The translations under genes and the position numbers were made by a program. The notes under the pieces were generated by a model. That model was not told the DNA's origin. It did no database searches and worked only from the letters and a program-made list of their open reading frames with translations. 64,000 nucleotides of DNA from an uncultured virus (IMG/VR IMGVR_UViG_3300021089_000003). Taxonomy: Duplodnaviria > Heunggongvirae > Uroviricota > Caudoviricetes. The stretch lies in the IMG/VR virus record IMGVR_UViG_3300021089_000003; one strand, given 5' to 3'. Below are positions 1 to 64,000 of this stretch, piece after piece; positions within the stretch are counted from its first letter, which is position 1, and the number at the start of each line of letters is the position of its first letter.

Positions 1-774
1 CCTTTCGGCACCACCTTGTAATTCTCTGTTTGTTTTTCCTTGAGTGTGACCTAATCTTACTTGAATATCTAAATAATCCGCCAAATATTCTATTTGTTCT
101 TCGAATCGAATACCTAATCTATTCATGATTGGACCAAAATCTTTTTGAAGGTCTCCACTAATTTTAGAAAATCTTTGTGTACCTATTAAAGCATTACCAC
201 CAAATAATGCAAGTGTATTTGCCGCACCGTGAACTGCATTTTGGAACATCTCTAAACTTACACCGGCATCTATTGCCATTTTTCTATATCCAAACAATCC
301 TCCAGCGAATTGTACCCCTGCTTCAGATAAATTACGGAATGTTTCTATTTGTTTATGAATTTCTATAGTTAATTGATTAAATGCTTGACCTAAAGTTCTA
401 CCTAAAACACCTAGACTACTCGTTGCTGATTCAACTATGTGTCCAAAAGAATCTACTTGGGTTCTTGAATCTAATATGCTTGAACCAAATGCTTTTACAA
501 CTTGAATTGTAGTTGAGTGTCTACGCCCATAAAACTCTAGTATAGCATTTACTTTGTCAGTACCTTCAAGAGTCTTTAGTTGTTTTTTAAATTTTTTATC
601 TTCTTGCGAAATGCTTCTTTCTCTCGCTTTATTTTCTTTTTGTATGTTGGCTAATGTGGCATTGGCACCACCTGTTGGCAGTTTAGATACGGATTCTATA
701 CGGATATCTTTACTAGATGTGGATAAACCAGCCTCTACTAAATCCTGACCTCTTATTATAAATCCTTCTGCCAT
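1..774 (-). CDS. Probable tail tape-measure protein, N-terminal part (runs off the window; absent from the ORF track)
   Basis: ATG at 774 gives MAEGFIIRGQDLVEAGLS...; the segments translated by hand are open and helical-looking (IHKQIETFRNLSEAGVQFAG). Lies next to a hub/chaperone gene, with a late promoter at 844-849. Confidence 0.6.
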   Translation of the reverse strand, partial: MAEGFIIRGQDLVEAGLSTSSKDIRIESVSKLPTGGANATLANIQKENKARERSISQEDKKFKKQLKTLEGTDKVNAILEFYGRRHSTTIQVVKAFGSSILDSRTQVDSFGHIVESATSSLGVLGRTLGQAFNQLTIEIHKQIETFRNLSEAGVQFAGGLFGYRKMAIDAGVSLEMFQNAVHGAANTLALFGGNALIGTQRFSKISGDLQKDFGPIMNRLGIRFEEQIEYLADYLDIQVRLGHTQGKTNRELQGGAER

Positions 775-787
775 TATTAAAACCCTA

Positions 788-807
788 GTTAATTGCTCTC
801 ATAAATA
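788..807 (+). promoter_or_regulatory. Late promoter (GTTAATT-N7-TAAATA) for the gp26-like gene
   Basis: TAAATA at 802-807 resembles the T4 late box TATAAATA; GGAG Shine-Dalgarno just before ATG 862. Confidence 0.6.
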
Positions 808-843
808 TATGCGTATATTACCTTATATCAATATATAGAGTAA

Positions 844-849
844 TATTTA
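844..849 (-). promoter_or_regulatory. Late promoter TAAATA for the tape-measure-like gene
   Basis: tattta on the + strand, 70 nt upstream of ATG 774. Confidence 0.5.
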
Positions 850-861
850 TACGGAGAAACT

Positions 862-1728
862 ATGCCAAAAAAAACAACAAGTGCTAAATCTAATCCTTTA
901 GAAAAGTATTTTAGACAACCTAAAATTTATCTAAAATTACCTAGTGGAGGTACATTTTATCCCGAAGGAGCATTAGATTTACCTGAAAACGGTGAAGTAC
1001 CTGTATATCCAATGACAGCAAAAGATGAGCTCACATTCAAAACGCCTGATGCATTAATTAATGGTCAAGCTACAGTTGAAGTTATTAAGAGTTGTGTACC
1101 TAATATTAAAGATCCATGGCAAATGCCAAGTATTGATATGGATGCACTTTTAATAGGAATTAGATTAGCAACATATGGTGAACAAATGACTCTTAGTGTT
1201 AAAGTTCCTGTTACAGGAGCTGATAGAGATATGGAAGTTGATTTAAGAGTTTTACTTGATAAACTTATTGTAGCAAAATATGACGATACACTTTTTCATG
1301 ATAACATGGAAATAAAAGTAAAACCTTTATCTTATTCAGAGTATACTAAAAATTCTCTTAAAACTTTTGAAGAACAAAAAATCTATAGTTTAGTAAATGA
1401 TAAAACTATACCAGACGAAGAAAAAATGGATATGTTTAGCAAGAGTTTTATTAGACTAACACAATTAACTGTCGATATGGTTGCAGGAAGTATTATTAGT
1501 ATTAAAGTTGATGGGGAAACTGTTACTGATTCTAAAATGATTAATGAATTCATTAATAAAGCAGAAAAAGAATTTTATCAATCAGTTTTAGATCACATTA
1601 CAAAACAACGTGATGAATTTGCCATTAAACCTTTTACAGCTACAACAACTGAAGACGAACAGGCTAAAGGTGCACCTAAAGAATTTGACGTTCCAGTAAC
1701 TTTTGATAGTTCAAATTTTTTCGCATAA
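862..1728 (+). CDS. gp26: T4 gp26-like baseplate hub subunit / tail assembly chaperone
   Basis: Motifs FRQPKIYLKLPS, VYPMTAKDE, DMDALLIGIRLATYGE and C-terminal FDSSNFFA. Confidence 0.75.
   Translation: MPKKTTSAKSNPLEKYFRQPKIYLKLPSGGTFYPEGALDLPENGEVPVYPMTAKDELTFKTPDALINGQATVEVIKSCVPNIKDPWQMPSIDMDALLIGIRLATYGEQMTLSVKVPVTGADRDMEVDLRVLLDKLIVAKYDDTLFHDNMEIKVKPLSYSEYTKNSLKTFEEQKIYSLVNDKTIPDEEKMDMFSKSFIRLTQLTVDMVAGSIISIKVDGETVTDSKMINEFINKAEKEFYQSVLDHITKQRDEFAIKPFTATTTEDEQAKGAPKEFDVPVTFDSSNFFA
1713..1722 (+). other. Putative -1 ribosomal frameshift site (A AAT TTT / T TTT TTC)
   Basis: Two overlapping X XXY YYZ heptamers in the reading frame of the 862-1728 gene; the -1 frame is open from 1710 to 1952. 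Confidence 0.6.
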
Positions 1729-1733
1729 GGATC

Positions 1734-1952
1734 TTGACAAAAACTCTCCCTGAAATTTTGCAGGAGGTGAAGGTCCTAGATAATGAGAGCAAACAGCTTA
1801 AAGCAGATATCATGAGATTAGCTTGGTATATGCGAGGCGGAATCACATTGGATGAAGCATTTAATACAACCTTCGAAGATCGCCAAATAATGTCAACAAT
1901 AGTTAAAGAAAACCTTGATACAACTAAAAAATCAGGATTACCGTTCTTTTAA
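1734..1952 (+). CDS. gp51-like hub assembly protein; probably the frameshift extension of 862-1728
   Basis: LAWYMRGGITLDEAF...DRQIM..IVKENLD motif; only a weak TTG start with a poorly spaced SD. Confidence 0.6.
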   Translation: MTKTLPEILQEVKVLDNESKQLKADIMRLAWYMRGGITLDEAFNTTFEDRQIMSTIVKENLDTTKKSGLPFF

Positions 1953-2016
1953 TCCACAAATTTGATACCTAAAACATTATATGAATACTTAATTCCGTGA
2001 GGACACCGTTCTAAAT

Positions 2017-2589
2017 ATGCCTGTAATGGAAATTTACACACAAATTAACAAGCCCGACTGGGTGCATCAAAATGACACTTGGTTGCCTTGCTTAAAGTCC
2101 ACGACAGTGGACCATAAAGAAGCAAAAAAACAAACCTTGTTAATAACTCACATCAAAGCTATAGAGCACTACAAGTATTCCCTTGAGCCATTGTTCGATC
2201 AAAAGGTCATATGCGTAGGTTCTAAAACTTACGATAGACTTCATGAGATGGGATTCAAACATATAGACTGGCGCCCCCGCGCCGAAGAAATTCGGATCGT
2301 GTCGCGAGACACAGGAGATATTACATGGTTAAGGGGAGACAAATGGGCACGAGATTTTTCACACATACAAAAAGTTACAACAATCCAAACATACAAAAGC
2401 GAATCGCACAAAACTAACATTAAAAAAATATTAAAGATGAGTCCAGACATATTGCACGTATACAGCAATACAGTATTAAAAGAATTTGAAATAAGAAGTT
2501 GGCCTACAACACTTTTAAACCACACTCAGAGTTGTGATCCAGAACGAGCACTGTGGAAAGAAACAAAAGTATTTGATCCTAATGTATAG
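2017..2589 (+). CDS. hemD: Uroporphyrinogen-III synthase (HemD)-like protein
   Basis: VICVGSKTYDRLHEMGF, ITWLRGD, IQTYKS and DILHVYSNTVLKEF match the order and spacing of HemD motifs; short and divergent; start may be 2026. Confidence 0.55.
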   Translation: MPVMEIYTQINKPDWVHQNDTWLPCLKSTTVDHKEAKKQTLLITHIKAIEHYKYSLEPLFDQKVICVGSKTYDRLHEMGFKHIDWRPRAEEIRIVSRDTGDITWLRGDKWARDFSHIQKVTTIQTYKSESHKTNIKKILKMSPDILHVYSNTVLKEFEIRSWPTTLLNHTQSCDPERALWKETKVFDPNV

Positions 2590-2975
2590 TGAATGAACTT
2601 CGTTCATTCAAGTTGGTCTTCGACCCACTGTTTATCCTATTAATTTGTTACGAAGTAACTTGCATCATGCAGATAGTTCAACCATACTTCTCCCAAAACG
2701 GGAGAAGCACAGTCATCATGCGAGATGAGCCTGCCATTTTGTGCAAAGAGATTTTTTACGGAGGCGGTAACCCGACAACCCCCTACTCAGAACTTCTATA
2801 GTTACGGGAGATTATTAATTCTACACAAATCAAACTAATAATCTTGGTGTTGTATCTTTTTCACAGAGCACCTTCTTTATGTAATGTGCAACACATCAGT
2901 ATCTAACCGCACAAATTGGCGGCTTCAAGATGAATCGAGCTCCCTCGATTAAACGGAGTTGCTATATTGTTATTT
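2590..2975 (-). ncRNA. Large structured non-coding element (candidate ncRNA and/or replication origin)
   Basis: At least 8 hairpins in ~390 nt of intergenic DNA; several stems extend only via G-U pairs on the minus strand; three C(GAA)G mini-hairpins at 2590-2659. Confidence 0.7.
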
Positions 2976-2978
2976 TGG

Positions 2979-3521
2979 TTATATGCCTTGAGTTGATAAT
3001 TGTGCAACTTGTGATTTATTAAGTTGCCAAAAGGAATCAAATTCTGTAAAAACCCAGTGTGTATTAGATTTATTGTGAGTATAAAGAACATGACTAGCCA
3101 TAGTTAACCTAACCTGGCGTTCTGGTGACGTCAATTTGGTTTCGAAGCACACATACCTACCTTTACGGTTAAATTTCATTGCTAGGATGTTAAAATCATT
3201 ATTTTGTGCTGAATCTAATGTTTGTTCTAACCACTCATCTAGTTTAAGAACAGGTTTATTCCATATAAGCTGATGAAAAGGAAATTCAGAATAGTTTTTA
3301 CATTCCATATTGAAATGATTCCACGTGTCAGGAGGTATTATGTCGCTTTTTGCTCCGCGGATTTGTCCTTCGGACAAAGTGTCCTTACGGACCGCGTTGG
3401 CTCCGCCAACAAATGCACCACTTGCCGGTACCCTGATAAAAGACAGCTGATATAAATCAGACAAGAAATTTGCCATTTCTCTTTCAAATCCTTTTCCTTT
3501 ATTTTTACTCTTGCTTGCCAT
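2979..3521 (-). CDS. Holliday junction resolvase, Hjc-like PD-(D/E)XK nuclease
   Basis: SKNKGKGFEREMANFL, RVPASGA, SDIIPP and MECKNY motifs. Confidence 0.8.
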   Translation of the reverse strand: MASKSKNKGKGFEREMANFLSDLYQLSFIRVPASGAFVGGANAVRKDTLSEGQIRGAKSDIIPPDTWNHFNMECKNYSEFPFHQLIWNKPVLKLDEWLEQTLDSAQNNDFNILAMKFNRKGRYVCFETKLTSPERQVRLTMASHVLYTHNKSNTHWVFTEFDSFWQLNKSQVAQLSTQGI

Positions 3522-3744
3522 TGTTAATTGTTTTTAATAATTTCCTATCATTTTTTGCTTTATGATATTCATCATGAAGTTCTTTTCTTCGTTTCCTTGC
3601 TAATATACGTATCGTTCCAAGTGCTCGTCTGGCATCTATTTTTGGAATTTTACTTTTCTTTTTAGCAAATAACTCATTATTTTTAAAGTAATCTAAGTAT
3701 GCTTTAGTTAGTTTATCGTGTGTATCATCTTCCTGTTGGCTCAT
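3505..3744 (-). CDS. Small basic helical protein (histone H1/Hc1-like DNA-binding)
   Basis: ARRALGTIRILARKRRKEL; start moved to ATG 3744, which follows GGAGG. Confidence 0.5.
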   Translation of the reverse strand: MSQQEDDTHDKLTKAYLDYFKNNELFAKKKSKIPKIDARRALGTIRILARKRRKELHDEYHKAKNDRKLLKTINNGKQE

Positions 3745-5512
3745 AAACCTCCATATCGTTAGCGTATGACGTAAATCCATTTTCTTTTATTACTTTAAGT
3801 ACATTATTCACACGACCTATTAATTCATCTTTATGACTTATAAGGAATATATTTTTACTTCTTTCCCTACTCATCTTTTTAAGAATTGCTAAAGAACTTT
3901 CTACTCCAGCTACATCCATACCACTATCTATTAATTCATCTATAAACAATAAATTAATTTGTTGATATAAATTTTCCCAAACATCTCTAAATGCAAAACT
4001 TAATCCTAATATTAATCTATTTCTTTCACCTCTACTTAAATTATCAAAGTCTAAATCTTGTCCTAATTGTGTTATTTCTACAGATAAATCATTTTTAAAT
4101 GTAACAATATGAGGTAAACCTAATTGATCTAAATATTTCATTAATCTACTATTAAGGAATCCTAAATTTTGATCTATAATTTTTTTTCTAATAAAACTGT
4201 CTTTGTTAGTTAATAACTTCATTAAAAATTCTTGGTGTTCTTTTAGTGTTTGCATAGTATTAACATTATTCCAATTAATTTCTTGTACAGCCTGATTTGT
4301 AAGTTCAGATATTTGATCAACATAAGGATTTTTATCCAAATATTTTGTTTTAAGATTTGATTTTAAATTTTCTAAATGTTGTTTATGCTCATATGCATCA
4401 TCAACAACTTCATAAAACGTTTCAGGTTTAGTTCCTGCATTTCCTAATTTTCCTATTTCATTTTCAACTTTACTTAATTTTATACTTAATTCTATAACAT
4501 AACTATTTGCTTCACCATATTCTTCTTCTAATTTTTTCTGCAAATCTCTTACTTTGTCTATTGGTAAATCTTGACCACAAGCATAACATATAGCTTCTTG
4601 ATGTAAACCGTCTAAATCTATATCTATTTTCTTTGCAACTTTGTCTGATTGTTCAATTGTAGATTCATAATTTTCAACATCTGTTTGTAATTGCATTATT
4701 TTGTCATTAAGTTTATTCCAAGATTCTAATTCTTTATGCAATTTTAATTCTTTTTCAATATCCACAGATTCTAATTTTTTAATAGTGTCTTGCATATCTT
4801 TTAAATCTACTTGCTTTTGCGTTTCCCACGCTTTAGATTTATGCGTAAGTGATATTATTGTTTCCTCAATTCTATCATTACTAATTTTAATTTGTTCTAA
4901 TCTTGCAGTTTCTAATGCAATTTCTTCTTTCATTCCTTTAACTTTTTCTTTAAGTATAGCCGCCTTTTCAGACAATAATGTTATACCTAATAATTGTTCT
5001 ATTATATCCTGTTGTTCTGTATGATGTAAACTTAAAAAAGGTTGTGTATATGTGTTTAAAGCAACAATATGTTTAAACATCCTTGAACTTATACCCAGCA
5101 TACGGCTTATATCTTCTTGTGTTTTTCTGCTGTCTCCTTGTGCATCTTCGGACATTTCTTGTTCTGTATCATTTACATAATACTTCAGTATGTTTGGTTT
5201 TCGTCCACGTTCTATTCTATATTTTGTAGATTCTTTTTCAAAAGTTATTGTAACCACCATATTTTTATTATTGGTTTTGTTAACTAAATTATCTCTTTTA
5301 ATTTTAGTTAATGCTTCTCCAAATAATGCATAACTTAAAGCATTTACAATGGTTGTTTTACCTGTACCGTTTCTACTTCCAGCATCATCACCACCCATAT
5401 CAAGATTTTCTCCTAATACTAATGTTAATAATTGTTGTTGAAAATTTATTGCTTGGGTTTGTTGTCCCACGCTCATGAAATTTTTTACTGTCAGGTTATT
5501 AATTTTAATCAT
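3725..5512 (-). CDS. gp46: Recombination endonuclease subunit gp46 (SbcC/Rad50 ATPase)
   Basis: Walker A NGTGKTT, zinc hook CYAC, signature LSRGE, Walker B LLFIDE, H-loop ISHK. Confidence 0.95.
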   Translation of the reverse strand: MIKINNLTVKNFMSVGQQTQAINFQQQLLTLVLGENLDMGGDDAGSRNGTGKTTIVNALSYALFGEALTKIKRDNLVNKTNNKNMVVTITFEKESTKYRIERGRKPNILKYYVNDTEQEMSEDAQGDSRKTQEDISRMLGISSRMFKHIVALNTYTQPFLSLHHTEQQDIIEQLLGITLLSEKAAILKEKVKGMKEEIALETARLEQIKISNDRIEETIISLTHKSKAWETQKQVDLKDMQDTIKKLESVDIEKELKLHKELESWNKLNDKIMQLQTDVENYESTIEQSDKVAKKIDIDLDGLHQEAICYACGQDLPIDKVRDLQKKLEEEYGEANSYVIELSIKLSKVENEIGKLGNAGTKPETFYEVVDDAYEHKQHLENLKSNLKTKYLDKNPYVDQISELTNQAVQEINWNNVNTMQTLKEHQEFLMKLLTNKDSFIRKKIIDQNLGFLNSRLMKYLDQLGLPHIVTFKNDLSVEITQLGQDLDFDNLSRGERNRLILGLSFAFRDVWENLYQQINLLFIDELIDSGMDVAGVESSLAILKKMSRERSKNIFLISHKDELIGRVNNVLKVIKENGFTSYANDMEVYEPTGR

Positions 5513-6516
5513 TACAAGTCTCTATAAATTGACAACAATACTTTTTTATCATAGTTGTCAGAATCAATTGCTTCTATTTCTTTAGATACAATTTGATCCA
5601 CAGATTCAAATTTTGTAACATCCAAATCTGTATGAATTTCTTCATCTTTCTTACTAGGTATTAATACAATTTCTCTACAATGATACTCCTTCATGAAATT
5701 TTCTTTAATAAAACTTGCTTCTTCATAACTAATATCTACATCCAAACTTACTCTAAGATGCATTTTTGGTTTCATTATGTCTTTTGTTTTATCTAATAAT
5801 TCACTTAATTTAACATTTTTATATTTTGGACAATTCCACCAATTAATATATTCGGGTTCTTTACCCCATTCTAAAAACATCATTCCTCTGTCATTGTCAT
5901 CTACATCTGCGTAATTGTGTGGCATAGCATTACCAATATAAGTTATATTTTTAGCTGTTTGTCTTTTATGAAAGTGTCCCGAAAATACATACTCTTGATT
6001 TTTGAAATTAGCAGGCATTAATTCTCCAGTGTCTGGCATTTCAATCATAGCGTTCATTAAGAAATGAGGTAATTCAAAATGACCAAACATATATTTGGCT
6101 TTTATTTTGGTTACTTTTTTCCATTCATCACCTATCATCCATGGAACCATAGTTACCTCTCCTATAGTAGTGACTTCATTAACAATAGTAATACCTGGAA
6201 TAAATTTTCCAAATTCTACAGAATGAATGTCTCGTTTATCTTTAAAGTATAAATCGTGATTGCCCGGAAAAAAATAAAAATTTTTAAAAGCCTTACCTAA
6301 TTTTTCTAAACTTCTTAAAGAAGCGTCCATAGTTGTTAAATTTAATGAATTTCTATTATGGTGCCAATCACCACAAAACATTCCTGTTTCACAACCCCGT
6401 TCTTTGGCTTGTTCTATATACCAATCTATAAATTCTTCGCAATCGTTATTATGAATTTTTGAATTTGATTTTAGTCCAAAATGAATGTCCGTGAATACTG
6501 CTAATTTTTTAAACAA
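5512..6516 (-). CDS. gp47: Recombination endonuclease subunit gp47 (SbcD/Mre11)
   Basis: DIHFG, GDWHH, GNHD and SGHFH phosphoesterase motifs. Confidence 0.95.
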   Translation of the reverse strand: MFKKLAVFTDIHFGLKSNSKIHNNDCEEFIDWYIEQAKERGCETGMFCGDWHHNRNSLNLTTMDASLRSLEKLGKAFKNFYFFPGNHDLYFKDKRDIHSVEFGKFIPGITIVNEVTTIGEVTMVPWMIGDEWKKVTKIKAKYMFGHFELPHFLMNAMIEMPDTGELMPANFKNQEYVFSGHFHKRQTAKNITYIGNAMPHNYADVDDNDRGMMFLEWGKEPEYINWWNCPKYKNVKLSELLDKTKDIMKPKMHLRVSLDVDISYEEASFIKENFMKEYHCREIVLIPSKKDEEIHTDLDVTKFESVDQIVSKEIEAIDSDNYDKKVLLSIYRDL

Positions 6517-6547
6517 GTCATATCTCCTGTATTTTAGTTTGCTCTTT

Positions 6548-6576
6548 AGTTTAAACTAAATTTATTTTTATGTCAA
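6548..6576 (-). promoter_or_regulatory. sigma70-type promoter for the gp47-gp46 operon
   Basis: TTGACA-17 nt-TAAACT on the minus strand. Confidence 0.75.
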
Positions 6577-6578
6577 CC

Positions 6579-7430
6579 TTAACGTTTTTTTTTCTTAACC
6601 GGTTTCTTTGTAGGAGTTGGTGGAGGTGGTGTTCCGGGTGCTGTATTGGACGTCTGAGCTTGTCTGGTGCTACTAGGCATCATATTATTCATTTCCAATA
6701 TGTCATCTCTAATGTTTTGATTTCGTTTTTCGATATTAATAATTCGAACAAATGAATTTGTAACTGCCGCTGTATAGTATGCAAAAGGATTATTAGATTT
6801 TGATTCATCAAATTGTAAACCTATTTGTGCTAATTGTAATATAGCTTGTCCTTGCATTTCATCATTATAAGTGTAGCCTCTTACATTACCTCTAGTAGAA
6901 TAACGTTCACAAAGTTTCATCCACATTTGTGCTAATCTTGTAGTAACTTTACCGCTTTCTTTATTAAATTTACCATTATGTAATCCGCCTTCCCAATGAC
7001 TTTTTCCTACACATACCAAATTACCAGTTTCGTTATATTTCCAATGTTGAAATGGTGGAAAATTTACTTTAACTTTTGTATCTGCAATGGTTCTAGGATT
7101 TCTTCTACGTCCAGGTTCTTCTGGAATATGATTGTATGTCATTACTCTGAATACTAAATCATCTTTAAGTATTTTTTTATAATTTATTTCACAATCACTA
7201 TATCTTATTTTTGGATTAATTTTCTTTTGTTTTTCATACTCTTGTTGGCATAGTCTTTTAGCTTTATTACGTTTAGCTTGGGCAATAGTTCTTACGTTAA
7301 TTTTCTCTATAAATGGTACTATTAAGTCGTATTGGGAGTGATTATCAGTAGGAAATGTGCAATAACTGACCTTAGATTTGTGTATTTCTGATAATAGATC
7401 CTTATTGTTTAGATAATTTACTTTTTTCAT
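6579..7430 (-). CDS. gp55: Late-transcription sigma factor (T4 gp55-like)
   Basis: VNYLNNKDLL, GYTYNDEM, FDESKSNNPFAYYT and IEKRNQNIRD motifs; adjacent to gp47/gp46 as in T4. Confidence 0.9.
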   Translation of the reverse strand: MKKVNYLNNKDLLSEIHKSKVSYCTFPTDNHSQYDLIVPFIEKINVRTIAQAKRNKAKRLCQQEYEKQKKINPKIRYSDCEINYKKILKDDLVFRVMTYNHIPEEPGRRRNPRTIADTKVKVNFPPFQHWKYNETGNLVCVGKSHWEGGLHNGKFNKESGKVTTRLAQMWMKLCERYSTRGNVRGYTYNDEMQGQAILQLAQIGLQFDESKSNNPFAYYTAAVTNSFVRIINIEKRNQNIRDDILEMNNMMPSSTRQAQTSNTAPGTPPPPTPTKKPVKKKKR

Positions 7431-7454
7431 AGGGTTCCTTAATAATTAGTCTAC

Positions 7455-7483
7455 ATTATAAACATAGTAGTTAATTTTGTCAA
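7455..7483 (-). promoter_or_regulatory. Consensus sigma70 promoter for the gp55-like gene
   Basis: TTGACA-17 nt-TATAAT on the minus strand. Confidence 0.85.
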
Positions 7484-7490
7484 CTAAATA
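7470..7490 (+). promoter_or_regulatory. Late promoter (GTTAATT-N8-TAAATA) for the baseplate operon
   Basis: TAAATA at 7485-7490, then an AGGAG SD and ATG 7507. Confidence 0.65.
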
Positions 7491-7506
7491 TTTGCATAGG
7501 AGCATT

Positions 7507-8442
7507 ATGGCATTCGAGCACAGTGACAATATAAAAAATCAGGTAAGCAAAGTAACATCTTCAGACTACACTGACGGTTTAAAGGATGGAATTAAACTTA
7601 ACAATAAAGCTAATAGTCTTATAGATAGCGTTAAAGACGGTGCAAGTTCTGTTATTGGAAAGTATAAAAGAACTGTTAATTCAGTTCTTTCGCAAATATT
7701 AGATGGAGTACCATTTAAGAAATTAATCACAGATGCTAGAACTATTACTAAATCTGGTGAACAAGATTGGAGAGTAAGATTAAGTTTACCAACTCAATAT
7801 CGAAGTATGTTTGGTAAAAATGATCTTTTAGGACCTTTATTAGATACAAATGGTTTAGTATTTCCTACAAATCCAACAGTACTTGTTTCACAAGAAGCAA
7901 ATTATAATTCATTACATCCTGTTCATACAAATTATCCTTTTTGGGCTTATCAAAATAGTCAAGTAGGACAAATTACTGTTACTGCAAATTTTCCTGTACA
8001 AAATTCTTTAGAAGCTAGGTATTGGGTAGCTTGTATACATTACTTAAGAAGTATAACAAAAATGAATTATGGTACAGGACCAGGTGCTGGAGAACCACCT
8101 CCAGTAGTAAAATTTAATGGGTACGGTGATTATGTTTTTAAAAATGTACCTGTTGTAGTTACAAGTTTTCAATTTGATATGCCACAAGATGTAGATTATA
8201 TTAGTTGTGGATTTACAGACAACCCTGCTTCTAATAATCCAGCATCTTTTGGAGGTAATCCACATGAAGCTACTGTAGGAAGTGAAGGTGCCTCTCAATC
8301 AGGGCCATCTGCTTGGGCGCCTGTAACAAGTTTATTAACAGTATCAATTGTACCACAATACAGCAGAAGAGATGTTTCTAATTTTGATTTTAGAAAATTT
8401 GTTAAAGGTGAGTACGGAAAAAGTGATACAGGATTTATTTAA
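7507..8442 (+). CDS. Baseplate/tail-tube initiator-like protein (gp48/gp54-like)
   Basis: GLVFPTNP, HPVHTNYPF, PPPVVKFNGYGDYVFKNVPVVVTSF; start moved to the ATG after the SD. Confidence 0.6.
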   Translation: MAFEHSDNIKNQVSKVTSSDYTDGLKDGIKLNNKANSLIDSVKDGASSVIGKYKRTVNSVLSQILDGVPFKKLITDARTITKSGEQDWRVRLSLPTQYRSMFGKNDLLGPLLDTNGLVFPTNPTVLVSQEANYNSLHPVHTNYPFWAYQNSQVGQITVTANFPVQNSLEARYWVACIHYLRSITKMNYGTGPGAGEPPPVVKFNGYGDYVFKNVPVVVTSFQFDMPQDVDYISCGFTDNPASNNPASFGGNPHEATVGSEGASQSGPSAWAPVTSLLTVSIVPQYSRRDVSNFDFRKFVKGEYGKSDTGFI

Positions 8443-8444
8443 TT

Positions 8445-8750
8445 ATGGCAACTTTACGTTATTCAAAAACTAGTCCTTGGCATAATACAACTATAGGAGC
8501 AACTCGTCTTGATCATTTTAGAATAAGACCTGTTCCTGAAAGTGGCGACGACTTTTTATATTCAGTAGAACCTCAATATAATCATAGACCAGACTTATTA
8601 GCTTATGACCTTTATAATGATCCTAAGTTATGGTGGGTGTTTGCTCAAAGAAATATGGATGTGTTAAAAGATCCCGTGTTTGATTTAGAACCTGGTGTAG
8701 AAATTTATATTCCACAAGGACCTAGAATACGTGAATTATTGGGATTATAA
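8445..8750 (+). CDS. gp53: Baseplate wedge gp53-like (LysM-type)
   Basis: RPDLLAYDLYNDPKLWWVFAQRN...IYIP. Confidence 0.8.
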   Translation: MATLRYSKTSPWHNTTIGATRLDHFRIRPVPESGDDFLYSVEPQYNHRPDLLAYDLYNDPKLWWVFAQRNMDVLKDPVFDLEPGVEIYIPQGPRIRELLGL

Positions 8751-8752
8751 AA

Positions 8753-11446
8753 ATGAGTGCTATAAAAACTAAAAAAGGCGGAGATAAAAGAACCTTTAAA
8801 CAAAAAACAAAAGATAGAATTAACCAAATTGAAACTAGAACAGGTGATATAAAACAAGGAGATCACAAAATAATCGATTTATCTCCTAATATAACACAAA
8901 GTATAAAAGGCAGTAAAAAATATCTCAATCATTTCGATGGAATGAATTCAGCAAAAGTATCTGAAGCTGAAATGAAGAAAATTGCCCCAATAACCCCAAA
9001 CGTTCTTAATCAATATAGAACAGTTAATACAATTTTTACTTTAGCGGCTTTGGATTTTACTGAGGTAAATTTTCCTGAAACATTAAGATATAAAGCACCA
9101 AATTTTGTAATTGCAAAATCTGGAGGTGGAGGATCAAGAGTTGCTAATGCTGTAGATATAGGCGGAAATACTATTTTAGAACTTTTTGTTGATCAAGTTA
9201 ATATAGATGCACTTGTTTCTCCAAGTCCTAAAAATAGACACGCTCAAGCAACAGGTGTATCTTTTAAAATAATAGAACCTTATAGTATGGGTAAATTTTT
9301 AGAAGTATTACATTTAGGAGCATTATTGGCGGCTGATGATGCAGATGGACAGAAAAATACAAATCATTATAATTCTCCTTATGCTCTTATAATAGATTTT
9401 GTTCCTGAAGGAGATTTTCGTATATCTCAGGAAGAACAAACGTTTTTAAAAAAAATAATTCCTATAAAAATTACTTCTGCTGACTTTGGTGTTACTGCAG
9501 GAGGTAGTACATATGATATTACAGCTATACCATGGAATGAAGCTGGATTTGATGATGCAGTAGTAAACATTCCACATGATATTACATTAAAAGGGTCAAC
9601 TGTTCATGAAGTTTTATCAACAGGCGAAAAAAGTTTAATGAATCAACTTAATTCAAGAAAAGAACCAAAACCAGAAGTTAAGAAAAAAAGACAAGCAATG
9701 TATGGTTCGGCTCTAAGGAAGAAGAAAAAAGAGAAGTCAACATTAACCCTTAATGAAGAAGCATCAGCTTTTATGAAACAAAGAAAACCAAATGATTATG
9801 TTGTATGGTTCCCTCAAGATAGTCAATTAATTACAAAAAATACTGCTCCAGAGTTTACAAATGTAGATAGAGCAACTTTTCAAACTGATCATCCTCCTTC
9901 AGGTGCTGGTCACTATGTTACTAGTTTAAAGAATACAGCAGTACGAGATGAACAACTAGAAACAATTTTTGGAGGTCGTTTATCATTAACTAACAGTCTC
10001 AATGAAGGTGTTCAAATAAAAGTGTCAGTAGGAGGAGACATGGAAATGAGCTGGTATGATGGTAATGATATAGGAAAATCTAAAATGGTAACAGATTCTA
10101 CTTTTTATGAAGCATTAGGAGGCACAATGCCTGACCCAAAAGACGATTCTAATATGGTTTCTTTTGAAGGTTTAGACTATCTTTATGATAAAAAACATCA
10201 ACTTTATAAAAGAAACAAAATTACATTTAATCCAGAGGATAAAAATTTTACTTTTGAAGCAGGTACAAGAATTACAGACATTATCGAACAAGTGATACTA
10301 TTAAGTGAGTATGGTAAAAAACATCAACTTTATAAAAGAAACAAAATTACATTTAATCCAGAGGATAAAAATTTTACTTTTGAAGCAGGTACAAGAATTA
10401 CAGACATTATCGAACAAGTGATACTATTAAGTGACTATGGTAAAAATATTACTGATAAAGAAACTAAAGACGGGACAGTTGATTGGTTTAGAATACAGCC
10501 AAAAGTTTTTCAATTACAAGATTCTGCTATTGCACAGTCTTATGGATTTCATCCTAAGGTATATGCTTATACTGTAATCAATTATAAAGTAATGTCTAAT
10601 TTATTTTTGTCGCCTACACAACAAGCTGGTTTTCTTCCACAAATAAAATCTAAGGTTAAAAAAGAATACAATTATTTTTATTCAGGAAAAAATTTAGATG
10701 TATTAGATTTTGATCTTTCATTTAAATTTGCATTTTATCAACCAGGTATGTCTGATAAGGGAGATGCTCCTTTAAATCAAACAGAAGCTGGTAAAGACGC
10801 TACTGTTAATAGTGCTCCAAGGTATGGACACGGTACAGGAGCAAAAACAAATAAAGTAGCTGGAGAAGGAACTGCCGCAGAAGGAGGAAACGTGAATGAA
10901 GGGTTTGGATCAAAAGATGAGAATCCTTTTATAAGAATTGCAAGACATTATAATAATGTAATTGTTAATAGTAATGTTGATTTAGTATCTTGTGAATTAA
11001 CTATAATGGGCGATCCTTATTGGATGCCTAATAGTGGACTTGGTAATTATATTGCCGCACCTTATAAAACAGATGACAAAGGAAATGTTTCAGCATTTAT
11101 GGATAGTGATGGTAATGCCGATTTTACAAGATCTCAAGTTATGTGTTTATTAAATTTTAGAACACCCTATGATTATGAAGGTAGTAAAATGGCTTTTCCT
11201 TCGATCCAGGCTCAAAATAAGTCTTCTGAAAAAATAGGACAGTTTAGTGGTTTATATAGAATATGGTTCGTTAAAAATGAGTTTGTATCAGGAAAGTTTG
11301 TACAAGTATTATCAATGTTAAGAGTTAATAATCAACCAGGTGCAGAAGAAGGTAAGAGAACAAATGTGGCGGCAGACAAATCAATCAGTAAAATAGACGA
11401 TAATGGTTACATATTTAATGAAGGAATGGATGACCATGTTCCTTAG
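8753..11446 (+). CDS. Large baseplate hub protein (gp27/gpD-like)
   Basis: C-terminal ELTIMGDPYW and FSGLYRIWFVKNEF..GKFVQVL; sits between gp53 and gp5; contains a 42-aa duplication. Confidence 0.55.
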   Translation: MSAIKTKKGGDKRTFKQKTKDRINQIETRTGDIKQGDHKIIDLSPNITQSIKGSKKYLNHFDGMNSAKVSEAEMKKIAPITPNVLNQYRTVNTIFTLAALDFTEVNFPETLRYKAPNFVIAKSGGGGSRVANAVDIGGNTILELFVDQVNIDALVSPSPKNRHAQATGVSFKIIEPYSMGKFLEVLHLGALLAADDADGQKNTNHYNSPYALIIDFVPEGDFRISQEEQTFLKKIIPIKITSADFGVTAGGSTYDITAIPWNEAGFDDAVVNIPHDITLKGSTVHEVLSTGEKSLMNQLNSRKEPKPEVKKKRQAMYGSALRKKKKEKSTLTLNEEASAFMKQRKPNDYVVWFPQDSQLITKNTAPEFTNVDRATFQTDHPPSGAGHYVTSLKNTAVRDEQLETIFGGRLSLTNSLNEGVQIKVSVGGDMEMSWYDGNDIGKSKMVTDSTFYEALGGTMPDPKDDSNMVSFEGLDYLYDKKHQLYKRNKITFNPEDKNFTFEAGTRITDIIEQVILLSEYGKKHQLYKRNKITFNPEDKNFTFEAGTRITDIIEQVILLSDYGKNITDKETKDGTVDWFRIQPKVFQLQDSAIAQSYGFHPKVYAYTVINYKVMSNLFLSPTQQAGFLPQIKSKVKKEYNYFYSGKNLDVLDFDLSFKFAFYQPGMSDKGDAPLNQTEAGKDATVNSAPRYGHGTGAKTNKVAGEGTAAEGGNVNEGFGSKDENPFIRIARHYNNVIVNSNVDLVSCELTIMGDPYWMPNSGLGNYIAAPYKTDDKGNVSAFMDSDGNADFTRSQVMCLLNFRTPYDYEGSKMAFPSIQAQNKSSEKIGQFSGLYRIWFVKNEFVSGKFVQVLSMLRVNNQPGAEEGKRTNVAADKSISKIDDNGYIFNEGMDDHVP
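10184..10446 (+). repeat. 126-bp in-frame tandem duplication
   Basis: 10184-10309 and 10310-10435 differ at 2 positions; tatg(a/g)taaaaa at 10184, 10310 and 10436. Confidence 0.95.
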
Positions 11447-11461
11447 GACGGAAGTTAAAAT

Positions 11462-12994
11462 ATGGGTGTAGCAAAAAGATCATCACTGAAAATAAATCCA
11501 AAACAAGAGCCGGGTCCGTATGAGGCCATTGTCAGAAATGTTTTAGATCCTAAATATGGTGGATCTCTTGAAGTAGAATTATTAAAAAGTACAGGACCAG
11601 GAAATACAGCTCAAGCTACTGGACAAAGAGTATTAGCAAAATATTTGTATCCTTTTTATGGTGCAACATCTATTAATGCTGTATCTAATAATATAGGTCA
11701 AAAATATAGTCAACAAAGTTATGGAATGTGGTTTGTTCCACCTGACATTGGAAATATTGTTATGGTTATATTTGTAGAAGGTCATATTAACAAAGCATAT
11801 TGGTTTGGGTGTGTTCAGCAAGAATTAATGAATTTTATGGTGCCCGGAAATGCGGCAACTTCTAATTTAGATAAAAAACTAGATGGTCCTCCAGGTACAG
11901 CAAGTTCTAATTCAAAATTACCTGTTGTAGAACATAATAAAATTCGTTGGTCTACTAAAACAACTAGTATAGCAAATATGGTAAATTTAAAAAAACCTGT
12001 TAATGAAGACTTGCAAACAGTTTTAAACACTCAAGGATTAGTAGCAGATGAAACAAGAGGAATAACAACAAGTAGTGCTAGAAGAGAAGTTCCTTCTTCT
12101 GTATTTGGAATTAGTACACCAGGACCAATAGATAAAAACGCAACTAGTTTTACAGATTTACCTCATATTAGATTAGGTGGAAGTACTTTTGTGATGGATG
12201 ATGGTGATGATAAATTTGTTAGAAAAACAAAAGCAAGTGAAGGGCCATCAGATTATTATAATAAAGAATTAGCGGAAAGAGGTGGAGAATTAGATGTACC
12301 TCATAATGAATTAGTAAGAATTAAAACTAGAACTGGACATCAACTTTTATTTCATAACTCAGAAGATTTAATTTATATAGGTAATGCAAAAGGAACTTCT
12401 TGGGTAGAATTAAGTTCTGATGGGAAAGTAGATGTATATGCAGAAGATAGTATAAGTTTTCATACAAAAAATGATTTTAACTTAACAGCAGATAGAGATA
12501 TTACTATGGAAGCAGGAGGAAATATAAACATTAAAGCAAGTGGACAAACTACTGCTGAAAAAGATACAAAAGGAAAAATTCAAATTGAATCGTCTTCAAA
12601 AACAAGTTTAGTAGTAGGCGAAGGAACATATATTACAACAACAGGAAATTTAGAAATTAATACAACTGGTGAACATAAATTAACGGCAGGTGGGGCAAGT
12701 AATTTTAAATCAGGGGGCGATCATATAGAAACTGCTCCAAATATACATATGAATGGGCCTGCGGCGTCTGAAGCCATACAGGCTGTAGAACTTCCTACAC
12801 ATAAATTACCCGGACATGAAGACTCACCTATATTAGCACAACGTTCACCACAGCACGAGCCGTGGACACAACACGAAAATTTAAACCCTGTAGCATTTAA
12901 AAGTGCATTAACAGATAGAGATAAAACAGAAACAGTTAAAAATGATCTGGAACTTACACCAATACCAGATACATTTAAAAACGCAAGGACTTAA
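11462..12994 (+). CDS. gp5: Baseplate central spike (gp5/VgrG-like OB fold plus beta-helix); no lysozyme domain
   Basis: SYGMWFVPPDIGNIVMVIF, RIKTRTGHQLLF and repetitive beta-helix strands; followed by a PAAR gene. Confidence 0.75.
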   Translation: MGVAKRSSLKINPKQEPGPYEAIVRNVLDPKYGGSLEVELLKSTGPGNTAQATGQRVLAKYLYPFYGATSINAVSNNIGQKYSQQSYGMWFVPPDIGNIVMVIFVEGHINKAYWFGCVQQELMNFMVPGNAATSNLDKKLDGPPGTASSNSKLPVVEHNKIRWSTKTTSIANMVNLKKPVNEDLQTVLNTQGLVADETRGITTSSARREVPSSVFGISTPGPIDKNATSFTDLPHIRLGGSTFVMDDGDDKFVRKTKASEGPSDYYNKELAERGGELDVPHNELVRIKTRTGHQLLFHNSEDLIYIGNAKGTSWVELSSDGKVDVYAEDSISFHTKNDFNLTADRDITMEAGGNINIKASGQTTAEKDTKGKIQIESSSKTSLVVGEGTYITTTGNLEINTTGEHKLTAGGASNFKSGGDHIETAPNIHMNGPAASEAIQAVELPTHKLPGHEDSPILAQRSPQHEPWTQHENLNPVAFKSALTDRDKTETVKNDLELTPIPDTFKNART

Positions 12995-12998
12995 TATT

Positions 12999-13286
12999 AT
13001 GACTATACCAGTACATAGAGATACAGATTCACGTGTATGTGGAGCATCAACAATTGTTGCAGGTAATACAACTGTATTTGCTAATACTTTATTAGTATCA
13101 GTTGATGGTGACCCAAACAGTCATGGTGGAGGTTCTTTAACAGCAACAAGTAATAAGGTTTACGCTAATAACAAATTAGTGGTGCATAATGCACCAGATT
13201 CTGCTTCAGCAGATGCATTGTGTCCTATTCCACCGCATTGTGGACCGGATACTTCACAAGGATCACCTGATGTATTCACAGGTTAA
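12999..13286 (+). CDS. PAAR spike-tip protein (gp5.4-like)
   Basis: PVHRDTDSRVCGA, HGGG, HC..TSQGSPDVF; start moved to 12999. Confidence 0.8.
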   Translation: MTIPVHRDTDSRVCGASTIVAGNTTVFANTLLVSVDGDPNSHGGGSLTATSNKVYANNKLVVHNAPDSASADALCPIPPHCGPDTSQGSPDVFTG

Positions 13287-13301
13287 TTTGAAGGTTAAAT
13301 A
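13282..13301 (+). promoter_or_regulatory. Late promoter (GTTAATT-N7-TAAATA), 5 nt before the gp25 ATG
   Basis: TAAATA at 13296-13301, ATG at 13307, no SD in between. Confidence 0.6.
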
Positions 13302-13306
13302 ATTAT

Positions 13307-13753
13307 ATGAGCACAAAAGAAAAAGCATTGTATAAACAAATAGAAGTTAAATCTAATACTAAAAATAAGGTTCCACCTACTCAGAGATCTTATAAAGGAA
13401 TTAGTACGGCTAATTCAGATAATACTAGTTTTACACTTCATGATATTGCTTTAATTAAACAAGATATAATTAATCATTTCCATATTAGTCAAGGGGAAAA
13501 ATTAGAAAATCCAGAGTTTGGAACAATAATTTGGGACGCACTTCATGAGCCATTAACGGATGAATTAAAAGAAGCACTAACAAAAAATGTTACTGAAATA
13601 ATCAATTATGATCCAAGAGTGCAAGTTAATGATGTAGTAGTAACTCAATATGAAAGTGGACTACAAATTGAGTGTGATTTAACGTATCTTCCTTACAATA
13701 TAACTGAATCAATGAGATTAAAATTTGATGAGGAAGCTGGATTAATAAATTAA
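13307..13753 (+). CDS. gp25: Baseplate wedge gp25-like
   Basis: DIALIKQDIINHF, GEKLENPEFG, IINYDPRV. Confidence 0.9.
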   Translation: MSTKEKALYKQIEVKSNTKNKVPPTQRSYKGISTANSDNTSFTLHDIALIKQDIINHFHISQGEKLENPEFGTIIWDALHEPLTDELKEALTKNVTEIINYDPRVQVNDVVVTQYESGLQIECDLTYLPYNITESMRLKFDEEAGLIN

Positions 13754-13760
13754 CAGAGTA

Positions 13761-13781
13761 GTTAATTAACGCAAATAAATA
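13761..13781 (+). promoter_or_regulatory. Late promoter (GTTAATT-N8-TAAATA)
   Basis: Intergenic TAAATA at 13776-13781. Confidence 0.6.
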
Positions 13782-13800
13782 TGTATAGAAGGATAAAACA

Positions 13801-13905
13801 ATGATAGCAAGTTTTGTATACTCACAGTCGAATAGTTATATTATTACGACAATAACCCATACCGATGGAACTGTCCATACGGTTGTTAGACCCAAAGGAA
13901 AATAA
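13801..13905 (+). CDS. Unannotated 34-aa peptide MIASFVYSQSNSYIITTITHTDGTVHTVVRPKGK
   Basis: AAGGA SD; TAATG stop/start overlap with gp6. Confidence 0.55.
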   Translation: MIASFVYSQSNSYIITTITHTDGTVHTVVRPKGK

Positions 13906-16900
13906 TGTCATCTACAAATAGACAAAATAGATTATTATTAACAGAAGATTGGCAGAGAGTTTATCAGTCTTTTAGAAATGCAGAGTTTAAAAGTTACGAT
14001 TTTGATACAATTCGTAGAACTCTTATTAATTACTTAAGACAAAATTATCCAGAAGACTTTAACGATTATATTGAATCAAGTGAATATCTTGCGTTAGTAG
14101 ATATGATTGCTTTCTTAGGTCAAAATATTGCTTTTAGAATAGATTTAAATGCAAGAGAAAACTTTTTAGAACTAGCTGAACGTAGAGAATCAGTTTTAAG
14201 ATTAGCTAGATTATTAAGTTATAATGCTAGAAGAAATCAAGCGGCAAATGGAATTCTTAAAATAGATGCAATTAGTACTACAGAAGCTATTGTAGATAGT
14301 AATAACTTAAATTTGTCAGGACAAACTGTTACGTGGAATGATCCTAGTAATACTAATTGGTATGAACAATTTATAAAAGTTTTAAATTCTGCATTACCAG
14401 TTAATGAAAAATTTGGAAAGCCAGTTAAAAAAGATACAATAGATAGTATACCTACAAATACATATAGATTAAATTCTATAGGACTTGAAGTTCCAGTTTT
14501 TAATTATTCAAAAAATGTAGATGGAAGAAATGCTGATTTTGAAATAGTATCAACTACTACAGAAGAGTCATCTATAATAGAAGAAGCTCCATTATCCGGC
14601 AGAGCGGTATCTATGATTCATAGAGATGATGGTAGAGGTAGTGGTAGTAATAATACTGGATTTTTTATGCATTTTAGACAAGGTGTATTAGACTTAGGTA
14701 ATTTTAGTGTAACTACTCCTAGTTCAAATCAAGCAATTAATATTGATGCTATTAATATAAATGATACAGATGTTTGGTTATATTCTACAGATACAAATGG
14801 TAATGAACAAACTCTTTGGACAAAACTTTCTGCAACAGAAGGAAATAATGTAGTTTACAATAGTACGATTAAATCAATTAAAAACATTTATTCTGCAATA
14901 ACTAAAACAGATGATAGAGTAACATTACAATTTTCTGATGGAACATTTGGAAATTTACCACAAGGAACATTTAAAGTTTATTACAGAACAAGTGATAATA
15001 GATCATTTAGAATAGTACCAGATGATATGCAAAATGTTCAAGCAGATATTGATTATGTTAGTGAAAATGGAAAAAGTGAAGTATTAACTATATCATTATC
15101 TTTGAAATATACTGTAGATAATTCAACTGCAAGTGAAACAAATACAAGCATTCGTGCTAATGCACCTTCTACGTATTATACACAAAATAGAATGATTACA
15201 GGAGAAGATTATAATATTTCTCCAATGGCAGTCAATCAAGAAATTTTAAAAATTAAATCAGTAAACAGAGTATCAAGTGGTGTATCTAGATATTTTGATT
15301 TAATTGACAGTACTGGAAAATACAGTAATACTAATTTATATGGTAATGATGGAATAATTTATAAACAAGAAATAGACGATTTAGGTACATTTACTTTTAC
15401 TACTCGAACAGATATTGAAGGAAATATTATTAATACAATTGAACCGGGTTTATCAACTAAAAGAGTTTATAATTTTTATACTGATAAATTTCCAAAAATT
15501 TTATTAAGTGATATTAATCCGATATGGACTCAAGTAACTAAAGCGACAAATCAAAGCACAGGTAATTTACAAGATGCAAATGCAACAAAATATCAAGTAG
15601 GAACATATACAGCAAGTCAATTAAAATATATTGATGCAGGTGCTCTTTGTAAATTTGAAGCGCCAGAAGGATATCATTTTATGTCTGATGGAACATTAAT
15701 GGCAGGTGCGGCGGACCACGCAGGAGCAACTACTTATAAATGGTCAGGTGTAGTTAGTGTTTCTACAGATGGTACAACTGATCTTGCTGATGGTTCAGGT
15801 GCAATTAAATTTAATGATGTTATACCAAGTACTGCAATATTAACACAAATTATTCCTAAATTTAACAAGTATCTAAGTTCAGATGTTAAAACACAACTAA
15901 TTGACCAAATATTTGCGTATAAAACTTTTGGATTAAGATATGATTTAACAACTAGAAAATGGAAACTTATAGATGAAAATAATTTAAATCTTTATGGTAC
16001 ATTTAGTACAGGTAAAACAGGAGATACTAGTAATGCACAATTAGATGCAAGTTGGCTTCTTAAATTTACTAATAATGGAGAAACGTATACAATGACGTCA
16101 AGAGGTATGCGTAATGTATTTGAAAGTGATAAAGAAATTAGATTCTTTTATGATAGTGCAGATAGAAATTTTGATTACAAATCTGGAAAAATTTTACAAG
16201 ATAAAATTTCTGTGTTAAGCATAAACACTGCTCCAGACGTAACAACACCTTTGAATAATGAAGTTGCATTTGATATTACAAAAGAATATAGAAATCCAGA
16301 TGGTTATGTAGATAGTAAAAAAATAGAATTAACTCATTATGATTCAGATCAAGATGGTATTGTAGATAATCCAACTGCATTTGATGATATTGTTGCACCT
16401 TCTATTAATAGTTCAACAAAATATATTTTTCAAAAAAAATATACTTCTAATAATATAGAAGAATGGAGATATATTAATGCTACTACAGAAAATATTTTTG
16501 TAAAACAGAACAATAGTTCTATAGGAGCATATAGTACATATACAGATGATAGTATAATCTACTTAATAGATGTAGATGCGTTTAAAATAGTAAATGGTAC
16601 TAATAATACACTTACAGACACAACTAATTATAAAGTTCATGTAGGTAGAGATAAACTTAAATTTCAGTATGTACATACTGTAGATGGTAATACAAGGATA
16701 GATGCTAGTTCAACTAATATTATGGATTTGTATATGGTAACTAAAACATTTGATACAAATTTTAGACAATGGTTGAATGGTACAATTACTACAAAACCTT
16801 TACCACCTAGCAGTGATGCATTGTATACTAGCTATAGTACACAACTTAATTCTATAAAATCTATTAGTGATGAAATTATATATCATACTGTAAAATATAA

Positions 16901-17348
16901 AATATTATTTGGATCTCAATCTGAAACAGACTTACAAGCTTCTTTTAAAATTGTTAAAAATGCAGAAGAAGTTACAAATGATAGTGATATTAAAAGTAGA
17001 GTGCTAACAGCCATTGGAGAATTCTTTTCATTAGATAATTGGGATTTTGGCGAAACATTTTACTTTTCAGAATTGAGTACATATGTTATGAATGAATTAT
17101 CTCCAGACATTTCAACTTTCATCATTGTTCCTAATGAATCATCTCAAAGTTTTGGTAGCTTATACGAAGTAAAATCTGAAAACGATGAAATTTTTGTTAG
17201 CGGAGCAACGTTAGATAATATTGAAATTATAGATGCCGTGACAGCGGCTAAAATTAAAGCATCTGGCAAAGTTGTGTCAACTACATCCTCAACCAGTACT
17301 GGAGTGACAAGTAATACAACTGGGACCAGCACTGGAAGTGGATACTAA
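13905..17348 (+). CDS. gp6: Baseplate wedge gp6-like
   Basis: SYDFDTIRRTLINYL, FNDYIESSE, ENFLELAERRESV, YYTQNRMITGEDY. Confidence 0.85.
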   Translation: MSSTNRQNRLLLTEDWQRVYQSFRNAEFKSYDFDTIRRTLINYLRQNYPEDFNDYIESSEYLALVDMIAFLGQNIAFRIDLNARENFLELAERRESVLRLARLLSYNARRNQAANGILKIDAISTTEAIVDSNNLNLSGQTVTWNDPSNTNWYEQFIKVLNSALPVNEKFGKPVKKDTIDSIPTNTYRLNSIGLEVPVFNYSKNVDGRNADFEIVSTTTEESSIIEEAPLSGRAVSMIHRDDGRGSGSNNTGFFMHFRQGVLDLGNFSVTTPSSNQAINIDAININDTDVWLYSTDTNGNEQTLWTKLSATEGNNVVYNSTIKSIKNIYSAITKTDDRVTLQFSDGTFGNLPQGTFKVYYRTSDNRSFRIVPDDMQNVQADIDYVSENGKSEVLTISLSLKYTVDNSTASETNTSIRANAPSTYYTQNRMITGEDYNISPMAVNQEILKIKSVNRVSSGVSRYFDLIDSTGKYSNTNLYGNDGIIYKQEIDDLGTFTFTTRTDIEGNIINTIEPGLSTKRVYNFYTDKFPKILLSDINPIWTQVTKATNQSTGNLQDANATKYQVGTYTASQLKYIDAGALCKFEAPEGYHFMSDGTLMAGAADHAGATTYKWSGVVSVSTDGTTDLADGSGAIKFNDVIPSTAILTQIIPKFNKYLSSDVKTQLIDQIFAYKTFGLRYDLTTRKWKLIDENNLNLYGTFSTGKTGDTSNAQLDASWLLKFTNNGETYTMTSRGMRNVFESDKEIRFFYDSADRNFDYKSGKILQDKISVLSINTAPDVTTPLNNEVAFDITKEYRNPDGYVDSKKIELTHYDSDQDGIVDNPTAFDDIVAPSINSSTKYIFQKKYTSNNIEEWRYINATTENIFVKQNNSSIGAYSTYTDDSIIYLIDVDAFKIVNGTNNTLTDTTNYKVHVGRDKLKFQYVHTVDGNTRIDASSTNIMDLYMVTKTFDTNFRQWLNGTITTKPLPPSSDALYTSYSTQLNSIKSISDEIIYHTVKYKILFGSQSETDLQASFKIVKNAEEVTNDSDIKSRVLTAIGEFFSLDNWDFGETFYFSELSTYVMNELSPDISTFIIVPNESSQSFGSLYEVKSENDEIFVSGATLDNIEIIDAVTAAKIKASGKVVSTTSSTSTGVTSNTTGTSTGSGY

Positions 17349-20300
17349 TGGCATACGACAAAGATCAAAAAGAATTTCCATTACCTACAGGAGATGAAAC
17401 AAACTCTCAACGTAAGACGTCTGAGTTTTTGCCTAAATATTTTAGAACACCTGTAAATGAAAAATTCCTTCATAGTACTTTAGATCAATTATTATCCCCC
17501 GGGTCGGTACAAAAGTTAACTGCTTTTTATGGTAGAAAGACTAGTAAAGCACATACTACTAGTGATGTTTATGTACCTGAAGTATCAACGGACAGAGAAA
17601 ATTATAAATTAGAACCTGCTACAATAATTAAAGATGATTTAGAACAAACAGTTTTTTATAAAGATTATATTGACTATATTAATCAAGTTAAAGCATTAGG
17701 CGGTAATATTGATGATCATAGTATTCTTAATAAACAAGAATTTTATGCTTGGTCTCCTCATATAGATTGGGATAAGTTTTATAATTTTAGAGAATACTAT
17801 TGGATGCCTTATGGTCCATTAACTGTTTCAATTGCTGGACAACAACAAAATATTACAAGTACCTATACTGTAGAAGTTAAAAATAATGTAGACAGCTATG
17901 CGTATTTGTTTACCCCTGATGGATTAACTCAAAATCCAAATTTAAAATTATATAGAGGTCAAACTTATATTTTTGATATATCTACAGCAGGTTTACCTTT
18001 TACAATTAAAACTGTTAGATCATTAAGTGATGATCATCTTTATACTAATGGCGTTTCAGCACAAAAAATAGAATCGGGTCTTGTTGCTTTTCAAGTTCCA
18101 GAATCAGCACCAGACTTATTATATTATGGTGCAAGTAATGATATTAATGTATTTGGTGAATTAAGAATTTACAATATAAGTGAAAATACTTACATAAATG
18201 TAGAAAAAGATGTTATAGGTAAAAAAACTTATACTCTTAATGATGGAACAGAACTTTCAAATGGAATGAAAGTTAATTTTACTGGTAATGTAACACCTAC
18301 AAAATATGCAACAGACGATTGGTATGTAGAAGGAGTAGGTACTGCTATTCAATTAATAAATGAAAAAGATTTAGAAATTACAAGCATTTATTCTAAAACT
18401 TTTGAAGTTCCTTTTGATACACAAAACTTTGATAGAGTAGGTTTTGGAACAGCTACAACTTATGCAATTACAAAAGATTATGTTGTAATTAATAAAGGAT
18501 CTTTAGATAAAAATCCCTGGTCACGTTATAATAGATGGACCCATAAATCAGTAATAGAAGAAAGTGCAAAAGTTAATGGAGAAATTCCTACATTTGATGA
18601 AAGTTTAAGAGCTAAACGTCCTATTATAGAGTTTGAAGCAGGATTAAAATTACACCAATATGGAACTAAAGCTAAAGATAGTATTGATTTAATTGATACA
18701 GCAACAACTGACGTAATGTCAACTATAGAAGGTTCTACTGGATATTATGCAGATGGCGTTTTGCTTGTAGATGGTATGAGAGTATTGTTTACTGCTGATA
18801 CAGATATAACTGTTAATAATAAAATTTATACTGTAAAAATTATAACTATAACTTCGAATGGCGTTGCCACAAAACAAATTGCTCTTCAAGAAGCCACAGA
18901 TACTACACCAACTACAAATGATGTTGTGTTAATTAAAAATGGAACAACAAACATTGGTAAAATGTATTATTATGATGGTTCAAAATGGAAAATAACACAA
19001 TCAAAAACTAAAGTAAATCAATCTCCATTATTTGATTTATTTGATGACAATGGTATTAGTTATTCAGATACAACTACATATTCAAGTACTAATTTTGTAG
19101 GAAATAAAATTTTTAGTTATAAAGAAGGAACTGGAACTAATGATACAGAACTAGGATTTCCATTAACATATCAAAGTGTTACTAATATGGGAGATATTGT
19201 TTTTAATTTTAATTTAATAAATGAAACATTTTCTTATCAATTAGTAGATGAATTAACAACGGTTAATACTAATTCAGGTTTATTAAGAAAATATTCTAAT
19301 TTAACTATTTTCGAAGTTGTATCTGGTTGGGAAACTGCTGACGTTAAAATTAGTCAAAAAGTTATTAGACAATATGATGTGTCTACGCAAGTAAATGATT
19401 TTGCAGTAGATGTGTATGAAAGAAGTGGAGATCTAAATGATTTAGATGTTAAAGTTTTTGTTAATCATAAAATTAAAAAAGTAACAACTGATTATGCTAT
19501 TAATAGAATTAATGGTATTGCATATATTAGATTTACAAAAGATTTAACAGCAGGTGATATAGTTATTTTAAGAACTAAAAGTGCTACAAAGAAAAATACA
19601 AATGGATATTATGAATTTCCTAAAAATTTAGAATCTAACCCATTAAACAACAAAATATCTACATTTACACTTGGACAAGTAGGCGACCATGTTAATTCTA
19701 TTGTGGAAGAAGTCCCGGGATTTGAAGGAACTTCACCAGGTGGCAATAATTTAAGAGACTTGGGTAATATTTCTAAGTATGGTAGAAAATTTTTACAACA
19801 TTCAGGATTAACAAATCTTGCTATATATCATCTTTGCAATAAAGAAACTAACATAATTAAATCAATAAGATATTCTCAAAATGAATACAGTAAATTTAAA
19901 AGACAATTTTTAGAACAAGCTAAAGATTTAGGAATGGACGGAACACCAGCTAATATGGTTGACGAAGTTCTACGAAGAATTAATAAAGATAAAAATAAAA
20001 GTATGCCTTTTTATTTTACTGATATGTTAGGATCAGGTGGTTCTAAAAAAATATCAATTACAGTAGGAGATCCAGGCAATCCATATTACGCATTAACAAA
20101 TGTATTTTCATTAAGTGAATTAAGTGATAAGTCTGTATTAGTTTATAAAAATGATATACAGTTATTGCATGGTGCTGATTATGTGTTTAACAGTGAAGGT
20201 TTCATTCAAATAAAAACAACTTTACTAAAAGATGATAAACTTATTATTGTAGAATATGATACAACAAACGGATCATATATTCCTGCAACCCCATCTAAAT

Positions 20301-23300
20301 TAGGTTTATATCCTAAAACTATGCCGGCAATATATGCTGACACTACAGTTGTTACACCAGCGGCAGGAATGAATGTAATTCAAGGACATGATGGTAGTAT
20401 AGAAGTAGCTTTCAATGATTATAGAGATGATATAATATTAGAATTAGAAAAACGAATCTATAATAATATTAAAGTTGCTTATGATGAAGAAATATTTGAT
20501 ATTCATGATTTTATTCCAGGACATTATAGAAAAACAGATTATTCTTTAGATGCTATTAATAAATCTTTATTAACAGATTTTACTAATTGGTTATCTTATA
20601 CAGGCAATATTGATTATACAGAAAACACATATCAAACAACATATGGTAGTGATCCATTTGTTTTTAATTATGGAAATATGTCTAGCCATGATAAAAAACC
20701 ATTATTAGGTTGGTGGAGAGGCGTTTATAAACAAGCATATGATACAGATAGACCACATACCCATCCTTGGGAAATGTTAGGTTTTACAGAAAAACCAACT
20801 TGGTTTGATACTGTTTATGGTGCGGCTCCTTATACTAGTGATAATTTAATTTTGTGGCAAGACTTACAAGATGGAATTATTCGAGAACCTAATAAAAATA
20901 TTGTAATTAAAGAAAATTATAAAAGACCTGATTTACTTAAACATATACCTGTTAATTCTTCAGGACTTTTAGTAAGTCCACACGATAGTAATTTTTCACA
21001 AGAATATGTTGCTCATTTAACTAGAAGTCCATTTAAATTTGGCGACCACGCTCCAGTAGAAAATGCTTGGCGAAGAAGTTCAGATTATCGTTTTGCTGTT
21101 ATAACATCTTGGATGTTAAATCAACCTAGTCATGTTATTACAATTGCTTGGGACAGATCAAGAGTTATAAGAAATACTGCAAAACAACTTGTATATAAAG
21201 ATACAGGATCTAGAATTAAATTAGCTGATCTTAAATTTCCAAATTCTGTAAGTGATGAAAATAAAATTCTTACAGCAGGATTAGTTAATTATATTTACGA
21301 ATACGTAGAAACAGATTTATTAACAAATTACTCTAATTACAGAAATAATGTTAAAAAAATTACTAACCAATTAGCATTTAAAGTTCGGGGTTATACTAAA
21401 AAAGATAAATTTAAATTGTTATTAGATAGTAGAACTCCTTTAAACACTGGTAACGTATTTGTTCCTGAAGAAAATTATAATATAATTCTTAATACAAGTG
21501 CTCCTATAAATGTAGTAACTTATAGTGGATTAATTATAGAAAAATTGGCGTCTGGTTTTACGATTAAAGGTTATGATAGAAATGATCCAACTATAAAATA
21601 TTTTGCTCCTATTAAAAAACAAGCCGACGCTGTTATTAGAATAGGAGGTGTAAGTGCTTCTTTTGTTAATTGGGGAGAAAATAAAAGATATGATATAGGA
21701 ATGATTGCAAAATATGGCGATGATTATTATTCTACAAAAGAACAACATATATCTAGTACAGTATTTGATGGCACAAAATTTATTAAATTACAAGAATTAC
21801 CTATTGAAGGAGGAGCTTCTGCATACTTACGTACTAATTTTGAAAGTACTGCCTCAGAAATCGCATATGGTACTTTGTTTAGAGAAATTCAAGACGTTTT
21901 TGATTTTATTCTTGGTTATGGAAAATATCTTGAATCTTTAGGATTTATATTTGATGAATTTAATAGAGATATTAAAGCAGTTGCTAATTGGCAATTAAGT
22001 GCTAAAGAATTTTTATATTGGACAACACAAGGTTGGGCAGAAGGGTCAGTAATATCTTTAAGTCCATTAGCTAATAAATTAAAATTAAAAACTAGTTATT
22101 GTGTAGGTGATAATGTATTTGATAATTTTTATGATTATACGTTGTTCAAAGAAGATGGAACTAAATTAGATAAAGAATTTGTAAGAGTAGTAAAACAGTA
22201 TAATGATTATGAAATAATAACAAAAAATACTGTTAACGGAATTTATTATGCTAAAATTCCATTAGTACAAAAAGAACACGTAGTTGTAATAGATAATAAA
22301 ACAATATTCAGTGATATAATTTATGATATAGAATCTGGATATAGACAAGATAGATTAAAAGTTCTTGGCTATGTTACAGCAGACTGGACAGGTGGATTAA
22401 ACGTTCCAGGATTCATTTATGATCAAGCTAATGTGATTGAATGGTCACCTTATACTGATTATGTAATGAGTGATATTATAAAACATAAAGAATTTTATTA
22501 TACTGCTAAAAGTAAAATAAAAGGTAGTTCAACGTTTACTGATTCAGATTGGGATAAATTAGATGGCAAACCTGTACCTGATTTATTTCCTAACTTTGAA
22601 TATAAAACTAATCAATTTGCAGACTTTTTTGATTTAGATACAGATAATTTTGATTCTACTCAACAAAGAATGGCTCAACATTTAATAGGTTATCAAAAAA
22701 GACCTTTTTTACAAAATATTATTAATGATGATGTTTCACAATATAAATTTTATCAAGGATACATTCAGGAAAAAGGAACTAAAAATGTATTAACTAAATT
22801 ATTTGATGCATTATCGTCTGCAGATAAAGAAAGTGTAGACTTTTTTGAAGAATGGGCAATTAGAAAAGGACATTATGGTGTAAGTCAAGGATTTGAAGAA
22901 GTTGAATACATATTAGATGAAGGCAAATTTAGATCTAATCCACAACCTTTTGAATTAACAAATACTATAGATCCTTTAGCAACTGATTTAGTTATTAGAC
23001 AGAAAGATAGTGACGTATATCTTAAACCTGAAAATTATACACATAAACCTTTTCCAACAAAATATGAAAGTACTCCATATTTGCCAACTGCTGGATATGT
23101 AGATCCTAGTGACGTTAAATTTATTGTAGCAAAATATGATGACTTATTAAATTTAGATACAACTGTATTAAAACAAGGACATTATATATGGGTAGGAAAT
23201 TATAAAAATGATTGGGAAGTGTTCAAATTTTCCAATACTCAAGCAAAATTAAGTAAAATAGAAAAGTCAGGTGATTTAATTGTAGTTACTACACAAAATA

Positions 23301-26300
23301 CTGCAAATGTAATTGTTGGAGAAATTTTTGCTATACGTGAAGGAACTTCCACATATATTTTAAAAGCAAATAAAGTAGAATTAAATGTAATAACTTGTGA
23401 TGCAAAAACAGGAATACAAGCCAAAGACCCTGCTGTAGGATATGTAAGTCAATTTAAATCATCTAGAATTGCAGGTATTACAGATGTAAATTCAAAAATT
23501 ATTGATGCAGGTTTACAAGATAATGAAAAGTTCTGGGTAGATAAAAACGATAATAATAAATGGTCCGTATTGAATAATAGTTTTGTATACAAAACACATC
23601 AAGAAATTTCTAATCCTAATAATGTAGCAAATACTCAATTTGGTAAAGTATTAGCTAGTAATGATGCAAATAATATTTTAGTTGTTGGTGCACCAAATGA
23701 TTCGGATGGAAGAGTGTTTGTTTATAAAAGAGGAGGAGATAATTCAATTAATAATTTATTTCAAGTTTTAGAAACACCACCACAAGATCCTGCGTTAAAC
23801 AAATTAGACGTATATGATGCAGGTGCAAAATTTGGATCAAGCGTAGCAATAAGTCCAGATGGAAAATATATTATAGTAGGAGCACCGGAAGCCTCTAATG
23901 TTAGAACTTATTATAAAGGAGAGTATGACGTAGCAAATTCATATACAATAGAAGATATTGTAAAATACAAAGAACAATTATGGAAAGTTGTAAATCCGAT
24001 ATTACCTGAAGATCCTTCAGTAGACTTTACAACATTTGACAGTCATACGTTTGCTAAAGAAACAACATATAATTCTATAACAGGAAATTATACACCATTA
24101 ACACAAATAATTTTAGGAAATTATATTTTTACAAATGCTACTACAGATCATTTATTAATTAGAGCATCACTAGATCAATATCAAGGTACAAATATAGGAG
24201 ATAAATTACAATTATCTTGGAATAAATGGAATACTTTTGTTCCACCATCTGGAAGTTCATACGAACCATTTAATGGTTATAATGCTAATGTTACTAACGC
24301 ACTACAAGGTGAACAAACAATTACGCAAAAAGTAGATGAAATATTAAGCATAGATCAAACTCTTAGTGATTTAACAGTAAATGATGTTATTAAGACTGAT
24401 AGTGCAGATGGTACAGTAGCTTGGGTAAACAAAGTAGGTACTCAGTCTTTAATTTATTTGAAAGATGTTAAAGGTAATTTTTCAGCTACAGGAGATTTAT
24501 TATTAGGAACTATAAATGTTGGAACATATCAACGTGTATTTCAAGAAGATATAGATTATTTAGGTGGCTGGTGGAAAATTGATATAGGTACAACAGTTAA
24601 TAATTGGCCTTATGTTTCAGAAACAAATCCATATCTAGTAATATATGATATTATTAGACAAGGAATTAATAGAACAGCATTATCATATTATAATGTTTTA
24701 TCAGGAACTCAAAATGCAGATTTACCGGGTGTTCCAAGAACATCTGAAATGGGTATTTTATCTTATTACAAAACTTATAGTATTGCAGGACAACCTGTCT
24801 TCCAAGGTTTAGTTACTGATCAAAGATTCTTTTTTAGATTAGGTACTGCATTTAATACTAAAGTTGTTGGAAATACTATTAATGGTTGGTTAAACACAAT
24901 AAGAGATTCAAATAATATAGTGTTTGATCCAAGTGTAATGGGATTAAACTTTAGCGATATTAATAAAGAGCTTACAATAAACGGTATTTGGAATGGTTAC
25001 ATAACTGTAGATGCAGAAGCAGATAACTTAGGTAATTTTTATATACCAACAGTAGGTAGTATTGTTAGAGATCAAACTACAATGAAAACTGCTGAAGTTA
25101 CTTTTGTTAAAACAATTGACTTTAATAAAATACAATTATTCTTAAAAGATGCCACAGGTGCTTTCAAAAAAGGATTAGACGCTGGCGAAACAAGTGACAT
25201 TTATTTAATAGGAACTCCAGATAGAAAAATTGGAACTTTAAGAGACGCAAGATTAGATGTTAATGGTCAAAGTGGACCTTATTTTGTATTTGATTCAGGT
25301 AAAACATTAATTTCTACTACTAATACAGATATAGAAGTAAGACATTACGATAAAGAATATTGGTTCTACGATGAACAAATATTAGATGGTATAGCTAGAT
25401 CGGCAAATATTCCTGGAAGTACTAATAAAGATTATCTTCAAGTGTATAATATTTCAGCAGGAGAAGGAGTACAAAGTGGTAATACTAATCAAGGTGCATA
25501 TTCAGTTTATGAAATAGGAACAAATGATTTATTTGCTCATATAGGAACATTTATAGTACCCGATACTAAAAATGATTTAAAAGTAGGTAGTAAAATAGAA
25601 ATAAGAAAAGTAGGAGATGAAACTGTTGCTTATATAGGAGCGTCAGGAAATTTATCATCTACTACTTCTGGAAAAATTTATTTTGTTAAAAGAAGTACTA
25701 CTAAAAATTGGGCACTTTCAACGAATCCTTTGTATATGGGAGAGTTTAATGTAACATTGTCGTATGCTACAGGAGAATATACAATTTATAATTCAGAATT
25801 ATACAAAGCAAAAACAAATCTTGTTGCTGGTGCATGGAATTCAAGTTACTGGGAAAAACAAAGTACAGGTACAGATTATTTAGGATATATTCCTAATGAT
25901 TCAGGAATAACATTAGAAGGAGATTCAACTCTCAATCAAAGTAATTTAGTAATGTTCGGTGATCAATTTGATGTTAATTCTACAGGAACAATTCTTGTAA
26001 CTAATTTATTATACAGCACTGATGCACAAAAAGTTGCTGTATACAGATTACAAGAAGGATATTATTCATATTCACAAACAATTACATCACCTGAGGATTC
26101 ATCTCCTAATATTAATTTTGCAAATAGTGTAGCTATTTCAGAAGATGGAAGTATGCTGTCTATTGGAAGTCCTTTAAAAGATTTTGCTAATGCTGTTGAC
26201 GCCGGAGTAGTTTATACATATTTACAATCAAGTGGTGTTTACACATTAAATCAAAGTTTAAGAAGTCCTGATAGTGAAAATTCAGAAAATTTTGGTTACC

Positions 26301-29300
26301 AATTAGGATTTGATGGAAATACATTGGCAGTTACAAGTCTTAAAGGAGACATAACAATTACTACAGCATTTGATACAACAACTACAATATTTGATACTGG
26401 AGCAACTACATTTTATAAAGTAATGTCTGATAGTGGTGCAGTACATTTATTTGAAAGATCAGGAAATACTTTATTATATGCTGAAAAATTTGTGTACACT
26501 AATGATGGTGCTGTAGAATTCGGACGTAATACATTAATAAATGATAATCATGTTTATATAGGTTTACCTACACTTACATTATCTGATAATAATAAAGGAA
26601 CAGTAGTTGACTTTAGAAAAACTAAAGGCAAATCTAGTTGGATGCAAACAGTAGAAGGTGCTGACCACGTTGAAATTGATAAAATTAAAAGCGTATTCAT
26701 TTATAATAAGGAAACAAATTCTGTTATTTCTAATTTAGATTATATAGATCCTGTATTAGGAAAAATAGCAGGCACAGCCGAACAAGAATTATATTATAAA
26801 ACACATTATGATCCAGCAATTTATAATGTAGGAACTTCAGCTGTAACAATAGATACAAACAATCATTGGGCAGAAGGAGAAGTAGGAAGACTTTGGTGGG
26901 ATTTAAGTACAGTAAGATATTATTATCCTTATCAAGGTAATATTATATTCAATAATAATCATTGGAATAAACAGTTTATTGGTTCATCTGTAGATGTATA
27001 TGAATGGGTAGAGTCAATTTATAAACCTAGTGTCTGGACAGAAATTGCATCTACTAATGAAGGAGACTCTTTAGGAATAAGTGGAACACCTAAGTATGAT
27101 GATACTGTATATGTTACTAGAAATACTTACGACAAAATTGCTCAGACTACAAAACCTAAATATTATTATTGGGTTAAAAATAAACAAAATACACCAGATG
27201 TAGAATTTAGAAGTCTAAGTGCGTTAGCAGTTTCTAAACTTATAGATGATCCTAAAGGACAAGGTTACAAATATATTACATTTTTTGATTCAAATAAATT
27301 TGCGTTAGTTAATTGTGAATCATTATTATCTAATACAGATTCTATTCTTAATGTTCGTTATTGGACAATAGATAATAAAGAACTTAATATTCATAATGAA
27401 TATCAAATTATGACCGAAGGATTATCAACTAGTAAACCTTCTACAGAAATAGAAAAAGTTTGGTATAATAGTTTAATAGGATATGATAAACAAGGAAATA
27501 CTGTACCAGATCCGGGTTTAAGTGATAAACTTAAATATGGAACTTTATATAAACCTAGACAAAGTTGGTTTAAAAATCATCAAGAAGCATTAAAAGAATT
27601 AATAGAAAGAACTAATTCTGTATTGAAACTTAATTTGATTGTGGATGATATAGATTTAACTGATTTATCAAAAGCAGATGTACAACCTACAGCAAATACT
27701 AAACTTTTTGACAAAACTGCAGATGTTGTAGGAGATTTAGCTTTTATAGGAACAAGTACAGTTAAAAAAGCAGAGTTATTACCAACAATTGTAAATGGTA
27801 AAATTACTGGTGTAACTATTCTAAGTAAAGGTAAAGGTTATGTAACTGTACCTACATTAGAAATTTCAGGAAATAGTGGAAGTGGTGCTGTAATAGAATT
27901 AACAATAGATGCTCTAGGACAAGTTGATACTGCAACTGTAAAAATTAACGGTGAAGGATATACATCTAATACAAAAATTATTGTTAGACAATATAGTGTA
28001 CTTGTAAAAAGTGATACAGAACTAGGCGGTAAGTGGGCAATATATGGTTATGATTCAAATTTAAGTTCTTGGAATAGAACATCTTCTCAAAAATACAATG
28101 TTGATCTTTATTGGTCATACATTGATTGGTATGATACAGGATATAATCAATTTACAGCAATAGATTATACTGTTAGTGAATCATATTTGTTAGAATCATT
28201 AGATGATTCAATTGGAGATATTGTAAAAATTGAAAATATAGGTACAGGTGGTTGGCTATTATTAGAAAAAATAGATAACAAACCTAATGTAGATTATACT
28301 GTAAATTATAAAACTATTGGTAGACAAAATGGAACAATTACATTTAAAAATACTTTATATCAATTTGGTTCAAATACTGTAGGTTATGCATCAACTAGTT
28401 ATGATACTGTATTATATGATCGTCAACCTGTTCAAGAAACAAGAATAATATTAGAAACTTTAAGAGATAAAATTTTTATAAATGATTTAGAAATATATTA
28501 TAATGATCTTTTCTTTGCTAGTTTAAGATACGCATTAAGCGAAAATAAATTAACAGATTGGGCATTTAAAACAAGTTTTATCAAAGTAAAACATAATGCA
28601 GGTGATCTTAAACAAAAAGCAACTTATCAAAATGACAATCTTTCCGACTTTGAAGAATATATTAAAGAGGTTAAACCATACAAAACTAATATTAGAGAAT
28701 ATGTAAGTTCTTACGAAAAAGTAATACCATCAAGTTCAGTTATAACTGATTTTGATTTACCGGCTAGATATGATGACGAAAATCAAATAACACCTAGTTC
28801 AGCAAAACTTGTAGGGACTGCTTTAACTGGAACAGATACAATTACAAGTTATCCTGATAAACATTGGTTAGAAAATGTAGGATTTAAGATTATATCATTT
28901 AATATAGGAGATAAAGGTAGTGGTTATATTACTCCACCAATAGTTTCAATAACAGGTGGCGGTGGTTCTGGTGCTACAGCTCAAGCATATATTAGTGGAG
29001 GCAAAGTAACTTCAGTTATAATTCTTAAAGAAGGATTAGGTTATTTAACAGCACCTACAGTAACTTTACAAGGAGGAATTAAAGATGCAACTACAGGAAC
29101 AGTTGCTAAAGTTAGTGCTGTATTAGGTAAGTCTTTAGTTAAAGCAACTCATCTTACTGTTAAATTTGACAGAACATCTGGAACATATTTAATAACATCA
29201 TTAGCAAGAACAGAAACGTTTGCAGGAAATAATTCTGTGTTAGATTATTATTTAAAATGGCCGTTAGATTTAAGAAGAAATACAATCAAAGTAACTGTTA

Positions 29301-32029
29301 ATAATATTGAAAATTTATCAAGCGAATACACTTATACTAATAAATTAGATACAACTAAAGATTATAACAGATATATAGGACACATTAAATTTACTTTACC
29401 GCCTGCTAATCTTCATGCTATTAAAATAGAGTACATGATAGACGCATCTAAATTACAAGCACAAGATAGAATTAATCTTTTCTATACACCTACATCAGGA
29501 ATGCCGGGTAAAGAATTAGCTCAGATATTAGATGGAATAGATTATGGTGGAGTTGAAGTAAGAAGTTTAGGATTTGATACTGCATCTGGTTGGGATACAG
29601 ATTCATATATGGCAGGTTCGTGGGATACCTATGATGCAACTTTTGAAGATGAAATTTTAAAAATGGATGGAAGTACTAATTCTCTTACATTAAGTAAAGC
29701 ACTAGAAGATGGAACAGTTTATAACATTTATAAAAATGCAATAAGAATAGATGATCCTAACTATGGAACAGGAAATACTGTAACAAATAAAAATGCAATG
29801 ATGCAAAGTGTTACAGGTGATGGGTCAACAATGACTATTACATTTGATACTGTACCAACAGTAGCTGGTGATGTAATTGTAGTTAGAAAATCTACTAGTG
29901 ATGGTAGTTTCTTACCAGATCCAGAAGCTTATGATACTTTATTGGCAGGTGGTGATTTAGCTTATTCATCTGCAACAGGATTAAAAGCAGAAGATATTAT
30001 AGTAGAAGGAGATGATTTTGTATCTCATACAACTTCAAAAGGTCCAGAAGAATTTGTACCAGGACAAGTACTTGATACTTTAGACATTCAAGTATACGAC
30101 AAAGGTGGAGAATCAGGAAGTAGAATTAATAGTTACAATCATACAGGAGATGGTGCAACTACAGATTATCCATTTAACGAATATCCACAAAGTTCGGATG
30201 CCGTATTTGTTTCGGTGAATAATATTTTACAAGAATCTAATACTTACGTTGTAGATTATCCTAATAAATTATTAAAATTTAATAATGCTCCTGCATTAAA
30301 TTCTAAAGTTAATTTTGTAACTATGAGTAATAATGGAGAAAAAGTCCTTGACTTTGATACATTTACAGGAGATGGTAGCACTTTAGATTATGTAACAAGA
30401 GCAACATGGATTGATAATAGCATAAACACGTTTGTTAGAGTAAATGGTCAATCAGTTTCTTACACTATTTTAAAATCAGACAGCTCTTATGCTGTACTAG
30501 ATAAAGTTGTTGTAAGATTTGCATCTGCTCCTCCGGCAGATTCAGTTGTTAATATAGTTGTATATGCAAGTGCTAGTCAAACATTTAGTGAAGTTACTGA
30601 AGATAATTTTACAGGTGATGGAAGTACTAATTATTTCCAATTAAGTCAAACACCATTTAACCAGAAACCTTTATCATTTAATACAGTTGTTAGAGTAGGT
30701 AATAATATTTTAAATGCTGGATTTACTAAAACATTTACAATAGATAATAATAGAGAATATGAATTTGAAACTTGGCAAGAAATTCCAGGATCTATACTTC
30801 CTGCAGATGTAAGAGCATTTTTAAATGGAGTAGAATTAGTACAAGGACAACAATATACTTGGAATTCAGGAACTACTAGTATAACACTTATAACTGGAGT
30901 GGGTGTCGCAGGCGACATTCTAAAAGTTTTTGCAATGAGTAATGGTCAATATACATTAAATGAAACAACTGGTGTAATTACATTTAGTAATGTTCCATTA
31001 GCTAATGATACAATTTCAGTTTATCAATTTAGTAATCATGACATAGCAAAAATAGAAAGAATTAATTATGACGTTGTTGCAAGATTAACTGTAACTGTAG
31101 GTACAGATGATTATTATATGTACAAACAATTAACTAATGGACTTATTAAATTAAGACAATTAGCCGAAGATGCTCAATATGTTTGGGTAACTCTTAATGG
31201 AGAACTATTAGCTCCTAGTGTAGATTACAAAGTTACAAATGATCAAATGTATTTGAAAATAAACAGATCATTGGCTACAAATGATGTTATAGATATTGTA
31301 CACTTTACAGCACCTAAATTTGTATCTAAATTTGGTTACAGACAATTTAAAGATATGATGAATAAAACTCATTACAAACGTTTAGGTAATACTAACAAAT
31401 ATCAATTAGCAACATCTCTTAAATGGACAGATCAAGAATTAGAACTAGAAAATGCAGTTGGTATAACTGAACCTAGTATAGCAGACAATAACCCTGGAGT
31501 ATTGTTTATTGAGGGAGAAAGACTAGAATATTTTGTTAAAACAGGCAATATACTTTCACAACTTAGACGAGGAACATATGGAACTGGAGTAAAAGATATG
31601 CATATTGTAGGTGCAGAAGTCCTAGATCAAGGACAGTTTCAAACTGTACCTTATAAAGATGAATTTTTAACTGAACAATATACAGCAGATGGCAGTACTA
31701 ATGCAATTACTATTGGATTTACTCCTAAATCTGCTAACGAATTTGAACTATTTGTAGGTGGTAAGAGGATGAGAAAGAATGATATTTCTGTATATGACTC
31801 AACACAAGGACAAGATAGTCCCGAAGCTGACGTTACTTCTCCTGCAGAATTTACTGTAGACGGAATAAGCCCAGTTGTAATACTTACAACAACACCTATA
31901 GCTGGCACAAAAATAATAACTATAAGAAAACTAGGTAAAAAATGGCAATCTGGCATTAAACCATTAAGTCAATCAGACAATGATATTGCTAGATTCTTGC
32001 GACAAAAGGAACTGGCTTTGCCGCAATAA
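17348..32029 (+). CDS. Giant 4893-aa virion structural protein (gp7-like wedge/fibre scaffold)
   Basis: Follows gp6; N-terminal FLPKYFRT; FG-GAP-like repeats, CBM5/12-like repeats, GSGY..P repeats and C-terminal TGDG.T repeats. Confidence 0.7.
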   Translation: MAYDKDQKEFPLPTGDETNSQRKTSEFLPKYFRTPVNEKFLHSTLDQLLSPGSVQKLTAFYGRKTSKAHTTSDVYVPEVSTDRENYKLEPATIIKDDLEQTVFYKDYIDYINQVKALGGNIDDHSILNKQEFYAWSPHIDWDKFYNFREYYWMPYGPLTVSIAGQQQNITSTYTVEVKNNVDSYAYLFTPDGLTQNPNLKLYRGQTYIFDISTAGLPFTIKTVRSLSDDHLYTNGVSAQKIESGLVAFQVPESAPDLLYYGASNDINVFGELRIYNISENTYINVEKDVIGKKTYTLNDGTELSNGMKVNFTGNVTPTKYATDDWYVEGVGTAIQLINEKDLEITSIYSKTFEVPFDTQNFDRVGFGTATTYAITKDYVVINKGSLDKNPWSRYNRWTHKSVIEESAKVNGEIPTFDESLRAKRPIIEFEAGLKLHQYGTKAKDSIDLIDTATTDVMSTIEGSTGYYADGVLLVDGMRVLFTADTDITVNNKIYTVKIITITSNGVATKQIALQEATDTTPTTNDVVLIKNGTTNIGKMYYYDGSKWKITQSKTKVNQSPLFDLFDDNGISYSDTTTYSSTNFVGNKIFSYKEGTGTNDTELGFPLTYQSVTNMGDIVFNFNLINETFSYQLVDELTTVNTNSGLLRKYSNLTIFEVVSGWETADVKISQKVIRQYDVSTQVNDFAVDVYERSGDLNDLDVKVFVNHKIKKVTTDYAINRINGIAYIRFTKDLTAGDIVILRTKSATKKNTNGYYEFPKNLESNPLNNKISTFTLGQVGDHVNSIVEEVPGFEGTSPGGNNLRDLGNISKYGRKFLQHSGLTNLAIYHLCNKETNIIKSIRYSQNEYSKFKRQFLEQAKDLGMDGTPANMVDEVLRRINKDKNKSMPFYFTDMLGSGGSKKISITVGDPGNPYYALTNVFSLSELSDKSVLVYKNDIQLLHGADYVFNSEGFIQIKTTLLKDDKLIIVEYDTTNGSYIPATPSKLGLYPKTMPAIYADTTVVTPAAGMNVIQGHDGSIEVAFNDYRDDIILELEKRIYNNIKVAYDEEIFDIHDFIPGHYRKTDYSLDAINKSLLTDFTNWLSYTGNIDYTENTYQTTYGSDPFVFNYGNMSSHDKKPLLGWWRGVYKQAYDTDRPHTHPWEMLGFTEKPTWFDTVYGAAPYTSDNLILWQDLQDGIIREPNKNIVIKENYKRPDLLKHIPVNSSGLLVSPHDSNFSQEYVAHLTRSPFKFGDHAPVENAWRRSSDYRFAVITSWMLNQPSHVITIAWDRSRVIRNTAKQLVYKDTGSRIKLADLKFPNSVSDENKILTAGLVNYIYEYVETDLLTNYSNYRNNVKKITNQLAFKVRGYTKKDKFKLLLDSRTPLNTGNVFVPEENYNIILNTSAPINVVTYSGLIIEKLASGFTIKGYDRNDPTIKYFAPIKKQADAVIRIGGVSASFVNWGENKRYDIGMIAKYGDDYYSTKEQHISSTVFDGTKFIKLQELPIEGGASAYLRTNFESTASEIAYGTLFREIQDVFDFILGYGKYLESLGFIFDEFNRDIKAVANWQLSAKEFLYWTTQGWAEGSVISLSPLANKLKLKTSYCVGDNVFDNFYDYTLFKEDGTKLDKEFVRVVKQYNDYEIITKNTVNGIYYAKIPLVQKEHVVVIDNKTIFSDIIYDIESGYRQDRLKVLGYVTADWTGGLNVPGFIYDQANVIEWSPYTDYVMSDIIKHKEFYYTAKSKIKGSSTFTDSDWDKLDGKPVPDLFPNFEYKTNQFADFFDLDTDNFDSTQQRMAQHLIGYQKRPFLQNIINDDVSQYKFYQGYIQEKGTKNVLTKLFDALSSADKESVDFFEEWAIRKGHYGVSQGFEEVEYILDEGKFRSNPQPFELTNTIDPLATDLVIRQKDSDVYLKPENYTHKPFPTKYESTPYLPTAGYVDPSDVKFIVAKYDDLLNLDTTVLKQGHYIWVGNYKNDWEVFKFSNTQAKLSKIEKSGDLIVVTTQNTANVIVGEIFAIREGTSTYILKANKVELNVITCDAKTGIQAKDPAVGYVSQFKSSRIAGITDVNSKIIDAGLQDNEKFWVDKNDNNKWSVLNNSFVYKTHQEISNPNNVANTQFGKVLASNDANNILVVGAPNDSDGRVFVYKRGGDNSINNLFQVLETPPQDPALNKLDVYDAGAKFGSSVAISPDGKYIIVGAPEASNVRTYYKGEYDVANSYTIEDIVKYKEQLWKVVNPILPEDPSVDFTTFDSHTFAKETTYNSITGNYTPLTQIILGNYIFTNATTDHLLIRASLDQYQGTNIGDKLQLSWNKWNTFVPPSGSSYEPFNGYNANVTNALQGEQTITQKVDEILSIDQTLSDLTVNDVIKTDSADGTVAWVNKVGTQSLIYLKDVKGNFSATGDLLLGTINVGTYQRVFQEDIDYLGGWWKIDIGTTVNNWPYVSETNPYLVIYDIIRQGINRTALSYYNVLSGTQNADLPGVPRTSEMGILSYYKTYSIAGQPVFQGLVTDQRFFFRLGTAFNTKVVGNTINGWLNTIRDSNNIVFDPSVMGLNFSDINKELTINGIWNGYITVDAEADNLGNFYIPTVGSIVRDQTTMKTAEVTFVKTIDFNKIQLFLKDATGAFKKGLDAGETSDIYLIGTPDRKIGTLRDARLDVNGQSGPYFVFDSGKTLISTTNTDIEVRHYDKEYWFYDEQILDGIARSANIPGSTNKDYLQVYNISAGEGVQSGNTNQGAYSVYEIGTNDLFAHIGTFIVPDTKNDLKVGSKIEIRKVGDETVAYIGASGNLSSTTSGKIYFVKRSTTKNWALSTNPLYMGEFNVTLSYATGEYTIYNSELYKAKTNLVAGAWNSSYWEKQSTGTDYLGYIPNDSGITLEGDSTLNQSNLVMFGDQFDVNSTGTILVTNLLYSTDAQKVAVYRLQEGYYSYSQTITSPEDSSPNINFANSVAISEDGSMLSIGSPLKDFANAVDAGVVYTYLQSSGVYTLNQSLRSPDSENSENFGYQLGFDGNTLAVTSLKGDITITTAFDTTTTIFDTGATTFYKVMSDSGAVHLFERSGNTLLYAEKFVYTNDGAVEFGRNTLINDNHVYIGLPTLTLSDNNKGTVVDFRKTKGKSSWMQTVEGADHVEIDKIKSVFIYNKETNSVISNLDYIDPVLGKIAGTAEQELYYKTHYDPAIYNVGTSAVTIDTNNHWAEGEVGRLWWDLSTVRYYYPYQGNIIFNNNHWNKQFIGSSVDVYEWVESIYKPSVWTEIASTNEGDSLGISGTPKYDDTVYVTRNTYDKIAQTTKPKYYYWVKNKQNTPDVEFRSLSALAVSKLIDDPKGQGYKYITFFDSNKFALVNCESLLSNTDSILNVRYWTIDNKELNIHNEYQIMTEGLSTSKPSTEIEKVWYNSLIGYDKQGNTVPDPGLSDKLKYGTLYKPRQSWFKNHQEALKELIERTNSVLKLNLIVDDIDLTDLSKADVQPTANTKLFDKTADVVGDLAFIGTSTVKKAELLPTIVNGKITGVTILSKGKGYVTVPTLEISGNSGSGAVIELTIDALGQVDTATVKINGEGYTSNTKIIVRQYSVLVKSDTELGGKWAIYGYDSNLSSWNRTSSQKYNVDLYWSYIDWYDTGYNQFTAIDYTVSESYLLESLDDSIGDIVKIENIGTGGWLLLEKIDNKPNVDYTVNYKTIGRQNGTITFKNTLYQFGSNTVGYASTSYDTVLYDRQPVQETRIILETLRDKIFINDLEIYYNDLFFASLRYALSENKLTDWAFKTSFIKVKHNAGDLKQKATYQNDNLSDFEEYIKEVKPYKTNIREYVSSYEKVIPSSSVITDFDLPARYDDENQITPSSAKLVGTALTGTDTITSYPDKHWLENVGFKIISFNIGDKGSGYITPPIVSITGGGGSGATAQAYISGGKVTSVIILKEGLGYLTAPTVTLQGGIKDATTGTVAKVSAVLGKSLVKATHLTVKFDRTSGTYLITSLARTETFAGNNSVLDYYLKWPLDLRRNTIKVTVNNIENLSSEYTYTNKLDTTKDYNRYIGHIKFTLPPANLHAIKIEYMIDASKLQAQDRINLFYTPTSGMPGKELAQILDGIDYGGVEVRSLGFDTASGWDTDSYMAGSWDTYDATFEDEILKMDGSTNSLTLSKALEDGTVYNIYKNAIRIDDPNYGTGNTVTNKNAMMQSVTGDGSTMTITFDTVPTVAGDVIVVRKSTSDGSFLPDPEAYDTLLAGGDLAYSSATGLKAEDIIVEGDDFVSHTTSKGPEEFVPGQVLDTLDIQVYDKGGESGSRINSYNHTGDGATTDYPFNEYPQSSDAVFVSVNNILQESNTYVVDYPNKLLKFNNAPALNSKVNFVTMSNNGEKVLDFDTFTGDGSTLDYVTRATWIDNSINTFVRVNGQSVSYTILKSDSSYAVLDKVVVRFASAPPADSVVNIVVYASASQTFSEVTEDNFTGDGSTNYFQLSQTPFNQKPLSFNTVVRVGNNILNAGFTKTFTIDNNREYEFETWQEIPGSILPADVRAFLNGVELVQGQQYTWNSGTTSITLITGVGVAGDILKVFAMSNGQYTLNETTGVITFSNVPLANDTISVYQFSNHDIAKIERINYDVVARLTVTVGTDDYYMYKQLTNGLIKLRQLAEDAQYVWVTLNGELLAPSVDYKVTNDQMYLKINRSLATNDVIDIVHFTAPKFVSKFGYRQFKDMMNKTHYKRLGNTNKYQLATSLKWTDQELELENAVGITEPSIADNNPGVLFIEGERLEYFVKTGNILSQLRRGTYGTGVKDMHIVGAEVLDQGQFQTVPYKDEFLTEQYTADGSTNAITIGFTPKSANEFELFVGGKRMRKNDISVYDSTQGQDSPEADVTSPAEFTVDGISPVVILTTTPIAGTKIITIRKLGKKWQSGIKPLSQSDNDIARFLRQKELALPQ

Positions 32030-32032
32030 ATA
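32027..32032 (+). promoter_or_regulatory. Late promoter TAAATA overlapping the stop codon
   Basis: Followed by a GGAG SD and ATG 32055. Confidence 0.5.
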
Positions 32033-32054
32033 CACATAACGAACTGGAGCGTAA

Positions 32055-32666
32055 ATGAACAATATTAAAGAAAACAGCGGCGTCTTACTTCAAGGGCATA
32101 TTAAGATACATGATCCCGATTCGGGCCATGTGTTCATTAATAAAAGAAACGCCATACACTATGAAAATATGAGTCAAGCACTAGCAGATAGTCTTGCTAA
32201 TGCTGGTCAAGGATTCATAAATTCTATGGTATTTGGTAACGGTGGAACGTCCATCGATCCAACTGGTATTATTACATATCTAACGCCTAATTCAACAGGA
32301 ACTAATGCTAGTCTATATAATCAAACATTTACTAAAATAGTTGATGATAGATCAGTATCAAATTTAGATCCATTAAGAAATAAACTTGAAACAAGACACG
32401 TTAATGGAACAAATTATACAGATGTGTTAGTTACTTGTTTGTTAGATTATGGTGAGCCAAGCGGACAAGATGCAGTAGATAATTCTAGTAATGTAGACGG
32501 ATTATACGTATTTGACGAATTAGGTTTAGTAAGTTACTCCCCTAGTGGTACTGGAAATCTACTTACTCATGTAGTATTCCATCCTGTCCAAAAAAGTTTA
32601 AACAGATTAATTCAAATAGATTATACTGTTAGAGTACAAAGTTTGACAGGATTTAACGAGGGGTAA
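32055..32666 (+). CDS. Virion structural protein (baseplate/fibre attachment)
   Basis: GHIKIHD, KRNAIH, YVFDELGL, THVVFHPVQKS; located in the tail module. Confidence 0.55.
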   Translation: MNNIKENSGVLLQGHIKIHDPDSGHVFINKRNAIHYENMSQALADSLANAGQGFINSMVFGNGGTSIDPTGIITYLTPNSTGTNASLYNQTFTKIVDDRSVSNLDPLRNKLETRHVNGTNYTDVLVTCLLDYGEPSGQDAVDNSSNVDGLYVFDELGLVSYSPSGTGNLLTHVVFHPVQKSLNRLIQIDYTVRVQSLTGFNEG

Positions 32667-32669
32667 TAA

Positions 32670-34679
32670 ATGTCATATACGGTTAATTTTTCTGATAGCG
32701 TAAGCAAAGGCAGTATTACTGTAGAAGATAATACGGTCAATCAAGAAACGAGTATTTCGTTACCAGGAAAATCTACAACTTCTTATGGAACAGTAATAGC
32801 TGAAAACTTTTTGCATTTATTAGAAAATTTTGCAAAAAGCTCTGCTCCAGTAAGACCATTAGAAGGTCAATTATGGTTTGATACTACAGTAGGAACTAAT
32901 CAATTAAAAGTATATGATGGAACTAACTGGGTAGCAAGTGGCGGTTTAAAAAAAGCATTAAATCAGCCAGCGGCTAGTGAAAGTATTACAGGTGACCTTT
33001 GGGTAGATACCGACAATCAACAATTATATCTTTTTACAGGAACAGGTTGGATTTTAATAGGTCCAGAATATAGTTCAGGATTATCAACAGGAGCAAAACC
33101 TGTAACAATTACAGGTACTGATGATGCTTCACATACAGTTGTACAACTGGAAGTTAATGCTAAACCAATTGCCATCATAGCAACAGATTCATTTACACCT
33201 AAATCAACTATTACAGGTTATACAACAATTAACCCAGGATTTAATTTAAGTACAGCAGATATAACAGGTGCAGGTGTAGGAAAATTTTATGGAACAGCCG
33301 AGAAGGCAGAAAATCTTATAGTAGGCACAACATCAGTTGCCGCAAGTAATTTTTTAAGAGCAGACACAACTAACATTGCAAATTTTCAACTTAAAGTTAA
33401 AAATGATTCAGGAATTGAAGTAGGCTCTAGCGGAACGTTTTCCGTAGGAGTAGAAGGACAAGCAGGAATAGTAGAACATAAAACATCTGGTTCACATATA
33501 GATTTTAGAGTTAATAATCAAGGCACAACAACTGCAATAATGAGATTAGACTCTTCTTCTAAAGTAGGAATTAATAATTTAGCTCCTACAGAGGCTTTAG
33601 ATGTAATAGGTAATATTAAATCAAGTGCTAATGTACTTGCAGATGGTACTACAGATGCAACGTCAATAGGAACAGGTTCTTTAATTGTTAAAGGTGGAGC
33701 AGGTGTTGCCAAAAGTCTTTACGTAGGTACTAATCTTAATGTTGTAGGAGGAGTTACAGCAGGTTCTATTGTGCCAACTGCTAATAATACAGATAGTTTA
33801 GGAGCAACTAATAATCAATATTTAAATGTATATGCTAACAATTTTGTAGGAAATTTTACAGGTAACGTTAGTGGTACAGTTAGCGGAACTGCAGGTTCGG
33901 CTAATAAATTATCTACAGCAACTACTTTTGCAATGACTGGAGATGTTTCAGCAACATCAATTACTTTTGATGGTCAAACAGGTGGAACTACAAAAACTTT
34001 TAATACTTCTGTAAGTAATAGCTTTATTGCAGATAAAACTTTAACAACAACACCACAGGCAACAGATGAAATTATACTTAATAGAACTACAGGCACAACA
34101 GGTGTTTTTAAAATTACAGCAGATCAATTTTTATCTTCTGTAGCAACACCACCAATTGGATCTATGATGTCTTATGGAGGAGCTAATGCTCCATCTAGTT
34201 GGTTATTGTGTGATGGTAGTGAAGTGTCGAGATCAACTTATGCCGCTTTGTATGCCGTAATAGGAACTCAATTTGGAACACCTAGTAATGCTAGTTTGTT
34301 TAAAGTTCCAGATTTAAGAGGAAGATTCCCATTAGGTGCAGATAATATGGGAGGAGTAGAAGCTGGACGTGTAACAGATACAACAGCAGATAATTTAGCA
34401 GGATATAGTGGTACAGAGATGAAAACACTTGTTTCTACAAACTTACCAGATCACCAACACAATATGAAATCAACTAATAATGATCAATTTTATGGAATAA
34501 GAAATATAACAGCAACGCCTTCAGATCCAGCAGTAATTGTATATGATGGACCAACAGGTTCTAATACAGCTCAAGCAATGCCTAATTCAGGTGGAGTAGA
34601 TGGAACTGTAGGACAAGGATTTAGTGTTATGAATCCATATCTAGTAATTAATTACATAATTTATACAGGAGCCGCGTAA
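32670..34679 (+). CDS. Tail fibre with C-terminal tail-collar domain (gp10/gp12-like)
   Basis: PIGSMMSYGG..APSSWLLCDG..SRSTYAALYAVIG..FKVPDLRGRF; ends MNPYLVINYII. Confidence 0.85.
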   Translation: MSYTVNFSDSVSKGSITVEDNTVNQETSISLPGKSTTSYGTVIAENFLHLLENFAKSSAPVRPLEGQLWFDTTVGTNQLKVYDGTNWVASGGLKKALNQPAASESITGDLWVDTDNQQLYLFTGTGWILIGPEYSSGLSTGAKPVTITGTDDASHTVVQLEVNAKPIAIIATDSFTPKSTITGYTTINPGFNLSTADITGAGVGKFYGTAEKAENLIVGTTSVAASNFLRADTTNIANFQLKVKNDSGIEVGSSGTFSVGVEGQAGIVEHKTSGSHIDFRVNNQGTTTAIMRLDSSSKVGINNLAPTEALDVIGNIKSSANVLADGTTDATSIGTGSLIVKGGAGVAKSLYVGTNLNVVGGVTAGSIVPTANNTDSLGATNNQYLNVYANNFVGNFTGNVSGTVSGTAGSANKLSTATTFAMTGDVSATSITFDGQTGGTTKTFNTSVSNSFIADKTLTTTPQATDEIILNRTTGTTGVFKITADQFLSSVATPPIGSMMSYGGANAPSSWLLCDGSEVSRSTYAALYAVIGTQFGTPSNASLFKVPDLRGRFPLGADNMGGVEAGRVTDTTADNLAGYSGTEMKTLVSTNLPDHQHNMKSTNNDQFYGIRNITATPSDPAVIVYDGPTGSNTAQAMPNSGGVDGTVGQGFSVMNPYLVINYIIYTGAA

Positions 34680-34680
34680 G

Positions 34681-36960
34681 ATGGGGTATAAACTTAATAG
34701 AACAGATGGAAGTTTATTAGTAGATTTAATCGATGGTCAAATCGATACTACATCTAGCGACTTAACTTTAATTGGTAGAAATTATACTGGCTTTGGTGAA
34801 GTATTAAATGAAAATTTTATCAAAGTATTAGAAAATTTTGCTAATACAACTGCTCCTGCAAATCCTATTAAAGGTCAACTTTGGTATGACTCTTCAGAAA
34901 ATAAATTAAAAATTTATAATGGAACAGCTTTTGTATCCGGTGGCGGAACAACTGTTGCAACTACACAACCTAATATGGTTGCAGGTGATCTATGGATTGA
35001 TAGTTCTAAGCAACAAATGTATTTCTTTGATGGAACAGTTCTTAAATTAGTTGGTCCAGATTATTCACTTGCACAAGGTACATCAGGTTGGGAAGTAGTA
35101 TCAATTTTAGATACACAAAATCAAACAAGAACTGTTATTAAGTTTTCTATTCAAGGTTCACTTGTAGGTGCTTGGGCTAATGTAGACTTTACTCCAGTAC
35201 CAACTCAACAAATAACAGAACTAATTAATGCAACTACTAATCCTAGTGGTGCAATATACAAAGGCTTTAATGCTGTACAAGATTCTTTTATATATAGAGG
35301 CGTAGTTTCTAAAGCACAAAATTTAACTAATGCGGCAGGTACACCAAGAACTGGTGATCAATATTTGTATGCAGATGCTAACGATACAACTACAGGTTCA
35401 ATAACTGTTCAAAATAATGCAGGAGTTATTGTTGGTTTAAACAATAATACTCAATTAAAATTTGATTCAAACGCATTTACTATAGAAAACGTATTAACTA
35501 ATCAAGATTTTAATTTAAAAGTACGTAATCCTACAGCAACATCGGCAATTAAAGTTGATGCTACTAATAGCTATGTAGGAATATTTCAAGCAACACCAAC
35601 TAAAACACTAGACGTAGGTGGTGACGTAAACATTTCAGGAAATCTTACAGTAAGCGGAACACAAACTAATATTTCTGTTACTAATTTACAAGTTAAAGAT
35701 AAAAATATTGAATTAGCAATAGATGATGCAGGAGTTTTTGGAGATGATACTGCGGCGGATGAAGGAGGTATAATTCTTAAATCCACTGGAGGTGATAAAC
35801 AATTTATTTGGTCAGATGGCACAGATAGTTGGACGTCAACAGAAAATATAGATTTAGCAGTAGGAAAAACATTTAAAGTTAATACAAATATTGTATTATC
35901 AGAAAATACATTAGGATCTCAAGTAGCAAATTCATCTTTAACAAATTTAGGAACGTTAACTGCACTTCAAGTTGATGAAATAATAATAGATGGTTTAACT
36001 ATTGAAGCAGATAGTAGTAATGCATCAAATAAAATTCAACTTAAAAGTCCACAACCTATTACAATTATGGATAGCCAAAGAATTACAGGACTTGGCACAC
36101 CATCAGATCCATCCGATGCAGTAACTAAAGCATATGTAGACGGAAGTGTATCTGTTGGAATAGAATTAGATATTTCAGGACAAGGGTCAGGAACTACTTT
36201 ATGGGATTGGATATGTAAAGTATTAGAAGATTTATATCCTGCAAAAGGATATTCTGCATTGAGTACACCTAATGCTTGGTCCACTTATGCTCAACCAAAC
36301 GGTGAACCACCATTAAACACAAATGTCACGGCGGCTAACGCAGTTCCAATAGGATCTAAATCTCATGGAGTATTAGCAAGAGTTCGTACAGTTGATTATG
36401 GATCAGGTGGAGCAGTATCGGGTATTAATGTAGATGGTGTAAAATTAATAGACTATTCACCAGTTGATCAAACAGTTACAGCCGCACAAAGAACTATTAA
36501 TGCTGTTCAAACAGGTATTGATGATGTTAGTTTAGGACAAACTACTAAACTTACTATGACTGTCTCTCACTATTATGAGGCAGGTCAGGCAGTTGTAGTT
36601 TCAGGAACAACGTTTGGAGCGGGTCCTGTTGCAAATATTGATGGTAATTATACAGTACAGGCGGCAGAATTTACTGCTGAATATCCTAATTTCGTTTCAC
36701 TAACTATAGATTTAGATGGTAGTGGTACAGGACTAAACTTTGCAGGTGGTAATTATAACGCTAACAGTGGTACAATTCAAAGAACACCTGTTGTGGGTAA
36801 TGCAAATAAACAAGTTGTAGAGGATATTACATTTACAACTGCTTCAGGAAACATAGGATTTACACCAACAAGGAGTTTATTACAGTTTATAGTTAATGAT
36901 TCTAGTGGTAATGGTACAGGAGCATGGGAATACGATAGAACACTTACACACTCTACGTAA
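34681..36960 (+). CDS. Tail fibre paralog 2
   Basis: Shares the N-terminal ENF..LENFA..GQLW(Y/F)D domain with its neighbours; DAVTKAYVD fibre motif. Confidence 0.75.
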   Translation: MGYKLNRTDGSLLVDLIDGQIDTTSSDLTLIGRNYTGFGEVLNENFIKVLENFANTTAPANPIKGQLWYDSSENKLKIYNGTAFVSGGGTTVATTQPNMVAGDLWIDSSKQQMYFFDGTVLKLVGPDYSLAQGTSGWEVVSILDTQNQTRTVIKFSIQGSLVGAWANVDFTPVPTQQITELINATTNPSGAIYKGFNAVQDSFIYRGVVSKAQNLTNAAGTPRTGDQYLYADANDTTTGSITVQNNAGVIVGLNNNTQLKFDSNAFTIENVLTNQDFNLKVRNPTATSAIKVDATNSYVGIFQATPTKTLDVGGDVNISGNLTVSGTQTNISVTNLQVKDKNIELAIDDAGVFGDDTAADEGGIILKSTGGDKQFIWSDGTDSWTSTENIDLAVGKTFKVNTNIVLSENTLGSQVANSSLTNLGTLTALQVDEIIIDGLTIEADSSNASNKIQLKSPQPITIMDSQRITGLGTPSDPSDAVTKAYVDGSVSVGIELDISGQGSGTTLWDWICKVLEDLYPAKGYSALSTPNAWSTYAQPNGEPPLNTNVTAANAVPIGSKSHGVLARVRTVDYGSGGAVSGINVDGVKLIDYSPVDQTVTAAQRTINAVQTGIDDVSLGQTTKLTMTVSHYYEAGQAVVVSGTTFGAGPVANIDGNYTVQAAEFTAEYPNFVSLTIDLDGSGTGLNFAGGNYNANSGTIQRTPVVGNANKQVVEDITFTTASGNIGFTPTRSLLQFIVNDSSGNGTGAWEYDRTLTHST

Positions 36961-36967
36961 AAAAGGA

Positions 36968-36973
36968 TAAATA
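36968..36973 (+). promoter_or_regulatory. Late promoter TAAATA, 6 nt before ATG 36980
   Basis: Intergenic ATAAATA. Confidence 0.55.
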
Positions 36974-36979
36974 TTTAAA

Positions 36980-38458
36980 ATGGCATATTTAGTTAACAAA
37001 TACGACGGAACTTTACTTACAACTGTAGCAGATGGTACTATAGATCAGACTACAGACATCAGATTTATAGGTAAAAACTACGCTGGATACGGTGAAATTC
37101 AAAATGAGAATTTTTTACATATGTTGGAAAACTTCTCAGGAGCAACTTCACCTTCAAAAGCTGTTAGTGGACAACTATGGTTTGATAGTGCAAATAGCAA
37201 ATTAAAGTTTTATGATGGTACAAAATTTAGAACAACAGGTGGAGCAGAAGTAGATGCCTCAGCTCCTACAGGTTTAACTACTGGAGATTTTTGGTGGGAT
37301 ACTGGAAATGATCAATTATATGCTTGGAACGGAGCAGGATTTGTTTTAGTAGGTCCACAAGGTGTAGGATCAGTTGTTACTCAGTTCAAAAGTAGAACTG
37401 TTAAAGATACATTAAACGCAAATCATTTAATTATAGAAGGTGTTGTTAATGACAAAACAATAATTGCTATAAGTCAAACAGAATTTACACTAGGTACTTC
37501 AGATCCAAATAATTTAATTACAGGTTTTGATAAAATTAGAAAAGGAATTACTCTTGTAGACACAAAAGACGCTACAAACGGTACTACATCAACAGATCAT
37601 TATTTCTGGGGTAGTGCATCTAACTCTTTAAGATTAGGTGGAAAACTTGCCAGCGATTATCTAACTACAGGTGCAGGAACAACAACTTTTAGTGGAATTG
37701 CATCTTTTGTAGATGCAGGTTTTACAGTCGGTGATAGTAATGATCTTAGAGTATCAATTTTAAATGGTAATGAAGCTACAATTTCAAATGAAGTAGGATC
37801 AAAAATAGATTTAAAAGTAAATGTTAGTGGACAAGTTACTACAATTGCAGAAGTAACGACTACAGGTATTAATCCAGGAACTGGAAATAGAAACCTAGGG
37901 GATGCCGCTGACAAATGGTATGAAGTTCACGCAACAAGTTTCAAAGGAAATGCCGATTCGGCAACAGGAGTTTACTTTGGTCCTTCAACATATCCGGGTG
38001 CAATAACTCAAGTAGCAAATACAACAGCTCTTAGAGATGCCAATGCAGATATTACTGCAAGATATTTTGTAGGTACAGCAACTAATGCCAGTTATGCTGA
38101 CTTGGCTGAGGTATATGAAACTGATCAAGAGTATGAAATAGGTACAATTGTAAGAGTAGGTGGAGAAAAAGAAGTAACAGCAGACGGAACGACTGAAGGG
38201 TCGAGCCCAATAGGGGTTATTTCCGAAAATCCTGCATACTTAATGAATAGTGAAGGCACAGGACAACCTGTTGCTTTTGTTGGTAAAGTACCTGTTAGAG
38301 TTTTAGGCGCAGTCCAAAAAGGAAATAAAGTTTATTCTTTCGAAAATGGGGTAGGAATTGGTAAATGGAATTGGGCGGCTGGTAATATGGTAGGAATTGC
38401 TTTAGAAACCAATCAAGAGACATCAGAAAAACTAGTCCAGTGCGTTTTAAAAGTGTAA
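36980..38458 (+). CDS. Tail fibre paralog 3 with a C-terminal chaperone/autoprotease-like domain
   Basis: Shared N-terminal domain; YADLAEVY...GVISENPAYLMN...GKVPVRV. Confidence 0.75.
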   Translation: MAYLVNKYDGTLLTTVADGTIDQTTDIRFIGKNYAGYGEIQNENFLHMLENFSGATSPSKAVSGQLWFDSANSKLKFYDGTKFRTTGGAEVDASAPTGLTTGDFWWDTGNDQLYAWNGAGFVLVGPQGVGSVVTQFKSRTVKDTLNANHLIIEGVVNDKTIIAISQTEFTLGTSDPNNLITGFDKIRKGITLVDTKDATNGTTSTDHYFWGSASNSLRLGGKLASDYLTTGAGTTTFSGIASFVDAGFTVGDSNDLRVSILNGNEATISNEVGSKIDLKVNVSGQVTTIAEVTTTGINPGTGNRNLGDAADKWYEVHATSFKGNADSATGVYFGPSTYPGAITQVANTTALRDANADITARYFVGTATNASYADLAEVYETDQEYEIGTIVRVGGEKEVTADGTTEGSSPIGVISENPAYLMNSEGTGQPVAFVGKVPVRVLGAVQKGNKVYSFENGVGIGKWNWAAGNMVGIALETNQETSEKLVQCVLKV

Positions 38459-38477
38459 ATAATTCAAAGGAATACAA

Positions 38478-39365
38478 ATGGCACTAGTAACAGCTGAAAG
38501 ATACAATAATTTAAGACAAAGCGTGTTTTCTGTTTTATCAACAGGAACAGGCGATTCTGGTTACGGACAAAGTTTAACTAGTTCTTCTGTATCAACAGGT
38601 AATTTAGTCCAAGCACTTCATATTAATAACATTTACGAAGATGTTAGAAAATGTTATAAACATCAAAATGGCGGTGACCCTACAACAGGGCAACTTCAAG
38701 AAGTTTCTTCTTCAGATTTAATTACAGATGATGATGCAACAAATTATAAAGGGTGGGATCAATACGAAGCCTTAGCATCAAACATTGCAACAAACAGACT
38801 AACAGCTCACGTAAATCAAATAGCAGTAAACAGTTCAGCGTCTTCTAAAACTAGAAGTTCTAGTTGGAATGGAACAATTATACACGTTTTTACTGTTACA
38901 TTTACTGATGAAAATGCTAGAAGATATTTTTTTAACTCAGGAGGTACAGTAAGAATAACTGGAGTTGTGAACACAGGTAGTACAAAAGATAATGATTGGA
39001 ATACTATGTTGTCAAGTTGTGGTACTATAGCTTTTGGTGCCAATGGCACAACACAAACTTCTGGTAATCCAATAGGAACGGTAGCAACTGCGTTAGGAAA
39101 TTATCAAATAACAGCATCGTACCAAGATATATTTTCGGCAATAGATGCTGGAGGTGGATCATATTCTGCAAATGACTTTAAAATTGAAGCCAAATTAGAT
39201 GGAACTAATAAAATTTGGTTTACAATGACATATTCAGATGAAGCTACTGGTAATATTGATGAAGATGTTAGTAATGCTACTGCAACAATTGATTATGGTT
39301 TGGCACAAACTGACGTAATTGGTACTGCACCGGCTTTTGCAATTGACGGAACTAGCACTCTATAA
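38478..39365 (+). CDS. Virion structural protein
   Basis: SGYGQ and ARRYFFNSGG motifs; Thr/Ser-rich; late TAAATA at 38456-38461. Confidence 0.55.
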   Translation: MALVTAERYNNLRQSVFSVLSTGTGDSGYGQSLTSSSVSTGNLVQALHINNIYEDVRKCYKHQNGGDPTTGQLQEVSSSDLITDDDATNYKGWDQYEALASNIATNRLTAHVNQIAVNSSASSKTRSSSWNGTIIHVFTVTFTDENARRYFFNSGGTVRITGVVNTGSTKDNDWNTMLSSCGTIAFGANGTTQTSGNPIGTVATALGNYQITASYQDIFSAIDAGGGSYSANDFKIEAKLDGTNKIWFTMTYSDEATGNIDEDVSNATATIDYGLAQTDVIGTAPAFAIDGTSTL

Positions 39366-39379
39366 TACCAAATTCCAAC

Positions 39380-39408
39380 TTGATTAAATTCACAAATCCT
39401 GTTATAAT
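39380..39408 (+). promoter_or_regulatory. sigma70-type promoter heading the glycosyltransferase/radical SAM operon
   Basis: TTGATT-17 nt-TATAAT. Confidence 0.75.
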
Positions 39409-39423
39409 CGCAATAGAAAACGT

Positions 39424-39771
39424 ATGGAAGAAATACAACAAAAAGCCTTGCGACTTGCGGATAGATTAAAAGTCCACAATAACCAAACTAGAATTCTGAA
39501 AGAAAAGTTTGTGGATTCTAATATCCATTTCCATGAAGGTCATCAATTTACGGTTAATGTGGCATTAATCAATTATTGTAAGGGGCTATTAGATTTAAAC
39601 AAAGACAAAGATGTTATTATATTAGATGATTATAAAATTCCTGTTAAAGTAGATAAAATACAGGACTTTTTTGACAATATTTCCGATTTATATCAAAGAA
39701 ATCTTAATTCTTATTGGCTAGAATACAATAAGTTAAAAAAGTCAAAAGGGGAAATATTAAAAGATGACTAA
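39424..39771 (+). CDS. Hypothetical protein
   Basis: First ORF after the promoter; overlaps the next gene. Confidence 0.6.
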   Translation: MEEIQQKALRLADRLKVHNNQTRILKEKFVDSNIHFHEGHQFTVNVALINYCKGLLDLNKDKDVIILDDYKIPVKVDKIQDFFDNISDLYQRNLNSYWLEYNKLKKSKGEILKDD

Positions 39772-40618
39772 AGGTATATTACTATTTGCTCATAATAATA
39801 ATTTAATAGATTATGTATCACAAGCAATCTTTTGTTGTGAACAAATTAAAAAACATTTAAACATACCAGTAAGTTTGGTAACATCGAATACAGTGCCTCC
39901 GGACAAAATTTCCTTGTTTGACAAAATTATTTCTATTAAAAATATTAATACACATCAAACTAAATCATTCCTAGACGGTTCTACAAACAAATACAATGCA
40001 TTATGGCATAACTTTTCAAGACCCGATTGTTATGATTTAACACCGTATGATGAAACTATTGTTATGGATACAGATTATATTGTAGGTAATGATAATCTTT
40101 TAAAATGTTTTCAATCAAATGCAGACTTTTTAATTAACAAAGATGCGGAATATATTAACTATCAGCACAGAGATGATTTAACTGATATAGATGTTAGTGA
40201 TTCTAGTATTCCTATGTACTGGGCTACTGTATTTTATTTTAAAAAGACAGAAAAAATGAAAACTTTCTTTGAATTAATTAAACACATTAAAAACAATTGG
40301 TCATTTTACAGGTTCACATATCAAATAATAGGACAAAATTATAGAAATGATCATTCTTTTAGTATTGCTATTCATATGTTTAATGATTTTCAAGAAACTA
40401 ATTGGCCTATGAACTTACCAAGTAAGCTATATTACATAACAGATAGAGATGATATTGTACATTTTGATGGAAACTGGGAATTAATGTTATCAATTGACAC
40501 TAAAAAATATTACCCTTGTACCGTTAATGGTATGAGCCTACATATTATGAACAAGTTAGCATTAAATCGTGCAATAATGTATGATCGTTGGATAAAAGAG
40601 GATTATGATAAAAAATAA
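39764..40618 (+). CDS. GT-A fold glycosyltransferase
   Basis: GILLFA, YDLTPYDETIVMDTD (DxD), YWATVFYF, RNDHSFSIA. Confidence 0.75.
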   Translation: MTKGILLFAHNNNLIDYVSQAIFCCEQIKKHLNIPVSLVTSNTVPPDKISLFDKIISIKNINTHQTKSFLDGSTNKYNALWHNFSRPDCYDLTPYDETIVMDTDYIVGNDNLLKCFQSNADFLINKDAEYINYQHRDDLTDIDVSDSSIPMYWATVFYFKKTEKMKTFFELIKHIKNNWSFYRFTYQIIGQNYRNDHSFSIAIHMFNDFQETNWPMNLPSKLYYITDRDDIVHFDGNWELMLSIDTKKYYPCTVNGMSLHIMNKLALNRAIMYDRWIKEDYDKK

Positions 40619-41453
40619 AGGGTATCTTATTTTTGTACAGTCAAATAAAAGTACTGATTACTTTAAACAAGCAGTTGCATTGTCTATGAGTATAAAATTA
40701 CATAATAAAAATGCAAATGTATGTTTAATGACCAATATTAATGTACCTAATAATTTAAAAAAGTGTTTTAATAGCATTATAGGTATACCAGGTGATGATT
40801 ATGCAGAAGAAAGCATATGGAAAGTAGAAAATAGATGTAAAATTTATAATGCATCACCGTATGATGAAACAATAGTACTTGATGCTGATATGCTGGTCTT
40901 AGAAAACATAGACCATTGGTGGAAATTTTTAGATAACTTTGATTTGTATTTTACATCGCAAGTAAAAACATATAAAAACAAATTTGCAGTATCAGACTTT
41001 TATAGAAAAGCATTTACGAAGAATAATTTACCGAATTTGTATTGTGGTATGCATTATTTTAAAAAAACAAAAAATAATTTTAATTTTTTTGCTTTGGTTG
41101 AACATATAATAAAAAATTATGAAATATATTATAAAAGATTTACCCCTATGAATACGCAAAGATGGTGTAGTATGGATTTATCTGTAGCAATAGCAAGTCA
41201 TTTAATTAATAATGCTAATAATATAACTTCTAAAGTAAATTTTTTAACATTTACACATATGAAGCCACATATACAAAATTGGAAACATAAAACTAATGCT
41301 TGGATGTCTTATGTAAACTCTTATTTTGATGATGATTGCAATTTAAAAATAGGAAATTATAAACAGAATGGAATATTTCATTATGTAGATCCTGGATTTT
41401 TAACAAATGAACTATTTAATAAGTTGGAGAACAAATGCAAAGAACTGATTTAA
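40605..41453 (+). CDS. GT-A fold glycosyltransferase (paralog of the previous gene)
   Basis: YNASPYDETIVLDADM, FTHMKP. Confidence 0.75.
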   Translation: MIKNKGYLIFVQSNKSTDYFKQAVALSMSIKLHNKNANVCLMTNINVPNNLKKCFNSIIGIPGDDYAEESIWKVENRCKIYNASPYDETIVLDADMLVLENIDHWWKFLDNFDLYFTSQVKTYKNKFAVSDFYRKAFTKNNLPNLYCGMHYFKKTKNNFNFFALVEHIIKNYEIYYKRFTPMNTQRWCSMDLSVAIASHLINNANNITSKVNFLTFTHMKPHIQNWKHKTNAWMSYVNSYFDDDCNLKIGNYKQNGIFHYVDPGFLTNELFNKLENKCKELI

Positions 41454-42034
41454 CATTTAGACCTATTATACAAAAACAAAAATGGTATTTTAGTTTTAAT
41501 AAAGATACCGGGCAAGTTCTTAATTGTAGTGTAACTAAGAAAGGAAACTCTGTAGAAATATCAGAGTCTTTAGGACACGATATTGCTATTGGGTTAAAAA
41601 ATTTATCTCAATATGTAGTAATTTTACAAGATGGAAAATATATTGTTAAGTCTAAAACAGAAATGGATGGAATAGAGTATGAAATTTCGTCACCTAAAAA
41701 AGCAGAAAATAGAAATGTATATAAAATAGACTCTAATAATATAGATGATAAAATTTCATTTAAATTAGATATGAAAAATAAGCAATGGAATATTAAAATT
41801 AATGATAATTTAGGACAAGAAATAGAAAATACGTTAGATATGTCAAAAAATATAATTTTAAATTTTTATGTTACTAAAAAAGATGATGCTAATATATTAG
41901 ATTATGTATTACCTGTAAGTTTAAACAATTTAATTAAACAAAAAACACTTACAATGGAGCATAAAAGTAATAATATTCCTTCTTTATATTGTCGGAAACT
42001 TTATGATTATAGTTATGAGGTAGTTAATGGATAG
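41435..42034 (+). CDS. Hypothetical protein
   Basis: Overlaps both neighbours in the operon. Confidence 0.6.
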   Translation: MQRTDLTFRPIIQKQKWYFSFNKDTGQVLNCSVTKKGNSVEISESLGHDIAIGLKNLSQYVVILQDGKYIVKSKTEMDGIEYEISSPKKAENRNVYKIDSNNIDDKISFKLDMKNKQWNIKINDNLGQEIENTLDMSKNIILNFYVTKKDDANILDYVLPVSLNNLIKQKTLTMEHKSNNIPSLYCRKLYDYSYEVVNG

Positions 42035-42974
42035 AATTAAAATTCAAGATTGTGATTTAGTATTTTTAAGTTATGACGAACCTAATGCTGAAAGGAATTA
42101 TGCGGATCTTAAGAAAAAATTTCCTTGGGCTAAACGAGTTCAAGGTGTAACAGGATTAGATGCGGCCCATAAAGCGTGTGCAGATATATCTGAAGTAGAA
42201 AGATTTGTTACAATAGATGGTGATACTATTGTAGATAAAGATTTTCTAGATGTTGAAATAGATTTAAAAGCATTAGGCGTAGATAATACATATATGTTTA
42301 GCTGGTGTGGTAACATTGATTTAAATGGATTAAAATATGGTAATGGTAGTTTAAAATTGTGGACAAAAGATTTTGTTAAAAATATGAAAACTCATGAAAA
42401 TCATGATGGCAAAGATAAAAATTCAGTAGAGTTTTGTCATTTCCCTAATTATTATCAGTTTAACGAAAATTATTCTACAAGTTATATTAATGCTAGTCCT
42501 TTACAAGCCTGGAGATCAGGTTTTAGAGAAGGAGTAAAAATGAGCATTGATAGAAATGCTAGAGCATCAAAACTAAAAACTTTGTGGTGGCAAAATTATC
42601 ATAGATTATTAGTGTGGATGTCGGTAGGAGCAGATGTAGAAAACGGTCTATGGTCAATATATGGAGCAAGAATGGGCTGTCATAAAGTTGTTTGTACTGA
42701 TTGGGATATAAATTTAGTAAGAGATTTTGAATATCTTTTATCTGAATGGCAACCAAACAAAATGGGAAGTGGAGATAGTTTAGAAGCAAAAAGGCCTAAA
42801 CATTCTAAGTTAAATGAAGTAGAAATAATGGCTGAAATAATAAAATTAGGACACGAAATTAGAAATAGAGAAGAAATAGATTTACCTGTATTACCTTTGT
42901 CTACAGAACAAAGTAAGTTTTTTAAATCTGTTTATATGAATAGCCCAAGAATTTTTAAGAAAAGGACCATATAA
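42027..42974 (+). CDS. GT2-like glycosyltransferase
   Basis: FLSYDEPNA, AAHKACA, TIDGD, YGNGSLKLW, AWRSGFREGVK. Confidence 0.65.
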   Translation: MDRIKIQDCDLVFLSYDEPNAERNYADLKKKFPWAKRVQGVTGLDAAHKACADISEVERFVTIDGDTIVDKDFLDVEIDLKALGVDNTYMFSWCGNIDLNGLKYGNGSLKLWTKDFVKNMKTHENHDGKDKNSVEFCHFPNYYQFNENYSTSYINASPLQAWRSGFREGVKMSIDRNARASKLKTLWWQNYHRLLVWMSVGADVENGLWSIYGARMGCHKVVCTDWDINLVRDFEYLLSEWQPNKMGSGDSLEAKRPKHSKLNEVEIMAEIIKLGHEIRNREEIDLPVLPLSTEQSKFFKSVYMNSPRIFKKRTI

Positions 42975-43681
42975 TGTATGATATTGTTTTTATAAGCTAT
43001 AAAGAAGTTAATGCTGACAAGCACTTTAATGAATTATATAAAAGATTTCCTGTAGTTCAACGGGTAGATGGTGTACAAGGAATTCATAAAGCACATAAAA
43101 CAGCCGCAAGTAAATGTTTGACAAAAATGTTTTGGGTCGTTGATGGTGATGCTAAAGTATTAGATGATTTTAATTTTGATTTTATGCCTGAAAAAAGAAA
43201 TGAAAATGTAGTACACGTCTGGAGAAGTAAAAATCCAATTAATAATTTAGAATATGGGTACGGTGGTGTAAAACTTTTACCTCGTAGATTAACATTAGAA
43301 ATGAAAGAAGATACTACAGATATGACAACTAGTATTAGTAACAGATTTAGAGCAATGGAACAAGTTTCTAATATTAGCGTATTCAATACAAATGCGTTTA
43401 ATACTTTTAAATCGGCATTTAGAGAGTGTGTAAAATTAAGTAGTAAAGTAATTGATAGAGGTGATGATAAAGAAACAGATAGTAGATTAGATGTTTGGTG
43501 TACCGTTGGAAAAGATAAACTGTTTGGGTCATATGCAATTAAAGGAGCGTTAGCAGGAAAAGAATACGGATCTGAAAGTAAAGATTTACCAAGTAAATTA
43601 AAATTAATTAATAATTTTACGTGGTTAAAAGAATATTACAAATATAAAATGAAGGATAGTGTTTGTGGATTATCAAAATAA
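42974..43681 (+). CDS. GT2-like glycosyltransferase (paralog)
   Basis: FISYKEVNA, KAHKTAA, VVDGD, YGYGGVKL, FKSAFRECVK. Confidence 0.65.
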   Translation: MYDIVFISYKEVNADKHFNELYKRFPVVQRVDGVQGIHKAHKTAASKCLTKMFWVVDGDAKVLDDFNFDFMPEKRNENVVHVWRSKNPINNLEYGYGGVKLLPRRLTLEMKEDTTDMTTSISNRFRAMEQVSNISVFNTNAFNTFKSAFRECVKLSSKVIDRGDDKETDSRLDVWCTVGKDKLFGSYAIKGALAGKEYGSESKDLPSKLKLINNFTWLKEYYKYKMKDSVCGLSK

Positions 43682-44651
43682 TATACCATTTAATGATATA
43701 GTCAAATTCGGACAAAAAACTATGTTAGAACAAAATGTGTTCTCTGTTAGTTGGATTCTTGGAAGATTTTGTAATTATGACTGTAGCTATTGTTGGCCTT
43801 ATGCTAAAAGTAAAGTTTTAGATCATAGACCATTAGAACAATATCAAAGTACTATGAAAGAAATTAAAAAACAAGCAGGTGAAAATGGATTTAGTAAATT
43901 TCATTTTAGTTTTAGTGGAGGAGAACCTACAGCATACAAAGGGTTAATAAATTTATTAGAATATTATGCTGAACCTTCTAGTGAATATCTTAGTGTTCAT
44001 ATGACTAGTAATTGTAGTCCGGGTCTTAAATGGTGGAGTCGTTGGTTGGATGCAACTTACCCTTTAGATCGGAGAGGTATTACAGCAAGTTACCATGCAG
44101 AATTTTCTAATGAAGAAGACTTTGGAAATAAACTTAAATTTTTGCAAGAACAAGGTGTGTTAATAACAATCAATCAAGTTATGGTGCCCGATAGATGGGA
44201 TGAATACTTTGATAGATGTAAAAGATTTAAAGATAAAGGATTACACGTTACTCTTAAACCTCAAAGTGATACTACAGCAAGTTATATTGTAGATGGTTAT
44301 ACAGAAGAACAAGTTAATATATTACAAAATGAAATGAACCATGAAGCAAAACAATTAATATTGTTTGATAATTTAGGAAAACAATATGAAATAGACCAAG
44401 CAGAAAGACTTAATGCATTTGGATTTAATAAATTTAAAGGTTGGAGTTGTAATGCAGGCTATCAAAGTTGCATAATAAGAGAGCCAGGAGGAGAAATTAA
44501 AAGAGGGTACAGTTGTCATGACAAACCGTTAGGAACTATAGAAGGTGGTTTTAAATTATTTGATAAACCACAAGTTTGTATAACACCGTCGTGTGTAAGT
44601 TCAGCTGATTCGAAAATACCAAAGGAAAAAAATTTAAATGGAACTTTGTAA
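43659..44651 (+). CDS. Radical SAM enzyme with C-terminal Cys cluster
   Basis: CNYDCSYC, SGGEPT, FKGWSCNAG..C..C..C. Confidence 0.9.
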   Translation: MFVDYQNNIPFNDIVKFGQKTMLEQNVFSVSWILGRFCNYDCSYCWPYAKSKVLDHRPLEQYQSTMKEIKKQAGENGFSKFHFSFSGGEPTAYKGLINLLEYYAEPSSEYLSVHMTSNCSPGLKWWSRWLDATYPLDRRGITASYHAEFSNEEDFGNKLKFLQEQGVLITINQVMVPDRWDEYFDRCKRFKDKGLHVTLKPQSDTTASYIVDGYTEEQVNILQNEMNHEAKQLILFDNLGKQYEIDQAERLNAFGFNKFKGWSCNAGYQSCIIREPGGEIKRGYSCHDKPLGTIEGGFKLFDKPQVCITPSCVSSADSKIPKEKNLNGTL

Positions 44652-44829
44652 TTATAAATGTATAGTAACAAAAGGTAAAAAGGAAGTAATATGGCATTAT
44701 AGTTTGCCATATAAAATGATAGAGGAAGAAGTTGATCAACATTATAAAGAAGGTGCTGACGCAGTAGAATTAGAAATGATTACACAAACAGAGTTTGATG
44801 ATTTATTACCAAAGGAAGAAGATGTATAA
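44638..44829 (+). CDS. Small acidic protein (63 aa)
   Basis: AAGGA SD; fills the gap between two radical SAM genes and overlaps both. Confidence 0.55.
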   Translation: MELCNYKCIVTKGKKEVIWHYSLPYKMIEEEVDQHYKEGADAVELEMITQTEFDDLLPKEEDV

Positions 44830-45811
44830 TTATACAGAAATAAAAGATGTGCATTTAGAAATTACTAGCAAATGTCAAGCTAGATGTCCTATGTGTCCTA
44901 GAAGAATAGGTGGAGGTCCTTTAAATCCATTAATACATCTTGTAGAGATTAATTTAGACACATTTAAAAAATGGTTCCCAACAGAATTCTTAATTCAACT
45001 AGATAGTTTATTCATGTGTGGTAATTTAGGAGATCCTATAATTGCACAGGATACGTTAGAAATTTATCAGTACATTAGAAGTATTAATCCAAAAATTAGA
45101 TTAGCTATGCACACAAATGGTAGTGCTAGAGATATAAATTGGTGGGAAGAGTTAGCTAAAGAAAAAGTAAAAATAACTTTTGGCATAGACGGTTTGGCAG
45201 ATACTCATCATCTGTATCGTGTTTCTACTGACTGGAAAAAAATAATTACAAATGCTAAAGCATTTATTAAAGCAGGTGGTTTTGCAAAATGGCATATGTT
45301 GGTTTTTAAACATAATGAACACCAAGTTGAAGAATGCCAAAAAATGAGCAAGGAATTAGGTTTTAAATCTTTTAGTTATAAACATACATCAAGATTTAAA
45401 AATGATAAATTTCATGCTATAGACGACTCAGGAAAGACAACGCATATATTGGAGCCAAGTAAAAAAAGTTTTGAAATGATAGCTAAAATGCAAGAAGCAA
45501 AAATAACTTCTTGCGTCATAGATTGTAAAGCTAAAAAATATAGTCAAATATATATTTCAGCAGATGGTACTGTTAGTCCTTGTTGTTGGTTAGATTTGCA
45601 ATGGACATTGCCTACACAAGACTCAAGGGTAGATTATATGGATCAAATAGGAGAATTTACTAATTTGCATAACAAATCTTTAAAAGAAATATTTGATTCG
45701 CAATTTTTTAGAAAGATAGAAGATACTTGGACAGATAAACCTTTAATGGAATGTTCAAAACAATGTGGAAAATTTGATAGATTAGGAGAACAATTTGAAA
45801 CTCAATATTAA
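44822..45811 (+). CDS. Radical SAM/SPASM-twitch enzyme
   Basis: CQARCPMC, GNLGDP, HTNG, IDG, GTVSPCCW, ECSKQC. Confidence 0.9.
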   Translation: MYNYTEIKDVHLEITSKCQARCPMCPRRIGGGPLNPLIHLVEINLDTFKKWFPTEFLIQLDSLFMCGNLGDPIIAQDTLEIYQYIRSINPKIRLAMHTNGSARDINWWEELAKEKVKITFGIDGLADTHHLYRVSTDWKKIITNAKAFIKAGGFAKWHMLVFKHNEHQVEECQKMSKELGFKSFSYKHTSRFKNDKFHAIDDSGKTTHILEPSKKSFEMIAKMQEAKITSCVIDCKAKKYSQIYISADGTVSPCCWLDLQWTLPTQDSRVDYMDQIGEFTNLHNKSLKEIFDSQFFRKIEDTWTDKPLMECSKQCGKFDRLGEQFETQY

Positions 45812-46406
45812 AGATGTGATGTACTGGATGGATGCTATCAGAGGCTCTGATGACAAATATAAAACGTTAGAAAGTTTTTGGAAAGGACAAATATCTAGTA
45901 AAGTTTGGTTAATTGAACAACTTAACGATATAATAAAACCTATTAACGCAAATGTTCTTATATGTGGCGGCTGGTATGGTGTAATGGCTACACTATTGTT
46001 CAATAGTAATTTTAAAGTGAATAAAATTAGGAGTATAGATATTGATCCAGGGTGTAAACCTATTGCACTTAATATGAATAAACATTATGAAATTAATGGA
46101 AAATTTAAAGCAGATACTTGTGATATGATAGATTTTAAAAATTATAATGATTATGATATGATTATTAATACAGTGTGTGAGCATATGTCATGGGATCAAT
46201 ATAATAAATGGTTGGAAAATATTCCTAAAGATAAATTAATAATTTTACAAAGTAATAATTTTAAAGAACATAAAGAACATATTAGTTGTGTAGATAATAT
46301 TGAAGATTTTAAAAAGAAATGTACATTAACTAATATTTTGTATTCAGGTACATTAGAATTACCTAAATATGAAAGGTATATGGTGATAGGAAAAAAGAAT
46401 GTCTGA
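45795..46406 (+). CDS. Class I SAM-dependent methyltransferase
   Basis: VLICGGWYG, SIDIDP, INTVCEHM. Confidence 0.8.
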   Translation: MKLNIKDVMYWMDAIRGSDDKYKTLESFWKGQISSKVWLIEQLNDIIKPINANVLICGGWYGVMATLLFNSNFKVNKIRSIDIDPGCKPIALNMNKHYEINGKFKADTCDMIDFKNYNDYDMIINTVCEHMSWDQYNKWLENIPKDKLIILQSNNFKEHKEHISCVDNIEDFKKKCTLTNILYSGTLELPKYERYMVIGKKNV

Positions 46407-47052
46407 ACAATTAACACAAGAAATTATTAATAAATTTATAAATCGTGAACTGGGATGGTTACGATTAGATGTAAGTTTTCCTGAAATAGAAAAAGAATTA
46501 GTTAAAGTAGAACCTTATTATGTAGAACACAGAGAAGGAGAAAATCATAAAGGTTGGGAAAGTTGTTGTTTGCATGGTTTAGATGTGAATAAAACGCAAG
46601 TAGCAAAAGAATATGGACATGAAGATGAATTAAATGCTCCTTATAAATGGACAACATTAAAAAAATTATGTCCTGAAACTGTAAAATTTTGGGATGAGTT
46701 TCCTGCAGAAAAATATTCTAGGATAAGATTTATGAAATTGAGACCGGGAGGAAGTGTGTCTAATCATAATGATCATCCAGGAACAATGATACCTAAAGAT
46801 TTAATGAATTATCTTATACCAATTAATGTAGCTATACAACATCCATCGGAATGTGTTATGCATTTACAGGATCATGGTACTGTACCGTTTAAAGACGGAA
46901 GAGTTTATATGGTTAACATTTTAAAAAATCATCAAGTTAGTAATAATTCTATGATAGATAGAATTCATATGATTGCTCAAATACACGTAGGAAATAAAAG
47001 AAAAGAATTTACAGATTTAATAGCAAGGAGTTGGAACAAATATGGCATATAA
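46399..47052 (+). CDS. 2OG-Fe(II) oxygenase, Asp/Asn beta-hydroxylase-like
   Basis: RIRFMKLRPGG..HND, HQVSN...RIHMI. Confidence 0.8.
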   Translation: MSEQLTQEIINKFINRELGWLRLDVSFPEIEKELVKVEPYYVEHREGENHKGWESCCLHGLDVNKTQVAKEYGHEDELNAPYKWTTLKKLCPETVKFWDEFPAEKYSRIRFMKLRPGGSVSNHNDHPGTMIPKDLMNYLIPINVAIQHPSECVMHLQDHGTVPFKDGRVYMVNILKNHQVSNNSMIDRIHMIAQIHVGNKRKEFTDLIARSWNKYGI

Positions 47053-48412
47053 ATTTGAAGCACTTACAAAAGAAAAGTCTAAAATTGCATTTATTTGTTT
47101 AGACACAATGTATAAAATTCAAAGGACTTGGACTAAAGAATTAATTAAAAATATTGCAGATTATCAAGTGCAAAATATTACTAGCAATGGATATGATTTG
47201 TTAACTGCAATATCAGAAGAAAATGGTCTAAAACAATCTGAAAAAGATTATACTCACGCAGTAATTTATACAGTAGATACAGAATTTGAAGGGGATAAAT
47301 TTTTTAAATATTTGGAAGAATTAGTTAAAACAGATTTCTTTATAGCAGGACATATACTAGATAGAAAAGAAGGATACTATGAACTTCATGAACAATGTTA
47401 TGTTATCAATTTAAAAAAATGGGTTGAATATGATTATCCAGATATAGGTGCAGAAGTAGAAAACGAAAAGCACTTAAAAGCAGTACCTATTAGAAGTGAA
47501 GAAAATTATCATGATAACCATACACCACTTTGGATTAAACCCGGTAATGAAATGATAGAGTATAAAGATAAATGGCATGGCTGGAATATACTTAATATTG
47601 CTTTAGACAATGATGAGAATATAGTAATATTTGATCAGAAAATAAGAGATAGTAAAAAATGTTATTATGCTGAATATGATTCAGACTTTCAAGAAAATAG
47701 TCAAAGCATATATCAAAAATATAATTTTGCCGCGAATAGACTTTATTATCCTACTAATACAGAAAAATTACAAGACGTTAATATAAAAGGACCTGTTTCA
47801 CAATTGATTACTCCTGCTAGTGGATTTAATTGGTTATTATATTTAGACAAGTATGGACATGATGAAAATACAGAAGTTATATTTTATGATTATAATCCTA
47901 ATGCATTATGGTATATGAAAGAAACAATTAATGAATTTAACGGACACGACTATCATAAGTTCTTAAAAGGACTTATTAAAGATAAAGCACCAGACTGGTT
48001 TCAAAGTAAACAAGAAATTATTACTAATTTTAGTAAAGTTGCTAAATTGTGGCATTTAAAAGATGATATAAAAATGCAATTTGTTCAATGCGATTTATTA
48101 AATGAATTTAATATAGATATTAATAATGATGAAAATACAATTTTTAATATTAGTAATATTTTTGCTTATGAACCTACAGTAGCTTTTATTACTGTTAAAC
48201 AAAGATTAGAAAAAGAAAACAAATTATTGCGTATATTAAAAGAAAAAAGTCCTAAAATACAATTAGTTGCTTCAGTTCATGCTTGGGATGGCTTGGCAGA
48301 TTATAAACGACATACTGGCCCAGTAGAAAAATTTGAAGAAATGGATCTTGAAGATTTAAAGGCTCCACTATGGAGATTTGGAGAGGATTGGAAAAATTTA
48401 GATGAAAAATAA
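47042..48412 (+). CDS. Two-domain protein with a C-terminal SAM-binding (DUF3419/BtaA-like) domain
   Basis: PASGFNWLLYL..VIFYDYNPNAL..VQCDLL..ISNIF. Confidence 0.4.
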   Translation: MAYKFEALTKEKSKIAFICLDTMYKIQRTWTKELIKNIADYQVQNITSNGYDLLTAISEENGLKQSEKDYTHAVIYTVDTEFEGDKFFKYLEELVKTDFFIAGHILDRKEGYYELHEQCYVINLKKWVEYDYPDIGAEVENEKHLKAVPIRSEENYHDNHTPLWIKPGNEMIEYKDKWHGWNILNIALDNDENIVIFDQKIRDSKKCYYAEYDSDFQENSQSIYQKYNFAANRLYYPTNTEKLQDVNIKGPVSQLITPASGFNWLLYLDKYGHDENTEVIFYDYNPNALWYMKETINEFNGHDYHKFLKGLIKDKAPDWFQSKQEIITNFSKVAKLWHLKDDIKMQFVQCDLLNEFNIDINNDENTIFNISNIFAYEPTVAFITVKQRLEKENKLLRILKEKSPKIQLVASVHAWDGLADYKRHTGPVEKFEEMDLEDLKAPLWRFGEDWKNLDEK

Positions 48413-49667
48413 AAGTTGTACGTTTTGTATGCACCCTTTTACAGGTCTTGCTACTAGAGAAGATGGCGCAATTAAAGTATGTTGCAGAAGTCTTCCTATT
48501 GGTAATATTAAAAACGAAACTTTAGAAGAAGTGTGGAATGGTGAAAATATGCGTGAAGTTAGACGTCAAGTATTAAGCGATGAACGTCCTGACGTATGTA
48601 AACCGTGTTTTGACCTAGAAGACCAAGGAGTACAAAGTTTAAGACAAAGACATATTGCAGATAATATGCCAGAATCTAGAGTTAATCTTTACCCTGACGC
48701 ACTTAAAAGTCTTACTACAGATATGACAATGCCTTTTGAATTACCTACTATTGAAATTAAAATTAATAACTTATGTAATTTAAAATGTCGTATGTGCAAT
48801 CCGTTAGATAGTACGCAATGGAAAGATTGGAATAGTATTGTAGAACATTATAAAAAAGAAGACAATTATCTTGTTAAAGCAGTAGAAGATTTAGGTCTTA
48901 CAAAAGCACCATATGTTGGATTATTTGATGATAAAAAAGAATTTTGGGATAGTTTAAGAAAGCTATTACCTTATTTTAAAAGAGTAGAATTTGCTGGAGG
49001 AGAACCATTAATGGATCCAATGCATTATAAAATTTTAGATCTTCTTAGTGAGAATGGAAAAAATATAGAAATAAAATATGCAACAAATGGCACAGTTTTA
49101 GGAATAAAGGGAAGATGGATTAAAGACTATTGGCCAAAATTTAAAAGCGTAGCTGTCAATGTTAGTATTGATGGGATAGATGAAGTATATGAATATGTTA
49201 GATCCAATGGAAAGTTTAAAGATATTGTAGAGAATGTTAGAATAATGAAAAATATACCTACAGTAAGTAGAATTGTAGGAGCATTTACAGTACAATCCAA
49301 TAATATAATGCAAATAGACAAAGTAATTGACTATTTTTTAAACAAATTAGAAATTGTATTTTACAGTCATAGGGTACAATACCCTAGAGCCTTAAGTGCC
49401 CAAGTATTACCAAAGGAATTAAAAGATAAAGTTATAGCAAAATTAGAATTAATGAAGGACAAAGTTAAAGAATATAGGTTAGTTAAAGAACATCCAGTAT
49501 TAGAAAAAATTACATTACAACAAATTCAGGATAATATTAATTTTCTTAAAGCAAGAGATCTAAACAAGTATTGGAAAGATTGTGTAGATTTTAATCATAG
49601 ATTAGATGAAACAAGAAACCAAGGTCCTTTTGAAAAAGTTATTCCGGAGTTTGCTCCATATGTATAA
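48402..49667 (+). CDS. Radical SAM enzyme with N-terminal twitch/SPASM-like Cys domain
   Basis: FCMHPF..KVCC..CKPC; core CNLKCRMC, AGGEP, TNG, SIDG. Confidence 0.9.
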   Translation: MKNKSCTFCMHPFTGLATREDGAIKVCCRSLPIGNIKNETLEEVWNGENMREVRRQVLSDERPDVCKPCFDLEDQGVQSLRQRHIADNMPESRVNLYPDALKSLTTDMTMPFELPTIEIKINNLCNLKCRMCNPLDSTQWKDWNSIVEHYKKEDNYLVKAVEDLGLTKAPYVGLFDDKKEFWDSLRKLLPYFKRVEFAGGEPLMDPMHYKILDLLSENGKNIEIKYATNGTVLGIKGRWIKDYWPKFKSVAVNVSIDGIDEVYEYVRSNGKFKDIVENVRIMKNIPTVSRIVGAFTVQSNNIMQIDKVIDYFLNKLEIVFYSHRVQYPRALSAQVLPKELKDKVIAKLELMKDKVKEYRLVKEHPVLEKITLQQIQDNINFLKARDLNKYWKDCVDFNHRLDETRNQGPFEKVIPEFAPYV

Positions 49668-50562
49668 AGTAGAACATTTATATGAAGAAGTACGGCAAAG
49701 TACCAAAATAGAATGGAACATAGGTAAAAGATGTAACTATGATTGCAGTTATTGTCCTGCAGAGATACATGATAATTTTAGTGAACATACAGATATAGAA
49801 ATCCTTAAAAAAACTGTAGATACTATTTCTAAAATGAACAAACCTAGAATAAGTTTTACAGGAGGTGAACCTTGTGTGCATCCAAAATTTACAGAGCTTT
49901 TAGAATATGCAAAACCAAAAGTTTCATGGATAAATGTAACGACCAACGGTACCAGAACAGCCGAGTATTATCAAAATATTTTGGACAATTATCTTAACCA
50001 TATTGTGTTTAGTTTACACTTTGAACATGACTGGAAAAAGGTTTTGGAAACGATAATAAGGGCAGTTAACAGCTCAGTTAATAAGAACGCTCTTGTACAC
50101 GTAATGATGCTTCCCGGCTTATTAAACGACGTGCAAGACGCTTGTAGACGCCTTTTAAATGGTAATATAAAGTTTAGTTTACGTCCAATTCGTTGGACCA
50201 AAAAGCATGACGATTTTGAAGATATGAATCGGTATAACAAAGAAGAAAAAAAGTTTTTAAAAATCCAAAATCATAATCCACCACATAACACTTTGGTAGA
50301 TGAATCCAAAACTTGTAATGTAAATGATTTGTTAATTTTGAAAACTAATAAATTTAAAGGATGGCTTTGTAATGCTGGTTTAGAAAGTTTAATGATTAAT
50401 TGGGATGGTGATGTACATAGAGCAACTTGCAGAGTAGGAGGAAGTGTAGGTAACATTTATAATGGTACGTTTCAATTTCCAAAAGAACCTATTGTATGTA
50501 CACGAGAATGGTGTACCTGTGCCGCGGATATAAATTTAACAAAATTTTACCATAAAAAATGA
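49660..50562 (+). CDS. Radical SAM enzyme (paralog of 43659)
   Basis: CNYDCSYC, TGGEP, FKGWLCNAG, CTREWCTCAAD. Confidence 0.9.
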   Translation: MYKVEHLYEEVRQSTKIEWNIGKRCNYDCSYCPAEIHDNFSEHTDIEILKKTVDTISKMNKPRISFTGGEPCVHPKFTELLEYAKPKVSWINVTTNGTRTAEYYQNILDNYLNHIVFSLHFEHDWKKVLETIIRAVNSSVNKNALVHVMMLPGLLNDVQDACRRLLNGNIKFSLRPIRWTKKHDDFEDMNRYNKEEKKFLKIQNHNPPHNTLVDESKTCNVNDLLILKTNKFKGWLCNAGLESLMINWDGDVHRATCRVGGSVGNIYNGTFQFPKEPIVCTREWCTCAADINLTKFYHKK

Positions 50563-51539
50563 CAATAAACAAAATAACATATAAATTTCCTCAATTATTA
50601 AATGTTCTACAAATAGAATGGACTTTAGGTAATACTTGCAATTATAATTGCTCATATTGTTTACCTATATTACATGATAATTCTTTTCCTTGGATTAACT
50701 TAGAAAAAAGTAAAAACTTTATAGACAAATTACATAATCATTATACTGATATGGGTATTACACATTTTATTTGGAAGTTTGGAGGAGGTGAACCTACTCT
50801 TTATAAAGATTTTGCAAAACTATGTGAATATATTAATCAAAAAGAAAATAATTTAATAATACCTATAACAAATGGTAGTAGAAAAATGGATTGGTGGAAA
50901 GACAATTATAAAAATTTTTTTGCAGTGCATTTTAGTATTCATCCAGAATTTACAAAACCAGAACATATTAGAGATGTATGTGACTTTTTAATAGAAAATA
51001 AAGTAGATAGTATTTGTCATATAATGATGAAACCTGATGAATGGTCTAAATGTATGGATATAATAGATGTATTAAAAAATAGCAATAGAACTGAATGGGG
51101 AATTCAAGCTAAACCATTACACCAAGTTTGGGAAACCGATACTGCAAGTGAAAGAGACTTATATCCTTATACAGAAGAACAAAAACAGATATTTAAAAGT
51201 ACAATTAGAGCTCAAGAAAGAGTTAATGAAAAAGTAGATACTAGATTTAATAGAGATATGTATATGGTAGATGATGATCAAACATATGACTTTGACCCAT
51301 ATTGGGCAGTAGCAAATGATATTGTTGATTGGCGAGGTTATAATTGTAATGCTGGTATAAACAGAATTTATATTAACTTTGATAAACGAATGTATTTAGG
51401 AGCAGGTTGTAGAGTTTTATCTGAAGGTTTTACAGGTAAAAAATATGATGAAGATTTTAATTTTCCAACAACTAGTGTTATTTGTAATCAAGAAAGGTGT
51501 GTATGTATAGCGGACATTCAGGTGCCAAAAATAAGATAG
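50559..51539 (+). CDS. Radical SAM enzyme (paralog of 43659)
   Basis: CNYNCSYC, GGGEPT, GYNCNAG, CNQERCVCIAD. Confidence 0.9.
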   Translation: MTINKITYKFPQLLNVLQIEWTLGNTCNYNCSYCLPILHDNSFPWINLEKSKNFIDKLHNHYTDMGITHFIWKFGGGEPTLYKDFAKLCEYINQKENNLIIPITNGSRKMDWWKDNYKNFFAVHFSIHPEFTKPEHIRDVCDFLIENKVDSICHIMMKPDEWSKCMDIIDVLKNSNRTEWGIQAKPLHQVWETDTASERDLYPYTEEQKQIFKSTIRAQERVNEKVDTRFNRDMYMVDDDQTYDFDPYWAVANDIVDWRGYNCNAGINRIYINFDKRMYLGAGCRVLSEGFTGKKYDEDFNFPTTSVICNQERCVCIADIQVPKIR

Positions 51540-52198
51540 GTTTTTTCGGAGACAGTTTTGTTGCTCATTCTCTTAAAGATAATTGGATGGGTCGAATTGC
51601 TGATTCTTTAGATGCAGAAATTGTGAATACAGGTATAGGTGGTTCAAGTTATTGGACTGCTATTATACATTTTACAAAAAACTTTCACAAATTTAAAGAT
51701 TTAGATTATTGTATATTTGCTTGGACCGATCCTTTTAGAACATATCATTCAAAAGGAGATTTAAATCCAGTTAGTGCCTATGACGGTTCTAGTAAAAAAC
51801 ATAAAGCCACTCAAATGTTTTATGAAGAATTAGTAGATTGGAATAAAGAAAGATTAAATTTTCAGGCTGTTGCTTATTGGTTAGACCATGAATACTTGTC
51901 TAAAATGAAAGGAAAAATTTTACACTTATGGAGTTTTGGAGATACTAAAGTTGAACCTTGGAACAAAGCAGAATTAAAAGATATTAATTATTTGTACACT
52001 TGGAAACACGGAACAGAAATAAGAAAACCTTTGTATTATATTAGTTGTAGAACAGATCCAAAAAGAGCCTGGTGTGAAGAAAATTTACCATTTTTACAAA
52101 ATTTAGTTGGCTTCAGAGTTAATCATTTAGGGCCTGAAGGAGATAAACAAGTTTTTAATCTTATAAAAGATGTGATAACTCAGGAAAAGTGGATTTAG
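51497..52198 (+). CDS. SGNH hydrolase/acyltransferase-like protein
   Basis: GFFGDSF, NTGIGGSS and C-terminal NHLGPEG. Confidence 0.7.
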   Translation: MCMYSGHSGAKNKIGFFGDSFVAHSLKDNWMGRIADSLDAEIVNTGIGGSSYWTAIIHFTKNFHKFKDLDYCIFAWTDPFRTYHSKGDLNPVSAYDGSSKKHKATQMFYEELVDWNKERLNFQAVAYWLDHEYLSKMKGKILHLWSFGDTKVEPWNKAELKDINYLYTWKHGTEIRKPLYYISCRTDPKRAWCEENLPFLQNLVGFRVNHLGPEGDKQVFNLIKDVITQEKWI

Positions 52199-53579
52199 CA
52201 GATAATTTTCTTATACCATCTAGTTTAGTAACGTATTCTTTAAATCCTGGAAGTAGATGACTATTATCTTTTTCATCCATATGATCCATTACAGCCTCCC
52301 AACGTTTCCAGCCATAAGGATTGTGTTTCCAATATTCATCATCTTGTCTGTAGTTTTTCCATAACCATTCTTTAAATTCTGTATAACGTTCACGAACTTC
52401 TTGTTTATCCTCTTTAGGTAATATTTGAATACTTAAAAATGTAGGTATGTAAAGCAAGTGCATATTAACTAATCCACCTCCCATTTGTGTACCACCGGGT
52501 ACAGTTCCTAAATTAAGTTTTTTAAATTTAGATTCTACTTTCCATTTCATAAAGTCAGGTAAGTGTTTTACATTAAAAATTTGTATAGCAGTTGCTAAAC
52601 TTGTTTGTATATTGTCGGGAGTGTCGTCTAACATACGAAGATTCTTTTCTACGGTATCCCAGTTAGTTGGAAAACGTATATATTCATCTCGTTCATGACA
52701 AGCGTCCATGCTAATTGCAAATTTAACTTTCTTAAACTTGCTCCATAACTCAATTAAATCTTCGTCTACTAATATACCATTTGAATTATATCTTAATAAG
52801 ATTTTATCTTGATATCCTTGTCGTACAATTTCTTCAATAAATGTTTTATGTTCTCTAATCATTAAAGGTTCGCCACCAGCAAAATAAACTTGTTTTAAAT
52901 TAGGAATTTGTTTATTCATTTCTGCCCAAAATGTATCTTTTTCGTGCCACTTGTTATTAAATTCTTGTTTACCCCAAGACATTTGTTTTCTAACTGTAGG
53001 TATTGTTAGTTGAGGCATAAGTCGTTGCCAATCTGCAACCCATTTAGAACTGTCATGTGGTGAACACATAACACACTTAATATTACAAGTATGGCCTAAT
53101 CTTAAATCTAAATATCTTAATGTTTCAGGTACGGTTCCATCTTCTTGTGTTTGTTTAATTAATTCAGGAATATCTATACCATCTTTGTGCCATGTACCAG
53201 TTTCCCAAATACGTTTACTAACTACTCCTACTTTTTCTTCGTTAAAACATTTAGTACAACTAGCAGGTATTTTTCCAGCTAACATAGTTTTACGAACTGA
53301 CTTCATATATTCATTATTCCATGCTTCCATAGGAGCATCTTTTCCAAAGTTTGCAGGTGTGCCGTCTTCTTTTTTAACAAGGCCTACTTTATGGTCTTTA
53401 CCTGCTCCACTGGCATTTGCACTACAACATAAACGCATATCTCCATTAGGGCGTGTGGCAAAGTGTATCCAAGGCAATACACAAAAGGTACAAGAACCAC
53501 TAACGGATTCTATTTCCCTTTGCCATTTACCTAATTTAGAATCTTTAGGATTTAACCAATATTCATTACTTTCAGTCAC
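52161..53579 (-). CDS. Radical SAM enzyme with N-terminal twitch domain (paralog of 48402)
   Basis: FCVLPW..RLCC..CTKC; CNIKCVMC; AGGEP. Confidence 0.9.
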   Translation of the reverse strand: MTESNEYWLNPKDSKLGKWQREIESVSGSCTFCVLPWIHFATRPNGDMRLCCSANASGAGKDHKVGLVKKEDGTPANFGKDAPMEAWNNEYMKSVRKTMLAGKIPASCTKCFNEEKVGVVSKRIWETGTWHKDGIDIPELIKQTQEDGTVPETLRYLDLRLGHTCNIKCVMCSPHDSSKWVADWQRLMPQLTIPTVRKQMSWGKQEFNNKWHEKDTFWAEMNKQIPNLKQVYFAGGEPLMIREHKTFIEEIVRQGYQDKILLRYNSNGILVDEDLIELWSKFKKVKFAISMDACHERDEYIRFPTNWDTVEKNLRMLDDTPDNIQTSLATAIQIFNVKHLPDFMKWKVESKFKKLNLGTVPGGTQMGGGLVNMHLLYIPTFLSIQILPKEDKQEVRERYTEFKEWLWKNYRQDDEYWKHNPYGWKRWEAVMDHMDEKDNSHLLPGFKEYVTKLDGIRKLSAKSTFPELSHLL

Positions 53580-54390
53580 TGTTATCTATACCCCATTGTC
53601 TTTCTTTACACCAAAAACATTTACCACATACTGGAACATCTTTACCTGGAACATATGTTTTATAATCTAAGTTTTCAAATATTTCAGGATAAGTTTCCTT
53701 ATCACCTTCGCAACTTCTAGTAAGATTGAATAGATTCATGATGCCTAATCTCTTATATTGAGATACTATCCAATTTTTTTGTACGAAGGTAAAAGGATGA
53801 CAAGCCACGCCATTCATGTGAGGCTTTATCAATCGATGTAGATTTTCAACAGTATCATTTGTTAATATACTATCTCTTTCTATTAATCGGTCATCGAATT
53901 TTGTTTCAGGGTTTTTAGTAAGTCCACAATACCAAGCATCTAATTCATACTTGTAGCCTATATATTCTGCGTGTGATCTTAATTCAATTTGATTACCGCT
54001 TTTTAATTTGCCATATTCGTCTATAATATTTGGACCTTTAGAACCCCATTCTAAATCGGGTGCAATAAAATTTGTATGTTCTACAAACCATAAATCTTTA
54101 AACATTTCTTTAAACCAAGAAAACACTTGTTTAAAAACATATTGTTGCCAAGGACGTGTTTTCCATAATCTAACATTATAGATTATATGTATTTTGGTAT
54201 AAAGTTTTTTTTGTTTAATTATATCGCATATGATATATGCCAATAAAGCACTATCACATCCGCCACTAAGGCTTATTCCTATGTTTTTCCATTTTGGATC
54301 CAAAGGGAAATATACATCAGCAACATTATGAATTATGTTTTTATAGGTACTATTTTCGTAAAGATTTTTTATTCGTTTTCTCATAGGCAT
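53572..54390 (-). CDS. queC: QueC-like PP-loop ATPase
   Basis: SLSGGCDSA, TRSCE and CGKCFWCKER zinc site. Confidence 0.7.
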   Translation of the reverse strand: MPMRKRIKNLYENSTYKNIIHNVADVYFPLDPKWKNIGISLSGGCDSALLAYIICDIIKQKKLYTKIHIIYNVRLWKTRPWQQYVFKQVFSWFKEMFKDLWFVEHTNFIAPDLEWGSKGPNIIDEYGKLKSGNQIELRSHAEYIGYKYELDAWYCGLTKNPETKFDDRLIERDSILTNDTVENLHRLIKPHMNGVACHPFTFVQKNWIVSQYKRLGIMNLFNLTRSCEGDKETYPEIFENLDYKTYVPGKDVPVCGKCFWCKERQWGIDNSD

Positions 54391-54397
54391 CAATTAA

Positions 54398-54441
54398 TAC
54401 TTATCGTAATCGAATATCCATATTATTTTTCACGGTAAATA
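54398..54441. promoter_or_regulatory. Divergent late promoters: TAAGTA (minus, 54398-54403) and TAAATA (plus, 54436-54441)
   Basis: 7 nt and 5 nt from their respective ATGs. Confidence 0.55.
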
Positions 54442-54446
54442 TTGGT

Positions 54447-55121
54447 ATGCTTACAAAGATTGGTATAACACATTCCTCTAAAGAAATATATAATTTGGTA
54501 AAACATTTAGGTCCCGGTAAAAACATTTTGAATAAACAAACAGGTGATTTCTTTTATGATGAATGGGAGTTACTTCCTGAATACAAAGGAACTAGTTTAG
54601 AAGAATTATTATCTAAAATAGGAAAAGTAGGAGAAGCAAGAGTAAATGTAATGAAACCAGGTGAGTGTTATTCTGCTCATGCTGATATAGATGATCGTTT
54701 TCATTTAACATTAGATTCAGAACATAGTTTTTTAACAGATATAATTTGGGCAAAAACTTTTCCTTGTCATGCAGACGATACTGTATATGGAATGGACGCA
54801 GGTAGATTACATACTGCAAGTAATTATGGATATAAAAATAGGTATCAATTAGTTATTAGAAAACTTTTAAGCAGAATGGATTTACAAGAACCTGCAGTAA
54901 TAACTTGTATGGCTCTTCAACCTACACCTTATAATTTAAGATACCTTTTTGATCGTAGCTTTTCTTGTTTATTAAACAAATTTAATAAGTTAGGAATAAT
55001 GACTAATTTTCAAAAAATTAGTGAAACGTCTATTAAGTTTGAAGTAGAATATGAATTTGTACAAGAAGTATTAAAATTAAAAGAAACTTGTGGATTCGGA
55101 GTGCTTATAGATTATGATTAA
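54447..55121 (+). CDS. 2OG-Fe(II) oxygenase, AspH-like, with C-terminal extension
   Basis: ARVNVMKPG..HADIDDRFH, HTASN...RYQLV. Confidence 0.75.
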   Translation: MLTKIGITHSSKEIYNLVKHLGPGKNILNKQTGDFFYDEWELLPEYKGTSLEELLSKIGKVGEARVNVMKPGECYSAHADIDDRFHLTLDSEHSFLTDIIWAKTFPCHADDTVYGMDAGRLHTASNYGYKNRYQLVIRKLLSRMDLQEPAVITCMALQPTPYNLRYLFDRSFSCLLNKFNKLGIMTNFQKISETSIKFEVEYEFVQEVLKLKETCGFGVLIDYD

Positions 55122-55725
55122 AATGAAAGACAAAGAGTGGGATCACTTTTATAAACCAGTAAATGCAGTTGCCAATGTTCTTTATGAACCTCTTATAAGC
55201 AAAGATAAAAAAGTATTTTGCATGAATTGGAACCCTAGTACTTACTTTGAAAATAAATTTTTAAATAATGATTTAAGAGAATATTGGTTTTTACGAGAAA
55301 TTAAATTTTTATTAAAATTAAGAGGCAAATCTTATGTACCTGAAGTGATTGATATTGCATATGATGATAGACAAATATTTTTTAGATGGTATGATAATAA
55401 ATTATTATCTACAGGCGATTGGCGTGAACAAATTAAAGAAATTAAAACAGATTTAGAAAATGAAGGTATTTTTAAAATAAATTTTTATCCACATACTTGC
55501 TATGTTAATGATGATAGACAAATTCATATTATGGATATGTATGGTTGTACAGATATAGATTCAAAATGGATTAATACACAATATTTAAAACCTCTTATGA
55601 TGGATAAACCACATAAAAGATTTACAGATTCAATAATTGGTGATGATTGTGATACACATAAACTATATGCAATTACTATTCAATCAAATTATGCTAAATG
55701 GCCGGGGGATTTTTTAAATGCTTAA
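55114..55725 (+). CDS. Atypical protein-kinase-fold protein
   Basis: FLREIKFL, YVPEVID, GIFKINFYP, IMDMYG. Confidence 0.5.
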   Translation: MIKMKDKEWDHFYKPVNAVANVLYEPLISKDKKVFCMNWNPSTYFENKFLNNDLREYWFLREIKFLLKLRGKSYVPEVIDIAYDDRQIFFRWYDNKLLSTGDWREQIKEIKTDLENEGIFKINFYPHTCYVNDDRQIHIMDMYGCTDIDSKWINTQYLKPLMMDKPHKRFTDSIIGDDCDTHKLYAITIQSNYAKWPGDFLNA

Positions 55726-56266
55726 ATTTGTTGGAAATTGTAATGATATAATTGATTGGAATAAATTAATTGCCGGACTTAAAGATCAAACACCTGCTTA
55801 TGTAGGTCCTAGACATGATGTAGGACATGAAGTTCCTGGTGTAGAAAAAGTTGCAGGGCAATTAAGAGATGCCGGATATAAAATGAAGCATGAAGGTGGC
55901 AATGCTAGTTGGGATATGTATTTGCCCGAAGTCAATTTTGATAAAAACGTAGTTGAAAAGTTTATTGACTTTGTAGGAATGGAAAAGTATACTAATGCAT
56001 GGATAAGCATGGTTAAACCGGGAGACGTTGCTCCATGGCATTGGGATATAACTGATGATGAAAAAACTTTAAATGAAACAAAAGAATTTGATAGGTATCA
56101 TTGCCATATTAGTCCACCTAGTGACGGACATATTTTAATTGTGGATGAACATTGTTTATATAAGCAAGAACAAGGCAGTGTTTATAAATGGCCTAGCAGA
56201 AAATCATGGCACGCCGGTGCTAATTGTGGATTAGTTTCAAAGTATATTTTTAATGTTTGGGGATAA
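55718..56266 (+). CDS. 2OG-Fe(II) oxygenase
   Basis: ISMVKPG..PWHWD, WHAGANCG..K. Confidence 0.75.
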   Translation: MLKFVGNCNDIIDWNKLIAGLKDQTPAYVGPRHDVGHEVPGVEKVAGQLRDAGYKMKHEGGNASWDMYLPEVNFDKNVVEKFIDFVGMEKYTNAWISMVKPGDVAPWHWDITDDEKTLNETKEFDRYHCHISPPSDGHILIVDEHCLYKQEQGSVYKWPSRKSWHAGANCGLVSKYIFNVWG

Positions 56267-56267
56267 A

Positions 56268-56822
56268 ATGAAATTTATAATGACAGGGCATACATCACCA
56301 ATAGGATCTGTTTTATATAAACACCTATTAAAGGATCATGATGTGACAGGAGTGTCTAGACAAACTGGTTTTGATTTAACAGAGTTCGATACACTTAAAA
56401 AAGTTGTAGAATTAAGTGTAGATGCGGATCATTTTATTAATCTTGCATCTATTAATAGTATTCAAAGTCAACTTCTTCTTTTAATCCATGATAAATGGAA
56501 AAAAGTAAATAAAAGTGGAAATATTATTTCGTTTGGTACCTTAGGTACTAAATTAGATGAAAAAATTCTTAAAGAAATAAATGGTAATATGCAATACTTT
56601 AAAGATAAACAGCATTTAGAAGCTATTCATAATCGTTTATGTATAGAAGATGTGTTTGGAGAACAACCTAAGAGTATTTTAATTCGTATTCTTAATTACG
56701 GAGAAAAATCAGGAGCCAGAGCAGGGGAGCCTAGTTGTAATGCAGATGATATTATAAGAATATTTGATTTTATAGTTAATGAAAAAATGTACGTAAGTTC
56801 AATAGATGCAAGAAGGATATAA
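56268..56822 (+). CDS. Short-chain dehydrogenase/reductase
   Basis: MTGHTSPIG, FINLA, YFKDK (YxxxK). Confidence 0.7.
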   Translation: MKFIMTGHTSPIGSVLYKHLLKDHDVTGVSRQTGFDLTEFDTLKKVVELSVDADHFINLASINSIQSQLLLLIHDKWKKVNKSGNIISFGTLGTKLDEKILKEINGNMQYFKDKQHLEAIHNRLCIEDVFGEQPKSILIRILNYGEKSGARAGEPSCNADDIIRIFDFIVNEKMYVSSIDARRI

Positions 56823-57505
56823 TGTTTATAGATTCTACAAAATATAATTCCTGGGCGGAATTAAAAAACTTTCAAAGGCAAGTAATATTAGAATACCATA
56901 ATGCTTTTACAACTGGTTCCAATACTACAACTGGTTCTTGGGATAAGTTAACTAGACCTCCTATAAAAGAAGGAGTAGGAAAAACAGAAGCAGAAAAAGT
57001 AGGATCAACTAGAAATCCAGCTCCTTTCGTATTAGAAGATTATTTAGAAAAGACAGATATAGATGATACTTGTTATAAAGATTTTTATTTGAATGGAGAA
57101 ATGCAAAAAGGATATACTGAAAGTGATATTTTTAAAGAAAGTATAGACTATGCAGTAAAAAATCTTAAAGGATTATATAAAATAACATTGGAAGGGTTAC
57201 CACCTGACGGAACAGTTCTTCCACGTACTGTTGCACATCATGAAAATAAATTTAAACAAGGTCCTTGTTTTACTATGTTAATGAGTATAAGCATTCCATC
57301 TGAAGACGTTATTAAATGTGGAATTAGAATAGGTAAAAAAGCAATAGAATTTAATCATGGACACGTTATATCATTTGATCCAGTAACGACTTATGAAACA
57401 TGGTACAAAGGATTAGGTCATACTTATTTAGAAGGATCTGTGCCAAGTTCTTATAGAGTTTTAATGCTTTTCGAAATTTTGAAGAAAGAATTTAATTTAA
57501 ATTAA
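56822..57505 (+). CDS. Degenerate AspH-like jelly-roll protein
   Basis: LPPDGTVLPR, CGIRIG, SFDP..YETW, RVLMLF; the His ligands appear substituted. Confidence 0.45.
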   Translation: MFIDSTKYNSWAELKNFQRQVILEYHNAFTTGSNTTTGSWDKLTRPPIKEGVGKTEAEKVGSTRNPAPFVLEDYLEKTDIDDTCYKDFYLNGEMQKGYTESDIFKESIDYAVKNLKGLYKITLEGLPPDGTVLPRTVAHHENKFKQGPCFTMLMSISIPSEDVIKCGIRIGKKAIEFNHGHVISFDPVTTYETWYKGLGHTYLEGSVPSSYRVLMLFEILKKEFNLN

Positions 57506-58286
57506 GTTTCTTTTTAAATTCATCAGTAAATTTACAATCAATTCGTAGTCCATATTCTTGTTCTTTACTAGTTTCACCACCGTGCCAATCTTGATCATTC
57601 CACCAAGATGAATTTGAATTAATATATGTTTTACTTCTTTTTTCAGGATCCCAAAGATAGAATCCTCTTTTAGTATTGTTTCTTACATGAATAAATTCGT
57701 TAGGACTATCTTTATAGTCTAGAGATTGTCCGGGTATTGCATACATATCTCTGTGTTCAAATGCTTTTCCATCATGCTCACAATGAAAAAATATAACTCT
57801 TCCAATATGACTAATAATATTTTGTTGGACTAAATTTTCAACCCATTTTACAACATTAGGAAAATATTTAGACTCCTCAGTCTTTTTACGTTGAGAATCT
57901 CGTATATCCCAGTTACCTTCTTCCCAAAGAAAATAATATATGTAAGGATCATTGGCTCCTAATGCGGATTTTAAATATCTTGTAAATAAATTTCTTTGCT
58001 TATAATCTTTAAAATCTTTTGGAAATAATTCTTTACCATGAATTTTAATAGGATTATCTTCTGGTAATTCTTTATACTCTTTAAATGCTTTGTATATAGG
58101 TTTCCAATCCAAAGTGTAACTCATGTCATCAAGATTAAATCCAGGTTCCATCCAAGTACCTTCTTTGGCATAGTCTCTAGCTAAAGCAAAACCTTTGCAA
58201 ATTTCTGGATGTAATTTTTTGAAATCTTCAATATTTAAATATTCGTCAAGAGTAATATATGGTTGACCACCAATTCCTTTAATCAT
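57492..58286 (-). CDS. 2OG-Fe(II) oxygenase-like protein
   Basis: GRVIFF..EHRD..EFIH..WHGG..LRID; start moved to 58286. Confidence 0.55.
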   Translation of the reverse strand: MIKGIGGQPYITLDEYLNIEDFKKLHPEICKGFALARDYAKEGTWMEPGFNLDDMSYTLDWKPIYKAFKEYKELPEDNPIKIHGKELFPKDFKDYKQRNLFTRYLKSALGANDPYIYYFLWEEGNWDIRDSQRKKTEESKYFPNVVKWVENLVQQNIISHIGRVIFFHCEHDGKAFEHRDMYAIPGQSLDYKDSPNEFIHVRNNTKRGFYLWDPEKRSKTYINSNSSWWNDQDWHGGETSKEQEYGLRIDCKFTDEFKKKLNLN

Positions 58287-58288
58287 GC

Positions 58289-58310
58289 CAATATTTAGTG
58301 TTAAATATTG
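58289..58310. promoter_or_regulatory. Palindromic bidirectional late promoter
   Basis: caatattta-gtgt-taaatattg puts TAAATA on both strands between divergent genes. Confidence 0.65.
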
Positions 58311-58326
58311 ATGTCGGAAAAAATTC

Positions 58327-58926
58327 ATGGATTATAAAATAATACCTTACGAAGAACATTTAGATTTAGCTAACTTTTACCAAAATGCTAAACAAAAAGG
58401 ATTCGCAAATAATAGTTCAAAAAAAATATTAATAGATTCTATTAGTAAAGAACGTGAATCGCAAGTTTGGTTTTTACAATATAAAAATAAAATTGTAGGG
58501 TCTACTGCCGCACATTCTTTTGATGAAATGGGAGAAAATAGTTATAGAATATTAGCAAGAACTTGCGTGTTCACAGATGAATTACCAATTAATAATGTAA
58601 GAACTAAAAAGCAAATAGTAGAACATCAAAGTGTTACACCTCAATTTTTTATACCTGCTTGTATTGAATGGGTAGGACTTCAAGGTAAACCTTATGGGGG
58701 ATATTCATTAGATAATAAAAAACTTTATATAACAACAAATGAAAATGAAGAAGGTTCACAAAAATTAGTGCATAAAATATGGGCACCTATGTTAGCAAAA
58801 TCTGGTTGTTTAGAATATATTAAAGATTTAAATTATAGAAATACTCCACAAAGTATTTGGCGTTTAAATCCTACAGTGTTTTTATCTCAATTATATAAAC
58901 AAAGATTATGGAGATATAATGATTAA
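58327..58926 (+). CDS. GNAT-like acyltransferase
   Basis: WFLQYKNKIVG..AH, YRILART, LYITTN, QSIWRL. Confidence 0.55.
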   Translation: MDYKIIPYEEHLDLANFYQNAKQKGFANNSSKKILIDSISKERESQVWFLQYKNKIVGSTAAHSFDEMGENSYRILARTCVFTDELPINNVRTKKQIVEHQSVTPQFFIPACIEWVGLQGKPYGGYSLDNKKLYITTNENEEGSQKLVHKIWAPMLAKSGCLEYIKDLNYRNTPQSIWRLNPTVFLSQLYKQRLWRYND

Positions 58927-59611
58927 TTCAGGTTACGAATATTATTATAATAATGTTCCTGGTAAAGGACAATGTAGGAATAATTTAGTTTATACTAGTT
59001 TAATAAACAAAAATAAAACTGAATTTGTGCAGTGGTTTTTTAATGATTCATTTTATCATAAAGGACATAATCAAGTAATGGATGTAAAATTAATGAATCA
59101 AAAATGGTTAAGAGAAACTAATATGTTGTTAAAAATGCATAGTAAGTATCCTCAACATATACCAACAATTAATGATATAAATTATAAGCAGAAAAAAATT
59201 TATTTAGGTATAGAAGGTGTAGACTTTTGGGAACAAAGTCATAATGGAACATATGAAGATGTATTACCTAATTGGAAAGAACAAATGTTAGAAATAATTC
59301 AAGCACATAAAGATATGGGTATGTACAAATTTAGTCTTCATCCTAGTAGTTATTTTATAGTAGAAAATAAACTTAAATCTATTAATTATTTTTTTAGTTA
59401 TATGGGCCATGAATCTAAAATTACTGTTAAGGATCATTTAAGTCATATATCAAATGATAGAAAAGTAATAGTATATGAACAAATGAAAGTTATGGATATA
59501 GACGTTAATACTCCATTATCCTTTGATCAAGCCCAATTACTATGCTTTGAAAGTTTCCGACATAACTATCCTGATGACTTTATTAATGAAGCAATAAGCA
59601 TCTATAAATAA
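58919..59611 (+). CDS. Atypical kinase-fold protein (paralog of 55114)
   Basis: WLRETNML, HIPTINDI, WKEQMLEII, GMYKFSLHP. Confidence 0.5.
   Translation: MINSGYEYYYNNVPGKGQCRNNLVYTSLINKNKTEFVQWFFNDSFYHKGHNQVMDVKLMNQKWLRETNMLLKMHSKYPQHIPTINDINYKQKKIYLGIEGVDFWEQSHNGTYEDVLPNWKEQMLEIIQAHKDMGMYKFSLHPSSYFIVENKLKSINYFFSYMGHESKITVKDHLSHISNDRKVIVYEQMKVMDIDVNTPLSFDQAQLLCFESFRHNYPDDFINEAISIYK
59603..59610 (+). promoter_or_regulatory. Perfect T4 late promoter TATAAATA
   Basis: 5 nt before ATG 59616. Confidence 0.7.
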
Positions 59612-59615
59612 TTGT

Positions 59616-60767
59616 ATGAACGATACAAAGACATTAAGTTTATGTCATATTTGCTATAAACATATACCAGCTGAACGTATTACTAAAAATAATGCAGTTT
59701 ACCTTATTAAAACGTGCCCTGAGCATGGTCGTATGGAGTATATGGTAGAACATGATGTTGAATTTTACAAAAGTTTAGAATACGATAGAAAAGGTTATAG
59801 TATACCGCAAGGTATTATGATAGAAGTAACCGATCGTTGTAATTTAAATTGTCCTCATTGTTATCATGAACCAGATAATAAAGTATTAGACAGGTCTATT
59901 AATTCAATTTTAAAGCAAATAGAAGAAAATGTACATCCTGAAGCAGGTGCAATAATTCTTGCAGGTGCAGAACCAACAGTACGTAAAGATTTACCTGAAT
60001 TAATTGAAGCTACTTGTAAACTCATAAAAGATTTAGATAGAGGTCATCAGGATGTTTGTATTTTAACTAACGGTGTTAAACTTTCTGATAGAGCGTGGGT
60101 TAAACGAATTGCAAAAGCAGGTGCTAGAATGGTTATGATAGGATTAAATCATCCTAATTATCAAGGTAAAGTAGTACATAGAAAACAATTAGAAGGTATT
60201 AATAATTGTATTGCAGAAGGTGTATTTGTTTATTATACGGGATATACATTAGGAAGTTTGGATCAAATGGAAGATGTGTTGGAAGAAATACAATCTTTAG
60301 GATATAAAAGTTGGCAATATAGAATTAGAGCTGGTTCTGATATAGGTAGAAGTCCTGATGAACCGAAGTTCTTTTTAAGTGATCACGTAAAACTTATTAA
60401 AAGTATTTGTGATAAAAAAGGTTGGACTTGGGAAAAGAAACCTGCAGATGATAATTTATATCATTATATGGTTAACATTAATGGTATTACCCATAGAATT
60501 ATTCAATGGAGTGATCCTAAAACTATTGATATGGAACAATTAATGTGTGGTCCTTGGTGTAATTTTGTTCCATTAAAACCTGTAACTAACTTTTTACATC
60601 AAATAATGTTGCGTGATGCTAACGTTAATAATGGAAAACCGTTATTTGATACTGTACCTGAACGTTATATGTTTAAACCAGAAACTGTGGATTATAAAGT
60701 AGCTGAATGGACGTATAAAAGTTGGGACGATTATAAAATTAAACAATCTAATCTAGTTAATCAGTAA
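59616..60767 (+). CDS. Radical SAM enzyme with an MJ0619/Tes-type N-terminal metal-binding domain
   Basis: SLCHIC...VYLIKTCPEHG; IEVTDRCNLNCPHC; GAEPT; LTNG. Confidence 0.8.
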   Translation: MNDTKTLSLCHICYKHIPAERITKNNAVYLIKTCPEHGRMEYMVEHDVEFYKSLEYDRKGYSIPQGIMIEVTDRCNLNCPHCYHEPDNKVLDRSINSILKQIEENVHPEAGAIILAGAEPTVRKDLPELIEATCKLIKDLDRGHQDVCILTNGVKLSDRAWVKRIAKAGARMVMIGLNHPNYQGKVVHRKQLEGINNCIAEGVFVYYTGYTLGSLDQMEDVLEEIQSLGYKSWQYRIRAGSDIGRSPDEPKFFLSDHVKLIKSICDKKGWTWEKKPADDNLYHYMVNINGITHRIIQWSDPKTIDMEQLMCGPWCNFVPLKPVTNFLHQIMLRDANVNNGKPLFDTVPERYMFKPETVDYKVAEWTYKSWDDYKIKQSNLVNQ

Positions 60768-61227
60768 CATTGTAAGTTATAGATATTACCGTAGGACTTT
60801 TTAACCAAAAATCAATTGTTTTTAAAATTGTTTCACTATCTTTATAAGAACTACTACTAATTTTTAATAATAACAAATCTGCATTATCAGGCATCTTCTT
60901 TGATGCTAGTGTTAAAAACTCTTTTTCTAATAATCTTTTTTGAAAAGTATATTCAGGTTCTTGAACATCTCCATCGCCATCAGTAGCAACTGAACCACAT
61001 ACTACCATTTTTTTAACTTTAGTATGTAAGTCTTTTAAAAGATTTAGTTGTAAATGAGGATTAGGATTAGCATTGTTTATAAACAAATCACAACCTTCAG
61101 ATTCTTCTAAAATTTTTTCGTAAGAATAACCTGAATCAAATCCTTTAACATTGTAATTTTTTGATTTATAATAGACGTATAATTTCTTGCCAAGCCCTTT
61201 TGAGTGGCCCGTTATTCGGATTTTCAT
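60757..61227 (-). CDS. Minimal SDR
   Basis: ITGHSKGLG, FINNA, YTFQK. Confidence 0.7.
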   Translation of the reverse strand: MKIRITGHSKGLGKKLYVYYKSKNYNVKGFDSGYSYEKILEESEGCDLFINNANPNPHLQLNLLKDLHTKVKKMVVCGSVATDGDGDVQEPEYTFQKRLLEKEFLTLASKKMPDNADLLLLKISSSSYKDSETILKTIDFWLKSPTVISITYNVTD

Positions 61228-61237
61228 TTTAAATTAT

Positions 61238-62359
61238 TTAATTTAGATCGACCCAAGCTGATCCGTTATACCCTTGGAATTTAGTACCAGTAGTATTGAA
61301 TACTAACATACCTGCCGCCGGTGTAGCTATTGCAGTATCTCTTGCGGAATCATCAGCATATACTTTAAGTTGAACAGGACCATCTACATCTAAAGTACCA
61401 GCAGGACCAGTAGGATTTTCTTTATTAATTCCTAGTCTGCCTAAGTAATCAAATGCTAATATTTTTTCTGTTGAACCATTGTCTGGTGTAGTAACCATTA
61501 CAATCTTACCTGGAACTTGTCCAGCACCTACTACAGCACTTGCGGCAGTTTCTACTGAAAATGCTATGTAAGAAGATCGTCTATAAGCAGTACCATCGTG
61601 TCCGTGTGCAAGATTAGTGAATAATATATCTCCTTTTTGTACTACTTGAGGAGATAGTAAAGAGTTTCTTGCAGAATGGTATTCAATTGAATTAGAAGTT
61701 GTACCATTAACTCCAGCTGTATAAACTTTCCAAGCTGGTAAAGTTGTAACAGGACTGTACTGTTCTATACCAATACCTGTTGCAGAATCAGTTCTGCTTA
61801 CTTTTAAAATTGTTTGATTATTAATTAATTCAAGTGCATTTTCATTGAATACAATGTCACCGTTAGTAATAACATTTGCATTACCATCTATTCTTAAAGT
61901 ACTATCAGTAGCAAATACAGAGCCACTTATGTCACCTGTTACAGAACCAGTAACATTACCTATAACTGCACCAGTATGTGTACCAGCACTATTACCAGTT
62001 AAATCACCACTTACGTTTCCAGTTAAACCTCCAACTAATGCTGTAGATGATAAAGAAGAAAAACCAACCCCAACTCCACCTGTTATTGAAGCTGTACCGT
62101 CATTAAATTTTACGCCGAAAATTTCTTTCCATAATTTAGCGGCTGTACCTAAATCTCTAGTGTTAGTTTGATCTGGAATGAAGTCCGCCGCAACGTTATT
62201 ATATTGCGATGCGACAGTAGTATCTACTGCATTACCACCTACTGTTGAAGCATCTCCTACATATAACTTTTTAGTATCTGTAGTATAGATTATTTCACCT
62301 TCAGCGGGTGTAATTGTACCTCTTTGTGTGTCTGTTCCTCTTCGAACTTGAAAAGCCAT
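61238..62359 (-). CDS. Fibre/adhesin with an Mtd/hyaluronidase-type N-terminal domain
   Basis: QVRRGT..PAEGEIIYTTDTKKLYVGD; G(N/D)(V/L)TG repeats; late TAAATA at 62398-62403. Confidence 0.75.
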   Translation of the reverse strand: MAFQVRRGTDTQRGTITPAEGEIIYTTDTKKLYVGDASTVGGNAVDTTVASQYNNVAADFIPDQTNTRDLGTAAKLWKEIFGVKFNDGTASITGGVGVGFSSLSSTALVGGLTGNVSGDLTGNSAGTHTGAVIGNVTGSVTGDISGSVFATDSTLRIDGNANVITNGDIVFNENALELINNQTILKVSRTDSATGIGIEQYSPVTTLPAWKVYTAGVNGTTSNSIEYHSARNSLLSPQVVQKGDILFTNLAHGHDGTAYRRSSYIAFSVETAASAVVGAGQVPGKIVMVTTPDNGSTEKILAFDYLGRLGINKENPTGPAGTLDVDGPVQLKVYADDSARDTAIATPAAGMLVFNTTGTKFQGYNGSAWVDLN

Positions 62360-62439
62360 TTTAAATGCTACTCCTTAATATACCTATGTTGTAACAGTAT
62401 TTATGATATTTATCATAGGTACGGTATTACAGGACTTTG

Positions 62440-62769
62440 CTATTTGTTCTTCTTTATGAACTTATGGGTGCGTTTTTGGACGTCTTTTTTAATCTTTTGC
62501 GTATCTAGACTAAAATCAACATTTTTAATGGCCCCTGCATAGGTCTTAAATATGTCCTGTAAGGTGTTTTCTAGGTCCGCATGGGTGAAGTTTTTTCTAC
62601 TAGGTTTAAGCCTAATATCCCAATTTTTACCATCTTTAAACTGTACCTTTATACCTATTAGGTATTGGACAGGGATAGTTTGTACGTCTAAATCAGAAAA
62701 AACTTCGGGCCAATGGGCCACAACTTCTTTAGGGAGTTTCTTTTTGTTAAACTTGACCATAACAGACAT
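62440..62769 (-). CDS. Hypothetical phage protein
   Basis: Co-oriented ORF within the operon. Confidence 0.6.
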   Translation of the reverse strand: MSVMVKFNKKKLPKEVVAHWPEVFSDLDVQTIPVQYLIGIKVQFKDGKNWDIRLKPSRKNFTHADLENTLQDIFKTYAGAIKNVDFSLDTQKIKKDVQKRTHKFIKKNK

Positions 62770-62773
62770 AAAC

Positions 62774-63328
62774 TTATTCTGCTGTTTCGGTCTTGCTTTT
62801 CTTAGGCGATAAAGTTTCAGCTTCTTTTCTTAATCTAGCCGCTTCTTTATATAATCTATCAGCATCACTTCTCATTTTTGAAGCAATTTGATCATCTGTC
62901 ATTACATTTGCCGTTGGAGTTGCTACATTACTTGTAACACCTTCTTTAACAGATAATTCGTTTATAGATACACCTTTTTGATTAGCAATAATTTTGTTTA
63001 ACTCATCCAATGCTACAGATGTTGTAGGGTTTGGTGTCATTTCTACTTCGCTTGTAGGCACACTTTGCAAATTTGCGAATTTATGAAATTTAGGTAACAT
63101 TACATCTCCACTAGAACTTCTAGTTCTGTTTAAAACTTCATAAAGTTCAAACGCAGTTTGTCCTTCATTAGATTCAACAGCTTTCATTAAAGAGTCATGA
63201 TCCTGAGCATTTAATTTTGCTGTTTCAATTACTAGTGCAGATTTGGAATCTCCTGGTAATGTTCTGTAAACAACAACAACTTTTGCTTTAGACCCTTTAA
63301 GTCTGCCAACGTGTTTTGTATCAGCCAT
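62774..63328 (-). CDS. Hypothetical phage protein
   Basis: GGAGG SD; stop/start overlap with the upstream ORF. Confidence 0.65.
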   Translation of the reverse strand: MADTKHVGRLKGSKAKVVVVYRTLPGDSKSALVIETAKLNAQDHDSLMKAVESNEGQTAFELYEVLNRTRSSSGDVMLPKFHKFANLQSVPTSEVEMTPNPTTSVALDELNKIIANQKGVSINELSVKEGVTSNVATPTANVMTDDQIASKMRSDADRLYKEAARLRKEAETLSPKKSKTETAE

Positions 63329-63660
63329 TATTTTTTTCCTCCTATTGCATCAGCTTTTGCAGTTGCAGTAGCTGGTGCTTTTGCAGAATCTTTCTTTTCC
63401 ATGTCTTTTTGTTGTGCTTGGACAACGCCTAAAAAAGATTCTAATTTATTATATGTGGCGCCAACAGCCTGCATTTCATTTGCCTTGAATGCTCCTCTTT
63501 GGCAAGCCGCATCTATTATAGATTTGATTATCCCTAAATCTTGGACAGTCAAATCAGCCGGTGGTGCTTGGATACCTTGTGGACCTCCTGGTCCTACTGT
63601 ACCTACTCCTGCCGGTGCGGGTGCTTGTTTTGCCGCATCTGTTTTTGCTTGTTCAGTCAT
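63328..63660 (-). CDS. Hypothetical phage protein
   Basis: GGAG SD; late TAAATA at 63702-63707; core LTVQDL..IIDAACQRGAF. Confidence 0.65.
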   Translation of the reverse strand: MTEQAKTDAAKQAPAPAGVGTVGPGGPQGIQAPPADLTVQDLGIIKSIIDAACQRGAFKANEMQAVGATYNKLESFLGVVQAQQKDMEKKDSAKAPATATAKADAIGGKK

Positions 63661-63704
63661 ATTAATATGTTTCTCCGTATTGTTTTAATTGTATACGAAG
63701 ATAT

Positions 63705-63992
63705 TTAATGTCGAGAGATGTGAGGGCAACTCAAATTGAATATACTCATCTCTTTTGGTTCTTCAAACCCTACCAAAATAGAATGAATAATTTGATCTGA
63801 CTTATTGACTTTGACGTGTTTTCCAATGTAATATCTGCTTTTTAGATTATCCACAATCCAACTTTCAACAATAGTTTGGTACTCGTGATTTTTATCTGAT
63901 AGCTCTTGAAACTCCATACCTTTTGGTTTTTTGGTAAATTTTCTAGCGTCTAAAAAGTTTAATGGATTAGGTATATTAGTTTTTGGAAACAT
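63705..63992 (-). CDS. Hypothetical phage protein
   Basis: Co-oriented ORF. Confidence 0.55.
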   Translation of the reverse strand: MFPKTNIPNPLNFLDARKFTKKPKGMEFQELSDKNHEYQTIVESWIVDNLKSRYYIGKHVKVNKSDQIIHSILVGFEEPKEMSIFNLSCPHISRH

Positions 63993-64000
63993 TATGCGTC

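Follow-up and report, generated by a model that had tools for sequence, protein, structure and literature searches.

What is encoded in the largest gap between the genes of a densely coding viral DNA? In the 64,000-nt stretch of an uncultured virus of the Caudoviricetes that we analysed (hereafter, the window), positions 2590–2978 separate two convergent genes, i.e., an ORF on the plus strand (2017–2589) and another on the minus strand (2979–3521). An initial annotation, made from the sequence alone, had singled out this interval as the largest intergenic gap of the window, which it is: it measures 389 nt and the next largest 151 nt, a spurious ORF of 70 aa being set aside. That annotation read it as a single RNA of about 390 nt, made from the minus strand and perhaps working with the neighbouring nuclease or a small basic protein. 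Large, knotted and highly conserved RNAs are rare and have historically proved to be ribozymes, riboswitches or ribonucleoprotein (RNP) cores. The locus raises the questions of whether such an RNA exists, how it is built and what it may do.

A Minus-Strand RNA with a Conserved Structure

We are almost certain that the gap holds a real, conserved structured RNA carried on the minus strand. It covers 319 nt (2647–2965, minus strand), from the 5′ motif AUAGCAAC to a 3′ UUCG-type hairpin, and its length across the family ranges from 311 to 400 nt. It is 92–97% identical to the corresponding RNA of the relative L008 (over 2667–2966), versus 65–83% for the flanking coding sequence, and 99% identical to that of L006 (94.7% overall). 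As judged from these sequence comparisons, nothing else in the neighbourhood is as conserved as the RNA, whose constraint exceeds that of the adjoining genes. All eight stems of the initial annotation are present, at the positions proposed or 1–7 nt from them, but they do not form one RNA of about 390 nt: six belong to the 319-nt conserved RNA, while the two outermost hairpins (2590–2610 and 2612–2628, together spanning 2590–2628) lie outside it. The sequence of 2590–2628 differs in L008, where other hairpins occupy the same place, and the hairpin 2590–2610 scores as terminator-like for the plus-strand gene.

The two strands can be told apart. The minus-strand fold reaches −118.9 kcal/mol against −90.9 ± 4.9 kcal/mol for 100 shuffles (z −5.75, 0/100 as good), and the plus-strand fold has a z of −4.13. 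The helices described below are more stable in sense than in antisense (H12, −16.8 vs. −12.2 kcal/mol; H6, −12.1 vs. −10.9; H9, −6.2 vs. −5.6; H8, −5.0 vs. −3.8), and G–U pairs are frequent in their best runs (39/276, 28/213, 18/95 and 12/64 for H12, H6, H9 and H8, respectively). The minus-strand assignment of the initial annotation, argued from four stems that G–U pairs extend (H12, H6, P2 and H8), is thus upheld, and with it the location of the RNA on the strand that also carries the gp47–gp46–basic protein–nuclease operon. An element acting at the DNA level (replication origin, recombination hotspot or homing site) or a small protein gene, with no RNA involved, would suit a site within a replication/recombination module, the WAGGCW boxes repeated two to three times upstream in clade D and the two mechanical ORFs (70 and 62 aa) that overlap the RNA region. 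However, compensatory changes keep the helices, G–U pairs make the strands unequal, RNA libraries contain the region and no reading frame is conserved: every frame carries at least one stop in 26 of 26 representatives, and the stops, which within the family affect all six frames, rule out the protein-coding reading. Because strand asymmetry is not expected of a double-stranded DNA element, and given the frame analysis, this explanation is largely refuted and we leave it almost no chance.

Secondary Structure and Covariation

We assessed pairing both with alignments and with an alignment-free test, which compares the pairing energy of cognate and non-cognate partners over 2000 permutations; the shuffle counts are not probabilities because the sequences are related to one another. 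The covariation figures are our own counts and the shuffles of the tool, not R-scape values. In alignment A2, 90.7% of the cells of 45 pairs are paired (39–48% in slid controls), 17 pairs show compensatory changes (4–6 in slid controls) and 0/500 shuffles are as good; in alignment A5, 28 pairs are 95.9% paired (38–54% when slid), again with 17 compensatory (2–5 when slid). RNAalifold gives 50 pairs, 17 of them compensatory. The homologs display the compensatory changes expected of the RNA that had been proposed, with pairing far above the slid controls. The covariation supports at least seven helices and two predicted pseudoknots, i.e., the H-type knot H8/H9 and PK1. From 5′ to 3′, the RNA is made of a 5′ domain that exists in two types and is closed by H3, then H5, H6 with its PK1 loop, the H8/H9 knot, H12 between two repeated boxes, and H13. 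All coordinates below are on the minus strand.

In the 5′ domain, the closing helix H3 pairs GCAAC (2958–2962) with GUUGC (2888–2892); among the matches listed, 64 unique motif-bearing sequences carry GCAAC/GUUGC (58), GUAAC/GUUAC (4) or GCAAU/GUUGC (2), and L012 carries CGAAC/GUUCG. The hairpin P1 (2934–2949) is found at this place in all 64, with stem sequences and tetraloops that vary between members. It is followed in the window by the hairpin P2 (2905–2924), which forms with a flanking helix (CAUC-UUGA / UYAG-AUACU-GRUG) the so-called type 2 5′ domain (2894–2933); variants of this flanking helix, read by eye, are CAUC/GAUG, CGUC/GGCG and CACC/GGUG. Among the same 64 unique sequences from the matches listed, 43 have a type 1 and 21 a type 2 domain.

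The hairpin H5 (2846–2872) contains the near-invariant core UGCUCUGUGAAAAAGAYACAACA, which served as the search anchor and is found once in the window, for 0 copies expected by chance. Its outer stem covaries (cognate −4.2 vs. non-cognate −1.9 kcal/mol, 0/2000 permutations), the pairs 8–34 and 9–33 being compensatory. The long hairpin H6 (2810–2843) changes in compensatory fashion at 9/10 pairs (−12.1 vs. −5.7 kcal/mol, 0/2000), and its apical loop (2822–2829) would pair with a downstream strand (2738–2745) to form PK1. This pairing occurs in 22 distinct loop/partner combinations, with further variants in L011, L012 and L195, and cognate partners reach −10.2 kcal/mol (mean run of 8.6 bp) against −4.7 kcal/mol (5.7 bp) for non-cognate ones (0/2000). 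The covariation of PK1 could equally reflect intramolecular or intermolecular pairing.

Next come two interleaved helices, predicted to form an H-type pseudoknot. H9 pairs GUAAC (2801–2805) with GUUAC (2767–2771), with 100% of the cells paired, 4/5 pairs compensatory and 0/2000 permutations; H8 pairs GGGGG (2779–2783) with CCUCC (2760–2764), with 97.9% paired, 2/5 compensatory and 39/2000 permutations, its variants including GGGAG/CUUCC, AGGGG/CCUCU and CAG/CUG. The 15-bp hairpin H12 (2680–2714), which contains the stem annotated initially at 2687–2707, occurs in 27 distinct combinations (−16.8 vs. −9.8 kcal/mol, 0/2000), and the 3′ hairpin H13 (2647–2659), with its UUC(G) loop, in 18 (−4.9 vs. 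−0.8 kcal/mol, 0/2000). H11, a helix that RNAalifold places around the 3′ domain, is unsupported (1051/2000 permutations).

Two Co-Varying Direct-Repeat Boxes

The hairpin H12 is framed by two copies of a direct repeat, box 1 (CUC-GCAUGA, 2716–2724, minus strand) and box 2 (AUCU-GCAUGA, 2665–2674, minus strand), the latter 51 nt downstream of the former. Among the matches listed, the hexamer is identical between both boxes in 70/70 unique sequences while taking five variants, and four more variants are found in L012, L195, L194 and L200. We searched 12 diverse members for a third strand that would complement both boxes and found none within the RNA. The parallel change of the boxes in every sequence examined is an unusual signal and indicates a still undescribed partner or motif. 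The boxes could offer two equivalent contact sites to a single partner, for instance a protein that is dimeric or duplicated, or they could build a symmetric non-Watson–Crick motif. We know of no counterpart of two co-varying direct-repeat boxes in the phage RNAs ROOL and GOLLD. By analogy with these RNAs, the boxes or PK1 may also pair between molecules and give an RNA-only oligomer.

On balance, we favour, by a little over an even chance, the reading that this is a new stand-alone structured non-coding phage RNA of ~310–400 nt, which would probably serve as an RNP scaffold. The RNA would be made as the 3′ end of the gp47–gp46–basic protein–nuclease transcription unit, or just behind it; it would then fold into a compact knotted core, work in trans as a stable, structured molecule and most likely hold an RNP together. 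The specific role of trans-acting RNP scaffold, which we infer from the architecture, is put forward tentatively, at somewhat under an even chance.

Distribution and Relation to Known RNAs

At least 120 IMG/VR stretches match a 22-base pattern lying in H5, and 114 of these have enough flank, which among the matches listed leaves 71 unique sequences; grouping of the listed members separates 25 clusters below 93% identity. Because the search pattern sits in H5, some of the invariance of this hairpin follows from the search itself; it does vary in L011 and L012. The model R1, built without these two sequences, recovers both (82.5 and 72.9 bits, respectively), and likewise, again built without them, seven clade-D loci (49.6–67.2 bits) and the Terasakiella scaffold L195 (45.7 bits). 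On the other hand, 16 loci that share only a 16- or 17-mer pattern are chance matches, because they show no homology by BLAST or CM.

The RNA is found mainly in uncultured marine phages, of several unrelated types, plus one bacterial mobile element (a Terasakiella scaffold). The 22-base pattern occurs in only 2 of ~185,000 bacterial species genomes searched, and the single R1 match among 151 sampled genomes of the Terasakiella class is the Terasakiella genome itself. For cultured phages, a blastn comparison of 50,697 phage records with the region and with a clade-D member returned only chance matches of at most 30 nt, and R1 found nothing significant near gp46 of the phages Phosso and PA5oct (L197, E 0.16). 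The closest cultured gp46 relatives are jumbo phages, at 43–48% identity only. The RNA is probably a stand-alone gene, as judged from the unrelated gene contexts that also carry it; in clade D (L122, L169), it is followed by its own hairpin and U-run.

The initial annotation had raised the possibility of an undescribed RNA, and no Rfam 15 family matches it: none of the 4,227 models reaches its gathering score in the whole window. At E values up to 10, positions 2400–3200 give four unrelated weak matches, the best being mir-9418 (18 bits for a threshold of 82), and eight family members from other clades give only two unrelated weak ones. Our search of the published literature found no paper on this RNA. 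The family is probably undescribed. The closest published survey lists 8,495 csRNA candidates of DNA viruses, measuring 29–151 nt (Fremin, Bhatt and Kyrpides 2023, PMC10690425), and, as outlined there, it resembles our work in its IMG/VR intergenic source and its covariation evidence. Because of the lengths given there, no candidate can be the whole ~320-nt RNA, and fragments of it may already be among the 8,495.

A kinship with the large RNAs GOLLD and ROOL or with HEARO/OMEGA systems, suggested initially, is not borne out: no model matches, and the nucleases are PDDEXK_15 or SegE-like GIY-YIG, not IscB/TnpB. ROOL and GOLLD measure ~500–800 nt and frequently have tRNA genes as neighbours, whereas our RNA measures 311–400 nt, matches no model and has no tRNA gene nearby (ARAGORN finds 0 tRNA and 0 tmRNA genes in the 64-kb window). 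Like them, it is phage-borne, long, multi-domain, non-coding, built of covariation-backed helices and pseudoknots, and encoded by an independent gene placed among phage genes. Both are Rfam families and are outlined in PMC12286853 as large ornate phage or prophage RNAs with cryo-EM structures. With HEARO/OMEGA, the RNA shares a size of a few hundred nucleotides, its structured nature and its place beside a same-strand nuclease gene; it differs from them by the nuclease, which is PDDEXK_15 or SegE-like GIY-YIG and not RuvC/HNH, by the lack of any HEARO match and by a locus where no transposon context was seen.

Other known RNAs also differ from it. The phi29 pRNA is a phage-encoded structured RNA with two loops that co-vary because they pair, and the covariation of PK1 recalls this pairing; our RNA is nevertheless without sequence relation to pRNA, is twice its size, lies near neither a genome end nor a packaging gene, and occurs in T4-like phages, which are not known to use an RNA for packaging their DNA. 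A tmRNA was discarded with the ARAGORN result and no Rfam tmRNA match, and a group I intron bearing a GIY-YIG gene was discarded with no Rfam match and the location of the RNA between convergent genes. Models of cobalamin and other riboswitches give no Rfam match either, and the next gene in the window is convergent; in clade D the RNA does occupy a leader position, which leaves the analogy conceivable.

This last point bears on a cis-acting, riboswitch-like sensor, which would be a leader in clade D or, in T4-like clades, gate antisense read-through into the convergent plus-strand gene (2017–2589, 190 aa). The latter has a predicted HemD (uroporphyrinogen-III synthase)-like fold: its model has a pLDDT of 74.5, the ten best Foldseek PDB matches are all HemD (E 4e-7 to 3e-4), and a Pfam search gave no match. 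The RNA of clades W, A and C is directed toward the 3′ end of this HemD-like-fold gene; in L083, a same-strand ATE_C-like transferase gene begins ~45 nt after the RNA; in L088, L122 and L145, same-strand genes come after a terminator-like hairpin; and the large core holds invariant unpaired nucleotides, like ligand-binding RNAs. Yet no Rfam riboswitch class matches, cobalamin included, and the downstream genes vary with context: clade B is without the HemD-like gene, and the only ORFs close to the Terasakiella copy are on the opposite strand. Moreover, we found no alternative terminator/antiterminator pairing, and T4-like copies are without a clear intrinsic terminator after H13. We consider the sensor very unlikely and keep the stand-alone scaffold as the preferred reading.

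The Adjacent Nuclease

Directly upstream of the RNA lies a nuclease gene (2979–3521, minus strand, 180 aa), labelled Hjc-type in the initial annotation and assigned by Pfam to the PDDEXK_15 family (PF24608, E 3.2e-29), the last of an operon whose other members (3505–6516, minus strand) encode gp47-like (5512–6516), gp46-like (3725–5512) and 91-aa basic (3505–3780) proteins. The 180-aa protein also matches phrog_244, named "RusA-like Holliday junction resolvase" (E 1.2e-22); it has no PDB relative by sequence, and its low-confidence structural model (pLDDT 61) has no Foldseek match at E ≤ 0.001. The adjacency of nuclease and RNA, seen initially in this one genome, extends to a synteny: a nuclease gene lies within ~100–210 nt upstream of the RNA in 72/77 loci, of the GIY-YIG type in 65 (all on the same strand) and of the PDDEXK type in seven (five on the same strand, two on the opposite one). 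Clades A, B and C carry PF19835 (SegE_GIY-YIG). The synteny of the upstream operon is preserved at 70/77 loci, and some copies of the RNA have no basic protein gene beside them. An RNP of the RNA with the nuclease or with the basic protein, as imagined initially, is conceivable.

The adjacency of the nuclease is also what would be expected if the RNA were a cofactor, guide or regulator of the upstream nuclease, the two forming a functional pair within the recombination module, as the initial annotation had imagined. Two unrelated nuclease folds fill the same slot. Homologues of the PDDEXK protein, down to 54% identity, have the RNA downstream at 12/12 loci, and in another phage type (L083/L133) a PDDEXK_15 gene again adjoins it. 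In addition, an AAGGC box (2979–2989, minus strand), conserved at the nucleotide level upstream of the RNA whatever the preceding ORF or frame, overlaps the stop codon of the nuclease gene, whichever of the two types it is. Nevertheless, the identity of the GIY-YIG proteins tracks that of gp46 (r 0.88 over 55 pairs; means of 75% vs. 66%), and the gene is inherited vertically with gp46; because of this inheritance, the 65 GIY-YIG loci count as about a single event in evolution. No nuclease can be recognised beside the RNA in five clade-D loci, in the MAG contig L194 or in the Terasakiella scaffold. Furthermore, seven copies, from near-identical to 89% identical, show scattered loop substitutions with no swapped terminal block, i.e., no variable guide-like end, the nucleases do not resemble IscB/TnpB and no HEARO model matches. 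We consider this functional pair unlikely: the upstream gene is best explained as part of the recombination module that adjoins the RNA gene, rather than as an RNA-guided partner. A free-standing homing endonuclease was also rejected for the GIY-YIG gene, which is present at 65/65 T4-like loci outside the clade of the window and tracks gp46.

A bolder form of the pairing makes the RNA the obligate partner of whichever structure-specific nuclease adjoins it, GIY-YIG and PDDEXK proteins being interchangeable heads and the two boxes twin docking or target-recognition sites. It seems unlikely to us; if true, it would reveal a new kind of RNA-dependent nuclease RNP, acting in phage recombination or in anti-host warfare.

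RNA Libraries and Candidate Promoters

Part of the window stretch is contained in 17 RNA-labelled runs from 11 studies. Contigs from four marine RNA-library runs, of four studies, map to 2492–3142 and those of one run reach 3306; they are unstranded, with a depth of 2–8, and DNA carry-over could contribute. The positions 2000–2491 and 3307–3800 are uncovered, which we do not count as evidence for a higher abundance of the RNA than of its neighbours because the runs were chosen by words from 2400–3300 and contigs drop rare sequence. The RNA is abundant enough to be assembled from the ocean RNA libraries of several studies.

These contigs extend from the RNA into the nuclease ORF, and at 70/77 loci the RNA immediately follows the final, same-strand ORF of the operon. 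Both facts would suit a mere structured 3′ UTR of the recombination operon, i.e., an element that protects against 3′ exonucleases or serves processing or termination and does nothing in trans. However, two pseudoknots and a nucleotide-level conservation above that of the genes make the RNA far more elaborate, and far more conserved, than stabilising hairpins, and it is also present away from any such operon. We give the 3′ UTR only a slim chance and retain the scaffold acting in trans. Large marine myoviruses of a widespread, uncultured group carry the RNA within their recombination module, and because of this setting the role of the RNA could expose a step of phage DNA metabolism or of host takeover. 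The family alignment and model make a ready entry for an RNA database, and the RNA is tractable for probing and cryo-EM.

Two to three copies of WAGGCW precede the RNA in clade D and in L200. This motif was rejected as a promoter that the phage would use generally: the window has 18 and 21 per strand, for ~45 and 32 expected, with no clustering before genes. A WAGGCW cluster at 33.3 kb lies within a 669-aa ORF. We also considered the clade-D boxes as promoters of a single-subunit RNA polymerase; PF00940 was found in 0/5 records, one of them complete, but control genomes gave no match either, which makes this search uninformative, and the idea was dropped. Finally, a sigma-70-like match (3078–3107, minus strand) falls within the 3′ part of the nuclease gene, as one site for a shuffle mean of 5.3, i.e., with no enrichment. 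It is a possible promoter of the RNA itself and a weak lead; the RNA-library contigs of two studies end close to it, at 3069 and 3071.

The Locus and Its RNA

The gap lies between convergent genes of an AT-rich window (GC = 30.7%). On one side, four genes follow one another on the minus strand, i.e., a gp47-like phosphoesterase (5512-6516), a gp46-like SMC/AAA ATPase (3725-5512), a basic protein of 91 aa (3505-3780), and a PDDEXK_15 nuclease of 180 aa (2979-3521; PF24608, E 3e-29; phrog_244). The plus-strand side carries a baseplate protein of the T4 type and two ORFs, one of 72 aa and one of 190 aa that ends at 2589. Among cultured phages, gp46 has its nearest relatives in jumbo phages, at no more than 43-48% identity (Sinorhizobium phage Phosso, Pseudomonas phage PA5oct, and Agrobacterium phage Atu_ph07). 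With 389 nt, the gap is the longest non-coding stretch of the window, as the initial annotation had it. The 190-aa ORF (2017-2589, plus strand), convergent to the RNA, is kept beside it in the window clade and in two other T4-like clades (A and C); it has no match in Pfam, and its structural model (pLDDT 74.5) gives ten top PDB matches that are all uroporphyrinogen-III synthase (HemD; E 4e-7 to 3e-4).

The minus strand of the gap folds at -118.9 kcal/mol (z -5.75, a level reached by 0/100 shuffles); the plus strand has z -4.13. The stems proposed initially are all present, the outer two hairpins (2590-2628) being devoid of sequence conservation. We place the RNA (2647-2965) on the minus strand, as first proposed, because its helices are more stable in the sense than in the antisense orientation and contain frequent G-U pairs; for instance, the closing pair of helix H5 alternates between G-U and G-C. 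A protein gene was rejected, stops being found in all six frames of 26/26 representatives. ARAGORN detected no tRNA or tmRNA. Rfam 15 gave zero matches at gathering score and, at E up to 10, only unrelated chance matches; membership in the HEARO, GOLLD, ROOL, tmRNA, group I intron, and cobalamin or other riboswitch families was thus rejected.

Conservation and Family Extent

Loci collected via the nuclease protein include relatives that share ~95% and ~83% overall DNA identity. In the ~83% relative, identity reaches 97, 92, and 92 per 100 nt over 2667-2966, against 65-83 in both flanks: the RNA is more conserved than its neighbouring genes. The conserved block begins with AUAGCAAC (2965) and ends with a UUCG-type hairpin (2647). 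Short patterns taken from it led to distant homologues (69-77% identity), and a 22-base H5 pattern matches at least 120 IMG/VR stretches. The 114 listed stretches with sufficient flank yield at least 71 unique sequences, and the matches listed form at least 25 clusters below 93% identity. The RNA measures 311-400 nt (median 335, 64 sequences). It is absent from cultured phages by blastn, and the 22-base pattern occurs twice in ~185,000 species genomes, in one MAG contig and in a scaffold of Terasakiella pusilla DSM 6293.

We also used R1, a covariance model that covers the 124 central positions and was trained on T4-like members only. It recovers two GC-rich loci devoid of the exact pattern (L011, 82.5 bits; L012, 72.9 bits), every member searched of clade D (other phage types), the MAG contig, and the Terasakiella copy (45.7 bits, E 4e-9); it matches 0/16 pattern-only loci and, among 151 sampled genomes of the Terasakiella class, the Terasakiella genome alone. 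This copy (L195) lies on scaffold 55, of 7 kb, with a serine recombinase (resolvase) and an SLT transglycosylase. GC-rich and divergent, it looks complete. A second, weak R1 match (29 bits, E 9e-4) is found on Terasakiella contig 12.

Covariation and Architecture

Compensatory changes among homologs, which the initial annotation had named as a check, were found both in alignments and without them. RNAalifold, run on 16 sequences, gave 50 pairs, 17 of them compensatory. In family alignment A2, the proposed 45-pair structure is paired in 90.7% of cells, versus 39-48% with slid partners, and has 17 compensatory pairs versus 4-6; 0/500 shuffles were as good, and such counts, like those of permutations, are strong indications and no probabilities because the sequences are related. 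In alignment A5 (28 pairs, with H8 as a pseudoknot), 95.9% of cells are paired versus 38-54% when slid, and 17/28 pairs are compensatory versus 2-5. Because MAFFT misaligns loops of variable length, we added an alignment-free test, in which the 5' strand of each sequence is paired either with the 3' strand of that sequence or with one from another. For pseudoknot PK1, cognate strands pair at -10.2 kcal/mol versus -4.7 for non-cognate ones (0/2000 permutations); H5, H6, H9, H12, and H13 each give 0/2000 and H8 gives 39/2000. The RNAalifold helix H11 is unsupported (1051/2000) and was rejected.

From 5' to 3', the RNA opens with a domain closed by GCAAC/GUUGC, replaced by GUAAC/GUUAC in 4/64 and GCAAU/GUUGC in 2/64 sequences, and by CGAAC/GUUCG in L012. 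It contains the P1 hairpin, with varied tetraloops, and exists in two designs (type 1 in 43/64 unique sequences; type 2, the window's own, in 21/64). H5 follows, with a near-invariant core (UGCUCUGUGAAAAAGAYACAACA) and a covarying outer stem (GGUG/CACC, GAUG/CAUC, UAGUG/CACUA, GUAUG/CAUAC). The apical loop of H6, a long hairpin, pairs with the strand immediately 5' of AUGG to form PK1, whose variants include UGUGA/UCACA, UUGCAA/UUGCAA, UACGA/UCGUA, CUGUUAA/UUAACAG, CUUGAAC/GUUCAAG, UUGUAAG/CUUACAA, and CCAUAAG/CUUAUGG; further pairs were read by eye in L011 (CUAUUAG/UUAAUAG), L012 (UUGGUA/UACCAA), and L195 (CCAUAUC/GGUAUGG). The H-type pseudoknot that follows is made of the interleaved strands of H9 and H8. 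Box 1, H12, box 2, and H13 come last, after an insertion hairpin that is optional. The Terasakiella copy retains H5, H6/PK1, H8/H9, and both boxes, with GGUUGA.

These boxes, CUC-NNNNNA and UCU-NNNNNA, flank H12 at 49-64 nt from each other and carry the same hexamer in 70/70 unique sequences (GCAUGA in 45, ACAUGA in 15, ACAUAA in 4, GUAUGA in 4, and AGAUGA in 2). The rule is kept in members reached by other routes, i.e., L012 (ACAGAA), L195, and L194 and L200 (GUAA(A)GA). An A/G position four bases upstream also switches jointly in both boxes. Their relation is one of identity, not of complementarity, and no third strand complementary to them exists within the RNA. The boxes may be read twice by one partner, e.g., a protein dimer or a repeated target; they may form an internal loop that is symmetric and non-Watson-Crick, with possible tandem G-A pairs in the UGAU or GA core retained by most variants; or they may pair between RNA molecules.

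Gene Neighbourhood and Possible Function

We surveyed 77 loci whose upstream sequence reaches 900 nt or more. At 65, gp47, gp46, and the basic protein are followed by a SegE-like GIY-YIG protein of 141-150 aa (PF19835, E 7e-36), then by the RNA. In five, all of the window clade, PDDEXK_15 occupies this slot; in two, from a different phage type, it lies on the opposite strand, next to a DnaB-like helicase and a plastocyanin-like gene. The last five carry neither nuclease, and have tail-fibre, ParB-like, and ABC/GNAT genes and an adjacent ORF of 179-232 aa; one such record, of 31.7 kb and with terminal repeats, is a complete genome. A functional pair of the RNA with its adjacent nuclease is a rival reading. 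A sporadic homing endonuclease was rejected for the GIY-YIG protein, which occurs in 65/65 T4-like loci outside the window clade and whose pairwise identity tracks that of gp46 (r 0.88, 55 pairs; mean 75% versus 66% for gp46). The simplest reading is that the upstream genes form a recombination module ending with a structure-specific nuclease, the RNA gene standing at the module end, and that this last nuclease gene gave way once to one encoding a nuclease with a different fold. A reading as a 3'-UTR is another rival; the RNA is more than a mere terminator.

The non-orthologous replacement is seen by comparing L074 (2467-2898, GIY-YIG catalytic-domain protein) with the window (2979-3521, PDDEXK_15), both ORFs lying between basic protein and RNA and terminating in or beside a conserved AAGGC box. 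Upstream of the RNA, clade D and MAG copies (L169, L088, L122, L194, L200) have 2-3 WAGGCW boxes ~11-13 nt apart, one of which is retained in T4-like members; they could serve as a promoter, as a processing site, or in protein binding. In L083, the next same-strand gene (978-1712, minus strand; +266..+1000 after the RNA) has an ATE_C (arginine-tRNA-protein transferase C-terminal) domain (E 2.6e-11), with a plastocyanin-like gene close by. The conserved 179-232-aa protein (L145 3259-3798; L088 2215-2913), head-to-head with the RNA in the clade without a recognisable nuclease, has no match in Pfam or PHROG.

Part of 2400-3300 is contained in 17 RNA-labelled runs of 11 marine studies. Contigs of four runs from four studies lie on 2492-3142, one run reaching 3306, with at least 99% identity in 10/11 pieces; they carry neither the strand nor the ends of the RNA, and RNA libraries can include DNA. 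In two studies, contigs stop at 3069 and 3071, shortly downstream of the sole minus-strand sigma-70-like match (3107-3078), from a scan in which sites were rarer than in shuffles; this is a weak lead to the 5' end.

We conclude that this is a real, multiply pseudoknotted, expressed-looking ncRNA family centred on uncultured marine phages. No description of the family emerged from full-text literature search. IMG/VR intergenic regions were mined by Fremin et al. 2023 (PMC10690425), who report motifs of 29-151 nt only; GOLLD, ROOL, and OLE are the subjects of a cryo-EM paper (PMC12286853). The family is absent from the catalogues and literature searched, and fragments of it could overlap the PMC10690425 motifs. 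The initial suggestion of a possibly undescribed phage ncRNA stands, in Rfam 15 as in this literature. We tentatively favour a trans-acting RNP scaffold, at somewhat below even chances; a cis-acting sensor is a rival reading.

Other Features of the Window and Its Relatives

In Phosso (L196, PV764938.1), a gap of ~1 kb (6911-7924) carries no annotation; it lies 1.6 kb downstream of gp46, by a gene annotated as 'Holliday junction resolvase'. Its folding gives z -6.4 (plus strand) and -4.7 (minus strand), it matches neither Rfam nor R1, and it may represent a large ncRNA of its own. A further unannotated gap, of 660 nt, is present nearby in PA5oct. In the window, seven radical-SAM proteins (43659-53579 and 59616-60767), three with SPASM and one with an HMPTM zinc ribbon, are joined by an Asp/Arg beta-hydroxylase-like gene (46399-47052) amid phage structural genes, an unusual cluster for a tail region. 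One ORF of ~4,890 aa (17348-32029, plus strand) lies between baseplate and tail-fibre genes. Finally, a protein with an N-terminal Mtd_N (major tropism determinant) domain (61238-62359, minus strand; E 4e-9) may be targeted by a diversity-generating retroelement.
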